The translations under genes and the position numbers were made by a program. Source: a virus (Duplodnaviria > Heunggongvirae > Uroviricota > Caudoviricetes). Taken from it: DNA of 38,733 bases. The notes beneath the pieces are model-generated. The model searched no databases and had not been told where the DNA came from. It saw nothing but the letters and a program-made list of their open reading frames with translations. Positions within the stretch are counted from its first letter, which is position 1, and each line of letters starts with the position of its first letter. Shown here piece after piece: positions 1 through 38,733 of the stretch. The stretch lies in IMG/VR virus record IMGVR_UViG_2698536454_000017. One strand, 5' to 3'.

Positions 1-336
1 TTCACGCTGCTCGTTGAGTTTTGATTTTGCTGCTTCAAGCTCAACGCGCAGCTTCCCTACCGTTAGCGCAATATCCTCGTTCTCCTGGTCGCGGCGTTTG
101 ATGTATTGCTGGTTTCTTTCCAGCTCATCCAGCAGCGCCCGAACTACATCAGCGGTTTTCTGGCACTGGTCAACAATGCTAACGTCACAACCAGTATCGA
201 AACCGTCCTCAGTTTCAAAGCGGAGCTCTACAGAGTCGCCGTCGATATCAGATGGTTCGAACCCGGCAATGTTTTCCAGAATGCCGATTATGCTTTCTGC
301 GCTATGACGTAATGCGCGTTTGTCGATGTTGCTCAT
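1..336 (-). CDS. hypothetical early-operon protein, partial (ATG at 336-334, open to window start; 112 codons visible, coiled-coil-like C-terminal part)
   Basis: Hand translation of minus strand from ATG 336..334 is open through position 1 (MSNIDKRALRHSAESIIG...); GGAGG SD upstream; ATGA overlap with stop of upstream gene. Confidence 0.5.
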   Translation of the reverse strand, partial: MSNIDKRALRHSAESIIGILENIAGFEPSDIDGDSVELRFETEDGFDTGCDVSIVDQCQKTADVVRALLDELERNQQYIKRRDQENEDIALTVGKLRVELEAAKSKLNEQRE

Positions 337-614
337 TGGGCGGCCTCCGGTATTTTTCTTGCGCTGAATTGAGGTACATGTTCCATTTCAACCGTGAATA
401 CACCTACGCTCTCACCGTCAATGAATAGCTCGATATCCAACGGCCAGTCAGATTCCAAGCCGTCATGATTGTCAAAATAATCAAGGGAGGCATCCTGAGA
501 CAAGCATTCCAATTCCCACTCAGAAATGAGCTCATCGATGTGTCGAGGATCGAGAAAAAACGCATCCTCAGGAAACGTGCCTGCATCTCTAACTACGTAC
601 TGGATTACGCTCAT
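333..614 (-). CDS. hypothetical phage protein (93 aa)
   Basis: ORF 333..656 trimmed to ATG 614..612 preceded by AGGAGG; ATGA overlap with upstream gene stop. Confidence 0.5.
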   Translation of the reverse strand: MSVIQYVVRDAGTFPEDAFFLDPRHIDELISEWELECLSQDASLDYFDNHDGLESDWPLDIELFIDGESVGVFTVEMEHVPQFSARKIPEAAQ

Positions 615-1054
615 TGGTTGCCTCCTTTGCGAAGCTGGGCAGCAATACTTACGCATATCTCTGCGCCTCTAATCAGCCCCGGAACGTTCTTGTTTGGCCC
701 AACTTCACCATCAACAAAATCAATCATCGCGTTACGAGCCATCTCCACACCCTGCGCCCGCACTTCAGCCAGGAAGGCGTCGGTGGCTGGGGTTCCCTCT
801 ACCACTAACCCTACTGGAGCTAGATATTCTTTCATCCCCGCATTCTCCACAGCCAGCGCCGCGCACTTGGCCTCAAGGTTATCAATCGTGATTCCAGCAG
901 AACGACACTCACGCAACGCTGTTTCTAGTTTTGATTCAAGTTCACCGAACTTACGCACCAGATATTCAGCGTTTGTTTCGTTAACCTTTAAATCACTTGG
1001 GATGCATTTACCTTTCAGAAATCCATCCATCTCAATTAGTGACATTTGTTTCAT
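611..1054 (-). CDS. hypothetical phage protein (147 aa)
   Basis: ORF 611..1072 (GTG in track) trimmed to ATG 1054..1052 with GGAG/GGGAAG upstream. Confidence 0.5.
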
Positions 1055-1120
1055 TTCTTCCCACTCCGCCACATCGCATTCAGATATTTGTTTTGATTCA
1101 CTGATGGAAAAGAATTTCTC

Positions 1121-1501
1121 TTAAGCAATTCCTCTCTCGATGGCATTGGCTTTACGCGTTGGCGAATAATCATTTCTGCCGGAAGAATGCCGGGATTGTA
1201 TGCAAGACCTCTCATGATTTACTCTCCACGAACTGGTCAATAGCCATGCTAGTGACACACCTAAAGTCTCGATATGCTGCTGAATATCCTGTAGCGTCTG
1301 CGCCTGAGATAACAGGATTTCACGGTTGCATAACTCTTTAACCAGATGCTCAAACTTGCTGTAATAACCGATACGGCTTAGTGTTTCTTTCCCTGCATTC
1401 TCGCCTTCTTTGATAATTCCTCTTTCGCTAAGAATCAGATCGTGTTTTGTTCCGGTAATAACGTATTTTCCGAGGTCGATGTTTAGCTTCATTGTTTTCA
1501 T
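1121..1501 (-). CDS. hypothetical phage protein (126 aa)
   Basis: ORF 1121..1651 trimmed to ATG 1501..1499 ([11 protein letters not shown]...) with GAGGAA SD 6 nt upstream; upstream gene stops at 1512. Confidence 0.45.
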
Positions 1502-1511
1502 TGTTAATTCC

Positions 1512-1805
1512 TCAGTCATTACTGATAGCGCCATAGCGTGAGCGGTAATTACGCAGGCGCGGGTCGATTTCAGGGAAGTGGGTATATGTGGCTTTGCGGA
1601 ATGGTCGGATTGATGTCTGGTAAATTCGCTCTCGTTCTTCTTTCTCTGCAAGCCATATGCAGTGGCGAAACTCCTTTTCCTCTTTCGTTTCCTGCGGTAG
1701 AGACATTATTCGATCGTAGTTTTTTCTGAATTTATCCAGCACCTCCGATACGGAATTGCCGGAACAGCGGCGCGGGTCATCCGCACCATACAGAGGCGCT
1801 GGCAT
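1512..1805 (-). CDS. hypothetical phage protein (97 aa); position and size compatible with an Abc2-like anti-RecBCD protein but not verified
   Basis: ATG at 1805..1803 with AAGGA SD; tightly packed in early-left operon downstream of erf. Confidence 0.45.
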   Translation of the reverse strand: MPAPLYGADDPRRCSGNSVSEVLDKFRKNYDRIMSLPQETKEEKEFRHCIWLAEKEERERIYQTSIRPFRKATYTHFPEIDPRLRNYRSRYGAISND

Positions 1806-1828
1806 AATGGAATCCTTATTTTGCTAAT

Positions 1829-2213
1829 CTAGAAGGGAATTGAATCGTCGTATTCAGGATGATTTTGATGATTGCTACTTTGCTGCTGTTGGCTGTTTCC
1901 TGAAGTTGCAAATCCAATCTTTGCATTCAGTAATTCAAGAGTGATTGATTGACCATTTTGCCCCTGATAAACATCAACCCTGATGTTTTCTCCGGTAATT
2001 TCCACAATGCCACCTTCAACAAGAACACTACGGTAGTAATCCGCTTGCGCTCCCGGCTTGGCAAATACAACGGCGCTGTAGTTTGTCCATTCTTTCTTTT
2101 TTTGTCTGGCGATCGTAATACTGAACGCCAGCACGGATGTTGAATCCGATATTTTCCCCGGCCTGAAACTCTCTTGCGGGCTTGTTTAGTCTTACAGTAA
2201 TCGAATGTGCCAT
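1829..2213 (-). pseudogene. SSB-like (lambda Ea10-type) single-strand DNA-binding protein gene split by a +1 frameshift in a 7-nt homopolymer
   Basis: N-terminal frame (ATG 2213..2211, MAHSITVRLNKPAREFQAGENIGF...) and C-terminal frame (ORF 1829..2134 ending ...PEYDDSIPF, an SSB-type acidic tip) both read through the T7 run at 2097-2103; removing one base joins them into one ORF of about 127 aa. Confidence 0.5.
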
Positions 2214-2818
2214 TAAGCAGCCGCTCCTTCTAATTCGTCTCGTCTGGTGTTGTAAACGTCCTGTGCTTTGTGCTGCTCCGGTGTGCCTTCGAGCATCTTC
2301 CACGCTTTGGCGAACGCCTGTTTAAGCTCTTCTACGGTGTTTTTCTGCAATGCTGCGTCAGTGAATGCTTTTAGAACCTGTTCAGGTGTAGGTGATGGTT
2401 TTGATTGCTTTGCTGCTGCGTTCTGCTGATGTTTATGCTCGTCGGTATCTGCATCTTTCGCATCATCAATGCCGAACAAACCATTGAGGCAATACTTGCG
2501 TGCATAAGAGCTTGTAGCTCCCGTAACTTGTGCAGAATCCATTCCTTTCTTGCTTTCTTCCTCTCGTGCAAGAGCGGTTGCCGTATGGCTGTTTTCGCCA
2601 TCGGTAATAGTTGCCGTGGCTTTCACGTAATACCGATCACCAATCAGCACAACTTCATCGCTGATTGATAAAAACAGGCCATTCAGTAACGGCTTAACGC
2701 CTTCAAGAATGTCTTCGCAGCTTCTGTATTTATATTTGCCGAATGAGTTGTACTGATTCTTTGGCGCGTTCAGATTCTCCTGAATAGCTGCCAGTCTTGC
2801 GTAAAATTCTTTGCTCAT
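2213..2818 (-). CDS. erf: Erf-family single-strand annealing recombinase
   Basis: N-terminus MSKEFYARLAAIQENLNAPKNQYNSFGKYKYRSCEDILEGVKPLL matches recalled P22 Erf; first ATG at 2818 (track start 2848 is TTG). Confidence 0.8.
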   Translation of the reverse strand: MSKEFYARLAAIQENLNAPKNQYNSFGKYKYRSCEDILEGVKPLLNGLFLSISDEVVLIGDRYYVKATATITDGENSHTATALAREEESKKGMDSAQVTGATSSYARKYCLNGLFGIDDAKDADTDEHKHQQNAAAKQSKPSPTPEQVLKAFTDAALQKNTVEELKQAFAKAWKMLEGTPEQHKAQDVYNTRRDELEGAAA

Positions 2819-2899
2819 ATGATTGTTCTCAGAATGGACATGGCCCAAGGAAATAACGCTGATTTAATACTTCGACTCGGGACAAATTAAGGCATACCC

Positions 2900-4200
2900 G
2901 CATTCCTTCGCGGTCGCCATTATGGCGATACCAGAGAGCTTTCTGCGTGTACATGCGTCTCTGTAACTTGCTCTCCTTCACTGTGGTTGCAAGTGACATG
3001 CATATCTCCTTCGTTACCGATTAATTCTTTCATCTGACGAATGAATTCTTTGTCTGACCAGTTATCTTTGACATCCTCCACGCCCTAAAGGGCGTGGATT
3101 CCTCCTTCGAGACGGCGATGTCCCGCCGCGAGAATGTTCTTTGCCGCGTTTACGTCGCGGTCGTGGAGTTCACCACATTCCACGCAGATCCATTCTCTTA
3201 TTCCAAGGCCTACCCTACCCTTCGGACTACTGCAGCTAATAGCTCCGCAGCACGAGCAAGTCTGGGTGGTGTACGCTTCATCTACGACCTCAAAAACCAC
3301 ACTCCGCGCAATCGCTTTATACTGAATCTGATTTTTTAGCTGACACCAGCCGGCGTCGTAGATACTTTTTGCCAAATTTGTTTTTGATAACTTTTTACTG
3401 CTTACGTCGCCTACAAAAATAGCGGCGTATTTATTAACCAGCGCCGTAGAAAACTTATGGTGTGCATCTTTACGGCGATTTTTGATTTTTGCGTGGATAG
3501 CTCTAACACGTTTTTTATTATGGGCACGTTGAGCAATTTTTAATTTGCCTTCTAATTCACGATACCAACGTTTAGCAGGAAGTTTTTCACCATCCGAAGT
3601 GGTGGCAATGTCTTTCAGACCAAGATCGATACCCACGTCGGCAGTGCCTTTAGTTGGTTCGCATTCGTATTCAACTGCAACATTGAAATACCAGCGACCG
3701 CGCGCATCTTCTGCAAAGTTACCAGCACGGAATTTAAAGCCATTTAATCCATAGCTATCCCACACTTTGAAATAGTGCCCGGCAAACTTGATGCAGCCGT
3801 TTACCCATTTCACTTGAGCACCTTTGAACGGAACCCAACCAAGACTACGCCCAGCACCGCCACTTTTACGCCAGCGCAGCTTACTGCGTTTAAACTGTTT
3901 ACGCGCTTTAGCGTGATGTTTTGAGATTTCCTGACAAGTAGCTGCTTGTATGTGGTATCCGCGCTCCTTTTGAATACCAGCAATGCGTTTATCTACGTCA
4001 AATTCAGTTAACCAAACTCTTTGTTTTGGTCCGTATTCGCTGACAGTGCTGTATTCAGTCGCAGTCATTTCATTGATAAAGTTAAAAACTTGGTTCACTT
4101 CAAAGGCCATCTGACGCAACAAGGCGGCGTGGCGGTCTTTGACGCGTACCTGCAATGTTTTAGTCTGAATAGCCATTTACTTGCTCCCCTTATTGGTAAA
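2900..4200 (-). mobile_element. IS200/IS605-family insertion element carrying tnpB only (IS1341-like); ends approximate
   Basis: Intact tnpB with no Y1 HUH transposase nearby; perfect hairpin at tnpB stop; located in intergenic position upstream of erf; exact left and right ends not determinable without comparison. Confidence 0.5.
3085..4176 (-). CDS. tnpB: TnpB (IS605 OrfB-family RuvC-like RNA-guided endonuclease), 363 aa
   Basis: Motifs GIDLGLKDIATTSDGEKL (RuvC-I), TTQTCSCCG...CVECG zinc finger, HDRDVNAAKNIL (RuvC-III); GGGGAG SD 7 nt before ATG 4176. Confidence 0.85.
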   Translation of the reverse strand: MAIQTKTLQVRVKDRHAALLRQMAFEVNQVFNFINEMTATEYSTVSEYGPKQRVWLTEFDVDKRIAGIQKERGYHIQAATCQEISKHHAKARKQFKRSKLRWRKSGGAGRSLGWVPFKGAQVKWVNGCIKFAGHYFKVWDSYGLNGFKFRAGNFAEDARGRWYFNVAVEYECEPTKGTADVGIDLGLKDIATTSDGEKLPAKRWYRELEGKLKIAQRAHNKKRVRAIHAKIKNRRKDAHHKFSTALVNKYAAIFVGDVSSKKLSKTNLAKSIYDAGWCQLKNQIQYKAIARSVVFEVVDEAYTTQTCSCCGAISCSSPKGRVGLGIREWICVECGELHDRDVNAAKNILAAGHRRLEGGIHAL

Positions 4201-4202
4201 AC

Positions 4203-4373
4203 TCATGGACGGCCTTGTTGTTTCAAAATATCCCAAAGCTTTTCGAGCAAGCTTTTCATTCTTGGTTGTTTAAAGTCTGCTCCGGTTAAAATATTTTTTC
4301 GTGAATGCTGTACCGATAAAATCGGGTTGAAAGGGCGAACCGATGCCGCCCCTGCAATAGCGAACTGTTGCAT
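4203..4373 (-). CDS. small hypothetical protein (56 aa) immediately upstream of tnpB
   Basis: ATG 4373..4371 preceded by GAAGGAG SD; below ORF-track size cutoff as trimmed. Confidence 0.3.
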   Translation of the reverse strand: MQQFAIAGAASVRPFNPILSVQHSRKNILTGADFKQPRMKSLLEKLWDILKQQGRP

Positions 4374-4400
4374 AGGATGCTCCTTCTGTTTGATTGCATA

Positions 4401-4463
4401 ACGAAAACGCCTCGAGTGAAGCGTTATTGGTATGCATATAAAAAGGCCCTCACACTGGAGGGC
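4401..4463 (-). terminator. two tandem hairpins followed by T-runs on the minus strand (tL-like terminators)
   Basis: Minus-strand reading: AACGC-N10-GCGTT then TTTCGTT (4406-4425), and GCCCTC-N6-GAGGGC then CTTTTTAT (4446-4463 plus T-run at 4436-4445). Confidence 0.4.
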
Positions 4464-4557
4464 AAAGAAGATTTCCAATAATCAGAACAAGTCGGCTCCT
4501 GTTTAGTTACGAGCGACATTGCTCACATAGCAGACTCGTAAATCTGCTATAGGCGCT

Positions 4558-4716
4558 TATTCGCATCGCATGACAACATCAAATTTTTCGAGATTACTTT
4601 GTCGCAACAATCCTTCTTCTACGCGGTCAGGTTTTCTATAATTATCAAATTCGAAATGTTTGATTACTTCTTTCGTTTCTCGCTCTATAACTTCAACAAT
4701 GTATTTCTTATTCATC
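4558..4716 (-). CDS. small hypothetical protein (52 aa)
   Basis: Hand translation MNKKYIVEVIERETKEVIKHFEFDNYRKPDRVEEGLLRQSNLEKFDVVMRCE, GGGGAAG upstream, stop TAA at 4560-4558. Confidence 0.3.
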
Positions 4717-4778
4717 ATTCTTCCCCAAGAGCTTTGCTAATTGCTGACTGTGCTTTCGATACTTCATCAGGATAATGG

Positions 4779-5171
4779 TCATTCCAGCTTTGCTTGTATG
4801 CCTTGTTTAGCATCGCTCAGTGGGATATCTCCTTCAGTTCTGACCATTCGCCTTAATACTTTCCTTAAGTCGATGTAAAGTTGAAGGTCTCCATTTGCTG
4901 CGGCATCAGCCATTTTTTGCCTGACAAGCAGTAATGTTTCATACGGCTCAATAAGAATATCGTCATGAGTAATTAGGTGAAGCGTTGCCGCATCAACTAT
5001 TCCTAGAGCTGCGCCAAGTATCAAAAATTCCCTGCTATTTTTGTCGCATGAGGAGATAAGCGTATTTAGCGCATACCTAATATTATTTATAGCTGTTGTT
5101 AATGCTGCAATTTCTTCTATGGCGTCTTCTTCAATGAGCTTTTTAAGCTCATATTTTTCTTCCTGACCCAT
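4779..5171 (-). CDS. hypothetical phage protein (130 aa) directly downstream of N
   Basis: ORF 4779..5255 trimmed to ATG 5171..5169 with GAGG SD; N stop at 5174. Confidence 0.5.
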   Translation of the reverse strand: MGQEEKYELKKLIEEDAIEEIAALTTAINNIRYALNTLISSCDKNSREFLILGAALGIVDAATLHLITHDDILIEPYETLLLVRQKMADAAANGDLQLYIDLRKVLRRMVRTEGDIPLSDAKQGIQAKLE

Positions 5172-5173
5172 AA

Positions 5174-5446
5174 TTACCTCGCCGTCAGTTGTTTTGATTT
5201 CCGGTAGCCTGCCGCGTAAATGGCTACGTTTGGCAGGCAAATACTTCCACTGCATTCATCTGCCTTCTTGCAGCGAAGGCTTCCGAGTGATGCTGCTTTG
5301 TCTGCTCTGACGCAACCAGAGAGCTTTAGCGCAATTTTTCGCGCCAGTCGCTGTTCTTGCATTGCCTGTTCACGTTGAGCCTGTCTGCGTGCTCTGCGGC
5401 GATTTCTGGCGTTATCGTCAGCCAGATATGTAATGACTACTGTCAT
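5174..5446 (-). CDS. N: N-like transcription antitermination protein (90 aa)
   Basis: N-terminal arginine-rich motif DNARNRRRARRQAQREQ typical of lambdoid N proteins; GGAGGT SD; nutL upstream and nutR after cro. Confidence 0.7.
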   Translation of the reverse strand: MTVVITYLADDNARNRRRARRQAQREQAMQEQRLARKIALKLSGCVRADKAASLGSLRCKKADECSGSICLPNVAIYAAGYRKSKQLTAR

Positions 5447-5889
5447 GTTGACCTCCGATGATTGACTTTGGTGATTGGATGGCCGGTGCTGAATTCCGGC
5501 TTACTGGTTAGAGCGCCCGCACTACCAGTGACGCTGTCTTGAGGCGCAGATTGGTTACTGCTTGCCATGAGCGCTGTTTATACATTGGTCGAGCATCAGC
5601 CTGCTCATTCATCCAATCCCAAAGCCAACTACTCTTTGACTCACACTCTCGCAGTGAGCGCGCTCATGCCCTTGAGTCTCTGCCGCTTCATCGCCGCTGA
5701 TAACCGGTGCGCGTCTGGCATTCGCGCTGCTTTACCGGAGCTACTTTTAATATATTGACCCTAACCCGATGCTAAGCAGGCTCGCTCAATGGCGACTCAG
5801 GGCAGCATCATTACTGCTGCATTTCCTTTCGGCTGCGGTCTAACCGCGTTAGTGCACCATTACGGCACCTCCTGTTTGGTTAAACTCAG

Positions 5890-5932
5890 TTCCCGCATTT
5901 CGGCGGGACAATCCCATCAATGTTAAAGAGCC
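5890..5932 (-). promoter_or_regulatory. nutL (boxA + boxB) on the leftward transcript
   Basis: Minus-strand GCTCTTTAACA (boxA) then 11 nt then TCCCGC-CGAAAT-GCGGGA hairpin, same loop and stem as the nutR boxB at 7585-7606. Confidence 0.55.
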
Positions 5933-5977
5933 TGCCAATCTGTTCCGTTTGGCTTCCAGCGTCCTGCTGATGGCTAA

Positions 5978-6006
5978 AGAATACTGTAGGTATTTTATTG
6001 TGTAAA
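5978..6006 (-). promoter_or_regulatory. PL-like promoter (minus strand -35 TTTACA, 17-bp spacer, -10 TATTCT)
   Basis: Hexamers read on minus strand; overlapped by operator sites at 5980-5994 and 6005-6019; about 40 nt upstream of nutL boxA. Confidence 0.5.
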
Positions 6007-6064
6007 TACCCAAGGTATTTATTTTTGATGAAATAATGATAAGCAAATGAATACAAAGGATATT
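5980..6064. promoter_or_regulatory. OL operator cluster: three 15-bp sites AATAC-N5-GTATT (third imperfect)
   Basis: 5980-5994 AATACtgtagGTATT; 6005-6019 AATACccaagGTATT; 6050-6064 AATACaaaggATATT. Confidence 0.5.
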
Positions 6065-6150
6065 TATTTTTTCGGTGTCTGCTTGTTCAGTGCTTTTTAT
6101 GCGGGATATGTGAAGTGGATCCCGATAGCTATTGCTGCCGGGATTATAGG

Positions 6151-6519
6151 TTAGTCAGCGAAGGTTAAGACGAGAATTACCTTAATGATATCTGCTACAA
6201 CAGACACGGCCATAGATAAACCAAAGACAATCCAAGCCATAGAGATGTCTTCACTACCATCGTATAGAGTTCCGTAATCACTGGTGTAAGGCGTAAATGT
6301 CGCGCCTTGATACAACAGGTATAAGCTTGAACCATAGAGGATAAATGCAGATATCCCTTGTATTGCTATGATCACTAGAATCATGAAACGAGCTGATCTA
6401 TGCGCCCAAGCCTGGCTTATTTTTTCTGATAGAGATTTCGCAATAAAAGCATGCGCTAAGCCGTAAATTGTCGAGATTGCCAACATCCCAAAAAAGCTTG
6501 CTATAGCGGTTCCAACCAT
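6151..6519 (-). CDS. small multi-pass membrane protein (122 aa) co-transcribed downstream of cI (rexB-like position)
   Basis: ATG 6519..6517 with AAGGGG SD, 18 bp after cI stop; three to four hydrophobic segments (e.g. FMILVIIAIQGISAFILYG, MAWIVFGLSMAVSVVADIIKVILVL). Confidence 0.6.
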   Translation of the reverse strand: MVGTAIASFFGMLAISTIYGLAHAFIAKSLSEKISQAWAHRSARFMILVIIAIQGISAFILYGSSLYLLYQGATFTPYTSDYGTLYDGSEDISMAWIVFGLSMAVSVVADIIKVILVLTFAD

Positions 6520-6536
6520 AATCGCCCCTTGCGTGA

Positions 6537-7253
6537 TCAAACCAGCCTTAGTTTTGTCTCAATTGCAACGCCTATAATCTTGCAGTTTCCATTGATTGGC
6601 ACGAGAGGCCATGCAGGATTAAGTCCCTTGAGGTATTTATTTCCGCCGTCGATTATCAGCTTCTTGAATGTTGCTTCGTTAGAGTCAGAAAGTTTTGCTA
6701 TGACCAAGCTGCCGTTGATCGCCTCCCTTCCGGTATCGAAAAGAACGAATGTTCCCTCTGGAATGCTTAACCCAACCGGTGCCGTCATTGAATCACCTTC
6801 CACTTTAAGCCAGAACGCATTACCTTGAATATGCGCGTCAGACTCAAGCCAAACATCTATGTCTTTAATGGTGTATGGTTCGCATGCTTCACACCACGAG
6901 CCAGCCTGGATACTGCTTAACACCGGATACCTCTTTCCTGCTCTGTATTCCCCTGCATACCTTACGTTGGCATCGCTCTTAAGGCTTTCTGCCTGTTCTG
7001 CAACCTTGGCAGCAATTGACTGGCTAAAATCAGCAATTGAGACTTGCAACAATCGTGCAAAACCAGATGCAACCTCAACGTTTAGCGCATTTCTGCCATT
7101 AAGATAATGCCCTACCGCTCCTTGGGTGATACCCAGTTCATCAGCGATTGAGTATTGGGTTATTCCCAATTCTTTCTTTTTTGACTCATACAAAGCCTTA
7201 AGCCGCTTAGCGTCTTCCAGCTGTTCTGTCGTCAGTGATTTTTTATTTTCCAT
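6537..7253 (-). CDS. cI: CI-type prophage repressor (HTH + S24/LexA-like autocleavage domain), 238 aa
   Basis: Strong resemblance to lambda CI (LTTEQLEDAKRLKALYESKKKELG..., FWLKVEGDSMTAP..., FKKLIIDGG); no SD before ATG 7253, consistent with a leaderless PRM transcript. Confidence 0.9.
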   Translation of the reverse strand: MENKKSLTTEQLEDAKRLKALYESKKKELGITQYSIADELGITQGAVGHYLNGRNALNVEVASGFARLLQVSIADFSQSIAAKVAEQAESLKSDANVRYAGEYRAGKRYPVLSSIQAGSWCEACEPYTIKDIDVWLESDAHIQGNAFWLKVEGDSMTAPVGLSIPEGTFVLFDTGREAINGSLVIAKLSDSNEATFKKLIIDGGNKYLKGLNPAWPLVPINGNCKIIGVAIETKLRLV

Positions 7254-7288
7254 AGCTTAATTCTAATAGCTAAGGTACTTAAACTAAA

Positions 7289-7328
7289 AATACCCTGAGT
7301 ATTGATTGCTTTGAATACCTGTAGTATT
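7289..7328. promoter_or_regulatory. OR operator sites (two clear 15-bp palindromes AATAC-N5-GTATT)
   Basis: 7289-7303 AATACcctgaGTATT; 7314-7328 AATACctgtaGTATT; same half-sites as OL. Confidence 0.5.
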
Positions 7329-7330
7329 CT
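7302..7330 (+). promoter_or_regulatory. PR-like promoter (-35 TTGATT 7302-7307, -10 TATTCT 7325-7330)
   Basis: 17-bp spacing; overlaps both OR sites; about 30 nt upstream of cro SD. Confidence 0.45.
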
Positions 7331-7359
7331 TTGTTCATGGTTAATAACGGAGAGTGCAT

Positions 7360-7554
7360 ATGATTCGAATGACACTTGCCGATTACGCCAAAATCCATGG
7401 ACAGGCTAAAGCAGCCAGTGACTTTGGTGTAATCCAGTGCGCTATCAGCAAGGCCATTCTGGCAGGCCGTAACATCATGGTTACGGTAAAGCCTGATGGC
7501 AGTGTGATTGGAGAGGAAGTTCGTCCTTTCCCAAGCAACAAGAAAAACAAATAG
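7360..7554 (+). CDS. cro: Cro repressor (64 aa)
   Basis: [24 protein letters not shown]...[10 protein letters not shown] resembles lambda Cro; GGAG SD 7 nt before ATG 7360 (track start 7354 is GTG). Confidence 0.8.
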
Positions 7555-7560
7555 TAACAC

Positions 7561-7606
7561 CGCTCTTTAACAGTCATGGTCCTCATTCCCGCCGAAATGC
7601 GGGAAT
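7561..7606 (+). promoter_or_regulatory. nutR (boxA CGCTCTTTAACA + boxB hairpin)
   Basis: boxA 7561-7572 matches recalled lambdoid boxA consensus; boxB ATTCCCGC-CGAAAT-GCGGGAAT at 7585-7606. Confidence 0.6.
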
Positions 7607-7662
7607 ACAACGCGCATAAGTTGATGCGCATAACTTCTTATTAGTTAAGGAAATACTTACAT

Positions 7663-7941
7663 ATGCAACTTACAAGTACTCGCAAGAAAGCGAATGCAAT
7701 TACAAGCAACATCCTGAATCGAATTGCTGTACGTGGCCAGCGAAAGGTTGCTGACGCGTTAGGAATTAATGAATCGCAAATTTCGCGATGGAAAGACAGC
7801 TTCATCCCAAAAATGGGAATGCTTCTGGCTGTTCTTGAATGGGGTGTTGAAGACGAGGAGTTGGCGGAACTGGCTAAGAAAGTAGCCAGAATGCTGACAA
7901 AAGAAAAAGCCCCGAAGAACGGCAAATTCTTCGAGGCCTGA
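7663..7941 (+). CDS. cII: CII transcriptional activator (92 aa)
   Basis: [29 protein letters not shown]...[10 protein letters not shown] closely resembles lambda CII; upstream TTAAGGAAATACTTACATATG matches recalled lambda cII ribosome-binding region. Confidence 0.85.
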
Positions 7942-7975
7942 TGTAGAAAGACTGGATCAATCCACAGGAGTAATT

Positions 7976-8122
7976 ATGACAAAACAACTCAGTCCTTACC
8001 AGGACAAAATTCACAAACACATACTACGTGATCGCTTCCTGTCCAGCTTCAAGCAGCCTGGTCGATTCCGGGCTGAGTTGGAAAAAGTGAAGCTGATGCA
8101 GAAGGAGAAAGGTCATGAGTAA
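7976..8122 (+). CDS. small hypothetical protein (48 aa) between cII and replication gene
   Basis: ATG 7976 with AGGAG SD; hand-translated open frame [15 protein letters not shown]...; stop overlaps start of the replication gene. Confidence 0.35.
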
Positions 8123-9014
8123 CATATCTAATCTAGCCGAAGCCAGAGAGGCCAGAAGGCTACAACAACCGCATCAAAGCAGCGGTAAGGGGTATGCCTT
8201 GCTGCACCGTAAAATTATGGATGTGCCGTTTTACAAGGACGCAGAAGCTGCGCATCTGTGGGTTCACTTAATCCTCAAAGCAAAGCATACGCCTGAGTAT
8301 GTAATGACTGACGCAGGAGAAATTCTGGTAGGCAGAGGGAAGCTACTTGGCGGTAGAAACTCTCTGGCGTTTGAAACAGGACTCAAACCAGATCGCGTTC
8401 AGTACCTGCTTAGAAAGTTCAAAAAACTCGGCATGATTGACTGGGTTTCACACGGTAAATTCTCAGTTTTCTCGGTAGAGAAATATGACGATTATCAGTC
8501 AAATTTTGTACCAGCAGATTACCAGCAAATTACCACCTCAAAGCCAGCAATACCAATGCCTGCAAGCAATACTGTACCAGCAGATTACCAGCAAATTACC
8601 ACAGATAAAGAATATAATAATATTATCTCTAATACTGACGTATTAGAGAGTACCGCAGCAGACAAAAAGTCTGACAAGAAAAAACCTTCCGTTAGCTGTC
8701 AGGATGTTGTCGATGCTTACCACGAAATCCTTCCTGAAGCGCCAAGAATCCGCGCACTGAATGACAAGCGTAAAAACCAGATCCGAACGTTCTGGCGCAA
8801 AGCCGGAGTGATAACCCGCCAGCTTGACGGGCATGGGTTCACGATGCAGGACTGGAGAAATTATTTGAGCTACGTAGGCGAAAATTGCCGATGGATGTTC
8901 GAAGAGCGCCCAAACCATCAACGCGGAACCGTCTGGCACAAAAAGGGATTTGATTTCCTGCTTAACGATAATACCTACCTGAAAGTTCGTGAGGGTGAAC
9001 ACGATGACCGATAA
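8115..9014 (+). CDS. replication initiator (lambda O / P22 gene 18 functional analogue), 299 aa
   Basis: Position between cII and helicase; GAAGGAG SD; internal iteron-like direct repeats as in lambda O/ori. Confidence 0.65.
8507..8650. repeat. candidate origin of replication: two 30-bp direct repeats (8507-8536, 8573-8602) followed by an AT-rich stretch
   Basis: Exact repeat TGTACCAGCAGATTACCAGCAAATTACCAC twice, 66 bp apart, each with internal ATTACCA sub-repeats; AT-rich 8603-8650. Confidence 0.45.
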
Positions 9015-10440
9015 TTTTTATGCGCCGCCCCATAGCATCGAGGCAGAGCAGGCGGTGATTGGTGGATTGCTTCTGGATGATGACAGCAGTGAGCGCGTCC
9101 AGAAAGTTCTGGCGATGCTGAAGCCTGATTCATTTTACAGCCGGCCACACAAAATCCTTTTCGAAGAAATAACCATAATGCACCGGGAGCAAAAGCCAGT
9201 AGATGGCCTGACGCTTTTCGATGAACTGGAGCGTAAATCGTTAACGGAGTCTGTTGGCGGTTTTGCTTATATCGCTGAGATCGCAAAGAACACGCCAAGC
9301 GCAGCAAACATCGTTGCCTATGCAATGCAGGTTCGTGAAACCGCAATGGAACGCTACGCCATCAACCGCATGACTGAAGCGACGGAATTGCTCTATTCCC
9401 GCAACGGAATGACTGCAACGCAGAAGTACGAAGCTATTCAGGCGATTTTCACGCAACTGACAGACCATGCAAAAACCGGATCGCGTCGCGGCCTTCGCTC
9501 ATTTGGTGAGGTCATGGAAGACTGGGTTAGCGACCTTGAGAAGCGATTTGACCCGTCAGGCGAACAACGAGGAATGAGCACAGGGATCCCATCGCTGGAC
9601 AGGATGCTGTCACCGAAAGGTCTGGTGAAAGGCTCTTTGTTTGTCATTGGCGCTCGCCCTAAGATGGGGAAAACGACGCTATACAGCCAGATGGCAATCA
9701 ACTGCGCAGTGCATGAGAAAAAGCCCGCTCTGATGTTCAGCCTTGAAATGCCAGGTGACCAGATACTGGAAAAACTGGTAGGGCAAAAGTCAGGTGTTAA
9801 CCCCAATATTTTTTACCTTCTGGCGACAAATGACGCTGATGACGGCTATCAGGGTGATTACGATGGTGACTTCAACAGGGCGATCGAAACAGCCAATCGC
9901 TTGAGTGAAATCGACCTGCTTTACATCGACGACACGCCGGGATTATCTCTGGCTCAAATCGTCAGCGAAAGCCGTCGAATCAAGCGAGAAAAAGGATGTG
10001 TTGGCATGATTCTGGTCGATTACCTGACACTAATGACCGCTGAGAAGGCCGATCGCAACGACCTTGCTTACGGCATGATCACCAAAGGACTGAAGAACCT
10101 TGCCAAAGAGCTTGATTGCGTTGTTGTGCTTCTGACACAGCTTAACCGCGCACTGGAAAGCCGAACCAATAAACGCCCATTACCAAGTGACTCACGAGAT
10201 ACAGGGCAGATTGAACAGGATTGCGATTATTGGGTGGGGATCCATCGTGAAGGCGCTTTTGATGACAGCGTTCCTCCTGGTGAAACCGAACTAATCCTTC
10301 GCCTCAATCGTCATGGCAATACCGGCACGGTGTATTGCATTCAGGCAAATGGCGCTATTTATGACACAGACCAACAGTCTGCTGAAATGCGCCGCCGTGA
10401 ACGCGAGGAACCGCAGTCCAAGAAGAAAGGAGGATTCTGA
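9004..10440 (+). CDS. DnaB-family replicative DNA helicase (P22 gene 12-like)
   Basis: Walker A GARPKMGKTT, DnaB-like N-terminus HSIEAEQAVIGGLL; ATG 9004 overlaps upstream stop. Confidence 0.85.
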   Translation: MTDNFYAPPHSIEAEQAVIGGLLLDDDSSERVQKVLAMLKPDSFYSRPHKILFEEITIMHREQKPVDGLTLFDELERKSLTESVGGFAYIAEIAKNTPSAANIVAYAMQVRETAMERYAINRMTEATELLYSRNGMTATQKYEAIQAIFTQLTDHAKTGSRRGLRSFGEVMEDWVSDLEKRFDPSGEQRGMSTGIPSLDRMLSPKGLVKGSLFVIGARPKMGKTTLYSQMAINCAVHEKKPALMFSLEMPGDQILEKLVGQKSGVNPNIFYLLATNDADDGYQGDYDGDFNRAIETANRLSEIDLLYIDDTPGLSLAQIVSESRRIKREKGCVGMILVDYLTLMTAEKADRNDLAYGMITKGLKNLAKELDCVVVLLTQLNRALESRTNKRPLPSDSRDTGQIEQDCDYWVGIHREGAFDDSVPPGETELILRLNRHGNTGTVYCIQANGAIYDTDQQSAEMRRREREEPQSKKKGGF

Positions 10441-10468
10441 TGACCATCTACATCACTGAGCTAATAAC

Positions 10469-10500
10469 AGGCCTGCTGGTAATCGCAGGCCTTTTTATTT
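10469..10500 (+). terminator. rho-independent terminator after helicase (tR2-like position)
   Basis: AGGCCTGC-N8-GCAGGCCT perfect 8-bp stem followed by TTTTTATTT. Confidence 0.6.
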
Positions 10501-10515
10501 GGGGGGGAGTAAATC

Positions 10516-10722
10516 GTGGCTGAGTTTATGCTCGTCGCATTCAAATGCGTTGGCGTTGGATGGATTCTTCTGACGTTTTTTATTGTTCTGAATAGCTACA
10601 TTCGTCTTGTGAATGACGGTAAAGACCCATGGTATACGTTGTTTGGCGCTGCATTTGTCTGGGTGATTATCGGTGTTATGCCTGTTGTCGTAGCAAAAAT
10701 GGCGTGGCGTTTTGTGAGTTGA
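10516..10722 (+). CDS. small membrane protein (68 aa, two hydrophobic segments)
   Basis: GTG start with GGGGGGGAG SD 6 nt upstream. Confidence 0.4.
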   Translation: MAEFMLVAFKCVGVGWILLTFFIVLNSYIRLVNDGKDPWYTLFGAAFVWVIIGVMPVVVAKMAWRFVS

Positions 10723-10739
10723 ACTGAGGGTAAGTATCG

Positions 10740-11069
10740 ATGGACGAATCAAGAAAGCAGTTTGAAGAATGGTTTAAAAACAAATATCACGTTTCAAGTG
10801 ACGTGATGAAGATTATGCACATCAAGGTCGAGATTGCATGGGAGGCATGGCAGGCATCGCGAGCAGCTATTGAACTGGATATCGACTGGCCCGAATCGAA
10901 TGACGACTTTTGGAAAGATGGTGAAGAAGGTGCTTATGCGATGGGTTATGAGGATGGGAGAGACAAAACGGTAATTGCAGTAATGAAAGCTATCAGATCC
11001 GCTGGAATTAAAGAGAAGAATTTCGATGAAGCAAATATACATGCTTCGCAACGAAGCAATCAGAAATAA
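10740..11069 (+). CDS. hypothetical nin-region protein (109 aa)
   Basis: ATG with GAGGG SD; acidic soluble protein. Confidence 0.45.
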   Translation: MDESRKQFEEWFKNKYHVSSDVMKIMHIKVEIAWEAWQASRAAIELDIDWPESNDDFWKDGEEGAYAMGYEDGRDKTVIAVMKAIRSAGIKEKNFDEANIHASQRSNQK

Positions 11070-11472
11070 CGCCATAGACGCAATACTCTCACTTCCCATC
11101 GACGACAAGTCACCCCACGAAGTCCACCTTAAAGAACCCAAACGCAGCAAAGCGCAGAATGACCGTATGTGGCCGATGCTGAACGATGTTTCGCGTCAGG
11201 TGCTATGGCATGGTCAACGGCTGGCACCGGAAGACTGGAAAGACCTGTTCACTGCCCTGTGGCTTAAGACCAAAAAACTGGAGCAACGAAGTGTTCCTGG
11301 TATCGACGGTGGCGTTGTCATGCTTGGCGTGCGTACCAGCAAAATGCGAAAGGCCAGCATGACTGAGCTTATCGAAATCATGTTCTGGTTCGGCTCAGAG
11401 CGCAACGTGCGGTGGAGTGATGACTCCCGGCGAGAGTATGAATGGTCACAACGAAAAGGGAAGGCTGCATGA
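11026..11472 (+). CDS. ninB: NinB (Orf-family recombination mediator)
   Basis: Resembles lambda NinB (LDQNRKLWA-like KAQNDRMWPMLNDVSRQV, WHG, SKMR motifs); start 11026 or 11041 uncertain. Confidence 0.65.
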   Translation: MKQIYMLRNEAIRNNAIDAILSLPIDDKSPHEVHLKEPKRSKAQNDRMWPMLNDVSRQVLWHGQRLAPEDWKDLFTALWLKTKKLEQRSVPGIDGGVVMLGVRTSKMRKASMTELIEIMFWFGSERNVRWSDDSRREYEWSQRKGKAA

Positions 11473-11996
11473 CTATCAAATCAAATACGCCGGCACACGA
11501 CAAGGACTGCTGGCAAACGCCGCTTTGGCTTTTTGATGCACTGGATATTGAGTTTGGATTCTGGCTGGATTCGGCAGCGAGCGACAAAAATGCTCTGTGT
11601 GCTCACTGGCTAACTGAGGCCGACGACGCGCTCAATTCTGAGTGGGTAAGCCACGGTGCAATCTGGAATAACCCACCGTACAGCAATATCAGGCCGTGGG
11701 TGGAAAAAGCTGCTGAGCAGTGCATACAACAGCGACAGACGGTAGTTATGCTTGTGCCAGAGGATATGTCAGTCGGATGGTTCAGCAAGGCTCTGGAGAG
11801 TGTCGACGAAGTTCGCATCATCACTGATGGACGGATTAATTTTATCGAACCATCGACGGGGCTGGAGAAGAAGGGAAACAGCAAAGGCTCAATGCTGCTG
11901 ATTTGGCGACCGTTCATCAGTCCTCGACGGATGTTTACTACCGTATCCAAAGCGGCATTGATGGCGATCGGGCAGGGCGTCAGGAGGGCGGCATGA
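11469..11996 (+). CDS. orphan DNA N6-adenine methyltransferase (phage Dam-type)
   Basis: NPPYS catalytic motif (DPPY-class), phage Dam-like N-terminus [13 protein letters not shown]; no restriction endonuclease partner adjacent. Confidence 0.7.
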
Positions 11997-12169
11997 GGCG
12001 ACAGCGACGAAGTATCACCGACATAATCTGCGAAAACTGCAAATACCTTCCAACGAAACGCTCCAGAAATAAATCCAAGCCAATCCCAAAAGAATCTGAC
12101 GTAAAAACCTTCAACTACACGGCTCACCTGTGGGATATCCGGTGGCTAAGACATCGTGCGAGGAAATGA
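11993..12169 (+). CDS. small basic protein (58 aa) with CxxC
   Basis: ATG 11993 with AGGAGG SD; ATGA overlap with methyltransferase stop. Confidence 0.35.
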
Positions 12170-12171
12170 CA

Positions 12172-12573
12172 ATGCTTTTAATTCAACCTGGATTTGGACT
12201 TAGCATCAAAAAAGGCCACATGTTTGGCGAGAAAGAGTCACAACGAAAAATGGTGTCTATCCGGTTGCCATTTATCAGTATTTATTGGCTAAACAGGGAG
12301 GCAACAAATTATTGGTATACATGCGCCAGAGCAGCATTTAACGACCCTGACTGGTTTGTGGAAAACCACCACGCAGTTCGTCAGGCAAAGAGAAAGGCCA
12401 ACATGACATACATGAAGGCGTATCGAAAAGCATGGAAAGAACACCGCGATCGATACCAGCAAGATATGGAAAAGCTTGAATCAGAAAACATGGAATTAAG
12501 ACGAAAGCTTGGTGAAGCAAAACGAGACATTGATGCTTACAAGCGACTTTTTAATGGTGAAAGCCATGCTTAG
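12172..12573 (+). CDS. hypothetical nin-region protein (133 aa; start uncertain)
   Basis: ORF 12130..12573 trimmed to ATG 12172 after AGGAA; C-terminal coiled-coil-like segment. Confidence 0.4.
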   Translation: MLLIQPGFGLSIKKGHMFGEKESQRKMVSIRLPFISIYWLNREATNYWYTCARAAFNDPDWFVENHHAVRQAKRKANMTYMKAYRKAWKEHRDRYQQDMEKLESENMELRRKLGEAKRDIDAYKRLFNGESHA

Positions 12574-12742
12574 TCCATCCCAATCTCTTCAATACCAGAA
12601 AGAAAGCGTCGAGCGGGCTTTAACGTGCGCTAACTGCGGTCAGAAGCTGCATGTGCTGGAAGTTCACGTGTGTGAGCACTGCTGCGCAGAGCTGATGAGC
12701 GATCCGAATAGCTCAATGTACGAGGAAGAAGACGATGAATGA
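12566..12742 (+). CDS. NinF-like small zinc-binding protein (58 aa)
   Basis: CANCGQ...HVCEHCCAEL cysteine pattern like lambda NinF; ATG 12566 overlaps upstream stop. Confidence 0.4.
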   Translation: MLSPSQSLQYQKESVERALTCANCGQKLHVLEVHVCEHCCAELMSDPNSSMYEEEDDE

Positions 12743-13457
12743 GTTAATAAATGGCAATGCCATCAAAATGACAAGCATTGAAATCGCTGAGTTGGTGGGT
12801 AAGCGTCATGACAATGTGAAACGTACCATCGAAACGCTGGCTAAAAATGGTGTTATCCGGCTTCCTCAAATTGAGGTTTCCGAAAGAATCAATAACTTAG
12901 GGTTCAATGTTCAGTACGAGCATTACGTCTTCGAGGGCGAACAAGGTAAGCGAGACAGTATTGTCGTTGTTGCCCAGTTGTCGCCAGAGTTCACCGCTCG
13001 CCTTGTTGACCGCTGGCGAGAGCTTGAAGAAGCTGCGGTTAATATCCCCAAAACGCTACCGGAAGCGTTGCGCCTTGCTGCCGATCTTGCTGAGCAGAAA
13101 ATGCAACTGGAAAACCAGCTCGCAATTGCCGCACCTAAAGTTGAGTTTGCCGATCGCGTTGGCGAGGCCAGTGGAATTTTGATTGGAAACTTTGCAAAGG
13201 TTGTTGGAATTGGTCCAAACAAACTGTTTGCGTGGATGCGCGATCACAAAATCCTTATTGCTTCAGGTTCCCGGCGCAATGTGCCAATGCAGGAATATAT
13301 GGAGCGCGGCTATTTCACAGTGAAAGAAACAGCGGTCAACACAAATCACGGAATACAGATATCGTTCACCACAAAAATCACCGGGCGTGGTCAACAGTGG
13401 CTGACCAGAAAGCTGCTCGATAACGGAATGCTGAAAGTAACAGGGGAGGCTGCTTAA
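12735..13457 (+). CDS. Rha-family regulator / antirepressor-like protein
   Basis: N-terminal Rha-like motif NGNAIKMTSIEIAELVGKRHDNVKR and C-terminal Ant/KilAC-like region. Confidence 0.6.
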   Translation: MNELINGNAIKMTSIEIAELVGKRHDNVKRTIETLAKNGVIRLPQIEVSERINNLGFNVQYEHYVFEGEQGKRDSIVVVAQLSPEFTARLVDRWRELEEAAVNIPKTLPEALRLAADLAEQKMQLENQLAIAAPKVEFADRVGEASGILIGNFAKVVGIGPNKLFAWMRDHKILIASGSRRNVPMQEYMERGYFTVKETAVNTNHGIQISFTTKITGRGQQWLTRKLLDNGMLKVTGEAA

Positions 13458-13494
13458 TGGCCAATCTACGCAAAGAAGCACGCGGAGGAAGACG

Positions 13495-14004
13495 ATGGAT
13501 GATGTAAAAGAAAAAGATATCCCCGGGTTTGAGGGTATATATAAAGTAACTGAGAATGGAGACATCATTTCATGCCGTAAATCAAAAAAATTATCTCATG
13601 GTATTAAACCAGGAGGATATGCATTTGTCGGTCTATATCCAGGTGGCGGGAAAAGACCATCATATAAAATGGTTCACAGAATTGTTGCAGAAGTATTTGT
13701 TGATAACCCAGATGGAAAGCCGGAAGTTAATCACAAGGATGGAAATAAACTTAATAATAAAGTTGAAAATCTTGAGTGGGTAACGCGAACAGAAAATGCG
13801 AAACATGGATTTGATTCCGGGTTGCTTGTTCATGGTTTTAATCATCACTTCTGCAAACTAACGCCAGAACAAGTGAAATCAATATATAAATCAAAAGGCA
13901 AATACAGAGATATAGCCAAAGAATTTGGTGTTTGTGCGCAGACAGTGTGCAACATAAAAAACAAATCAGCGTACCGACGTTTTTTGGAGGGGATTGATGT
14001 TTAG
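13495..14004 (+). CDS. free-standing HNH homing endonuclease (NUMOD4-like N-terminus)
   Basis: GFEGIYKVTENGDI (NUMOD4-like), VNHKDGNKLNNKVENLEWVTRTENAKH (HNH); markedly AT-rich relative to flanks. Confidence 0.75.
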   Translation: MDDVKEKDIPGFEGIYKVTENGDIISCRKSKKLSHGIKPGGYAFVGLYPGGGKRPSYKMVHRIVAEVFVDNPDGKPEVNHKDGNKLNNKVENLEWVTRTENAKHGFDSGLLVHGFNHHFCKLTPEQVKSIYKSKGKYRDIAKEFGVCAQTVCNIKNKSAYRRFLEGIDV

Positions 14005-14272
14005 AAGCAAAAAATGGCTTCAGGCAGTCAGGGATATTGAATTTTGCGTTCTTTGCGGAAGATACGGAGTTCAGGCCGCTCACAGAAATGAAGGGAAGGG
14101 GGTTGGGATTAAAGTAGATGATTGCCTTACTGCTGCGCTATGTGTTGATTGTCATTCAAGAATTGATAATGGAAGAGATATGAGCAGGGAAGAGCGAAGG
14201 GCTGAAATGGATCGGGCCATTGTGCTTACCCTTAAAAAATTGGTTAACAATGGGAGGGTGTTTGTCCAATGA
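13997..14272 (+). CDS. small Cys/His-rich phage protein (DUF1364-like)
   Basis: CVLCG...AAHRNEG...CVDCHSRIDNG pattern; ATG 13997 overlaps HNH stop. Confidence 0.45.
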   Translation: MFRSKKWLQAVRDIEFCVLCGRYGVQAAHRNEGKGVGIKVDDCLTAALCVDCHSRIDNGRDMSREERRAEMDRAIVLTLKKLVNNGRVFVQ

Positions 14273-14631
14273 ACGAATATCAGTTTGTGCTTCCGTACCC
14301 ACCGTCGGTGAATACCTACTGGCGAAGACGGGGAAGCCAATACTACATCAGCGATAAAGGCCAGAAATACCGAAAAGACGTTCAGCAAATCATCCGCCAA
14401 CTTAAGTTAGACATTTTCACCAAATCACGACTCCGCATCAAAGTCATCGCAGACGTTCCAGACTCCCGCCGCCGCGACCTCGACAACATCCTGAAAGGTT
14501 TACTCGACTCCCTTATCCACGCCGGATTTGCGGAAGACGACGAGCAATTCGATGACATTCGCGTAATTCGTGGTGTGAAAGTACCAGGCGGACGGCTTGG
14601 AATAAAAATCACCGAACTGGAGAACGTATGA
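14269..14631 (+). CDS. rusA: RusA Holliday-junction resolvase
   Basis: 120 aa, strong resemblance to E. coli RusA (LPYPPSVNTYWRRRG, DVPDSRRRDLDN, GGRLGIKITE). Confidence 0.85.
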   Translation: MNEYQFVLPYPPSVNTYWRRRGSQYYISDKGQKYRKDVQQIIRQLKLDIFTKSRLRIKVIADVPDSRRRDLDNILKGLLDSLIHAGFAEDDEQFDDIRVIRGVKVPGGRLGIKITELENV

Positions 14632-14816
14632 ACGCCACAATTCAAACGATACCAGAGCTTCTTATCCAGACACGAAGCAATCAGACCGAAGTGGCGAGGA
14701 TGCTTTCCTGCGCAAGAGGAACAGTGCTCAAGTACAACCGAGACAGAAAAGGCGAGCGTCACGTAATAGTTAACGGCGTCCTGATGGTCAAACAGGGCAA
14801 GAGGGGAAGACGATGA
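14628..14816 (+). CDS. ninH: NinH-like protein
   Basis: TIPELLIQTRSNQTEVARMLSCARGTVLKY resembles lambda NinH. Confidence 0.6.
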   Translation: MNATIQTIPELLIQTRSNQTEVARMLSCARGTVLKYNRDRKGERHVIVNGVLMVKQGKRGRR

Positions 14817-15301
14817 GCATAAGAGAACTAAACCTCACCAAAGAACAGCACGATTGGCTGAATGGCTGGCTTGAACTGTGGGGCGCATGGGTTTATTCAG
14901 GTCGTCTGGAAAAGCGCATGAGCAGCGTAATAGCGAAGTTCATGGAGAGCGTAGAGCCGGGAAGAGTTATGACAAGGCCAATGTGTAATGATGATGATGG
15001 AATGTTGATTTCTCAGGTCGTCGATTCCGTCATGTGCATTGACAAGAAAGCCTTTGGCATCCTCCTCAGCTACTACGCTCATGGATCTTCCAAGCATGCC
15101 ATTGCATCTTACTATCATCGTGTCGCAAGACCTCGCAAGATGTTATGCCGGGGCGGCGGGCGTATTCAAAAACCATCGCTCGCAACCTGTCGCCGGGAAG
15201 TTGACGAAATCCTCAATGCTTCGTTGTTTATGATTTACCCAGTTCTGGATAGTGCGTTTAAAAACCGGAAACGTGTAGAGAAAATTAAACATGTAGCATA
15301 G
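14813..15301 (+). CDS. Q: late-gene antiterminator Q (phage 21/82-type, 162 aa)
   Basis: Position last in the nin operon directly upstream of the late/lysis region; size and context match the small Q class; sequence identity not verified. Confidence 0.55.
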   Translation: MSIRELNLTKEQHDWLNGWLELWGAWVYSGRLEKRMSSVIAKFMESVEPGRVMTRPMCNDDDGMLISQVVDSVMCIDKKAFGILLSYYAHGSSKHAIASYYHRVARPRKMLCRGGGRIQKPSLATCRREVDEILNASLFMIYPVLDSAFKNRKRVEKIKHVA

Positions 15302-15347
15302 AACGTGTTGACATCATTGAGCAAATGAGCAACACTATTCGCATAAG

Positions 15348-15389
15348 CTGCCGTTAGTGACTCTTAAGTTGCAACGGTGGCTTTTTTTA
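15348..15389 (+). terminator. hairpin plus T7 run downstream of Q (tR-prime-like terminator)
   Basis: CTGCCGTT...AACGGTGG stem then CTTTTTTT (15381-15388); consensus -35 TTGACA at 15308-15313 upstream but no convincing -10. Confidence 0.35.
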
Positions 15390-15392
15390 TTT

Positions 15393-15467
15393 GGGTCAGT
15401 CGTATAAAGGTCATTACGGAATGCTGTTAACCTTCTTATCGTGGTTCGAGTCCACGCTGTCCCGCCA
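15393..15467 (+). tRNA. tRNA-Asn-like (anticodon GUU), divergent
   Basis: Hand-folded cloverleaf: T-arm CGTGG-TTCGAGT-CCACG, anticodon loop CTGTTAA, 3-prime CCA encoded; one mismatch each in acceptor and anticodon stems, so possibly a pseudo-tRNA. Confidence 0.45.
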
Positions 15468-15472
15468 AACAT

Positions 15473-15548
15473 GCTGGTTTAGCTCCAATGGTAGAGCAGT
15501 CGCCTTGTAAGCGAATGGGTAGCGGTTCAAGTCCGTTAACCAGCACCA
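15473..15548 (+). tRNA. tRNA-Thr (anticodon UGU)
   Basis: Hand-folded: acceptor GCTGGTT/AACCAGC, D-arm GCTC-CAATGGTA-GAGC, anticodon loop CTTGTAA, T-arm AGCGG-TTCAAGT-CCGTT, CCA encoded. Confidence 0.6.
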
Positions 15549-15792
15549 TAACTGAGCCGTAGCCACTGGCTATCCTGAATTCATCAGTGATAGTTACGCT
15601 GCGGCCTTCTACACATGACCTTCGTGAAAGCGGGTGGCATGAGGTTGCGCTAACAACCTCCTGCCGTTTTGCCCGTGCATATCGGTCACGAACAAATCTG
15701 ATTACTAAACACAGTAGCCTGGATTTGTTCTATCAGTAATCGACCTTATTCCTAATTAAATAGAGCAAATCCCCTCAATGAAGGGGTAGAGC

Positions 15793-15996
15793 ATGTACCG
15801 TATGGACAAAATCAGAGAATGGTTCAGTTACAGCTTCGGAGGACTGACTGCGATGGGTGGCATTCTCTCCCTGAATGACTGGGCTGTCATCATTGGTATT
15901 CTTTGTACTGTCGGCACATTTGGCATCAACTGGTACTACAAGCGCAAAGAGCGCGAGGACAGATTGAATGGCAATGTCACCGGCACTACGAAATAG
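15793..15996 (+). CDS. class II holin (pinholin-like, 67 aa, two TM segments)
   Basis: Hydrophobic segments and charged C-terminus; AAGGGG SD; immediately precedes a SAR endolysin as in phage 21. Confidence 0.65.
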
Positions 15997-16471
15997 CGTA
16001 ATAGCGGCGATAAGTGGCGGGGCTATTGCTATAGCATCTGTGTTAATCACTGGCCCAAGTGGTAACGATGGTCTGGAAGGTGTCAGCTACATACCATACA
16101 AAGATATTGTTGGTGTATGGACTGTATGTCACGGACACACCGGAAAAGACATCATGCTCGGTAAAACGTATACCGAAGCAGAATGCAAAGCCCTCCTGAA
16201 TAAAGACCTTGCCACGGTCGCCAGACAAATTAACCCGTACATCAAAGTCGATATACCGGAAACAACGCGCGGCGCTCTTTATTCGTTCGTCTATAACGTG
16301 GGCGCAGGCAATTTCAGAACATCGACGCTTCTTCGCAAAATCAACCAGGGCGATATCAAGGGCGCATGTGACCAGCTACGTCGCTGGACATACGCTGGCG
16401 GTAAGCAATGGAAAGGGCTGATGACTCGCCGTGAGATTGAGCGTGAAGTCTGTTTGTGGGGGCAGCAATGA
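15968..16471 (+). CDS. SAR endolysin (T4-lysozyme-like muramidase with N-terminal signal-anchor-release domain)
   Basis: N-terminal SAR segment [17 protein letters not shown] followed by lysozyme motifs ([23 protein letters not shown]); matches recalled phage 21 R. Confidence 0.8.
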
Positions 16472-16905
16472 GCAGAGTAACTGCGATTATCTCCGCTCTG
16501 GTTATCTGCATCATCGTCTGCCTGTCATGGGCTGTTAATCATTACCGTGATAACGCAATCGCCTACAAAGAGCAGCGCGATAAGGCCGCATCCACAATTG
16601 CTGACATGCAGAAGCGTCAACGTGATGTAGCAGAACTCGACGCCAGATACACAAAGGAGCTTGCTGATGCTAACGCGACTATCGAAAGCCTCCGTGCTGA
16701 TGTTTCTGCTGGTCGTAAGCGCCTGCAAGTCGCCGCCACCTGTGCAAAGTCAACGACCGGAGCCAGCAGCATGGGCGATGGAGAAAGCCCAAGACTTACA
16801 GCAGATGCTGAACTCAATTATTACCGTCTCAGAAGTGGAATCGACAGGATAACCGCGCAGGTTAACTACCTGCAGGAGTACATCAGGACTCAGTGCCTGA
16901 AATAA
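16468..16905 (+). CDS. Rz: i-spanin (Rz)
   Basis: N-terminal TM then coiled coil; ATG 16468 with GGGGG SD, ATGA overlap with endolysin stop. Confidence 0.7.
16667..16852 (+). CDS. Rz1: o-spanin (Rz1) embedded in +1 frame of Rz
   Basis: Lipobox LVVSAC followed by proline-rich segment; AAAGGAGC SD before ATG 16667. Confidence 0.6.
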
Positions 16906-16937
16906 TTTTTTTGCAAATCACAAAGTCCATTTAATGA

Positions 16938-16960
16938 GCCTCGCGATGCGGGGCTTTTTA
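16938..16960 (+). terminator. rho-independent terminator after lysis cassette
   Basis: GCCTCGC-GAT-GCGGGGC stem followed by TTTTTA. Confidence 0.5.
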
Positions 16961-16983
16961 TTCCCAACTCTATAGGTAATTTT

Positions 16984-17463
16984 ATGACCCAGCATATTGG
17001 CGTAAAACTGATTAACGCCTTTCCGATGACGAGACAGGCATATAACGATTTTCGTGGCTGGCAGCTTCCTGCCGGAGAAAACGGCGAGGACGAAGGCTAT
17101 CTGGTTGAATATCTGGATGGCGGGAAACCTAACACCGATCGCTTTGATGGCTACGTTAGCTGGAGTCCAAAAGAAGTATTCGAAAAGGCTTATCGTCCGG
17201 TATCAGGACTAAGTTTCGGCCTTGCCATGGAAGCGTTAAAACAGGGCAAAAGTTTGCAGCGGGCAGGATGGAATGGGAAAGACCAGTTTGTTTATCTCGT
17301 GAAAGGGGAAAAATTAGCGTCTGCGTTGGGTTATGGCTTTGGCGAATATGTTGGCGAGCCAACTTTCAATGACACGCTTGTATTGAAAAACTCACAGAAC
17401 CGCCTTGCTACATGGGTTCCATCCATTGGCGACCTGATGGCTGAAGACTGGCAAATCATTTAA
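16984..17463 (+). CDS. two-domain protein with C-terminal DUF2829-like (Tad2-like) domain
   Basis: C-terminal half LAMEALKQGKSLQRAGWNGKDQFVYLV ... DLMAEDWQII matches recalled DUF2829 signature; N-terminal 75 aa unassigned. Confidence 0.5.
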   Translation: MTQHIGVKLINAFPMTRQAYNDFRGWQLPAGENGEDEGYLVEYLDGGKPNTDRFDGYVSWSPKEVFEKAYRPVSGLSFGLAMEALKQGKSLQRAGWNGKDQFVYLVKGEKLASALGYGFGEYVGEPTFNDTLVLKNSQNRLATWVPSIGDLMAEDWQII

Positions 17464-17764
17464 CCATGTAGGCATTACAAAGCCTATCTACTGGTGGGCT
17501 TGATAATGAAACCGGATTTATTCTGGGTAACCAGTTACGGCAGTACAGCGAAACAACCCAAGCCAGAAAGTGGGGAAATAACACTGGCAGCCACTGAAAG
17601 ATGAACCTCCAGCCTTATGGCAAAAAAGATTCTTTGTGGTGGCGGACTGATGGAAAGACATCGGTTATTGCAGAGGCCATTCAATGAGTGGTCTCGACAA
17701 TGGCTTATACCCTACACGGGATAACTTAACTGATATCCCTTTTAACGGATAAACGGAGCCAACA

Positions 17765-18007
17765 ATGGCAGAGATTATTCCCATGACTGAAGAACAGAAA
17801 TTCCAGTTAGAGATTTACAAGCTGGTCATGAACCAGAACGCAGCCGCAGAGGAAGCATTTCAGTTCATTGGCACTGACGAACTGAAGCTTGAGCTATTCA
17901 AAATTCACTTCCAGTCAGGCGGCGCTAATTCAGATATCACGACCCGCACTATCGAAGCGGTGCGTAAATCGAAGGAAGCGTTAGACCTGTTCACCACCGG
18001 AGCATGA
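17765..18007 (+). CDS. hypothetical protein (80 aa)
   Basis: ATG with GGAG SD 8 nt upstream. Confidence 0.4.
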   Translation: MAEIIPMTEEQKFQLEIYKLVMNQNAAAEEAFQFIGTDELKLELFKIHFQSGGANSDITTRTIEAVRKSKEALDLFTTGA

Positions 18008-18205
18008 TGTGAGCCGCGTAATCAATTTGGGTAAGGAGAAGAAATTCCCAATTACTCAAGAGCTATACGAGAGGCTGGAAAGCGTCATCCATGATTACGA
18101 TGGTGAAATCAGTTTATGCGAGGCGATTGGCGCACTCGAATTGCTGAAGCAGTCACTGATTGAAAGCGCGAAAGAGTCATCAGCCTGAAATAACAAATAA
18201 GTGAG

Positions 18206-18700
18206 ATGAATATGGCGGCACCAAAGGGCAACCGATTTTGGGAGGCCCGCAGTAGTCATGGGCGAAACCCGAAATTCGAATCGCCTGAGGCGCTGTGGGC
18301 TGCTTGTTGTGAATACTTCGAGTGGGCTGATGATAACCCGCTATGGGAGGGTAAGGTATTTTCATATCAGGGAGAAATAATTAAGGCTAATGTCCCTAAG
18401 ATGCGAGCCATGACTATTTCAGGATTGTGCACCTTCCTTGATATCACCAGGCAAACATGGGGAACCTTCCGGTCAATGGAAGGTTTTTCTGACGTCACAT
18501 CACGAGCGGAAGACATCATCTACGACCAGAAATTCTCTGGAGCAGCCGCTGACCTTCTCAACGCTAACATCATCGCCCGTGATTTGGGCCTCAAAGAGCA
18601 GTCGCAAGTTGAAGACGTGACACCTGATAAGGGAGATCGCGATAAGCGACGCTCTCGTATCAAGGAGCTATTCAACCGTGGAACTGGACGCGATTCTTGA
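18206..18700 (+). CDS. terminase small subunit (P22 gp3-like)
   Basis: N-terminus [22 protein letters not shown] matches recalled P22 gp3; upstream of large terminase. Confidence 0.7.
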
Positions 18701-20174
18701 TAACCTGAGCGACGAAGAGCAAATCGAGTTGCTCGAGCTACTCGAAGAAGAAGAGAACTACCGGAACACACACCTGCTATATGAATTTACGCCATACAGC
18801 AAACAGCGTGAGTTCATCGACGCCGGACATGACTATCCAGAGCGATGTTTTATGGCTGGTAACCAGCTTGGTAAGTCATTTACTGGTGCTGCTGAAGTCG
18901 CGTTTCACCTTACTGGGCGTTATCCGGGAACAAAAGGCTATCCGGCTGATGGTAAATATGGCGGGGAGTGGAAAGGTAAGCGTTTCTATGAGCCTGTTGT
19001 CTTCTGGATTGGTGGAGAGACAAACGAGACTGTAACCAAAACGACTCAACGCATCCTGTGCGGTCGTATCGAAGAGAATGATGAGCCTGGCTACGGTTCC
19101 ATACCGAAAGAAGACATCATTAGCTGGAAGAAGTCTCCTTTCTTTCCGAACCTTGTTGATCATCTTCTGGTTAAGCATCACACGGCTGATGGCGTTGAAG
19201 ATGGCATTTCAATCTGCTACTTCAAACCATACTCGCAAGGCCGTGCTCGCTGGCAGGGTGACACAATCCACGGCGTGTGGTTTGACGAAGAACCACCATA
19301 CAGCATTTATGGCGAAGGGCTTACCCGTACCAACAAATACGGGCAATTCTCAATTCTGACGTTTACCCCGCTGATGGGGATGTCTGACGTTGTTACCAAG
19401 TTCCTGAAGAATCCCAGCAAGTCGCAGAAAGTGGTCAACATGACCATCTACGACGCTGAGCACTACACCGACGAGCAGAAAGAGCAAATCATCGCATCCT
19501 ATCCCGAGCATGAGAGAGAGGCGCGTGCTCGCGGTATTCCTACGATGGGTAGTGGTCGAATCTTCCAGATACCGGAAGAGACGATTAAGTGTCAGCCGTT
19601 CGAGTGTCCTGATCACTTCTACGTCATCAATGCAATGGACTTCGGATGGGATCACCCACAGGCACATATCCAGCTTTGGTGGGATAAAGACGAGGACGTG
19701 ATTTATCTTTCTCGCGTCTGGAAGGCCAAACAGAAGAAGGCGACAGAGGCATGGAGTGCTGTTAAAGCATGGAGCAAAAACACCCCTACGGCTTGGCCTC
19801 ATGACGGGCATCAGCACGAAAAGGGAGGCGGCGCTCAGCTCAAGGAACAATACGCCGAAGCTGGGTTCGACATGTTGCCAGATCATGCAACATGGCCTGA
19901 TGGAGGTAATGCGGTCGAACCCGGGATAGCAGAGATACGCGACATGATGCTCGACGGTCGTTTCAAGGTATTTAACACCTGCGAGCCATTCTTTGAAGAG
20001 TTTCGTCTGTATCACCGCGATGAGAACGGGAAGATCGTCAAGCTAAATGACGACATCCTTTCTGCTGTTCGCTATGGCTACATGATGAGGCGTTTTGCAA
20101 TACAGATGCGAGACATCAAAGATCCTAAAGAGATTGATTACTCAAGCTACAACATACCTTGCGGAGTTGGATGA
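18678..20174 (+). CDS. terminase large subunit (P22 gp2-like), 498 aa
   Basis: Walker A GNQLGKS, nuclease-domain acidic residues, size and position; GTG start. Confidence 0.9.
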
Positions 20175-22375
20175 TGGCTGATGATAGAAAGATGACTGAC
20201 TGGCATCGCAAGGTGCTGTGCAACTTTGATAATGCCTGGTCAGCAACGCAGGATATGCGAGAGCAGATTATTGAGGCTCAACGTTTCGTCCGGGTGTCCG
20301 GCGCACAGTGGGAAGGCAGCACAAACGCTGGTTACTCATTTGATGAAGGCAGGTTTGAGCATTACCCGCGCTTTGAACTGAATAAGATTGCCCGTGAATG
20401 TGATCGCATCATTGGCGAGTATCGACAGAATCGCATCAGCGTTAAATTCAGGCCGAAGGACGATAAGGCATCGGAAGCGTTAGCCGAAAAGATGAACGGC
20501 AAATTCCGCGCTGACTATCAGGAAACATCCGGTGGTGAAGCGTGTGATAACGCATTTGATGATGCTGTAACGGGCGGATTCGGTTGTTTCCGCATGTGTG
20601 CCGATTACGAAGATGAAATGGATCCGAGTAACGAGCAGCGACGCATCAGCCTTCTTCCTGTTTACGACCCAGCGACATGCGTCTTCTTCGATCAGGACAG
20701 CAAGCAATATGACCGCTCTGATGCTATGTGGGCTGTGGAAATGTTCTCCATGACGCCTAAAGCGTTCGAGGCTGAGTACCCTGACTCCATCGCGGCAAGT
20801 CTTTCTCGTGATGACACTGGTACTCAGTATGACTGGTCAACGCCTGATGCCATCTATGTTGGACGCTACTACGAAGTTCGCATAGAGAAGGTGAAGCTCA
20901 CGGCGTGGCGCAATCCTGTCAGCGGAGAAACGGCAATCTATGATGAAGAGCAAATCAAAGATATTGTCGACGAGCTAACCGATGGCGCATTCGAACTGAT
21001 TGGTGAGCGAACTGTGAAGAAACGCCGCATTTATTGCGGCCTTCTGTCTGGCGCTGAATGGCTGGAAGAACCGAAGCGTATTCCGGGCGAACATATTCCA
21101 CTCATCCCGGTATATGGGCGTCGCTCATTTGTTGATAATCAGGAGCGAATCGAAGGCCACGCAGCAAAAGCGATGGATGCACAGCGTCTTGAGAACCTGA
21201 TGGTTTCCATGATTGCAGATAACGCTACTCAGGCTGGCGGTGATGGCATTCCTGTAGTTGATGTTGACATGATTCCTGGTCCTCTCGCCACTCATTGGGC
21301 GGAGCGCAACAAAAAGCGCCCGGCGTTCCTGCCGATGGTCAGTCTGAAAAACAAAAACGGCGATATTACTGCGCAGGCTCAGGTAAGTAGTTATACACCT
21401 CCGACACAAATGCCTCCTGCTCTTGCTGGGCTATTGCAGTACACCGGAACGGCTATTCAGCAAATTACAGGTGCGTCGCAGATTGAGAACATGCCGAGCA
21501 ACGTCGCCACCGATACCGTTGATAGCATCTTTAACCGGATGGATACGCAGTCCTATATCTACATGGACAACATGGCTAAATCCATGCGTCGCGCTGGCGT
21601 CGTGTGGCTTTCTATGGCACGTGAGGTCTATGGCAGTGATACGCCGATGCGTATCGTTAATGAGGACGGCAGCGATGACGTGGCGCTGATGACTGGTGAA
21701 GTGGTTGACCGTCAGACAGGCCAGGTTATCGCTCTTAATGACCTTTCGCAGGGCAACTATGAAGTGACTGTCGATGTCGGTCAGTCGTTCGCTACTCGCC
21801 GTGATGCAACGGTTAAGTCGTTACTTTCCATGCTGGCACTTATCCCACCAGGAACGCCGAAGCACGACCTTGTATCGTCGATGATTCTCGACAATATGGA
21901 CGGCGAAGGGATGGACGACCTTAAAGAATACAACCGCAATCAGTTGCTTCTGTCTGGCGTTATCAAGCCGAGAACGCCTGAAGAACAGCAGATGGTTGAA
22001 CAGGCGAAACAACAACAGGCCAGTCAGCCAGATCCGGCTATGGTTGCAGCGCAAGGTCAGCTTCTTGCTGGTCAGGCTGAATTGCAGAAAGCGCAGAACG
22101 AACAGGCAGCCATTCAGGTTAAAGCATTCCAGGCACAGACTGATGCTCAGGTTGCAGCGGCAAATGTTGTGAAAATACTCGCATCTGCCGATAGTCAGCA
22201 GAAATCTGATATCCGCGAGGCTCTGAAACTGCTCGGACAGTTCCAGCAACAGCAAGGAGATAATGCCCGTGCTGATGCAGAGCTTGTCCTGAAAAGTCAG
22301 GCACAGGGCCATGCGCAGCGCATGGACATCAGCAGCATCCTGCAAAAATCAACTCAGCAACAACCACAGCAGTAA
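20171..22375 (+). CDS. portal protein (P22 gp1-like with long C-terminal helical barrel)
   Basis: About 735 aa; conserved core (PGEHIPLIPVYG) and Q/A-rich C-terminus like P22 portal; ATG 20171 overlaps terminase stop. Confidence 0.9.
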   Translation: MMADDRKMTDWHRKVLCNFDNAWSATQDMREQIIEAQRFVRVSGAQWEGSTNAGYSFDEGRFEHYPRFELNKIARECDRIIGEYRQNRISVKFRPKDDKASEALAEKMNGKFRADYQETSGGEACDNAFDDAVTGGFGCFRMCADYEDEMDPSNEQRRISLLPVYDPATCVFFDQDSKQYDRSDAMWAVEMFSMTPKAFEAEYPDSIAASLSRDDTGTQYDWSTPDAIYVGRYYEVRIEKVKLTAWRNPVSGETAIYDEEQIKDIVDELTDGAFELIGERTVKKRRIYCGLLSGAEWLEEPKRIPGEHIPLIPVYGRRSFVDNQERIEGHAAKAMDAQRLENLMVSMIADNATQAGGDGIPVVDVDMIPGPLATHWAERNKKRPAFLPMVSLKNKNGDITAQAQVSSYTPPTQMPPALAGLLQYTGTAIQQITGASQIENMPSNVATDTVDSIFNRMDTQSYIYMDNMAKSMRRAGVVWLSMAREVYGSDTPMRIVNEDGSDDVALMTGEVVDRQTGQVIALNDLSQGNYEVTVDVGQSFATRRDATVKSLLSMLALIPPGTPKHDLVSSMILDNMDGEGMDDLKEYNRNQLLLSGVIKPRTPEEQQMVEQAKQQQASQPDPAMVAAQGQLLAGQAELQKAQNEQAAIQVKAFQAQTDAQVAAANVVKILASADSQQKSDIREALKLLGQFQQQQGDNARADAELVLKSQAQGHAQRMDISSILQKSTQQQPQQ

Positions 22376-22465
22376 TTAACCCATAACGTGCAATGGCTGT
22401 CTTTATGAGGCCTGGCACCCTATTGCCTTCCGATGGGCTGAACATCGAGTAAACAGGGGTAACAA

Positions 22466-23359
22466 ATGGACCAGATGGCAGAAAACACACCAGAAGTTGA
22501 AATCGAAACCGACGCGTCAGAGCAGATTCCTGATGATGTCGAACTGGCTGAAGAAGTCGAAACAGAAGATGGCAGTGAGTCCTCCGGCAATGATACAGAG
22601 GAAGCTACTGAAACTGATGACGACGAATCAGAGCAGGAATTCTACTTTGGTGACGAAAAGCTGGATTCGCCAACCAGCGAAGATGGCGCAGAGCATGGAC
22701 TGGTAAAACACCTGCGCAAGACGATTAAAGAGAAAGACCGCGAACTGAAAGAGCTGATGCGTCAGTCTCAGAAACCCGTCGAGCAGCAGCCGGTAATCAC
22801 TCAACCACCGCGAATGCCAAAACTGGATGATGAGGACATCGGTTTCGATGAAGAAATCTACCAGCAACGCATGGCTAAGTGGGCGGAGGACAACGGCAAA
22901 TACCAGCAACAGGAGATGGCTCGCAAGCAGAAGGAGCAGGAGCTTCAGGCTGCCTATCAAGAGCGATTATCCAAATATCAGCAACGTGTTAAGGCTCTCA
23001 AGGTTCCTGGCTATCAGGAAGCTGAACAGGCCGTACTCGAGGAAATCCCCATCGAGACACAAAACGCGATCCTGTTTGAGTCAGAGAAGCCGGAAATCGT
23101 TGTTCTGGCACTCGGTCGCAACGCTGAACTGCGCAAGCAACTGGCAGAAGCTACCAACCCCGTAGCAATTGGTCGTCTGCTGGAACGTATCGAATCGAAG
23201 GCCAGAATCATGCCAAAAGCAAAAACCACGGCAGCCACAACCCCGACAGTTAAGGGGAGCAACGGCGCAGTAATCAATAACCTCGACAAACTGAAAGCCA
23301 GGGCGCTGGAAACTGGTGACTGGACGCCGTATTTCGCCGCTAAAAAGGCAAAAAAATAA
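22466..23359 (+). CDS. scaffolding protein (P22 gp8-like)
   Basis: 297 aa acidic, helical/coiled-coil protein between portal and coat. Confidence 0.75.
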   Translation: MDQMAENTPEVEIETDASEQIPDDVELAEEVETEDGSESSGNDTEEATETDDDESEQEFYFGDEKLDSPTSEDGAEHGLVKHLRKTIKEKDRELKELMRQSQKPVEQQPVITQPPRMPKLDDEDIGFDEEIYQQRMAKWAEDNGKYQQQEMARKQKEQELQAAYQERLSKYQQRVKALKVPGYQEAEQAVLEEIPIETQNAILFESEKPEIVVLALGRNAELRKQLAEATNPVAIGRLLERIESKARIMPKAKTTAATTPTVKGSNGAVINNLDKLKARALETGDWTPYFAAKKAKK

Positions 23360-23377
23360 CCTATCGGAGCATTAAGC

Positions 23378-24631
23378 ATGGCTAACCAATTAGCAAAAGA
23401 CCTTGAAATCATGTTCGAAAACTACGTTGAAGGCTTTGAGGCCGCCTGCGTAGTTTCCCGTAACGCTAAAAAATTCCGTCCCGGTGATACAGCAATGCAG
23501 CGAGCAGGTGATGTTCTGTATCGTCCGCAGCATTACCACATGAACATTGAGGAAGGCCTCGACCTCAGCAGCAAAACGCCAACAGCACTGGTTCAGCGTC
23601 TTGTTCCTTCAGTGTTCAAGGAGCCGAAAAACATTCTGTACACTCTGGATGCGCGTGAAATGCGTGACCCTGAGCATAAAACTGAAGCTGGTCGCGCCGC
23701 AGGTATGCGCCTTGCTGCACAGATTGACTCTGACCTGATTTCCATGGTCACGCAGCGTGCTACTAACGTGATCACAATGGCTGACTCAAGCACTGGTTCA
23801 CAGGGCCGTGATTTGTGGAACTGTGCGGCAGGTATTGATGCCACCATGACGGCGATTGGTGTACCACAGGGTATCAACCGCCGCTCTTTCTGGAACCCCT
23901 TCAACTACAAAGACCTTGCTGGCGAGCTTGGTCACCGAGCCTACGCTCAGGGCGCAACCCTGACAGCATACGAAAAAGCGCAAATCCCTCCGGTTGCTTC
24001 CTTTGATAGCTACAAGACCGATATTTCTGGTCGATTACCGAAAGGAAGCACTGAATCCTTGACAGTATCAGGCCAACCTGAACACAAGGTTGAAGCGAAA
24101 GATTCAAATGGTATGCCAGTTGATAACCGACAGGGGACTATTACGGTATCTGCATCTGGCTTGCAGGTTGGTGATGCGTTCACCATTGCCGGTGTGAATT
24201 CCGTACACCAGATCACAAAAGATACCACCGGTCAACCGCAGGTATTCCGTGTTCTGGCTGTTAGCGGAACTACCGTAACAATTTCTCCAAAGATTCTCCC
24301 TGTTGAAAATACTGATGTTGCGAGTCGTCCATATGCAAACGTCGATGCCAAACCGGCAGAATCAGCAGCAATCACCATTCTCAACAAGAACGCAGCACCT
24401 GCTAACCTGTTCTGGGCTGATGGTTCTGTTGAGCTGATGTACGGCAAACTGGCGTTCCCGACTGGTCAGGGTCCACAGGTAATGACAGCAACCACCGAGC
24501 AGGGCGCTACGCTGATCATGTCTTACGCCTTCGACCACATCAAAGGCGTAACCACTGCTCGTTTCACCACTCTGTACGGTTGCTCTGTACTTGTTCCTGA
24601 ATATACGGGCATCGTTATTGCCGGGCAGTAA
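23378..24631 (+). CDS. major coat protein (P22 gp5-like)
   Basis: 417 aa; position and FWADGSVEL-type segments like P22 coat. Confidence 0.85.
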   Translation: MANQLAKDLEIMFENYVEGFEAACVVSRNAKKFRPGDTAMQRAGDVLYRPQHYHMNIEEGLDLSSKTPTALVQRLVPSVFKEPKNILYTLDAREMRDPEHKTEAGRAAGMRLAAQIDSDLISMVTQRATNVITMADSSTGSQGRDLWNCAAGIDATMTAIGVPQGINRRSFWNPFNYKDLAGELGHRAYAQGATLTAYEKAQIPPVASFDSYKTDISGRLPKGSTESLTVSGQPEHKVEAKDSNGMPVDNRQGTITVSASGLQVGDAFTIAGVNSVHQITKDTTGQPQVFRVLAVSGTTVTISPKILPVENTDVASRPYANVDAKPAESAAITILNKNAAPANLFWADGSVELMYGKLAFPTGQGPQVMTATTEQGATLIMSYAFDHIKGVTTARFTTLYGCSVLVPEYTGIVIAGQ

Positions 24632-24637
24632 TTTTGG

Positions 24638-24659
24638 TGGGGCTTCGGCCCCATTTTTA
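24638..24659 (+). terminator. rho-independent terminator after coat gene
   Basis: TGGGGC-TTCG-GCCCCA then TTTTTAT. Confidence 0.5.
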
Positions 24660-24672
24660 TTGGGAGAAGACA

Positions 24673-24861
24673 ATGGCACGAACAATGCTCTATAAACCTG
24701 GCAACATGATCACCTGTGGTCAGTTTGCTGTCGATTACATCATTGTTGATGACGAAGAAGTTAAATCTCACCTGAAAAAAGGCTGGGTAAAAACTCCTGA
24801 AGAAACCGCAACGAAGCAAAAAGTGGCTAAGGCGGAAGAAGATGGCGAAAACGAAGGGTGA
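24673..24861 (+). CDS. small hypothetical protein (62 aa)
   Basis: ATG 24673 with GGGAG SD 6 nt upstream. Confidence 0.4.
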   Translation: MARTMLYKPGNMITCGQFAVDYIIVDDEEVKSHLKKGWVKTPEETATKQKVAKAEEDGENEG

Positions 24862-25303
24862 TCTCGTTCTTAAGGCTTTACGAAAAGCCGGGCTGTATTC
24901 CAATGCCACGTTGACAGATGCCGACCCTCAGGCAATTGAAGATGCCATTAATGACCTCGAAGACATGATGGCAGCATGGCAGGCGAAAGGTATCGAGCTT
25001 GGATATCAGTTTGCGGATACAGAAAACGGCATCATGCCGTTACCTGACGATGATTCAGGTATCCCTGCATGGGCAAATGATGGCGTCGCTTTGAAGCTCG
25101 CTGTGCAAGTGTGCATGGATAACGTCATTCAGCCGTCAGACGCTCTCCTTACCGCTGCTGACAGTGCATATCAGACAATCTGCATCGCTTTAACCAAAAT
25201 ACCACCACTTGAGCGGCGAAATGACATGCCTCGCGGTAGTGGTAACAAAAGCGCGTTTACGTGGAATCGGTTTTACATCGAGAAAGATGATCCGAGTACG
25301 TGA
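24842..25303 (+). CDS. head-completion / tail accessory protein (P22 gp4-like)
   Basis: Synteny after coat; size 153 aa. Confidence 0.6.
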   Translation: MAKTKGDLVLKALRKAGLYSNATLTDADPQAIEDAINDLEDMMAAWQAKGIELGYQFADTENGIMPLPDDDSGIPAWANDGVALKLAVQVCMDNVIQPSDALLTAADSAYQTICIALTKIPPLERRNDMPRGSGNKSAFTWNRFYIEKDDPST

Positions 25304-25312
25304 GGTGAATAA

Positions 25313-26731
25313 ATGCCGATTCAGCAACTTCCGCTCATGAAAGGTGTCGGCAAAGACTTCCGAAATGCCGACTATATCGACTATCTGCCAGTGAATATGC
25401 TGGCTACACCCAAAGAAATCCTGAACAGCAGCGGATATCTTCGCTCATTCCCGGGCATTGCCAAACGTTCTGATGTGAACGGTATATCGCGCGGCGTCGA
25501 GTACAACATGGCGCAGAGTGCTGTTTATCGCGTGTGTGGTGGCAAGCTGTATAAGGGCGAAAGTGAAGTCGGTGATGTTGCCGGAAGTGGTCGTGTATCA
25601 ATGGCGCATGGTCGGACATCTCAGGCGGTAGGCGTTAATGGTCAACTGGTCGAGTATCGCTATGATGGCACGGTTAAAACCGTCTCAAACTGGCCTGCAG
25701 ACAGCGGATTTACGCAGTATGAGTTAGGTTCAGTCCGCGACATTACACGCTTACGTGGGCGTTATGCGTGGTCAAAAGACGGTACTGATTCATGGTTTAT
25801 CACTGACCTTGAAGACGAATCGCATCCTGACCGTTACAGCGCACAATATCGCGCAGAATCGCAGCCGGACGGCATCATCGGTATCGGGACATGGCGAGAC
25901 TTCATCGTCTGCTTTGGTTCATCGACGATTGAGTATTTTTCCCTGACTGGTGCAACCACCGTTGGTGCTGCTTTGTATGTCGCCCAGCCATCGCTGATGG
26001 TGCAGAAAGGCATTGCCGGAACTTACTGCAAAACGCCGTTTGCTGATTCCTATGCGTTTATCAGCAATCCGGCAACGGGTGCGCCGTCTGTATACATCAT
26101 CGGATCAGGTCAGGTATCACCAATCGCCAGCGCGAGCATTGAGAAAATCCTCCGCTCCTACACTGCTGATGAACTGGCTGATGGTGTGATGGAATCGCTG
26201 CGATTTGATGCTCATGAGTTGCTGATTATCCACCTTCCGCGCCATGTTCTCGTGTACGACGCATCTTCAAGCGCCAATGGTCCGCAATGGTGTGTACTGA
26301 AAACAGGTCTGTATGACGATGTGTACCGCGCTATCGACTTCATTTACGAAGGCAATCAGATAACGTGCGGCGATAAGCTGGAATCTGTTACCGGCAAATT
26401 GCAGTTCGATATCAGCAGCCAGTATGGGCTACAGCAAGAACACCTGTTGTTTACACCACTCTTCAAAGCTGAGAACGCCAGATGTTTTGATCTGGAAGTT
26501 GAATCATCGACTGGTGTCGCTCAGTACGCTGACCGCCTGTTCCTCTCTGCAACCACTGACGGCATCAACTGGGGACGTGAGCAGATGATTGAGCAGAATG
26601 AACCGTTCGTTTACGACAAGCGCGTTTTGTGGAAGCGTGTCGGGCGAATCAGGAAAAATGTCGGCTTCAAATTGCGCGTTATCACGAAGTCACCTGTCAC
26701 TCTGTCTGGCTGCCAGATAAGGATTGAGTAA
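25313..26731 (+). CDS. tail accessory protein (P22 gp10-like), 472 aa
   Basis: Synteny and identical length to recalled P22 gp10. Confidence 0.7.
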
Positions 26732-27579
26732 TGGCGGATTCATCACTGAATGATCCTGTCGCGGTTCAGGCTGCGCGCCTTGATGCTTCAATTTTGCCAC
26801 GCAATATATTCAGCCAGTCTTACCTGCTGTATGTCATAAATCAGGGTGCTGATGTTGGCGCAATTGCCGGGAAGGCAAATCAGGCTGGTCAGGGCGCTTA
26901 TGACGCGCAGGTAAGGAACGATGAGCAGGATGTGATTCTCGCTGACCATGAGCAGCGAATTTCTGCTGCGGAAGCAACGCTTGTTAATCATGAGGAGCGA
27001 ATCAGCCAGGCAGAATCAACTCTTCAGGAACATGAAACACGAATCACTAAGAATGAAAGCGATATTGCGTCGCTTGATACCAGAGTTCAGTCGCTGGAAT
27101 CGCAGGTTTCAGACCATGAAACGCGCATTGATGCTCTGGAGTATGCAACCACACGCAAGAAGTCAGAGGTTGTTTACTCTGGCGTATCTGTAACCATCCC
27201 GACAGCGCCGACCAACCTTGTTAGCCTGCTGAAAACGCTCACGCCGTCATCCGGCACGTTGGCACCATTCTTCGACACCGTTAACAACAAGATGGTTGTG
27301 TTCAACGAGAACAAAACCTTGTTCTTCAAGCTGTCGATCGTCGGGACGTGGCCCAGCGGAACCGCCAACAGGTCAATGCAACTAACATTTTCCGGCTCTG
27401 TTCCTGACACACTGGTAAGCAGTCGCAACTCGGCGACAACGACCGATAACATCCTGTTAGCTACGTTCTTCAGCGTGGATAAAGACGGATTTCTTGCCAC
27501 AAATGGCAGTACGTTAACCATTCAGTCGAATGGTGCGGCGTTTACTGCCACAACCATCAAGATAATCGCGGAGCAGTGA
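26731..27579 (+). CDS. tail needle (P22 gp26-like) with extended C-terminal knob
   Basis: N-terminus [68 protein letters not shown] matches recalled gp26; heptad-repeat coiled coil; 282 aa versus 233 in P22. Confidence 0.8.
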
Positions 27580-28034
27580 TGATTCAGTTCAAACCAACGC
27601 GAAACATCGACCTGATAGAAGCCGTGGGAAATCACCCCGACATTATCGCCGGGAGCAACAACGGTGATGGATACGACTACAAGCCTGAATGCCGTTACTT
27701 CGAGGTGAACGTGCACGGGCAGTTCGGCGGCATTGTTTACTATCAGGAGATTCAGCCTTTGACCTTTGATTGCCACGCCATGTACCTGCCAGAGGTTCGT
27801 GGATTCAGCAAGGAAATCGGGCTGGCGTTCTGGCGATACATTCTGACTAACACCACCGTTCAGTGCGTCACATCGTTCGCTGCGCGCAAATTCCGCCACG
27901 GTCAGATGTACTGCGCAATGATTGGCCTTAAGCGTGTAGGAACCATCAAGAAATACTTCAAAGGCGTGGATGACGTGACGTTTTACAGCGCAACACGCGA
28001 AGAACTAATCGACTTCCTGAATCACGGGAGATAG
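27579..28034 (+). CDS. P22 gp14-like assembly/ejection-associated protein
   Basis: Synteny (needle, 14, 7, 20, 16); ATG 27579 overlapping needle stop. Confidence 0.5.
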   Translation: MIQFKPTRNIDLIEAVGNHPDIIAGSNNGDGYDYKPECRYFEVNVHGQFGGIVYYQEIQPLTFDCHAMYLPEVRGFSKEIGLAFWRYILTNTTVQCVTSFAARKFRHGQMYCAMIGLKRVGTIKKYFKGVDDVTFYSATREELIDFLNHGR

Positions 28035-28036
28035 CC

Positions 28037-28729
28037 ATGTTATATGCATTTAAGCTGGGCAGAAAACTGCGCGGCGAGGAACCTTGGTGCCCTGAAAAAG
28101 GCGGGAAAGGTGGCTCCGATAAAAGCGCAAAGTATGCAGCAGAAGCTCAGAAGTATGCCGCAGACCTGCAAAATCAGCAGTTCAACACCATCATGAACAA
28201 CCTGAAGCTGTTTACTCCTCTGGCTGATAAGTATGTCGGCAGCCTCGAGAACTTATCGTCTCTGGAAGGGCAAGGTCAGGCACTTAACCAGTATTACAAC
28301 TCTCAGCAGTACAAAGATCTTGCTGGTCAGGCTCGCTATCAGAGTCTGGCGGCAGCGGAAGCAACAGGTGGATTGGGTTCCACTGCAACCGGTAATCAGT
28401 TAGCAACAATCGCACCAACGCTTGGTCAGCAATGGCTATCTGGTCAGATGAACAACTACCAGAATCTGGCAAATATTGGTCTTGGCGCACTGCAAGGTCA
28501 GGCAAACGCCGGGCAGACATATGCCAACAACATGAGTCAGATTTCGCAGCAAAGTGCGGCTCTTGCAGCGGCAAATGCCAACAGACCATCAGCAATGCAA
28601 TCTGCTATTGGCGGAGGTGCGTCTGGTGCTATTGCTGGGGCTGGACTTGCGAAATTAATTGGTTCATCAACTCCGTGGGGTGCTGGTATCGGTGCTGGTA
28701 TCGGTCTGCTTGGTTCACTGCTTTATTAA
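28037..28729 (+). CDS. ejection protein (P22 gp7-like)
   Basis: Synteny; 230 aa; Q/A/G-rich with C-terminal glycine-zipper membrane segment. Confidence 0.6.
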   Translation: MLYAFKLGRKLRGEEPWCPEKGGKGGSDKSAKYAAEAQKYAADLQNQQFNTIMNNLKLFTPLADKYVGSLENLSSLEGQGQALNQYYNSQQYKDLAGQARYQSLAAAEATGGLGSTATGNQLATIAPTLGQQWLSGQMNNYQNLANIGLGALQGQANAGQTYANNMSQISQQSAALAAANANRPSAMQSAIGGGASGAIAGAGLAKLIGSSTPWGAGIGAGIGLLGSLLY

Positions 28730-28739
28730 GGGGTAATCA

Positions 28740-30155
28740 ATGGCTACGTGGCAACAGGGTATTAATTCTGGTGGTTTTCTGGCTGGCATCGGTACGCAAA
28801 ATGAGAATGCGCCAAAGGCAAGCGACATTAACGCAACGCTTGGTCTGATCCGCGAAAACAATGAACTGGCTCGCTCAGGTGCAAATAACGTTGGTCTGAC
28901 CGCGTTACGTGGTCTGGCTGGAGTTGCTGATATTTACAATCAGGAACAGCAACAGAAAGCGATTAGTGCGTTCAATAAGGTTCACGCTGATGCATGGGCT
29001 TCTGGTGATCCATCGGGACTATTTAAGTTTGCCAAGGAAAATCCAGCGTTTGTTGCGCAGGCACAACAGGCGTTTTCCGGTCTTAATGAGCAGCAACGCA
29101 ACGATATGGGCGATTTAGCCATGAGGGCTAACGTCGCTCTTTCTCAGGGACCGGAAGCCTACAGTAAATTCATTACTGACAACAAGGACAGGTTAAATCG
29201 CGTTGGTGCTAATGCTGACTGGATGATTCAGACAGGTATCCAGAATCCAGAGCAGCTATCACACATGCTGACTACTATGTCTCTCGGTGCTCTTGGACCA
29301 GAAAAGGCGTTTGCTGTTCAGGATAAGATGGCTGGTCGTGAAATTGACCGAGGCAGGCTGGCAGAGACAATCCGCAGCAATCAGGCTGGCGAGGCACTTC
29401 AGGCGAGAGGGCAAAACCTTTCCTATCAGTCAGCAATGACTGGGCACAATATCGCAGCACAACGCTTGGCTCTGGATCAGCAAGAGTTCGGGTTTAAGAT
29501 GCAGCAAGCGCAGGAAAAGGCTCAGCAGTTGATTAGCGAAGCACCTAAGCTGTCAGTAAATATGGAAAAAGGCATCGAGACGGCTGTAAACAATGCCACA
29601 GCATCATCAAACTCAGCCAATTCCATGAGTGCGCTTGCTCAACAGTTCAGAGCAGAAAAACCAACGACAGGTTTGTTCGGTAACGCACAGAACATGTTCG
29701 CAAAACTTACCGGAAGCGATACGACATTGCGTGATTTGCGCATTCGCCAAAATGCCCTTGTTAACAGTCAGGTTCTTAAATTCCTACCTCCCGGCCCAGC
29801 AACGGATAAAGACGTTGAGATCGTTCGACAGGGTGCGCCAACTGACATGGATAACCCTGAGACGGTCGCAAGATGGCTTGATGCAATGGCAAACCTTGAG
29901 CGACGAAACGCGCAGTTTAATGAGTTTAAAGCCGAGTGGATGAGCGCGAATGGCAACCCTGGACAATCGCGTAATGGCGGTCAGATATTGGGGTTGGATG
30001 TTAAAAAAGGTGAATCATTGGGGAGTGCCGTTAAGCGGTATATGTCAATGAATACTGACGCAGCGCCAGCACAAGATTCGACACCTTCAGGAGAACCACG
30101 GAATCAGGTTGGATCATATACATCAAAATCAGGCATTCAATTTACGGTGGAATGA
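28740..30155 (+). CDS. ejection protein (P22 gp20-like), 471 aa
   Basis: Synteny and identical length to recalled P22 gp20. Confidence 0.65.
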
Positions 30156-32158
30156 TGAAAGTAACTGCAAACGGTAAGACATTTACCTTTCCTGATGGTA
30201 CGAGCACCGAAGATATTGGCACCGCCATTGATGAGTATTTTGCTGGTCAGTCAGCACCAACACAACAAGGTGTTCAGCAATCGCCAGCAGACAACTCACT
30301 TGCATCAGGATATGCACAGCTTGCCACTCAGCAGAAGGAAGGACTAGATCGCTCTGCTGAGCAAGGGGCTGTTTTAGGTGCTGCAATGCGCGATGCCGTT
30401 ACCGGTGAAAGCCGAATGACACCAGAAATGGAGAGACTGCAAAATGTTGGGTCTGCTCCAGAGCTTAATAGCTTAAGCACTGATGCGCTGCGTGCTGGAT
30501 TGGGGCAGCTATTTGGTTCCGACGCTTCACAGGAGAAAATACTGCAAAGTATTGGCGGGAAAATCCGGAAGGATGAGAAGGGAAATTCCATAGTCACCCT
30601 TCCTTCAGGGGAATATGCACTTAACAAGCCTGGTTTGTCACCGCAGGATATAACGTCATTCTTGGCAAATGCTCTTGCATTCACTCCAGCAGGTAGAGCT
30701 GCGTCTGTTGTAGGTGCAACACTAAAATCAGGCGCTACTGATTTAGCTTTACAGGGGGCCACTAAGATCGCTGGCGGTGAGAATGTTAATCCAGTTCAAA
30801 CTGCAATTTCTGCTGGTCTTGGTGGGGTACTGAAGGGTGTAGAAAACACCGCAAGCGCAGTGTCTCGTTCTGCTATGGGTAATATTGCTCCTGAAAAACA
30901 AGCTCAGATTGACTTTGCCAAGCAGAACAACTTGCCACTGATGACAACAGATCTTGTGGAACCGGGAACAAATATTGGTAAGCAAGCACGAGCTATGGCT
31001 GAGCGAATCCCAATAGCCGGAACAGGTGGGATAAGAAATGCACAGCAAAAGGCCAGGGAAGATTTAGTTAGAACATTTAGCGATAATGTTGGTGGAATAT
31101 CTGACGCACAACTTTACCAATCAGCTACTCGTGGTCAGCAGCAATTTATTCAGGCTGCTGGCAAGCGGTACGACAGGATCATCAGTTTGATGGGGGATAC
31201 TCCTGTTGACATCACTGGAACAGTGAAAGCAATTGATGAGCAGATTTCCAAGTTAACTCGCCCAGGAGTATCGCAAGACCGCTCAGCTGTTTCTGTCCTT
31301 CAACAGTTTAGAAATGACATCACCAGCGGTCCAAATAACCTGCAATTAGCTAGAGAAAACCGTACAAACTTACGTAAGCGATTTATGGCAGCACCTGACG
31401 AGGTCGATAGAGATACGCTGGAGAAAGCTGCGCAGTCTGTTTATAACGCATACACAACAGACATGAAAAAAGCGGTTGGCGCAAAACTAGGTGCGAAGGA
31501 AGCGCAAAACATGTCGCGTGTTGATCGTTCTTGGGCAAAGTTCAACGACATGATGAGCAATACACGTGTCCAAAAAGCTATTCAGAGTGGTAAAACAACG
31601 CCAGAAGATGTCACTAAACTAGTATTTAGCCAAAGCCCAGCGGAAAGGGCGCAACTTTATCGATTGCTTGATGATAGTGGGCGTCAAAATGCTAGAGCAG
31701 CACTTGTTCAGCGTGCAATGGATAAGGCGACAAGCGATTCAGGAAAGCTTAGCGTTGAGAAGTTTATTAATGAAATGAAAAGGAATCGGAAGCAGGCTGA
31801 GACGTTCTTCAGAGGAGAGCATGGGAAACAGCTTGATGGGATAATGAAATATCTTGATTCCACTAGACAGGCAGCTACTGCTGCCGCAAGCCCACTAACA
31901 GGGCAAATGGTAGCTGGTCCAGCAGCGCTGATAACAGCTCTTGCGTCTGTTACAAATCCAATGTTTGCAAAAGTTGCGGCAGTTGGAGCTGGTATCGGTA
32001 TGGCTGGCAGGGGCTATGAGTCACGCGCGATGAGGAACGCATTACTAAAGTTAGCAAACACACCAAAAGGAAGTACTGCTTATGATAGAGCGATCAGACG
32101 GGTATCTGAAACTCTTACACCTCTAATTCAGGCTTCAAGTGAGAAAGCCCAGCAGTAA
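30152..32158 (+). CDS. ejection protein (P22 gp16-like), 668 aa
   Basis: Synteny; large A/G/Q-rich protein preceding tailspike region. Confidence 0.65.
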
Positions 32159-32166
32159 AAAGTTGG

Positions 32167-32487
32167 TTAGCGGTTGATGGTTGCTTTTTTCGGGTCATAC
32201 CATCTCGGCCATTCTTTCAGGAATGGGAATGAGTCGGGTGCGTGGTTCTTTTTGTACGATTTAAGCAGCCTTAACCGCTCAATCGCACACTCATAAACCT
32301 CTTGTTGCCCTGTAGTCATCTCGGTCCATGAAAGGTGATCCATTGATAAGACAACGTTTTCAGCTTCTTTTATGAGGGCGTTTTTATTTCTCACCGCAGC
32401 AGCATGGCTGACAGAGCAATCCTGCCATATTCTTAAAAGCCAAATAGCTAAGCAGATGAAAAAAATGGTAGATAGCGATATATACAC
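32167..32487 (-). CDS. small membrane-anchored protein (about 106 aa; start uncertain)
   Basis: GTG 32487..32485 with AAGGAGG SD 5 nt upstream; N-terminal TM helix YISLSTIFFICLAIWLL; longer ORF-track version would overlap the divergent gene. Confidence 0.4.
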   Translation of the reverse strand: MYISLSTIFFICLAIWLLRIWQDCSVSHAAAVRNKNALIKEAENVVLSMDHLSWTEMTTGQQEVYECAIERLRLLKSYKKNHAPDSFPFLKEWPRWYDPKKATINR

Positions 32488-32517
32488 ACCAACCTCCTTA
32501 GTTTTGAGCAGGATACC

Positions 32518-32883
32518 ATGAAAAAAGTTAACATTGGAAACGTACCAAAGATGCTCGTTCCGCTCTTTGAGAGCGGTACAATTGTGTTTTGTAGAGACTT
32601 TCCAGAATGGCAACGCCTGCATCAAAAACTTGGCGTTGACGTGCATGACTCTGACGCCAACGGAGCGTCTCATACAATGAGTAGCGAGAATGGTGTTTTG
32701 CATGTGATAGGCGTGTTCAATGGCAAACTATCTACTATTGCCCATGAGTGCGCTCACATGGCATTCGATATCTGCTCAAGGGTAGGTGTTGATGTTGAAC
32801 CAGGAAGAGCCAACGAGACTTACTGCTACTTAATGAGCAGGCTTGTTGAGTTCTGCGAGCGACATATCAAAAAGCCGGAGTGA
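32518..32883 (+). CDS. small HExxH-motif protein (putative Zn-metallopeptidase-like, 121 aa)
   Basis: STIAHECAHMAFD motif with downstream Glu (EPGRANETY); ATG 32518. Confidence 0.5.
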   Translation: MKKVNIGNVPKMLVPLFESGTIVFCRDFPEWQRLHQKLGVDVHDSDANGASHTMSSENGVLHVIGVFNGKLSTIAHECAHMAFDICSRVGVDVEPGRANETYCYLMSRLVEFCERHIKKPE

Positions 32884-32896
32884 ACCGGCTTGATTA

Positions 32897-33076
32897 TTAC
32901 TTTTTGCTGTCTGGAGTTCGCTTATCCAATACCCAGCCATGACCTGGCTTTGTTGTTGGTGGAAGCCTTTCGTTGTCCTTGACGGTGGCAAAATTGTCTT
33001 TCTTACCGCCGCGCGGGCCAACTTCTTGGTATATTCCGCCGTTTTTTCCTGTGTTTTCACCTGGTTTTTTCGCCAT
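32897..33076 (-). CDS. small Lys/Gly-rich hydrophilic protein (59 aa)
   Basis: ATG 33076..33074 with GAGGT SD 5 nt upstream; MAKKPGENTGKNGGIYQEVGPRGGKKDNFATVKDNERL... Confidence 0.4.
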   Translation of the reverse strand: MAKKPGENTGKNGGIYQEVGPRGGKKDNFATVKDNERLPPTTKPGHGWVLDKRTPDSKK

Positions 33077-33237
33077 GATATACCTCAACACACACCCGTT
33101 ATTGGGCGATTAAATATTGATCTCATTTTATAAGTAGTCAATATGGTCTTGGTAATGTCAAAAATTAACCAATCGTCATCTGGGGTATCCATAAAAACCC
33201 TTCAGTACATAACTACTGACAGATAACCAACGCAACG

Positions 33238-33261
33238 ACCCAGGTTCGGCTGGGTTTTTTT
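33238..33261 (+). terminator. rho-independent terminator upstream of tailspike
   Basis: ACCCAG-GTTCGG-CTGGGT followed by T7. Confidence 0.5.
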
Positions 33262-33319
33262 ATGCCCAAAATTCACCGTAGCCATGCTGCGGCCATTCCT
33301 TGTATCTGGAGCAAATCAA

Positions 33320-35563
33320 ATGACAGATTCAATAAATGCCAATGTTGTAGTGAGTATGCCTTCGCAACTCTTCACTATGGCTCGTTCTTTTAAAGCTGTA
33401 GCCAATGGCAAAATTTATATCGGTAAAATTGACACTGACCCGGTAAATCCTGAAAACCAGATTCAGGTTTATGTGGAGAACGAAGACGGTTCTCACGTTC
33501 CTGTTTCGCAACCAATCATCATTAACGCTGCTGGTTATCCGGTATATAACGGACAGATTGCCAAATTCGTAACTGAGCAAGGCCATTCTATGGCTGTTTA
33601 TGATGCGTATGGTGCACAGCAGTTCAAATTCCCAAATGTGCTGAAGTATGACCCTGACCAACTCAGGCAAGATCTTGCATCTCAAGGAGGTGTTAATCTG
33701 GTAAACGGAGCTATCTCACAGGAAGATCTTGTTTTGCAGTCGATCACAAAAATTCCAAGTTATGATAATTCTAACGTAGTCCAGGCATGGCGCGATAGTG
33801 TTGCGACCTACGGGTATGTTTACTTCTCTAATCATTCAAAAAATCAGATGGTGTACACCGTACCGTCTACAGCTGCTAACGCTTCTTTCCTTGCGAACAG
33901 TAAAGTAATCATTGATAAAAATGTCACCCTGAGATTCGACAGTGATCTGTACTCACTGTTTAAATCGTTGCAGTACGAGGGGGAGGGTACGTTTGAATTT
34001 ACGCACCTGAACTTTAAAGCAACCGGTGGAGAAGTGGATTACCTGGCTAAGCAGGCCATCCTCAACCGAAACCCTATTCGCATGAAGCGAGTGGAATGGT
34101 CAGATTGTAAAGTTTATTCCATAAATGGTGACACGTTCTTCTATGAAGGTGAAGTCACCATATCCTCAGATAGCGCAGCTATCTTCCCCTTAACTACTAA
34201 CCGTACAACAGGCCTGTTCGCACCAATAGATATTGGAGAGCATATTTCTGCACATATTCGCATGGAATCTCAGGCCGCCTCAGAAGTTGGGATTGTTCTG
34301 CGATGCTCTGGTGGTTGGATGATGTTCTATGGGGCACCAGGTGCTACACAGTGGTCTTATAGACAGAAACCAATTGGTGGTCCAGTAGCAGAAGGAACCC
34401 CATTCCCGCTGCCAGGAGGTTTACTGTCGTACGCCCCGGGCAAAGCAACCGTTGGCGTATCACTGCAAGGTAAAAACTGGGCGCAGATAACGATGAATGG
34501 CGTTGGGATACGTTTGCCCTTTGATACTGGTGATGTAGGGGATGTATACGAAGTTGGGTTTGTTGCACTGACCCCGGCATCTGGAGGTGCTGCGCGTGTA
34601 ACTGGATTATGCAGCTACACCTCTGATAATGGCGTGCACGGTAAGCCTCCACTTAATATCCTTATCCACGGGGATAGTACAGCTGAGGATTTCATTTCCG
34701 CGTTCAGCTCGTACATTCCGCAATTAATGGATGGAGCGAACGGCCACCGTTCATATAGCATTGTAAACAAGGCAGTTGCCGGACAGACAATGAGGCAACA
34801 GTTAGATCTCCTGAAGGCTCAGGGGCCGGGTGATGCTTACATCGTTATTATGGTTGCCGGAACTAACGAAGGGCAGGCAAACCAAAACGGCGATTATATG
34901 GCGTCACTGATAGATGAGTTTGTCTTATATTGCAATGGCCTTGGTCGTATCCCTGTTTGGGTTGAGCCGTGGATGTGGTATAGCCAGTCATTTATTGGCG
35001 GTGCTGGTCAACCATCAGCAAATTACGATGGTGTTGCGGAGTTGCGCGAGGCTGGTAAACGCCAGATGATGAAATATGGCAATAACGTCATTTGTGTAAC
35101 AACAACTCACCAGCTCCCGGCCCCATATCCAGAGTATTTCAACACGCAATACGACCCACTTCTGCGTGATGACATTCACCAAAGCCAGTTAGGGTATCGT
35201 CTGTATGCGGAAATTATCTGCTCTGCCATTATCGACTGGTGGTCGCGTGTTGATTACACGCCAAGAGCAGCTGTTCAATGGTGGGCTGGAACAAACGTAA
35301 CAGTACAGGCACCGTCAAGTTTAACTGCCAATTCAATTAATATTAAACTGGCAGCCACTTCATTTGCGAATGGCAATACTGTTCTAACGCTTCCGAGGTG
35401 GTGCAGACCAAAAGTAACCAAAAATGTCCCTGTACCGTTCACTGCTGATGGCGTTTCATTTGGCATGGCAATGGCCACCATTAATGCTTCAACAGGACAA
35501 ATATCGATTGAAGGGTCCACAACTACATCTCCAACGTTCTACATAGATGCGACATGGGCGTGA
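33320..35563 (+). CDS. tailspike: P22-type head-binding N-terminal domain fused to an SGNH/GDSL esterase receptor domain
   Basis: N-terminus [60 protein letters not shown] matches recalled P22 gp9 residues 1-120; SGNH blocks [19 protein letters not shown]. Confidence 0.85.
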
Positions 35564-35665
35564 TCGTTAAAAATATGCCATAGATATAATCAATTACAGC
35601 CAACCATATATGGTTAAAATGTGTATGATAAACTCTCCAACTAAGGAGGTTATTATGCACAATAG

Positions 35666-36082
35666 ATGGTGGTCACTATGGCAACCACGCTGACAACGGA
35701 GTCACTTAATCAGGGGCTTAGCCTTGGTGCGCTGGCTTCCGTTGTTGCCGGGGTTCCTCCTGAAGTAGCGTTAGGTGCTCTTGCTGGCGCGGTAATTTTT
35801 GTTACCTCGGCAGTTGAGTACCCAATAAAACGGCGGCTGCTCCTGGCTATTCTCAGCTTCCTCTGCGGAGTTCTCTTCTACAAAGCGACAGCATCAATTC
35901 TCATCGGTGTTGCCAGCCTTATACCAACGATCACGCAGGATTCTTTTGAGAAGGGCATTGTGTTTTCTGCCGGTGCTTTCGTATCAGCAATCGTTGCTGT
36001 CCGCATTGGTATCTGGCTGTATCACAGCTCTGAAAATCCGCGCGACCTTATCCCGGGGAGAAAAGACGATGGCCAGTCCTGA
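35666..36082 (+). CDS. holin-like membrane protein (138 aa, 3-4 TM segments)
   Basis: Hydrophobic helices; first gene of a holin/endolysin/spanin cluster; start 35666 or 35678. Confidence 0.5.
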   Translation: MVVTMATTLTTESLNQGLSLGALASVVAGVPPEVALGALAGAVIFVTSAVEYPIKRRLLLAILSFLCGVLFYKATASILIGVASLIPTITQDSFEKGIVFSAGAFVSAIVAVRIGIWLYHSSENPRDLIPGRKDDGQS

Positions 36083-36362
36083 GCTACTTCTCATCCTGAA
36101 CGCCGCAATCTGCGGCGGAATTGCAATCAGAGTCCTGCTGTTCCGTCGTGGAGGGTCACGCCATCGCTGGTGGGGCGGGTGGCTGGCTTACCTTCTTATT
36201 GTCTCTGCTGCCAGCGTGCCTATTCGTACTTTTTACGGGCATTACATATGCGCAGATTGGTCAGAAATCATCATCAAAGCCGTGTTCCTGGCAGCCCTTA
36301 TCAAGACAAAAGGGAACGTGGTGCAAATTTTCAAGATAACGAGGTCTCAGCATGGACATTAA
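36069..36362 (+). CDS. second small membrane protein (97 aa; holin/antiholin-like)
   Basis: ATG 36069 with GGGGAG SD; 2-3 TM segments; overlaps neighbours by a few codons. Confidence 0.45.
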
Positions 36363-36981
36363 ACAATTCCAGCGAGCTGCAGGTATTAGCGAGGCGCTGG
36401 CCGCTCGCTGGTTCTCGCATATAACTTCTGCGATGAAAGAGTTTGGTATCAGCAAAGCAGAAGATCAGGCAATGTTTATTGCTCAAGTCGGGCATGAGTC
36501 TGGTGGCTTCACCAGGTTGCAGGAGAATTTCAACTACAGCGTCACAGGACTGGCTAACTTTGTTCGGGCAGGACGTCTCACTCAGGGACAGGCCAACGCA
36601 CTGGGTCGCCGTGCTGGTGAACCACCATTGCCACTCGAGCGCCAGCGCGCGATCGCAAATCTGGTGTACAGCAAACGCATGGGTAACAATGCCCCAGGCG
36701 ATGGCTGGAATTACCGTGGGCGCGGACTTATCCAGATTACCGGTTTGAATAACTATCGTGACTGCGGAAACGGCCTGAAAGTGGACCTGCTGGAGAATCC
36801 TGAACTGCTGGCGCAGGACGAATATGCGGCCCGCAGCGCGGCTTGGTTCTTCGCCACAAAAGGCTGCATGAAGTACACCGGCGACATGGTGCGCGTCACG
36901 CAGATCATCAATGGCGGGCAGAACGGCATCGACGACCGGCGTGCGCGTTACATCACTGCCAGTAAGGTGCTGGCGGTATGA
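36352..36981 (+). CDS. GH19 (chitinase class I-like) endolysin
   Basis: [12 protein letters not shown] and [13 protein letters not shown] motifs characteristic of GH19 phage endolysins. Confidence 0.8.
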
Positions 36982-37466
36982 TCTGGGCATTCGTGAAAGC
37001 GTACTGGAAACCGTTGCTTATCGTGGTGATGCTTGCTGCTTTGGTTGCTGGATGCCGTATCGCCTGGGTGAATCATGGTGAAACTCAGTACGCCGCAGGA
37101 TACGCGCAGGCACAGTCAGACCAGAAACAGGCTGATGATAAGGCCAGGTCACAACGTGATCAGGAGAAGACACAAATTGAACATGAAGCACAATCTCGTA
37201 TCGATGTGGCGCGCGTTGATGCTGAGCATGCTAATACCGCTGCTGACGGCCTGCGCGCCGAGCTTGACAAAACCAAGCGACTCGCCGAACACTATACCGG
37301 ATCTTTCCCCGCTGGCACGCCAGCCAGCAAGGTCATCGGTGTGCTCGCCGACATGCTTGAAGAAAGCAACCGAGCTTACATCGCAGCAGCAGAAGAGGCT
37401 GAGCGATATCGGTCTGCAGGACTCACATGCGAGCGACAGTATGACTCCCTGAAAACGGGGTACTGA
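36978..37466 (+). CDS. i-spanin (Rz-like)
   Basis: N-terminal TM ([13 protein letters not shown]) then coiled coil; ATGA overlap with endolysin. Confidence 0.6.
37183..37452 (+). CDS. o-spanin (Rz1-like) embedded in Rz-like gene
   Basis: Signal peptide with lipobox LLTAC followed by Pro-rich segment, in alternate frame wholly inside 36978-37466; start codon uncertain. Confidence 0.5.
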   Translation: MKHNLVSMWRALMLSMLIPLLTACAPSLTKPSDSPNTIPDLSPLARQPARSSVCSPTCLKKATELTSQQQKRLSDIGLQDSHASDSMTP

Positions 37467-37594
37467 TTTCCGGTGACGGTATATAAAACGGTACGGTGAA
37501 AATCAGGATTCAGAAAGTTGTTATCAGTCAATTGGTTATGCATGTCGTAAATAATTGAGTGGGAATGATTTTAATCCCTGCACTATGAATGAAC

Positions 37595-37624
37595 AAAACC
37601 CTCTGTTACTACAGAGGGTTTTTT
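37595..37624. terminator. bidirectional rho-independent terminator between convergent genes
   Basis: AAAA-CCCTCTGT-TACT-ACAGAGGG-TTTTTT. Confidence 0.6.
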
Positions 37625-37662
37625 ATCTTCAAGAATCATAGGCTTGAAGTTACTAACATCGA

Positions 37663-38202
37663 TTAATTAAACCAGCTGTCCGATTTGTTCTCTTCTGCTT
37701 TGCCCACGCTTTTCATCAGATCGCGACCGCCTTCAGTCATATTTCTGTTGGCGTCAGCTTCAGATTGCACCACATCGGTTTGCGCAGCTTTGTGCTTCAG
37801 TTCCTGATCGATAAATTCGTTTTCTCGCTTAACGCGGGCTTCTTCTTTTGCCAGCGCCAGTTTTTGTTTCTGAATCTCTAAGCTGCGTAGCTCATCTTCA
37901 TAACTTTGATCGCGTTTTTTGTCCGCAGAGGCTTCGGCGTCCAGTTTATCCTGACGAGCTTTCTTATTTGCCGCTGCCGTTGCCGCTCTTTTGTTAGCGG
38001 CGGCCTGGGCATTTGCGCGACGTTGCTTCTCTTGCTGGATTTCCCTGTTGCGCTCCGCGACCCATTCGTCATGCTGCCTTTGCTCTTCATTTTTACCTTG
38101 CTGTTCAGCTTCTGCTACAGCAGAGAGTTGATCCTGCAATGATGAGGCGATAGCCGGATAGCTTAAGGAGGCCAAGATGGCGCAAAGAAAAACTTTCTTC
38201 AT
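37663..38202 (-). CDS. secreted coiled-coil protein (179 aa, signal peptide)
   Basis: Signal peptide MKKVFLCAILASLSYPAIA; K/E/Q/A-rich helical body; AGGAGG SD. Confidence 0.5.
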   Translation of the reverse strand: MKKVFLCAILASLSYPAIASSLQDQLSAVAEAEQQGKNEEQRQHDEWVAERNREIQQEKQRRANAQAAANKRAATAAANKKARQDKLDAEASADKKRDQSYEDELRSLEIQKQKLALAKEEARVKRENEFIDQELKHKAAQTDVVQSEADANRNMTEGGRDLMKSVGKAEENKSDSWFN

Positions 38203-38217
38203 GACTCCTCCTGATTA

Positions 38218-38733
38218 TTAGCTCTTTTCAGGACATTTAGTATTTGGCTGAATACGCGTTTCGTTATACGTTGTGGTAATAACAACGGCTAAACCTGTCG
38301 TAAACTGGCACTCTTTACCCACCTGGGTAGAGGTATACACTTTGGTGCCTTCCTTATATGTTAAAGAAACACCTTCCACTAAGGTTTTATCATTCACCAT
38401 AGAACCCACTGCCGCGCCTACAGCTCCGCCGCCAACTGCCCCTGCCGTCGTTCCGGAATTGCTGCCAGAACCGACGTTGTGGCCGATAACACCGCCAGCG
38501 ACTGCGCCAATAAGCGCGCCGAAGGCTTGTGCGTTCCGTTTATTTTGGGAGTTGTCTACGGCAACTTTTGCGGGAAGAATGGAAATAATATTAACGGTTT
38601 TAGTTTCTTGTTTGGTATTCAGTTGATCGGTTTGATAAACATCGGCGGCATGATCGTCAGCATTTGACTGGCATCCTGCCAGAGTGAATGACGCTAACAT
38701 TGCCACAGGCAGAAGACATTTTTTAAATTTCAT
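38218..38733 (-). CDS. lipoprotein with glycine-zipper segment (171 aa); start codon is the last 3 nt of the window
   Basis: Lipobox FTLAGC; GALIGAVAGGVIGHNVGSG glycine-zipper-like stretch. Confidence 0.55.
   Translation of the reverse strand: MKFKKCLLPVAMLASFTLAGCQSNADDHAADVYQTDQLNTKQETKTVNIISILPAKVAVDNSQNKRNAQAFGALIGAVAGGVIGHNVGSGSNSGTTAGAVGGGAVGAAVGSMVNDKTLVEGVSLTYKEGTKVYTSTQVGKECQFTTGLAVVITTTYNETRIQPNTKCPEKS

Follow-up and report, generated by a model that had tools for sequence, protein, structure and literature searches.

A three-gene accessory interval of a P22-like phage as a probable HK620-type, immI-deleted ant moron with a predicted gluzincin-like hydrolase

The 38,733-nt stretch of tailed-phage DNA analysed here (IMG/VR record IMGVR_UViG_2698536454_000017, Caudoviricetes; hereafter the window, meaning the whole stretch) contains three small genes at 32167-33261, bordered on the left by a homologue of the P22 ejection gene 16 and on the right by a homologue of the tailspike gene 9. 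They raise the question whether the immI region known from P22 has been replaced here by a new module, or whether a known arrangement is seen in one of its variants. The original prediction took the former view and described a three-gene moron, in which a protein with an HExxH motif, reminiscent of the ImmA/IrrE-type anti-repressor peptidases, is flanked by a membrane protein and a small Lys/Gly-rich protein. All the sequence features that it described are present, i.e. the three open reading frames with their order and strands, the HExxH motif and a terminator, and the interval, lying between genes 16 and 9 at the immI position, does consist of accessory (moron) DNA. We propose, with a probability of about three in four, that it represents the "ant moron" of P22-like (Lederbergvirus) phages in an HK620-type, immI-deleted version, composed of two units and deletion scars rather than of a single three-gene unit.

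On the left, a plus-strand gene at 30152-32158 encodes a gene 16-type DNA ejection (transfer) protein of 668 aa (phrog_770, "DNA transfer protein", E=1.6e-177), and on the right the gene 9 tailspike (Pfam Head_binding, E=2.5e-63) occupies 33320-35563 on the plus strand; its likely start is the ATG at 33320 rather than 33284, as the former aligns with the gene 9 starts of HK620 and P22. The three coding sequences between them (321, 366 and 180 nt) are not chance open reading frames, since the PGAP annotation of E. coli MFDS1019527 has precisely these three and each has a full-length match to a PHROG family (phrog_10450, 6e-51; phrog_1365, 2e-39; phrog_3202, 1e-31). None of the three proteins is matched by an NCBIfam model, and sequence searches of the PDB returned nothing significant for any of them.

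Judged by sequence comparison, hkcC and orf59a of P22 account for two of the three genes, and the remaining one belongs to the many swappable membrane-protein cassettes found in the sieA slot. The stretch from sieA to orf59a, comprising the PsieA leader, hkcC, the terminator and orf59a, has a nucleotide identity of 97.4% to P22; across hkcC-hkcD-tANT-gene 9 the identity to HK620 is 95%, and the hkcC-orf59a stretch is 95-97% identical to its counterparts in both phages. HK620 (AF335538) exhibits the order hkcB-hkcC-hkcD(orf59a)-tMNT-tANT-gene 9, in which gene order, strands and terminators are the same as in the window, orf59a and the terminator associated with the ant remnant are both retained, and mnt, arc and ant are likewise absent. 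The differences from HK620 concern the leftward gene, which is unrelated to HkcB, the gene 16 allele, the receptor domain of the tailspike and the tMNT hairpin, which is degraded in the window. In P22 the ant moron/immI region (sieA, hkcC, orf59a, mnt, arc, sar, ant) occupies the same place between genes 16 and 9, whereas the window has a cassette for a 106-aa protein instead of sieA and, through a deletion of about 1.5 kb, is devoid of mnt, arc, sar and ant. The trio was originally placed where P22 carries sieA and mnt/arc/ant, but P22 itself has hkcC and orf59a there, between sieA and mnt; as these two of the three genes coexist in P22 with an intact immI, nothing has been "replaced". A mapping of the proteins to P22 immI homologues, which the original prediction had named as its own refutation, applies to these two. 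The interval is thus an already described P22-like accessory region in its HK620-like form without mnt/arc/ant, and these comparisons rule out a new three-gene insert. The region was named the "ant moron", a moron in rapid flux, in an earlier study (PMC2629481), which lists hkcC and 59a among its genes of unknown function; our literature searches for hkcC, orf59a and YjzC retrieved mentions in genome annotations and no functional study. In itself the locus is an ordinary, highly mosaic accessory region with the layout of HK620. What is new concerns the HkcC family with its invariant tetrad, the co-travel of hkcC and orf59a into unrelated siphoviruses, and the YjzC-like character of Orf59a.

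The deletion has left a recognizable trace. In tblastn searches of the window, Mnt, Arc and Ant have no match, only the 3' remnant of ant and t_ant being left, and neither sar nor any other Rfam family is detected in 31900-33500, even at E<=1. Alignment with HK620 and with the two P22 segments identifies 33142-33236 as the scar: what remains of the P22 orf59a-mnt intergenic region/mnt 3' flank, with a degraded form of the HK620 tMNT hairpin, is fused there to the 3' end of ant. The scar is followed by an intrinsic terminator on the plus strand (33237-33261, hairpin and T-run, upstream of gene 9), found by the terminator scan and aligned to the sequence downstream of P22 ant; it is the homologue of P22 t_ant and of HK620 tANT, which is annotated as "associated with remnant of P22 ant gene; tANT". 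Because of its strand and this homology, it does not close the minus-strand orf59a, as had been supposed for 33238-33261. Instead, hkcC and orf59a have in common a bidirectional intrinsic terminator hairpin at 32872-32891, detected by the scan on both strands between the two convergent genes; it overlaps the hkcC stop codon and carries the annotation "bidirectional terminator tORF59A" in HK620, "t mnt" in P22.

The gene orf59a (HK620 "hkcD"; 32897-33076, minus strand) encodes a basic, Lys/Gly-rich protein of 59 aa (pI 9.9, 13 Lys and Arg, 9 Gly) that is 98% identical to P22 Orf59a and matches phrog_3202 with E=1.3e-31. It starts either at the ATG at 33076 or at the GTG at 33091, the latter giving 64 aa. 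Upstream of it, at 33113-33141 on the minus strand, the consensus scan finds a sigma-70-like promoter candidate (TTGACT-17-AATATT, 9/12 matches) with a sequence identical in P22, HK620 and MFDS1019527; as the promoter scan as a whole did not exceed the shuffled expectation (3 found vs. 2.9 expected), this candidate is to be taken as a lead only. Orf59a aligns with nearly the whole 55-position Pfam model of the YjzC proteins (PF14168, model positions 8-54), but scores 19.1 bits, short of the gathering cut-off (25), and five orthologues likewise score 16.5-19.8 bits. One homologue has a precomputed match to PF14168, several are named "YjzC family protein" in their source records, and proteins with this name in Alpha- and Gammaproteobacteria are 60-80% identical to Orf59a. 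We refer to Orf59a as YjzC-like.

The gene hkcC (32518-32883, plus strand) encodes a putatively cytoplasmic protein of 121 aa, 120 of which are identical in P22/HK620 HkcC. Its residues 1-121 align with positions 3-120 of the 127-position profile of phrog_1365 (E=1.7e-39), and the family comprises 556 cluster representatives at E<=1e-3, matched by no Pfam model. The motif AHECAHMAFD is present, its HECAH core corresponding to residues 76-80 (nt 32743-32757). Among 64 diverse members, with identities down to 24%, the only invariant columns are H76, E77, H80 and E100 (the last at nt 32815-32817), which confirms the metallopeptidase-type motif noticed originally and, by its composition, constitutes a gluzincin-type signature. 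Gluzincin metallopeptidases include enzymes with thermolysin-type spacing and "minigluzincins" of ~110 aa. HkcC resembles them in the predicted placement of HExxH on a helix and in a candidate Glu ligand located 20 residues past the second His and preceded by Asn ("NE"). The AlphaFold2 model of HkcC (pLDDT 93.4) has the topology b-b-a-b-b-a-a, with a sheet, a backing helix, the HExxH helix and the Glu helix in this order, and lacks a close neighbour among solved structures; comparisons with solved zincins gave no significant match in either sequence or structure. In the model, the order of secondary structure elements is like that of gluzincins and minigluzincins, as is the size (~120 aa), and HkcC is predicted to be a minimal gluzincin-like zinc hydrolase. 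A relationship to PhageMetallopep (PF18894) was considered and rejected (hhalign probability 1%). The longer members of the HkcC family possess only low-complexity K/E-rich tails and no informative domain fusions.

The two genes common to the window, P22 and HK620 form a conserved convergent pair, from which the left gene is excluded as a swappable cassette; the trio, regarded originally as one unit, thus breaks up into a pair and an exchangeable neighbour. The pair is present in 70 of the 80 P22-like contigs, the remaining ~10 having hkcC without orf59a, and extends far beyond P22-like phages: orf59a lies convergently ~15-30 nt past hkcC in siphovirus tail operons of Rosenbergiella, Klebsiella, Xenorhabdus and Proteus, and the same arrangement occurs in the early region of a Pasteurellaceae prophage and in a metagenomic contig whose HkcC is only 43% identical. 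Approached from the other side, 23 of 60 metagenomic loci with a YjzC-like gene have HkcC 20 nt away. The linkage is not obligate, as HkcC relatives at ~40% identity occur without orf59a, and YjzC-like genes are often solitary.

It is possible, albeit in our estimate somewhat improbable, that hkcC and orf59a constitute a self-contained two-component pair of the toxin/antitoxin-like or defence/counter-defence kind, in which Orf59a is the inhibitor or substrate of HkcC and the role of the pair is independent of the ant moron. This idea agrees with the preservation of the convergent pairing and the common terminator in at least four unrelated genomic contexts, with the proximity of HkcC to YjzC-like genes in metagenomes mentioned above, and with the parallel divergence of the two proteins (100/60/46/43% identity for HkcC vs. 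98/78/65/about 55% for Orf59a). However, the latter is weak as evidence, because Orf59a evolves slowly everywhere; moreover, each gene is also found alone, location on opposite strands with separate transcription is atypical for toxin/antitoxin pairs, and at E<=1 none of the three proteins matches a PADLOC defence family.

The proposal that immI has given way to a novel three-gene moron, and that the central protein of this moron is an anti-repressor metallopeptidase of the ImmA/IrrE type controlling induction or immunity, fares worse, and we regard it as unlikely. In its favour, the HExxH motif exists and is invariant, and the local context of the motif (TIAHExxH) is similar in both families. 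In addition, even in siphoviruses the hkcC-orf59a pair is accompanied by Arc/Mnt-like repressors and by antirepressor-type genes (KilA-N/P63C, Bro-N, pRha), and YjzC-like genes diverge from neighbouring HTH_3 and Peptidase_M78 pairs in Sphingopyxis and Maricaulis as well as in 8 of 60 metagenomic loci, so that genes of both peptidase families recur beside YjzC-like genes and in repressor/antirepressor neighbourhoods. Against it stands, besides the presence of two of the three genes next to the intact immI of P22, the failure of HkcC to join the ImmA/IrrE family (Peptidase_M78, PF06114), membership in which we reject. HkcC of the window does not match PF06114 even at E<=1, none of the 64 family members does at E<=0.01, and the only hit among ~70 members scanned was that of a single protein with E=0.099 and 12.9 bits vs. 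a cut-off of 22. The alignment of HkcC with a bona fide M78 peptidase by hhalign is limited to 15 columns around HExxH, at a probability of 30%, i.e. to similarity at the level of the motif. HkcC, with its 121 aa, is also shorter than the M78 proteins and differs from them in the position of the Glu ligand. The open reading frames in 32167-33261 include no cognate HTH gene (XRE/ImmR/DdrO-type) that could supply the substrate, the neighbours of hkcC being the membrane cassette and orf59a, and the late-operon orientation of hkcC is ill-suited to an induction switch.

It is very improbable that hkcC is not functional in these phages and is conserved only as a carrier of PsieA and t_mnt and as a homology "linker" for the recombination of cassettes. 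Such a role would account for the 97-100% nucleotide identity across Salmonella and E. coli phages, synonymous sites included, and for the P22 reference records, which annotate a promoter and a terminator there and no coding sequence, but not for a family of 556 clusters with an invariant H-E-H-E tetrad that occurs in contexts without sieA or mnt, for an open reading frame intact in all 80 viral contigs examined, or for a confidently predicted fold.

The left gene (32167-32487, minus strand; PGAP WP_000275950, ORF14 of phage N7, phrog_10450 with E=6e-51) encodes a protein of 106 aa from a GTG start codon at 32487. Its sole hydrophobic segment, at residues 3-21, is a putative N-terminal transmembrane helix (Kyte-Doolittle 19-residue maximum 2.05), and its family, comprising 14 clusters, shares the motif KKNHAP..EWPxW. 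The protein is similar to neither of the proteins that occupy its position in the two reference phages. Homology to HkcB was rejected (BLASTP E=2.4 over 21 residues), as was homology to SieA, with which BLASTP gives no alignment. The SieA proteins (types A/B/C) contain the conserved motif FnRYPnEAnnFNK (preprint 10.1101/2023.08.15.553423), which is absent from the 106-aa protein, and SieA has three transmembrane helices compared to one in the protein from the window. What the two share is the slot, the Shine-Dalgarno sequence and GTG junction, the predicted inner-membrane location and the leader: the 85 bp at 32488-32572 (minus strand), which include the Shine-Dalgarno sequence AAGGAGG (complement of 32493-32499) and the equivalent of PsieA, are identical in 84 of 85 positions to the 85 bp upstream of sieA in P22. 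In P22 this putative promoter is annotated at 13861-13891 of AF527608, and in the window its equivalent sits within the first codons of hkcC. The 85 bp with sieA alone conferred exclusion when placed in single copy in the chromosome (preprint 10.1101/2023.08.15.553423). The conserved module starts exactly at the GTG of the leftward gene, and at this common junction 80 IMG/VR contigs carry at least 12 unrelated cassettes, nearly all envelope-targeted, including SieA, HkcB, a lipoprotein and proteins with signal peptides. The gene 16 allele to the left of the 106-aa gene is shared by phage N7, E. coli MFDS1019527 and five IMG/VR contigs; the gene is tied to one gene 16 allele in 6 of 6 cases, which may merely reflect adjacency.

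The least probable alternative of all, that the minus-strand gene is the 178-aa open reading frame at 32167-32703 overlapping hkcC, as the original prediction had allowed, can be dismissed as an artefact: although it is the longest frame and some database entries call forms of 114-178 aa, its N-terminal 72 codons are antisense hkcC and are found identical upstream of every unrelated cassette in the sieA slot, the strong Shine-Dalgarno sequence precedes the GTG at 32487, homologues at 65-77% identity have 103-106 aa and start with MY(I/L)S, and both PGAP and the N7 annotation use 106 aa. According to our analysis, the 236-aa "sieA" call of UAB_Phi20 (quoted in PMC4837284) exemplifies the same antisense extension.

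How might an ant moron of this composition work? In the first unit, which corresponds to the sieA slot, the 106-aa protein would be anchored in the inner membrane by its single N-terminal helix. Its gene would be read leftward from the conserved PsieA region, Shine-Dalgarno sequence and GTG that drive sieA in P22, and the protein would be made by the prophage and act at the cell envelope. It is most likely a superinfection-exclusion or other lysogenic-conversion factor, perhaps similar in mechanism to SieA, which blocks the delivery of incoming phage DNA, without being homologous to it. The second unit would be the convergent hkcC/orf59a pair with its one common bidirectional terminator. HkcC would be a small cytoplasmic zinc hydrolase of the gluzincin type, with Glu100 as the third ligand at the start of the next helix. 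Its synthesis is probably late and due to read-through of the late operon, because our scan predicts no sigma-70 promoter on the plus strand upstream of hkcC and because, in all contexts examined, genes of the HkcC family point the same way as tail, lysis or terminase genes. Orf59a would be read in the opposite direction; in P22 it is the distal gene of the mnt transcript expressed by the prophage, and in the window it is left with the conserved promoter-like element. We envisage that HkcC and Orf59a act on the same pathway, in the simplest version of which HkcC, as a late protease, would remove or process Orf59a made by the prophage, or the target of Orf59a. The remainder of the interval would be the scar of the mnt-arc-ant deletion, ending in the old ant terminator.

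It is tempting to go further, although we advance the following only as a tentative and rather speculative generalization. HkcC could be the founding P22-borne member of a widespread group of stand-alone gluzincin-like hydrolases of ~120 aa, made late and coupled to Orf59a; YjzC-like proteins in general could be governed by HExxH proteins, the pair could be a mobile immI-like arm, and the sieA slot a socket. If this is true, YjzC-like proteins would be effectors or substrates of HExxH proteases, namely of HkcC in enterobacterial phages and of the XRE and M78 pairs in Alphaproteobacteria. Late operons of both podo- and siphoviruses would receive insertions of a mobile antirepressor module, whose conserved left arm would be the hkcC-orf59a pair, and the sieA slot would be an expression socket with a fixed promoter and start codon that accepts unrelated envelope proteins in exchange for one another.

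For P22, a classic model phage, the present analysis provides two genes of the best-studied regulatory region with identities that can be tested, a minimal HExxH+E hydrolase for hkcC and a YjzC-like partner for orf59a. Few small proteins encountered here are as conserved as the YjzC-like ones, with 60-80% identity from Alphaproteobacteria to enterobacterial phages, and the repeated location of their genes beside two different families of HExxH peptidases is a concrete lead to their function. Finally, the at least 12 unrelated envelope proteins placed behind one leader and start codon, with the 106-aa protein among them, form a catalogue of candidate factors of superinfection exclusion or surface conversion.

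The window represents an E. coli phage of the P22-like group (Lederbergvirus) with a mosaic genome, whose early region has HK620 as its nearest relative and which also carries two plus-strand tRNA genes side by side (15393-15464 and 15473-15545; Rfam RF00005, 45.9 and 61.5 bits). The three ORFs that the original prediction placed between the gene 16-type ejection gene (30152-32158, phrog_770) and the tailspike gene (Head_binding domain, E=2.5e-63) are borne out: all have full-length PHROG matches (E=6e-51, 2e-39 and 1e-31), PGAP calls the identical three CDSs in E. coli MFDS1019527, and the same trio is present in an IMG/VR contig (L023). They comprise a minus-strand gene for a 106-aa protein (32167-32487, GTG start at 32487), the plus-strand hkcC (32518-32883), which encodes a 121-aa product with the motif AHECAHMAFD, and the minus-strand orf59a (32897-33076, or 32897-33091 in a 64-aa reading), followed by a plus-strand hairpin with a T-run detected by the terminator scan (33237-33261). 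We adopt the 106-aa reading of the leftward gene because its homologues have 103-106 aa (65-77% identity, all starting with MY(I/L)S), in agreement with the PGAP and N7 annotations; the longer, 178-aa ORF that had been considered as an alternative overlapping the HExxH gene is rejected, since its extension is mere antisense of hkcC. Likewise, Orf59a is read as 59 aa because its homologues start with MAKKPG, and the corresponding ATG at 33076 is preceded by GAGG. The neighboring tailspike ORF (33284-35563) probably starts at ATG 33320 rather than at 33284. Its receptor part, past the P22 head-binding domain, shows a weak GDSL/SGNH esterase-like match (PF13472, E=0.0014, residues 463-640; phrog_17606), which suggests an O-antigen-deacetylating rather than a glycosidase-type tailspike.

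The trio had been thought to stand where P22 carries sieA and immI. This premise is wrong for two of the three genes, because P22 itself has hkcC and orf59a at this place (order: 16, sieA(-), PsieA, [hkcC], t_mnt, orf59a(-), mnt(-), arc, sar, ant, t_ant, 9), and the published description of this "ant moron", a region said to be "in a state of rapid flux", already names hkcC and 59a among the P22 genes without an assigned function (PMC2629481). The same study recorded degraded ant genes in HK620, whose annotated order is gene 16, hkcB(-), hkcC(+), the bidirectional terminator tORF59A, "hkcD" (equivalent to P22 orf59a, -), tMNT, tANT and gene 9. Homology to proteins of the P22 immI region, named in the original prediction as the outcome that would speak against it, is thus largely what we found. 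According to megablast against phage genomes, window positions 32484-33170 are 97.4% identical to P22, and the identity to HK620 is 95% and continues to gene 9. HkcC differs from its P22 and HK620 counterparts at one residue (H43 versus Q43), and Orf59a shares 98% of its residues with the P22 protein. In the P22 reference records (NC_002371 / BK000583, 13861-14223) only a "sieA promoter" and an "mnt terminator" are annotated, with no CDS; the hkcC ORF beneath these features is intact and its product is identical to the window protein at 120 of 121 positions.

Downstream of orf59a the window aligns with two P22 segments, the orf59a-mnt intergenic region (33077 to ~33180) and the 3' end of ant with t_ant and the gene 9 leader (~33200 to 33300); therefore the phage, like HK620, has lost mnt-arc-ant (~1.5 kb). 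The terminator pointed out in the original prediction is the former ant terminator. The tMNT hairpin of HK620 (plus strand, CCCACCGTCAGGTGG followed by a T-run) has become unrecognizable by mutation in the window (33150-33190), while its flanks are conserved. The locus is an immI-deleted ant moron, in which a cassette gene follows the sieA leader on the left, and a bidirectional terminator separates the two members of a conserved pair, the convergent hkcC and orf59a. We put the probability of this identity and anatomy at about 95%. Neither the locus nor its set of genes is new, and HK620 has exactly this layout.

A four-way alignment revealed that the conserved hkcC-orf59a module begins precisely at the start codon of the leftward gene (minus-strand AAGGAGG-TTGGT-GTG, GTG at 32487), to the left of which the window, HK620 and P22 are mutually unrelated. 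This common Shine-Dalgarno and GTG junction lies ~31 nt upstream of hkcC (32487-32517 in the window; P22-like contigs L006-L085). Among 80 IMG/VR contigs with 99-100% identical hkcC, the ORFs starting at the junction represent at least 12 unrelated cassettes: SieA (164 aa), HkcB (109 aa, and a 107-aa variant), a further protein with a transmembrane (TM) helix and a coiled coil (109 aa), the window type (106 aa; five contigs and MFDS1019527), small two-TM proteins (62 and 75 aa), signal-peptide proteins (68, 99 and 129 aa), a TM protein (149 aa), a lipoprotein with an LLAGC lipobox (160 aa; 18 contigs) and one soluble protein (140 aa). Nearly all are targeted to the envelope by a TM helix, signal peptide or lipobox, and the slot resembles a fixed socket for the expression of envelope proteins. 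Single-copy sieA with just 85 bp of upstream sequence suffices for exclusion (10.1101/2023.08.15.553423); these 85 bp comprise the 30-nt intergenic spacer and the first 55 nt of hkcC, and 84 of them are identical in the window. The near-identical leader and the envelope-type cassettes therefore lead us to infer that the prophage produces the 106-aa protein as it does SieA, and that the protein acts at the envelope; we give even odds to its being a prophage-expressed envelope or exclusion factor. A single helix lies at its N terminus (residues 3-21), and its C-terminal domain, KKNHAP..EWPxW, is conserved. Homology to SieA or HkcB was considered and rejected, as no similarity was found; the SieA motif is absent. 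Its family comprises only 14 clusters, found in E. coli, Salmonella and E. fergusonii, and the gene co-occurs with the gene 16 allele of the window in all six cases, and likewise in N7, a linkage that could be functional or mere adjacency.

The HExxH protein had been likened to ImmA/IrrE peptidases, a resemblance that did not extend beyond the motif. The PF06114 profile does not match the window HkcC and gave one match, far under threshold, among ~70 family members; hhalign against a genuine M78 protein aligned 15 columns around HExxH alone (probability 30%), and no HTH partner gene is present at the locus. HkcC has no Pfam, NCBIfam or PADLOC match. When 1.84 billion cluster representatives were searched with a profile, 556 relatives were retrieved at E<=1e-3, mainly stand-alone proteins of ~120 aa. 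Across an alignment of 64 relatives, with identities as low as 24%, no columns but H76, E77, H80 and E100 are invariant; by sequence, these four would make up the full set of zinc ligands and catalytic residues of a gluzincin. Glu100 is preceded by Asn and lies 20 residues past the second His, a spacing that we take to be of the thermolysin type. The confident AlphaFold2 model built from the same alignment (pLDDT 93.4; all five models at least 93) predicts the order strand, strand, helix, strand, strand, HExxH helix, Glu100 helix, i.e. that of a minimal zincin. HkcC is most aptly described as a new and uncurated family, predicted to comprise minimal zinc hydrolases, and we consider its metal-dependent hydrolase activity somewhat more probable than not. 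Other P22-like phages and enterobacterial prophages carry another type of HkcC ("Orf129" in ST64T and L), with 38-42% identity, after the lysis genes and immediately upstream of the terminase gene or of one for a PF18894 "PhageMetallopep" protein (L191 2501-2890, epsilon34 gene 70; L092 5001-5372; L093 5001-5387); the window has the ant-moron copy only.

The promoter scan predicted no plus-strand promoter upstream of hkcC, and the spacer to the variable cassette, at 30 nt, is too short to hold a conserved one. The HkcC-family gene is co-directional with the surrounding lytic genes in all contexts examined: in the P22-like late operon, in siphovirus tail operons after the tube or chaperone genes and ahead of the tape measure gene, between lysis genes and terminase (epsilon34, ST64T, L, mEp044-type phages, Kluyvera and Citrobacter prophages), and ahead of a portal gene. 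These features suggest that hkcC is expressed late through read-through.

Well beyond P22-like phages, relatives of hkcC are followed at a distance of 15-30 nt by a convergent orf59a-like gene: in Rosenbergiella and Klebsiella (HkcC 60-62% and Orf59a 76-78% identical), Xenorhabdus and Proteus (63% and 78-80%), the early region of a Pasteurellaceae prophage (46% and 65%) and a metagenomic contig (HkcC 43%, with an Orf59a-like 59-aa protein). A hairpin separates the two genes in the one distant pair inspected at the sequence level. In siphovirus prophages of Klebsiella, Xenorhabdus and Proteus the pair resides in the tail operon (L087 10241-12369; L089 5836-6594; L090 5656-7837), with Arc-like repressor and KilA-N/P63C or Bro-N genes. 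Since siphovirus pairs adjoin Arc/Mnt-like repressors and antirepressor-type genes (KilA-N/P63C, Bro-N or pRha), the immI-like module seems to be mobile as a whole between podovirus and siphovirus late operons. The pairing is not obligatory: hkcC occurs without orf59a in 10 of the 80 P22-like contigs and in relatives at ~40% identity. Functional coupling of HkcC and Orf59a is a tentative and rather unlikely proposition.

The strikingly conserved Orf59a family (60-80% identical, from enterobacterial phages to Alphaproteobacteria; core PGxxTGKNGGIYQEVGPRGG...LPPT...W..RTPDSKR) is labelled "YjzC family protein" in source records, and Orf59a scores 19.1 bits against Pfam YjzC, below the cut-off of 25. 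Among 60 metagenomic loci with adequate flanks, HkcC lies 20 nt from the YjzC-like gene in 23, an M78 peptidase is nearby in 8, mostly with an adjacent HTH gene, and neither is found in 29. In Alphaproteobacteria (e.g. Sphingopyxis and Maricaulis) and in marine and soil metagenomes, the YjzC-like gene has a divergent neighbor, a pair of HTH_3 and Peptidase_M78 (ImmA/IrrE-type) genes (L100 1984-3177; L101 1970-3180; L148, L167, L170, L185, L186, L189), an arrangement that looks like a small effector controlled by a repressor and a protease. In Yersinia prophages it stands alone, flanked by lysis and terminase genes, and in other chromosomal contexts it is solitary. The association with two kinds of HExxH proteins is a lead rather than proof.

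We propose that the 106-aa protein would be expressed from the prophage and hinder an incoming phage at the inner membrane, or alter the envelope otherwise. Orf59a would also be produced in the lysogen; whereas P22 orf59a is on the Pmnt transcript that terminates at t_mnt, the window gene may use a conserved candidate promoter, TTGACT-17-AATATT (33141-33113). HkcC would be a zinc hydrolase produced late, whose target may be Orf59a or Orf59a's own target. We found no functional literature on YjzC, hkcC or orf59a. Three features appear to be absent from the literature searched: the H-E-H-E signature throughout the HkcC family and the orphan fold predicted for HkcC, the conserved pairing of hkcC with a YjzC-like gene across phage types, and the start-codon-precise exchange of cassettes in the sieA slot. 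Inferred as they are, these features would lift the locus, modestly, above the trivial.

Follow-up and report, generated by a model that had tools for sequence, protein, structure and literature searches.

A predicted SGNH esterase tailspike in a P22-like prophage of Escherichia coli and its association with the O88 O-antigen

Some tailspikes are esterases rather than depolymerases, an alternative that is known but has been sampled thinly. G7C gp63.1 and PP99 gp55 are proven examples of deacetylating tailspikes (PMC10743462, PMC6989608). The deacetylase activity of G7C gp63.1 is essential for infection and leaves the polysaccharide backbone uncut, and indirect data suggest that it is processive (PMC10743462). 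PP99 gp55 deacetylates the 6-deoxytalose side chain of the host O-polysaccharide (PMC6989608). SGNH receptor-binding proteins are common in Klebsiella prophages, and two of these proteins are confirmed esterases (PMC13123978). As far as the available part of a preprint describes it, the tailspike of epsilon15 is a barrel-shaped protein with an esterase as a protruding appendage (bioRxiv 10.64898/2026.07.31.742079).

We analyzed a tailspike gene in a 38,733-nt stretch of DNA (the window), which opens a draft contig of 183.7 kb (CYCS01000008.1, assembly GCA_001283365.1; window position 1 is contig position 3). Our main reading, to which we assign a probability of about 0.75, is that the gene belongs to a temperate E. 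coli podovirus of P22-like (HK620/Sf6-like) type and encodes an O88-directed SGNH O-acetyl esterase tailspike. Since esterase tailspikes are already known, this prophage spike is a further example of the class and not a new principle.

How does this tailspike compare with the described systems? It shares its head-binding domain (~70–90% identity) and gene position with P22 gp9, Sf6 gp14, HK620 gp9 and the CUS-3 tailspike, and the module that follows is exchanged at the YDPDQ hinge. Those proteins are beta-helix glycosidases (endorhamnosidase, endo-N-acetylglucosaminidase) or an endosialidase, whereas the module here contains a predicted SGNH esterase. The protein therefore belongs to the P22 gp9 family through its adaptor domain only, and the defining beta-helix is absent. 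Its likeness to G7C gp63.1 (PDB 4QNL), which deacetylates the E. coli 4s O-antigen, lies in proposed function; the G7C protein has an N4-like branched fibre adaptor in place of the P22 head-binding domain, other accessory domains and another O-antigen. Membership of the G7C gp63.1 sequence family was considered and rejected, since two PDB sequence searches detected no similarity to 4QNL. Pectobacterium phage PP99 gp55 is likewise an SGNH-type deacetylating podovirus tailspike that acts on an O-polysaccharide, at O-acetylated 6-deoxy-L-talose. Blocks I–III of the two proteins can be aligned, albeit marginally and over the SGNH core only (hhalign E 1e-5, probability 82%). However, PP99 gp55 is a 550-aa protein of different architecture, with an N-proximal SGNH domain that starts at ~aa 68. 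By analogy, the tailspike would work like the G7C/PP99 class, yet it is not a sequence relative of that class. The Klebsiella receptor-binding proteins are similar in coming from temperate phages and in having SGNH domains, and differ in host and in glycan (capsule K-types). The epsilon15 tailspike, in the part of the preprint available, is alike in having an esterase domain on a podovirus tailspike, and the SGNH cassette of the window also occurs in epsilon15/phiV10-like prophages at yfgI; a tblastn search with the cassette found no match in epsilon15 records.

Architecture of the tailspike

ORF calling and translation gave a single uninterrupted reading frame of 747 codons and a stop codon (Table 1). 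A GGAG ribosome-binding site lies 8 nt 5ʹ of the ATG at 33320. Starting at an alternative in-frame ATG, at 33284, would lengthen the protein by 12 residues, but homologues begin at the MTD encoded from 33320. PHROG 17606 matches the full length of the protein and is labelled “unknown function”. Copies that are 96–98% identical are named “phage tailspike protein” by PGAP, and some relatives are named “SGNH/GDSL hydrolase family protein”. No NCBIfam model matches the tailspike, and the exact 747-aa protein is recorded in one contig alone. In the predicted structure, which is a monomer model, the domain order is a head-binding domain, a hinge, an alpha/beta region, a lectin/CBM-like sandwich, the SGNH esterase and a C-terminal sandwich.

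Table 1. Features of the tailspike gene and of the region 3ʹ of it, in window coordinates
Feature	Position	Strand	Basis
Tailspike gene, 747 aa + stop	33320..35563	+	ORF, RBS, PHROG 17606, PGAP names
P22/Sf6-type head-binding (virion attachment) domain, aa 1–115	33320..33664	+	PF09008, solved structures
Hinge/neck, aa 116–140, adaptor swap point	33665..33739	+	model, conserved motif
Alpha/beta region, aa 141–250	33740..34069	+	pLDDT ~85–90
Concanavalin-A-like/galectin-like beta-sandwich, aa 254–434, putative carbohydrate-binding module	34079..34621	+	
SGNH/GDSL esterase domain (predicted), aa 445–642	34652..35245	+	motifs, conservation, predicted fold
Predicted catalytic codon, Ser453	34676–34678	+	
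Predicted catalytic codon, Gly488	34781–34783	+	
Predicted catalytic codon, Asn516	34865–34867	+	
Predicted catalytic codon, Asp617	35168–35170	+	
Predicted catalytic codon, His620	35177–35179	+	
C-terminal beta-sandwich, aa 660–745	35297..35554	+	pLDDT ~95
Second lysis cassette, epsilon15/phiV10 type, then host yfgI, yfgH	35564..37466	+	Pfam, gene calls
Holins	35678–36082; 36069–36362	+	Pfam, gene calls
GH19 endolysin	36352–36981	+	Pfam, gene calls
DUF2514 spanin-like gene	36978–37466	+	Pfam, gene calls

The original prediction assigned residues 1–120 to the head-binding domain of P22 gp9, and several lines of evidence bear this out. Pfam Head_binding (PF09008) matches aa 4–114 with an E value of 2.4e-63 (211.8 bits; cut-off, 24). 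PDB sequence searches matched solved Sf6 and P22 head-binding domains with E values from 1e-64 to 1e-43, including those of Sf6 gp14 (7sg7; 1.7e-64) and P22 gp9 (~1e-47, with ~70% identity to the N-terminus of the tailspike). HK620 is 89.8% identical over aa 1–128, and Sf6 is 88.5% identical over aa 1–122. The gene also occupies the gp9 position, closing a P22-like late operon in which homologues of the ejection proteins gp7, gp20 and gp16 precede it.

DNA likeness to E212, CUS-3 and all known P22-like phages stops at ~33660–33680. This corresponds to codons 113–121, which form the classical YDPDQ hinge that follows the head-binding domain. Residues 116–140 are modelled with low confidence as short helices. 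Directly 3ʹ of the YDPDQ hinge is the motif LRxxLAxxxGVxLVxGA, which is conserved in relatives with other N-terminal adaptors and marks the point at which adaptors are swapped.

The remainder of the protein had been predicted to contain SGNH blocks. The reading frame and all three motifs on which that prediction was based were found: HGDSTAED (aa 450–457, nt 34667–34690), GTNEG (aa 514–518, nt 34859–34873) and DDIHQS (aa 617–622, nt 35168–35185). Their order is that of SGNH blocks I, III and V, and a block II, NKAVAGQT with Gly488, lies between. A search with aa 121–747 yielded a family of 89 clusters, from which we aligned 34 sequences with identity down to 24%. Invariant positions in this alignment are G451-D452-S453 (block I), G488 (block II), G514-T515-N516 (block III), and D617 and H620 (the DxxH of block V). 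Blocks I–III are in register with those of the solved esterase 9otv, with the GDS aligned to its GDS. The three SGNH motifs are not chance occurrences.

A Pfam search had been proposed as a check of the esterase domain, and its outcome was mixed. Lipase_GDSL_2 (PF13472) scores 19.6 bits on the tailspike, below the gathering cut-off of 32.9 bits. Nonetheless, the match spans profile positions 3–178 of 178 (aa 451–628), and 22 of the 34 homologues match PF13472 at E ≤ 1e-3, the best with an E value of 6e-14. Since the tailspike's own Pfam score is sub-threshold, the SGNH assignment rests on family conservation, on the 22 matching homologues and on the predicted fold. Structure prediction, the second proposed check, produced the expected three-layer alpha/beta/alpha SGNH fold. 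The best structural matches of this domain are hydrolases: SGNH lipase/acylhydrolase 1yzf (score 19.6; 178 residues at 2.8 Å), 7bxd (19.3), the CE3 acetyl esterase 2vpt (18.2), the sialate O-acetylesterase 7pzg (17.6) and the peptidoglycan O-acetylesterase Ape1 (about 16). Phage proteins among the matches are the SFP21A fibre 9lna (14.6) and G7C gp63.1 (4qnl; 14.5). PDB sequence searches with the whole protein, the family profile and the SGNH segment returned matches to the N-terminal adaptor and weak matches to TesA-type proteins (E ~0.02–0.3) and nothing else, so that characterized esterase tailspikes gave no sequence-level match.

The original prediction also held that the protein is not a glycosidase beta-helix, and the model agrees: no right-handed parallel beta-helix is present in the predicted structure of the tailspike. 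A beta-helix hidden in aa 120–440 was considered and rejected, since this region models as an alpha/beta region and a ConA-like sandwich, which precede the SGNH domain and the C-terminal sandwich. We obtained no fold assignment for the alpha/beta region at aa 141–250, in which Asp199 is invariant in the 34-sequence alignment. The central domain resembles ConA-like, galectin and CBM66-like sandwiches in its predicted structure. Pro692 and Pro697 in the C-terminal sandwich are invariant in the same alignment. Foldseek alignments to the CE2 esterases 2WAA and 7TOG extend over ~440 columns (E 1e-9 to 1e-8). This is longer than the SGNH domain alone and fits a shared two-domain arrangement of beta-sandwich and SGNH. 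In contrast to the tailspike, the CE2 esterases are soluble bacterial enzymes that act on plant polysaccharides; identity is 10–13%, and domain orientation is not conserved (TM ~0.35).

Genomic setting, modularity and the 3ʹ joint

A lambdoid prophage of P22-like type (HK620/Sf6/CUS-3-like) occupies positions 1–33660 of the window. Its early region matches HK620 with 97.8% identity, and the late region (14000–33660) is ~95–97% identical to E212, EC.P3, CUS-3 and Kapi1. Pfam families identify homologues of the P22 coat protein, gp4, gp10, the gp26 needle, gp7, gp20 and gp16 on the 5ʹ side of the tailspike gene. The contig ends inside the prophage.

Homologues of the cassette are fused to PF09008, PF18668 (TSP1/gp66-N), PF03906 (T7 fibre N-terminus), PF12571 (tail collar), Calx-beta and an epsilon15-like N-terminus; in all, the module sits on at least five virion adaptors. 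A tblastn search of 50,697 phage records with the full protein and with the cassette found no close copy in deposited phages. Only three distant relatives, all annotated as hypothetical, are in these records, from Aeromonas phage phiA047 (28.7%) and Enterobacter phages SABI and SonariX (23.5%). The last 59 aa occur as a remnant, with 95% identity, in the phi92-like phage vB_EcoM_ESCO9. Our literature search found no published P22-like SGNH tailspike and no O88-specific tailspike.

The region 3ʹ of the tailspike gene is of a different type. A second lysis cassette follows (Table 1), with nucleotide identity of 82% to phiV10 and 78% to epsilon15. The P22-like part has lysis genes of its own, which makes this cassette redundant: antiterminator Q and lysozyme genes lie at 14813–16471, and holin-sized and spanin-sized ORFs flank the lysozyme gene. 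Between ~33905 (codon 196) and 37045, a stretch that includes the stop codon, the window shares 96.7% identity with an epsilon15-like prophage at the yfgI site of E. coli 602687, and the yfgI/yfgH region next to that prophage is 99.4% identical to positions 37459–38733. For all other P22-type copies of the gene, likeness ends at the stop codon. Those proteins end in ...ATW*, whereas the protein of the window ends in ...ATWA*, as in the epsilon15-type alleles, and the other P22-type copies then lead into ybhB/bioA, an integrase or an AT3-SGNH acyltransferase. The arrangement in the window was found in no complete genome, the best single place covering 67% of it.

Two explanations of this joint have, in our view, roughly even odds. 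The P22-like genome may have recombined with a resident epsilon15-like prophage through a shared cassette of 1.5–1.7 kb, or the joint may be an assembly chimera, in which the short-read assembler joined two copies of a repeat. Mismatch mapping of the window allele against four alleles revealed private SNPs and patchy likeness; apart from the divergence at the stop codon, no single crossover point inside the module could be named from this map. We found no step in GC composition at the module boundary. The joint has no bearing on what the tailspike is, since the same gene is found in genuine P22-like prophages of other genomes.

A broader interpretation, which we put forward tentatively and consider doubtful, combines modularity and joint. 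The cassette would be an uncharacterized, O88-specific, non-depolymerising module that moves between unrelated adaptors (P22 head-binding, epsilon15-like, TSP1/gp66-N, T7 fibre and P2-type tail collar). The window would then represent a transfer in progress, with a true single-crossover joint inside the tailspike gene that links the P22-like prophage to an epsilon15/phiV10-like one already resident at yfgI; two lysis cassettes would have been left in one element. If true, the joint documents movement of a receptor module between unrelated podoviruses.

The O88 link and the proposed mode of action

A sensitive blastn search with the cassette found the module in 13 of 5426 complete E. coli genomes, as alleles that range from 99% down to 71% nucleotide identity. 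Of the 5426 genomes, 30 have the wzx and wzy genes of O88, and these include each of the 13 module carriers (hypergeometric P = 2e-31; 4e-12 when five carriers are counted as independent). Carriers SRY149, SRY157 and SRY206 are near identical; thus, the O88 carriers are partly clonal, and all are lysogens. The 13 carriers represent three N-terminal adaptors and prophage types at two or more integration sites. Nine have a P22-type spike, bio/ybhB being one of the sites. In three, the cassette is part of a tail protein of 800 aa, encoded by an epsilon15/phiV10-like prophage that sits at yfgI. The carrier XJ55 has an allele with 71% nucleotide identity that is annotated as an SGNH/GDSL hydrolase; this allele probably corresponds to cluster P0033, with a TSP1/gp66-type N-terminus. 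Since carriers span several prophage types and all are O88, the cassette appears to be an O88-specific receptor module.

The O88 O-antigen cluster of carrier strain A30, whose wzx and wzy genes have O88-family annotations, also includes rmlBAC without rmlD, another SDR reductase, manC/manB and two hexapeptide O-acetyltransferases. This gene content suggests that the O88 polysaccharide is O-acetylated. Together with the confinement of carriers to O88, and by analogy with G7C gp63.1, the two O-acetyltransferases point to O-acetylated O88 O-antigen as the likely substrate. The cluster probably has a 6-deoxyhexose pathway, of rmlBAC without rmlD and with another reductase, which would fit 6-deoxytalose, the sugar at which PP99 gp55 acts.

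What might such a spike do at the cell surface? We infer a trimer with esterase activity on O-acetyl groups of O88 and processive entry; that the activity is deacetylating is suggested by analogy. The head-binding domain would anchor the spike to the tail hub, presumably as a trimer like P22 gp9, with the beta-helix glycosidase replaced by the lectin/CBM-like sandwich, the SGNH serine esterase and the C-terminal sandwich. Binding of O88 chains would probably involve the lectin-like sandwich together with the SGNH cleft. Ser453, the predicted nucleophile, would be activated by His620 as base and Asp617 as acid and would attack the acetyl ester, with Gly488 and Asn516 forming the oxyanion hole. 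One or more O-acetyl esters of O88 would be hydrolysed, the backbone would be left uncut, and the deacetylated product would be released. By repeating this cycle, the virion would work its way down through the O-antigen until the tail needle reaches the outer membrane, as has also been proposed for phage G7C gp63.1.

The main reading makes the O88 O-antigen a sharp, testable prediction of the receptor of this module. It would also provide a convenient system in which to study how a podovirus crosses the O-antigen layer when it relies solely on deacetylation, and the P22 virion that would serve as chassis is well understood. The module could yield an O88-specific reagent for binding or typing.

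Three alternatives to an O88-directed esterase were weighed. An unlikely one is that the spike is dual-function and depolymerising, with the ConA-like sandwich at aa 254–434 acting as a GH16/PL7-like cutter and the SGNH domain removing acetyl groups ahead of it. Less likely still is that the SGNH domain is silent, the cassette serving as an O88 adhesin only, or that it is an acyltransferase that modifies the receptor by transfer. The set of Ser, Gly, Asn and Asp-His positions is invariant even in homologues that are 24% identical, which argues for retained catalysis, and an acyltransferase would be an extracellular virion protein with no obvious acetyl donor; the hydrolases at the top of the structural matches count against both versions. 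Least likely is that the receptor is another acetylated glycan (capsule, colanic acid or ECA) or a trait that co-occurs with O88 lineages: the O88 link is correlative and drawn from lysogens, and close homologues that are 91–92% identical occur in Enterobacter, but the association holds for every carrier, across prophage types, integration sites and the most divergent alleles, and in isolates from horse, pig, chicken, cattle and human hosts, and while the head-binding domain alone is present in 1140 genomes, the module is found in O88 genomes only.

Context of the two ends of the window

Across a stretch that begins within the tailspike gene, takes in its 3ʹ two-thirds and runs on to host yfgI/yfgH, the window is 96.7–99.4% identical to E. 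coli 602687, and its context is that of the epsilon15/phiV10-like prophage of this strain, not that of a P22-like prophage. A second lysis cassette lies in this stretch; the P22-like part comes with antiterminator Q and lysozyme genes of its own. The arrangement appears to be either a junction of two prophages within the tailspike gene or an assembly chimera.

At the other end, window position 1 is position 3 of CYCS01000008.1, a 183.7-kb draft contig (assembly GCA_001283365.1), and corresponds to HK620 coordinate about 3151. Because the window begins essentially at the contig end, within the lambdoid early-left region, the integrase and the attL side of the prophage fall outside view.

Features of the window and related loci
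Feature	Location	Strand	Remarks
Ant/Rha-like gene	window 12735–13457		
HNH/NUMOD4 homing-endonuclease-like ORF	window 13495–14004	+	169 aa
Antiterminator Q and lysozyme genes	window 14813–16471		P22-like part
immI-equivalent region	window 32167–33133		between gp16 and tailspike gene
121-aa ORF	window 32518–32883		in immI-equivalent region
3ʹ two-thirds of tailspike gene, second lysis cassette, host yfgI/yfgH	window 33905–38733		holins, GH19 endolysin, DUF2514
59-aa cassette match	L008 3501–3677		vB_EcoM_ESCO9
AT3 + SGNH fused acyltransferase	L010 3043–4508	-	OafA/Oac-like (PF01757 + PF13472); E. coli SRY149
IS66 insertion, pseudogene fragment, SGNH tailspike	L001 2551–5578		E. coli A30

Other genes of the P22-like part

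The homing-endonuclease-like ORF sits between the Ant/Rha-like gene and the nin-region RusA and Q genes. The arc/ant genes are absent from the immI-equivalent region; they are present in the related prophages L004 and L005. The small ORFs of this region have no Pfam families on record, and the only one scanned directly, of 121 aa, gave no match.

The receptor cassette and its neighbours elsewhere

The cassette is not confined to P22-like prophages. In E. coli NADC1036 (NZ_CP076267.1, 38,709 bp, and NZ_CP076264.1), a cassette-bearing epsilon15-like phage occurs in the chromosome and also on its own, as a record of 38.7 kb, which suggests that this phage is active, either excised or replicating. 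In the tail-fibre locus of the phi92-like phage vB_EcoM_ESCO9, the C-terminal 59 aa of the cassette are found at 95% identity, partly overlapping a tiny ORF annotated “endo-N-acetylneuraminidase”; this stretch is apparently the remnant of a replaced receptor module. Two protein clusters (P0014 and P0017) encoded in Enterobacter chromosomes and prophages have the cassette at 91–92% identity on other adaptors, a hint that some Enterobacter strains have an O88-like O-antigen.

In E. coli SRY149, the acyltransferase gene is convergent with, and directly downstream of, a P22-type SGNH tailspike gene. Since it occupies the usual lysogenic-conversion slot, a predicted deacetylase spike and a predicted O-antigen acetyltransferase would be paired within one prophage. 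The window lacks this gene. In E. coli A30, the intact SGNH tailspike gene is preceded by an insertion of IS66 and by a 195-nt pseudogene fragment labelled “phage tailspike protein”; the fragment may be left over from an earlier tailspike start.

Follow-up and report, generated by a model that had tools for sequence, protein, structure and literature searches.

The right end of an epsilon15/phiV10-type prophage as the likely source of a second lysis cassette downstream of a P22-like tailspike

The lysis genes of phiV10 (NC_007804), epsilon15 (NC_004775), Tyrion and SPN1S, which are phages of the Uetakevirus type, are preceded by a common leader and followed by a common 17-bp att core, and the attB of these phages is the 3′ end of guaA. 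Downstream of the cassette, phiV10, epsilon15 and Tyrion have a terminator, attP and int, a 15-mer of the att core being located between Rz and int, and an opposite-strand O-antigen modification gene lies between their tail fibre and the cassette. The core, attgagtgggaatgatt, has been published for phiV10, epsilon15 and vB_EcoP_ZX5 (PMC9782041). On overexpression of its repressor, a relative shows a drop of more than 99.9% in the transcripts of holin and endolysin (PMC9782041).

The same leader, gene order, Pfam/PHROG families and att core are found in a stretch of 38,733 nucleotides (the window), the larger, left part of which is P22-like. In the window and in a subset of E. coli prophages, it is the tailspike gene that is positioned directly upstream of the cassette, with a spacer of 114 bp, rather than the O-antigen modification gene. 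The original prediction took this cassette either for the edge of an adjacent prophage or remnant, or for a second lysis module, acquired and separately regulated. This raises two questions. First, to which phage does the cassette belong? Second, how did it come to be adjacent to a P22-like tailspike? Regarding the first question, we propose, with a probability of roughly 0.85, that the cassette is the right arm of a Uetakevirus-type prophage, joined to P22-like DNA within a tailspike segment shared by both phages.

Composition of the cassette and its leader

Pfam, PHROGs and hydropathy bear out the set of proteins that had been predicted downstream of the tailspike: 35678–37466, on the plus strand, codes for two holins, a GH19 endolysin and a spanin pair, Rz with Rz1 embedded in it. 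The first gene (35678–36082) encodes a 134-aa holin-like membrane protein of the epsilon15 gp23/phiV10 p27 type, with matches to Phage_holin_8 (PF16931, E = 1e-11) and to the holin family phrog_198 (E = 5e-38) and with three to four hydrophobic segments by hydropathy. Its start, which had been placed at 35666, has to be moved to the conserved ATG at 35678, the ATG at 35666 being missing in the relatives. The second holin (36069–36362, 97 aa) belongs to Phage_holin_3_7 (PF05449, E = 4.6e-25) and phrog_217. The 209-aa endolysin (36352–36981; Glyco_hydro_19, PF00182) matches the SPN1S endolysin structure, PDB 4OK7, with E = 7e-118, and the hydropathy of the 209-aa protein reveals no signal or SAR segment and no hydrophobic segment; in the contig collection, 52 blocks list the identical protein. 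The Rz-like i-spanin (36978–37466, 162 aa; DUF2514, PF10721, E = 4e-23; phrog_312) has an N-terminal TM segment. In its +1 frame lies an Rz1-like o-spanin lipoprotein (37183–37452) with the lipobox LLTAC, which matches the Rz-like spanin family phrog_11621 (E = 2e-28), and the same Rz1-like gene is embedded in Rz of phiV10 and epsilon15.

With membrane holins, a signal-less soluble endolysin, a TM i-spanin and a lipobox o-spanin all present, 35678–37466 has the features of a canonical holin–endolysin–spanin system, whose mode of action we infer from the gene families. Once the holins had made the inner membrane permeable, the GH19 endolysin, which is cytoplasmic and of the SPN1S type, would gain access to the murein and cut it, and the Rz/Rz1 complex would disrupt the outer membrane.

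The P22-like phage has a lysis cassette of its own on the plus strand (15793–16905), with its Q at 14813–15301. That cassette comprises a class II holin (Phage_holin_2_3), a GH24 lysozyme (Phage_lysozyme) with a hydrophobic N-terminus, and Rz with an embedded Rz1. Since the families differ (Phage_holin_2_3/GH24 versus Phage_holin_8/Phage_holin_3_7/GH19), the two cassettes are unrelated, in agreement with the original description of the second one as non-homologous.

The spacer and leader of the second cassette (35564–35677, plus strand, 114 bp) contain a perfect 14-bp palindrome, AACCATATATGGTT, at 35602–35615, an SD sequence, AAGGAGG, at 35643–35649, 5 nt ahead of the ATG at 35655, and a 12-codon uORF, MHNRWWSLWQPR, at 35655–35693 (stop 35691–35693) that overlaps the first lysis gene. 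All these elements are located exactly where they had been reported. The TATAAT that had been read as a −10-like element is also in its place on the plus strand (35585–35590) but fails as a promoter: a sigma-70 scan gives two sites against 2.3 expected, neither of them uses the TATAAT, and it does not stand above chance. An SD-sequestering hairpin is predicted for the leader (−27.8 kcal/mol, z = −4.0), as is a consensus hairpin; covariation shows a double change in only 1 of 24 pairs, the sequences being too conserved to inform. In the epsilon15 record, the equivalent stretch is annotated as an RNase III site.

Such a strongly conserved, well-folding leader might be expected of a moron-like second lysis module, gained downstream of gene 9 along with a promoter, a palindromic operator and a leader peptide of its own, and the position is indeed one where P22-like phages hold accessory genes (gtrABC, oac or humD). 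However, the leader of the window is conserved in phiV10, epsilon15 and Tyrion from 35602 on, and the palindrome, the SD sequence and the uORF ATG are kept in these three phages and in related prophages. By its sequence, it is a generic Uetakevirus leader with nothing specific to the window. Downstream of the tailspike, the P22-like relatives examined have oac/humD/intS or intS directly, and the cassette was found in none of them, so that the comparison with P22-like genomes proposed along with the original prediction turns out against an acquired module with its own regulation. Furthermore, the att sequence bordering the cassette is the Uetakevirus core and not the argW site that belongs to the IntS of this phage, and the epsilon15-like continuity starts inside the tailspike, not at the cassette, and runs via the attR arm and the core to 37570. 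A moron is therefore very improbable. With its palindrome, SD-sequestering hairpin and short uORF, the Uetakevirus lysis leader is more conserved than the downstream genes.

The right end of the prophage at guaA

From 35602/35604 to about 37570, the cassette aligns with the type phages over 72–91% coverage at 76–82% nucleotide identity. The cassette ends 87 bp upstream of the att core. These 87 bp (37467–37553, plus strand) are the phage-derived arm of attR: they match phage and prophage records, are absent from prophage-free E. coli, and correspond to a stretch of the epsilon15 record with Int and IHF sites. The 17-bp core itself (37554–37570, plus strand) represents the last codons and the stop of guaA, displaced to attR. 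Prophage-free genomes match the window only from 37554, whereas phage genomes match it up to about 37570. Beyond the core, the sequence is that of the host, with the guaA/yfgI intergenic terminator hairpin (37595–37622; 100% identical to prophage-free E. coli) followed by two minus-strand genes annotated in RefSeq, yfgI (37663–38202; Pfam DUF5384) and yfgH (38218–38733; Pfam glycine-zipper), the latter cut by the window end.

The region 35564–37570 thus reads, in order, leader, holin, holin, GH19 endolysin, Rz/Rz1, attR arm and 17-bp core, with yfgI and yfgH beyond, and is the native right end of a prophage of the epsilon15/phiV10 type that has inserted into guaA at its 3′ end. Among 5426 complete E. 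coli genomes, 163 have the same cassette at the end of a complete epsilon15-like prophage beside yfgI, and so do many draft genomes; the prophages of NADC1036 (L038) and of strain 602687 are further examples at guaA/yfgI. The closest one (L010/L121; E. coli GCA_012584095.1) is 100% identical to the window over 35564–38733 and has a single mismatch over 34275–35563, with the same host context and att core; its tailspike has 800 aa and an N-terminus of the Uetakevirus type, and the remainder of this prophage is epsilon15-like. The cassette is the standard Uetakevirus lysis module in its standard place rather than a new P22-like module.

A prophage edge had been expected between 35563 and 35666, where an att repeat would cleanly delimit a separate neighbouring element. 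In its favour, the palindrome at 35602–35615 is the point where most Uetakevirus genomes begin to resemble the window. That point is, however, a module boundary within the Uetakeviruses, upstream of which phiV10, epsilon15, Tyrion and one prophage (L001) have the opposite-strand O-antigen modification gene. A scan of the window found no att repeat in 35563–35666, no direct repeat of the palindrome and no copy there of either att core, and prophages with the same tailspike continue across this interval at 100% identity, as L010/L121 does over 35564–35677. A boundary at this place is hardly credible. The att core occurs as a single copy within the window, and the only att element that a search for att sites brings out is the epsilon15-like attR, whose core at 37554–37570 lies downstream of the cassette. 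The idea of a prophage edge therefore holds in that the cassette is a prophage right arm at guaA/yfgI; it does not hold for the boundary, as the epsilon15-like element takes in 35564–35677 and also the tailspike from about 34399 on. As a by-product, the precise attR of a guaA-integrating element is located inside the window.

Only the right arm of this element is visible in the window, and all of its four or five ORFs are intact, which would also be the picture left by an old epsilon15-like prophage stranded beside yfgI, with the cassette kept by the host. Such domestication is most unlikely, given that every other genome examined with the cassette has a full-length prophage upstream, that the cassette is 100% identical to that of an intact prophage and hence gives no sign of independent evolution, and that the join to P22-like DNA is located in homologous sequence and is not a deletion scar. 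We therefore retain the right arm of a Uetakevirus-type prophage as the source of the cassette.

The change of phage within the tailspike gene

The tailspike gene is called in the source assembly, GCA_001283365.1, as a 747-aa protein (33320–35563, plus strand) within a 759-aa ORF that starts at 33284; the exact look-up of the 759-aa ORF gave no match since the call starts at the internal ATG. The exact protein, CTV01250.1, is a singleton present in one contig. Its N-terminus (33329–33661) is a P22-type head-binding domain (Pfam Head_binding, E = 2.5e-63). The receptor-binding part is SGNH/GDSL-esterase-like, with a weak match to Lipase_GDSL_2 (E = 0.0014), and homologues bear the RefSeq name SGNH/GDSL hydrolase.

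P22-like prophages match the window over 33268/33305–35557 and diverge thereafter, and epsilon15-like prophages match it from 33905 on. The segment common to both (33905–35557, plus strand) comprises the receptor-binding part, is near-identical over its last 1.28 kb, and provides the substrate for the join. Within it, all 32 diagnostic sites of 33991–34274 carry the allele of a P22-like prophage at argW (L036), with zero mismatch to the window in the mapped stretch 33000–34299, whereas sites 34399, 34530, 34589, 34672, 34774, 34904 and 35521 carry the epsilon15-like allele of L009/L010. Site 35044 again has the P22-like allele. The diagnostic-site map hence places the switch in 34275–34398 (plus strand), and the change from P22-like to epsilon15-like phage falls within the tailspike gene, not at 35563–35666. 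In the near-identical stretch, epsilon15-like alleles stand at seven of eight diagnostic sites, in contrast to the P22-like left branch. Real recombination gives a single clean switch, and the pattern observed is not one predicted by simple coverage-driven misassembly. Epsilon15-like alleles such as L003 carry P22-type SNPs at 34048–34274, from which it follows that exchange between the two lineages occurs in nature.

The origin of the join

The prophage L036 (also L024; E. coli GCA_001283505.1) is a sister of the P22-like phage of the window, located at argW. It has the same gene layout, with 99.92% identity over 25–10614 and 98.9% over 20155–35557, and a tailspike of 746 aa. In contrast to the window, it bears P22-type alleles at 34399–35521, and past 35557 it continues into intS–argW–yfdC, not into a lysis cassette. 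Its xis end adjoins cscB/dsdA, and a look-up of the left-most complete protein of the window gave only relatives at argW/csc. The window begins at position 3 of the source contig, CYCS01000008.1, the left end of the prophage being off the contig. An exact 50-mer scan of IMG/VR found one near-identical contig, just 499 bp longer, that extends into ordinary lambdoid early-left sequence.

The other end of the source contig is informative as well. Beyond the guaA core, the contig runs for 146,186 bp, and in the closest complete genome (with an identical host flank of 9,913 bp) the distance from the guaA att to argW is 144.7 kb; the contig would thus end, on the side of csc, about 1.5 kb into an argW occupant and would stop some 1 kb short of where the window itself begins. 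This placement at argW, inferred from the sister genome and the contig geometry, assumes that there are no large indels relative to strain 602687. The strain is probably doubly lysogenic, carrying the P22-like prophage at argW and, some 145 kb away, the epsilon15-like one at guaA. In another sample, a Logan contig with the identical cassette and flank starts at the equivalent of 35528, one k-mer before the branch at 35557, as expected when two tailspike copies co-reside in one strain.

In such a strain, the adjacency may well have arisen through joining by the assembler across the shared tailspike repeat, which is near-identical over 1.3 kb, and we incline, without great confidence, to this reading. 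The alternative, to which we assign a smaller yet appreciable chance, is that the fusion is physically real, owing to homologous recombination in the shared tailspike segment between a P22-like genome and a resident epsilon15-like prophage. It might take the form of a Campbell-type cointegrate made without integrase, of a tandem duplication, some 184 kb long, between the prophages, or of a viable hybrid phage, and P22 late transcripts would then extend beyond the tailspike into another complete lysis cassette. Several observations favour a real fusion. The alleles switch once and cleanly, between 34274 and 34399; the window contains zero Ns; a scan of the interval from the tailspike stop to the holin found no convincing terminator; the recombination functions Erf and Abc are encoded in the P22-like part; the L003-type alleles attest exchange between the lineages in nature; and a repeat with two ways in and two ways out should not be joined by standard scaffolders. 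On the other hand, both the singleton protein and the arrangement are confined to one contig, with no P22-like plus cassette hybrid among 5426 complete E. coli genomes, GenBank phages and 80 IMG/VR loci, and site 35044 returns to the P22 allele. The contig geometry points to a prophage end at argW, which fits a double lysogen, and in a double lysogen the junction would require a 184-kb duplication or a circle; a cointegrate predicts instead an empty argW without a contig break there.

For a hybrid with an epsilon15-type int, a further crossover would be required; the sole shared sequence found, ead/Ea22 (window 2–139, about 90% identical), lies in the opposite orientation to the tailspike, and a double-crossover hybrid through it was set aside. 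An inversion of the chromosome between the two prophages is likewise rejected, as the tailspikes at argW and guaA are in direct orientation.

More tentative still is a physical join via the shared tailspike by integrase-independent integration or a large duplication, with the Q-antiterminated late operon entering the second cassette. If this were the case, one induction would fire two lysis systems, and a real fusion of any form would offer a tidy natural case of prophage–prophage recombination through a receptor-binding module. Nevertheless, a repeat common to two prophages gives the best account of what looks like one phage with two lysis cassettes. A provirus call that runs from the contig end to yfgH should be taken with caution, given that it bundles parts of two phages.

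By way of the sister prophage at argW, the P22-like part of the window compares with the IntS–TorI system of the KplE1/HK620/Sf6 type. Tailspike modules are exchanged among podoviruses, including P22, Sf6, HK620, epsilon15 and others, in which lineage-specific N-terminal adaptors are combined with an interchangeable receptor-binding part. The window has the same layout, the module here being the SGNH/GDSL-esterase-like segment 33905–35557. P22-like and Uetakevirus-like E. coli prophages thus share a near-identical, SNP-mosaic tailspike module of the SGNH type, and at 97–99.9% identity between two co-circulating lineages it is a hotspot of real recombination and misassembly alike.

Two lysis cassettes and the leader of the second

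The window carries two complete lysis cassettes that are non-homologous to each other. In the P22-like phage's own cassette (15793–16905), a class II holin and Rz/Rz1 accompany a GH24 lysozyme whose N-terminus is hydrophobic. The gene for the antiterminator Q lies upstream of this cassette, and so do two tRNA genes, tRNA-Asn (GTT) and tRNA-Thr (TGT), which together occupy 15393–15548, after Q and before the holin. The second cassette, encoded on the plus strand and assigned by Pfam and PHROGs, is composed of a 134-aa Phage_holin_8 protein (35678–36082), a 97-aa Phage_holin_3_7 protein (36069–36362), a 209-aa GH19 endolysin without a signal or SAR segment (36352–36981), a 162-aa Rz-like DUF2514 protein (36978–37466) and, embedded in the Rz-like gene, an 89-aa Rz1-like lipoprotein (37183–37452) with the lipobox LLTAC. 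Together with the match of the endolysin to the solved SPN1S endolysin 4OK7 (E=7e-118), these families confirm the original prediction of a second, non-homologous lysis cassette downstream of the tailspike. The start of its first gene, placed there at 35666, has to be moved to the conserved start at 35678, as the 35666 ATG is missing in relatives. Judging from the families, the two holins would build up in the inner membrane and then trigger, the soluble GH19 endolysin would thereupon escape and degrade the murein, and the outer membrane would finally be removed by Rz, a type II membrane protein, and Rz1, an outer-membrane lipoprotein. In prophages that carry this tailspike, a spacer of 114 bp with no convincing terminator leads from it into the cassette, which is probably co-transcribed with the late genes. 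In a relative, overexpression of the phage repressor reduces the holin and endolysin transcripts by >99.9% (PMC9782041).

Upstream of the cassette, a TATAAT (35585–35590), the perfect palindrome AACCATATATGGTT (35602–35615), an AAGGAGG (35643–35649) 5 nt upstream of the ATG at 35655, and the 12-codon upstream ORF (uORF) that opens at this ATG and ends at 35693 are all present as first described. The TATAAT had also been taken as -10-like, which the promoter scan does not support: it gave two promoter-like sites versus 2.3 expected, neither with the TATAAT. From the palindrome up to the first start, the sequence hardly varies among epsilon15 (Salmonella), phiV10 (E. coli), Tyrion (Enterobacter) and related prophages, and its conservation exceeds that of the coding sequence. 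Across 16 distinct leader sequences (window plus 23 loci), neither the SD nor the uORF ATG varies; the uORF has 12 codons in most leaders and 6 in phiV10. RNA folding predicts that the SD is buried in a hairpin (−27.8 kcal/mol, z=−4.0), and the epsilon15 record labels the equivalent stretch as a predicted RNase III site; a double change is seen in one of the 24 hairpin pairs, the sequences being too alike for covariation. The Uetakevirus leader at 35602–35693, present also in L002, L013, L014 and ~20 other loci, comprises the CCATATATGG palindrome, a predicted SD-sequestering hairpin and a short uORF overlapping the start of the first gene. The match to the window begins at ~35600 in 43 of the 80 best IMG/VR loci, the same point where most relatives begin resembling the window, and 32 of these 80 match from ~35700 only, thus without the leader. 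Such a leader is generic to the genus; the window has no regulatory novelty here.

Junction within the tailspike gene

The window is 100% identical over 26352–38733 to its source contig CYCS01000008.1 (GCA_001283365.1) and begins at contig position 3. The sister P22-like prophage in E. coli GCA_001283505.1 shows 99.92% identity to window 25–10614 and 98.9% over 20155–35557. This KplE1/HK620-type element at argW has its xis end beside cscB/dsdA, and intS, argW and yfdC come after its tailspike. A 363-aa TnpB/IS605 OrfB-type (Cas12f-like) gene, shared by several argW prophages, lies at 3085–4176 on the minus strand of the window, in the early-left operon of the P22-like phage, with erf on one side and the kil/cIII region on the other.

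P22-like prophages at other loci match 33268/33305–35557 and diverge afterwards, and epsilon15-like prophages of draft genomes match the window unbroken from 33905 to 38733. The P22-like (argW) and epsilon15-like (guaA) podophage lineages are unrelated and share a 1.65-kb SGNH/GDSL-esterase-like tailspike segment (33905–35557; loci L003, L009, L010 and L036) with 97–99.9% identity. In one P22-like prophage with this esterase-type tailspike (L027 8285–10613, strain SRY149), the tailspike is separated from intS by an acyltransferase gene and then a gene of humD type; the acyltransferase and the tailspike are possibly an O-antigen acetylase paired with a deacetylating tailspike.

In a site-by-site allele comparison with the sister locus L036 and the epsilon15-like prophages, the window proved P22-type at 32 of 32 diagnostic sites in 33991–34274, and epsilon15-type at 34399, 34530, 34589, 34672, 34774, 34904, 35521 and everywhere beyond. 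The sole later site with a P22-type base, 35044, has the same base in some epsilon15-like alleles. L010/L121, the epsilon15-like loci at guaA/yfgI of E. coli GCA_012584095.1, are 100% identical to the window over 35564–38733, with one mismatch in 34275–35563. Since the alleles are P22-type up to 34274 and epsilon15-type from 34399, the switch lies in 34275–34398, not in the spacer at 35563–35666 where the boundary had been expected. On this allele evidence, the junction is a homologous switch in the receptor-binding segment common to both lineages. The SNP patterns of the shared segment are themselves mosaic, as in the epsilon15-like allele L003 with P22-type bases at 34048–34274, and suggest that the segment has been exchanged repeatedly between the two lineages.

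Contig join or physical recombinant

We favor, with a probability of roughly 55–60%, an in-silico join across the collapsed repeat as the origin of the P22-like/cassette adjacency. The chimeric 747-aa tailspike CTV01250.1 is found on one contig only, the arrangement occurs in none of the 5426 complete E. coli genomes or the 80 best IMG/VR endolysin matches, the two parents differ at only eight sites over the last 1.28 kb, and a Logan contig from a different sample, in which cassette and flank are identical, starts at the equivalent of 35528. In this contig (L123, ERR4783697_13), position 1 lies one k-mer before the branch at 35557, and the sequence is identical over 35564–38733. A break there implies that the strain has two copies of the tailspike, which can therefore co-reside. 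Against a join, there is one clean allele switch, and a P22-type left branch with epsilon15-type repeat bases differs from the prediction of coverage-driven collapse; moreover, scaffolders normally refuse 2-in/2-out joins. A physical recombinant is thus a serious, though less probable, alternative.

Checks of orientation against the sister loci L024 and L036 and against strain 602687 show that the P22-like and epsilon15-like tailspikes are direct repeats. In the window direction, the order is guaA, the epsilon15-like prophage (int ... tailspike, lysis) and yfgI ... cscB, followed by the P22-like prophage (xis ... tailspike, intS) and argW. The path "P22 tailspike N-terminus, lysis, yfgI" between direct repeats is a tandem duplication, an excised circle or assembler cycling. 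The left end of the prophage is absent from the source contig, and its location at argW here rests on geometry. The contig continues 146,186 bp past the guaA core. The closest complete genome, NZ_CP189657.1, agrees with the contig at 9,913 of 9,913 flank bases. It also harbours an epsilon15-like prophage with this tailspike, and has an empty argW and a core-to-argW distance of 144.7 kb. Therefore, the contig is expected to reach ~1.5 kb past the csc-side border of an element at argW, and its end would fall in the xis/DUF551/ead region of a P22-like prophage, ~1 kb short of the window's first base. An end so close to the window start argues that the P22-like prophage is at argW in the source strain too and that the contig is the cycle path.

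Both the window and the contig start inside an ead/Ea22-like gene (window 1–139). Epsilon15-like prophages carry ead/Ea22 and DUF4752 genes, and that of strain NADC1036 (L038, 29906–30043) is ~90% identical over 138 bp, inverted. This similarity is a likely cause of the contig break and a potential further recombination substrate between both phage types.

The guaA attachment site and the Uetakevirus lysis region

Prophage-free E. coli match the window from 37554 only, within the last guaA codons, and the match of phage genomes ends at ~37570. The overlap, attgagtgggaatgatt, is present in a single copy in the window, and in phiV10, epsilon15 and Tyrion this core has Rz on one side and int on the other. 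The same sequence has been published as the att core of three phages that integrate at the guaA 3′ end, phiV10, epsilon15 and vB_EcoP_ZX5 (PMC9782041). Therefore, attR is at 37554–37570, downstream of the cassette, and the cassette belongs within a guaA-integrating element.

The cassette directly adjoins yfgI-yfgH in 163 of the 5426 complete E. coli genomes, and in CP8-3 and NADC1036 it ends a full epsilon15-like prophage whose integrase adjoins guaA. The exact endolysin protein occurs in 52 blocks of a public contig collection; at nine of the ten places listed, it comes after an 800-aa tailspike, or after an uncalled gap of equal size, behind epsilon15-type virion genes. The NADC1036 prophage was deposited twice, in the chromosome (NZ_CP076264.1 2,789,668–2,828,059) and as the separate 38,709-bp NZ_CP076267.1. 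The separate 38.7-kb record would fit a circular copy that had excised spontaneously, and a relative spontaneously releases 10^7 PFU/mL (PMC9782041).

Of the two readings in the original prediction, the edge of an adjacent prophage was correct in substance, the cassette being an epsilon15-like right end, and incorrect on the boundary, which is inside the tailspike. The other, an acquired second module with its own regulation, is not upheld, since the leader is generic to the genus and the cassette is inside a guaA-integrating element.

In a search of GenBank phages, 35602/35604 to ~37570 matched the lysis regions of Uetakevirus phages, including Tyrion, phiV10, epsilon15, SPN1S and TL-2011b, with 76–82% identity. 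In phiV10, epsilon15 and Tyrion, an O-antigen modification gene of opposite orientation comes after the tail fibre, followed by a membrane protein, holin, endolysin and Rz/Rz1, and then by a terminator, the attP region and the integrase. With the cassette before attP and the integrase in these phages, it is therefore the last block ahead of attR in the prophage. Whether the junction is a contig join or a physical recombinant, the cassette is not a P22-like module; it is of an already known kind, the Uetakevirus lysis cassette at the guaA att site.
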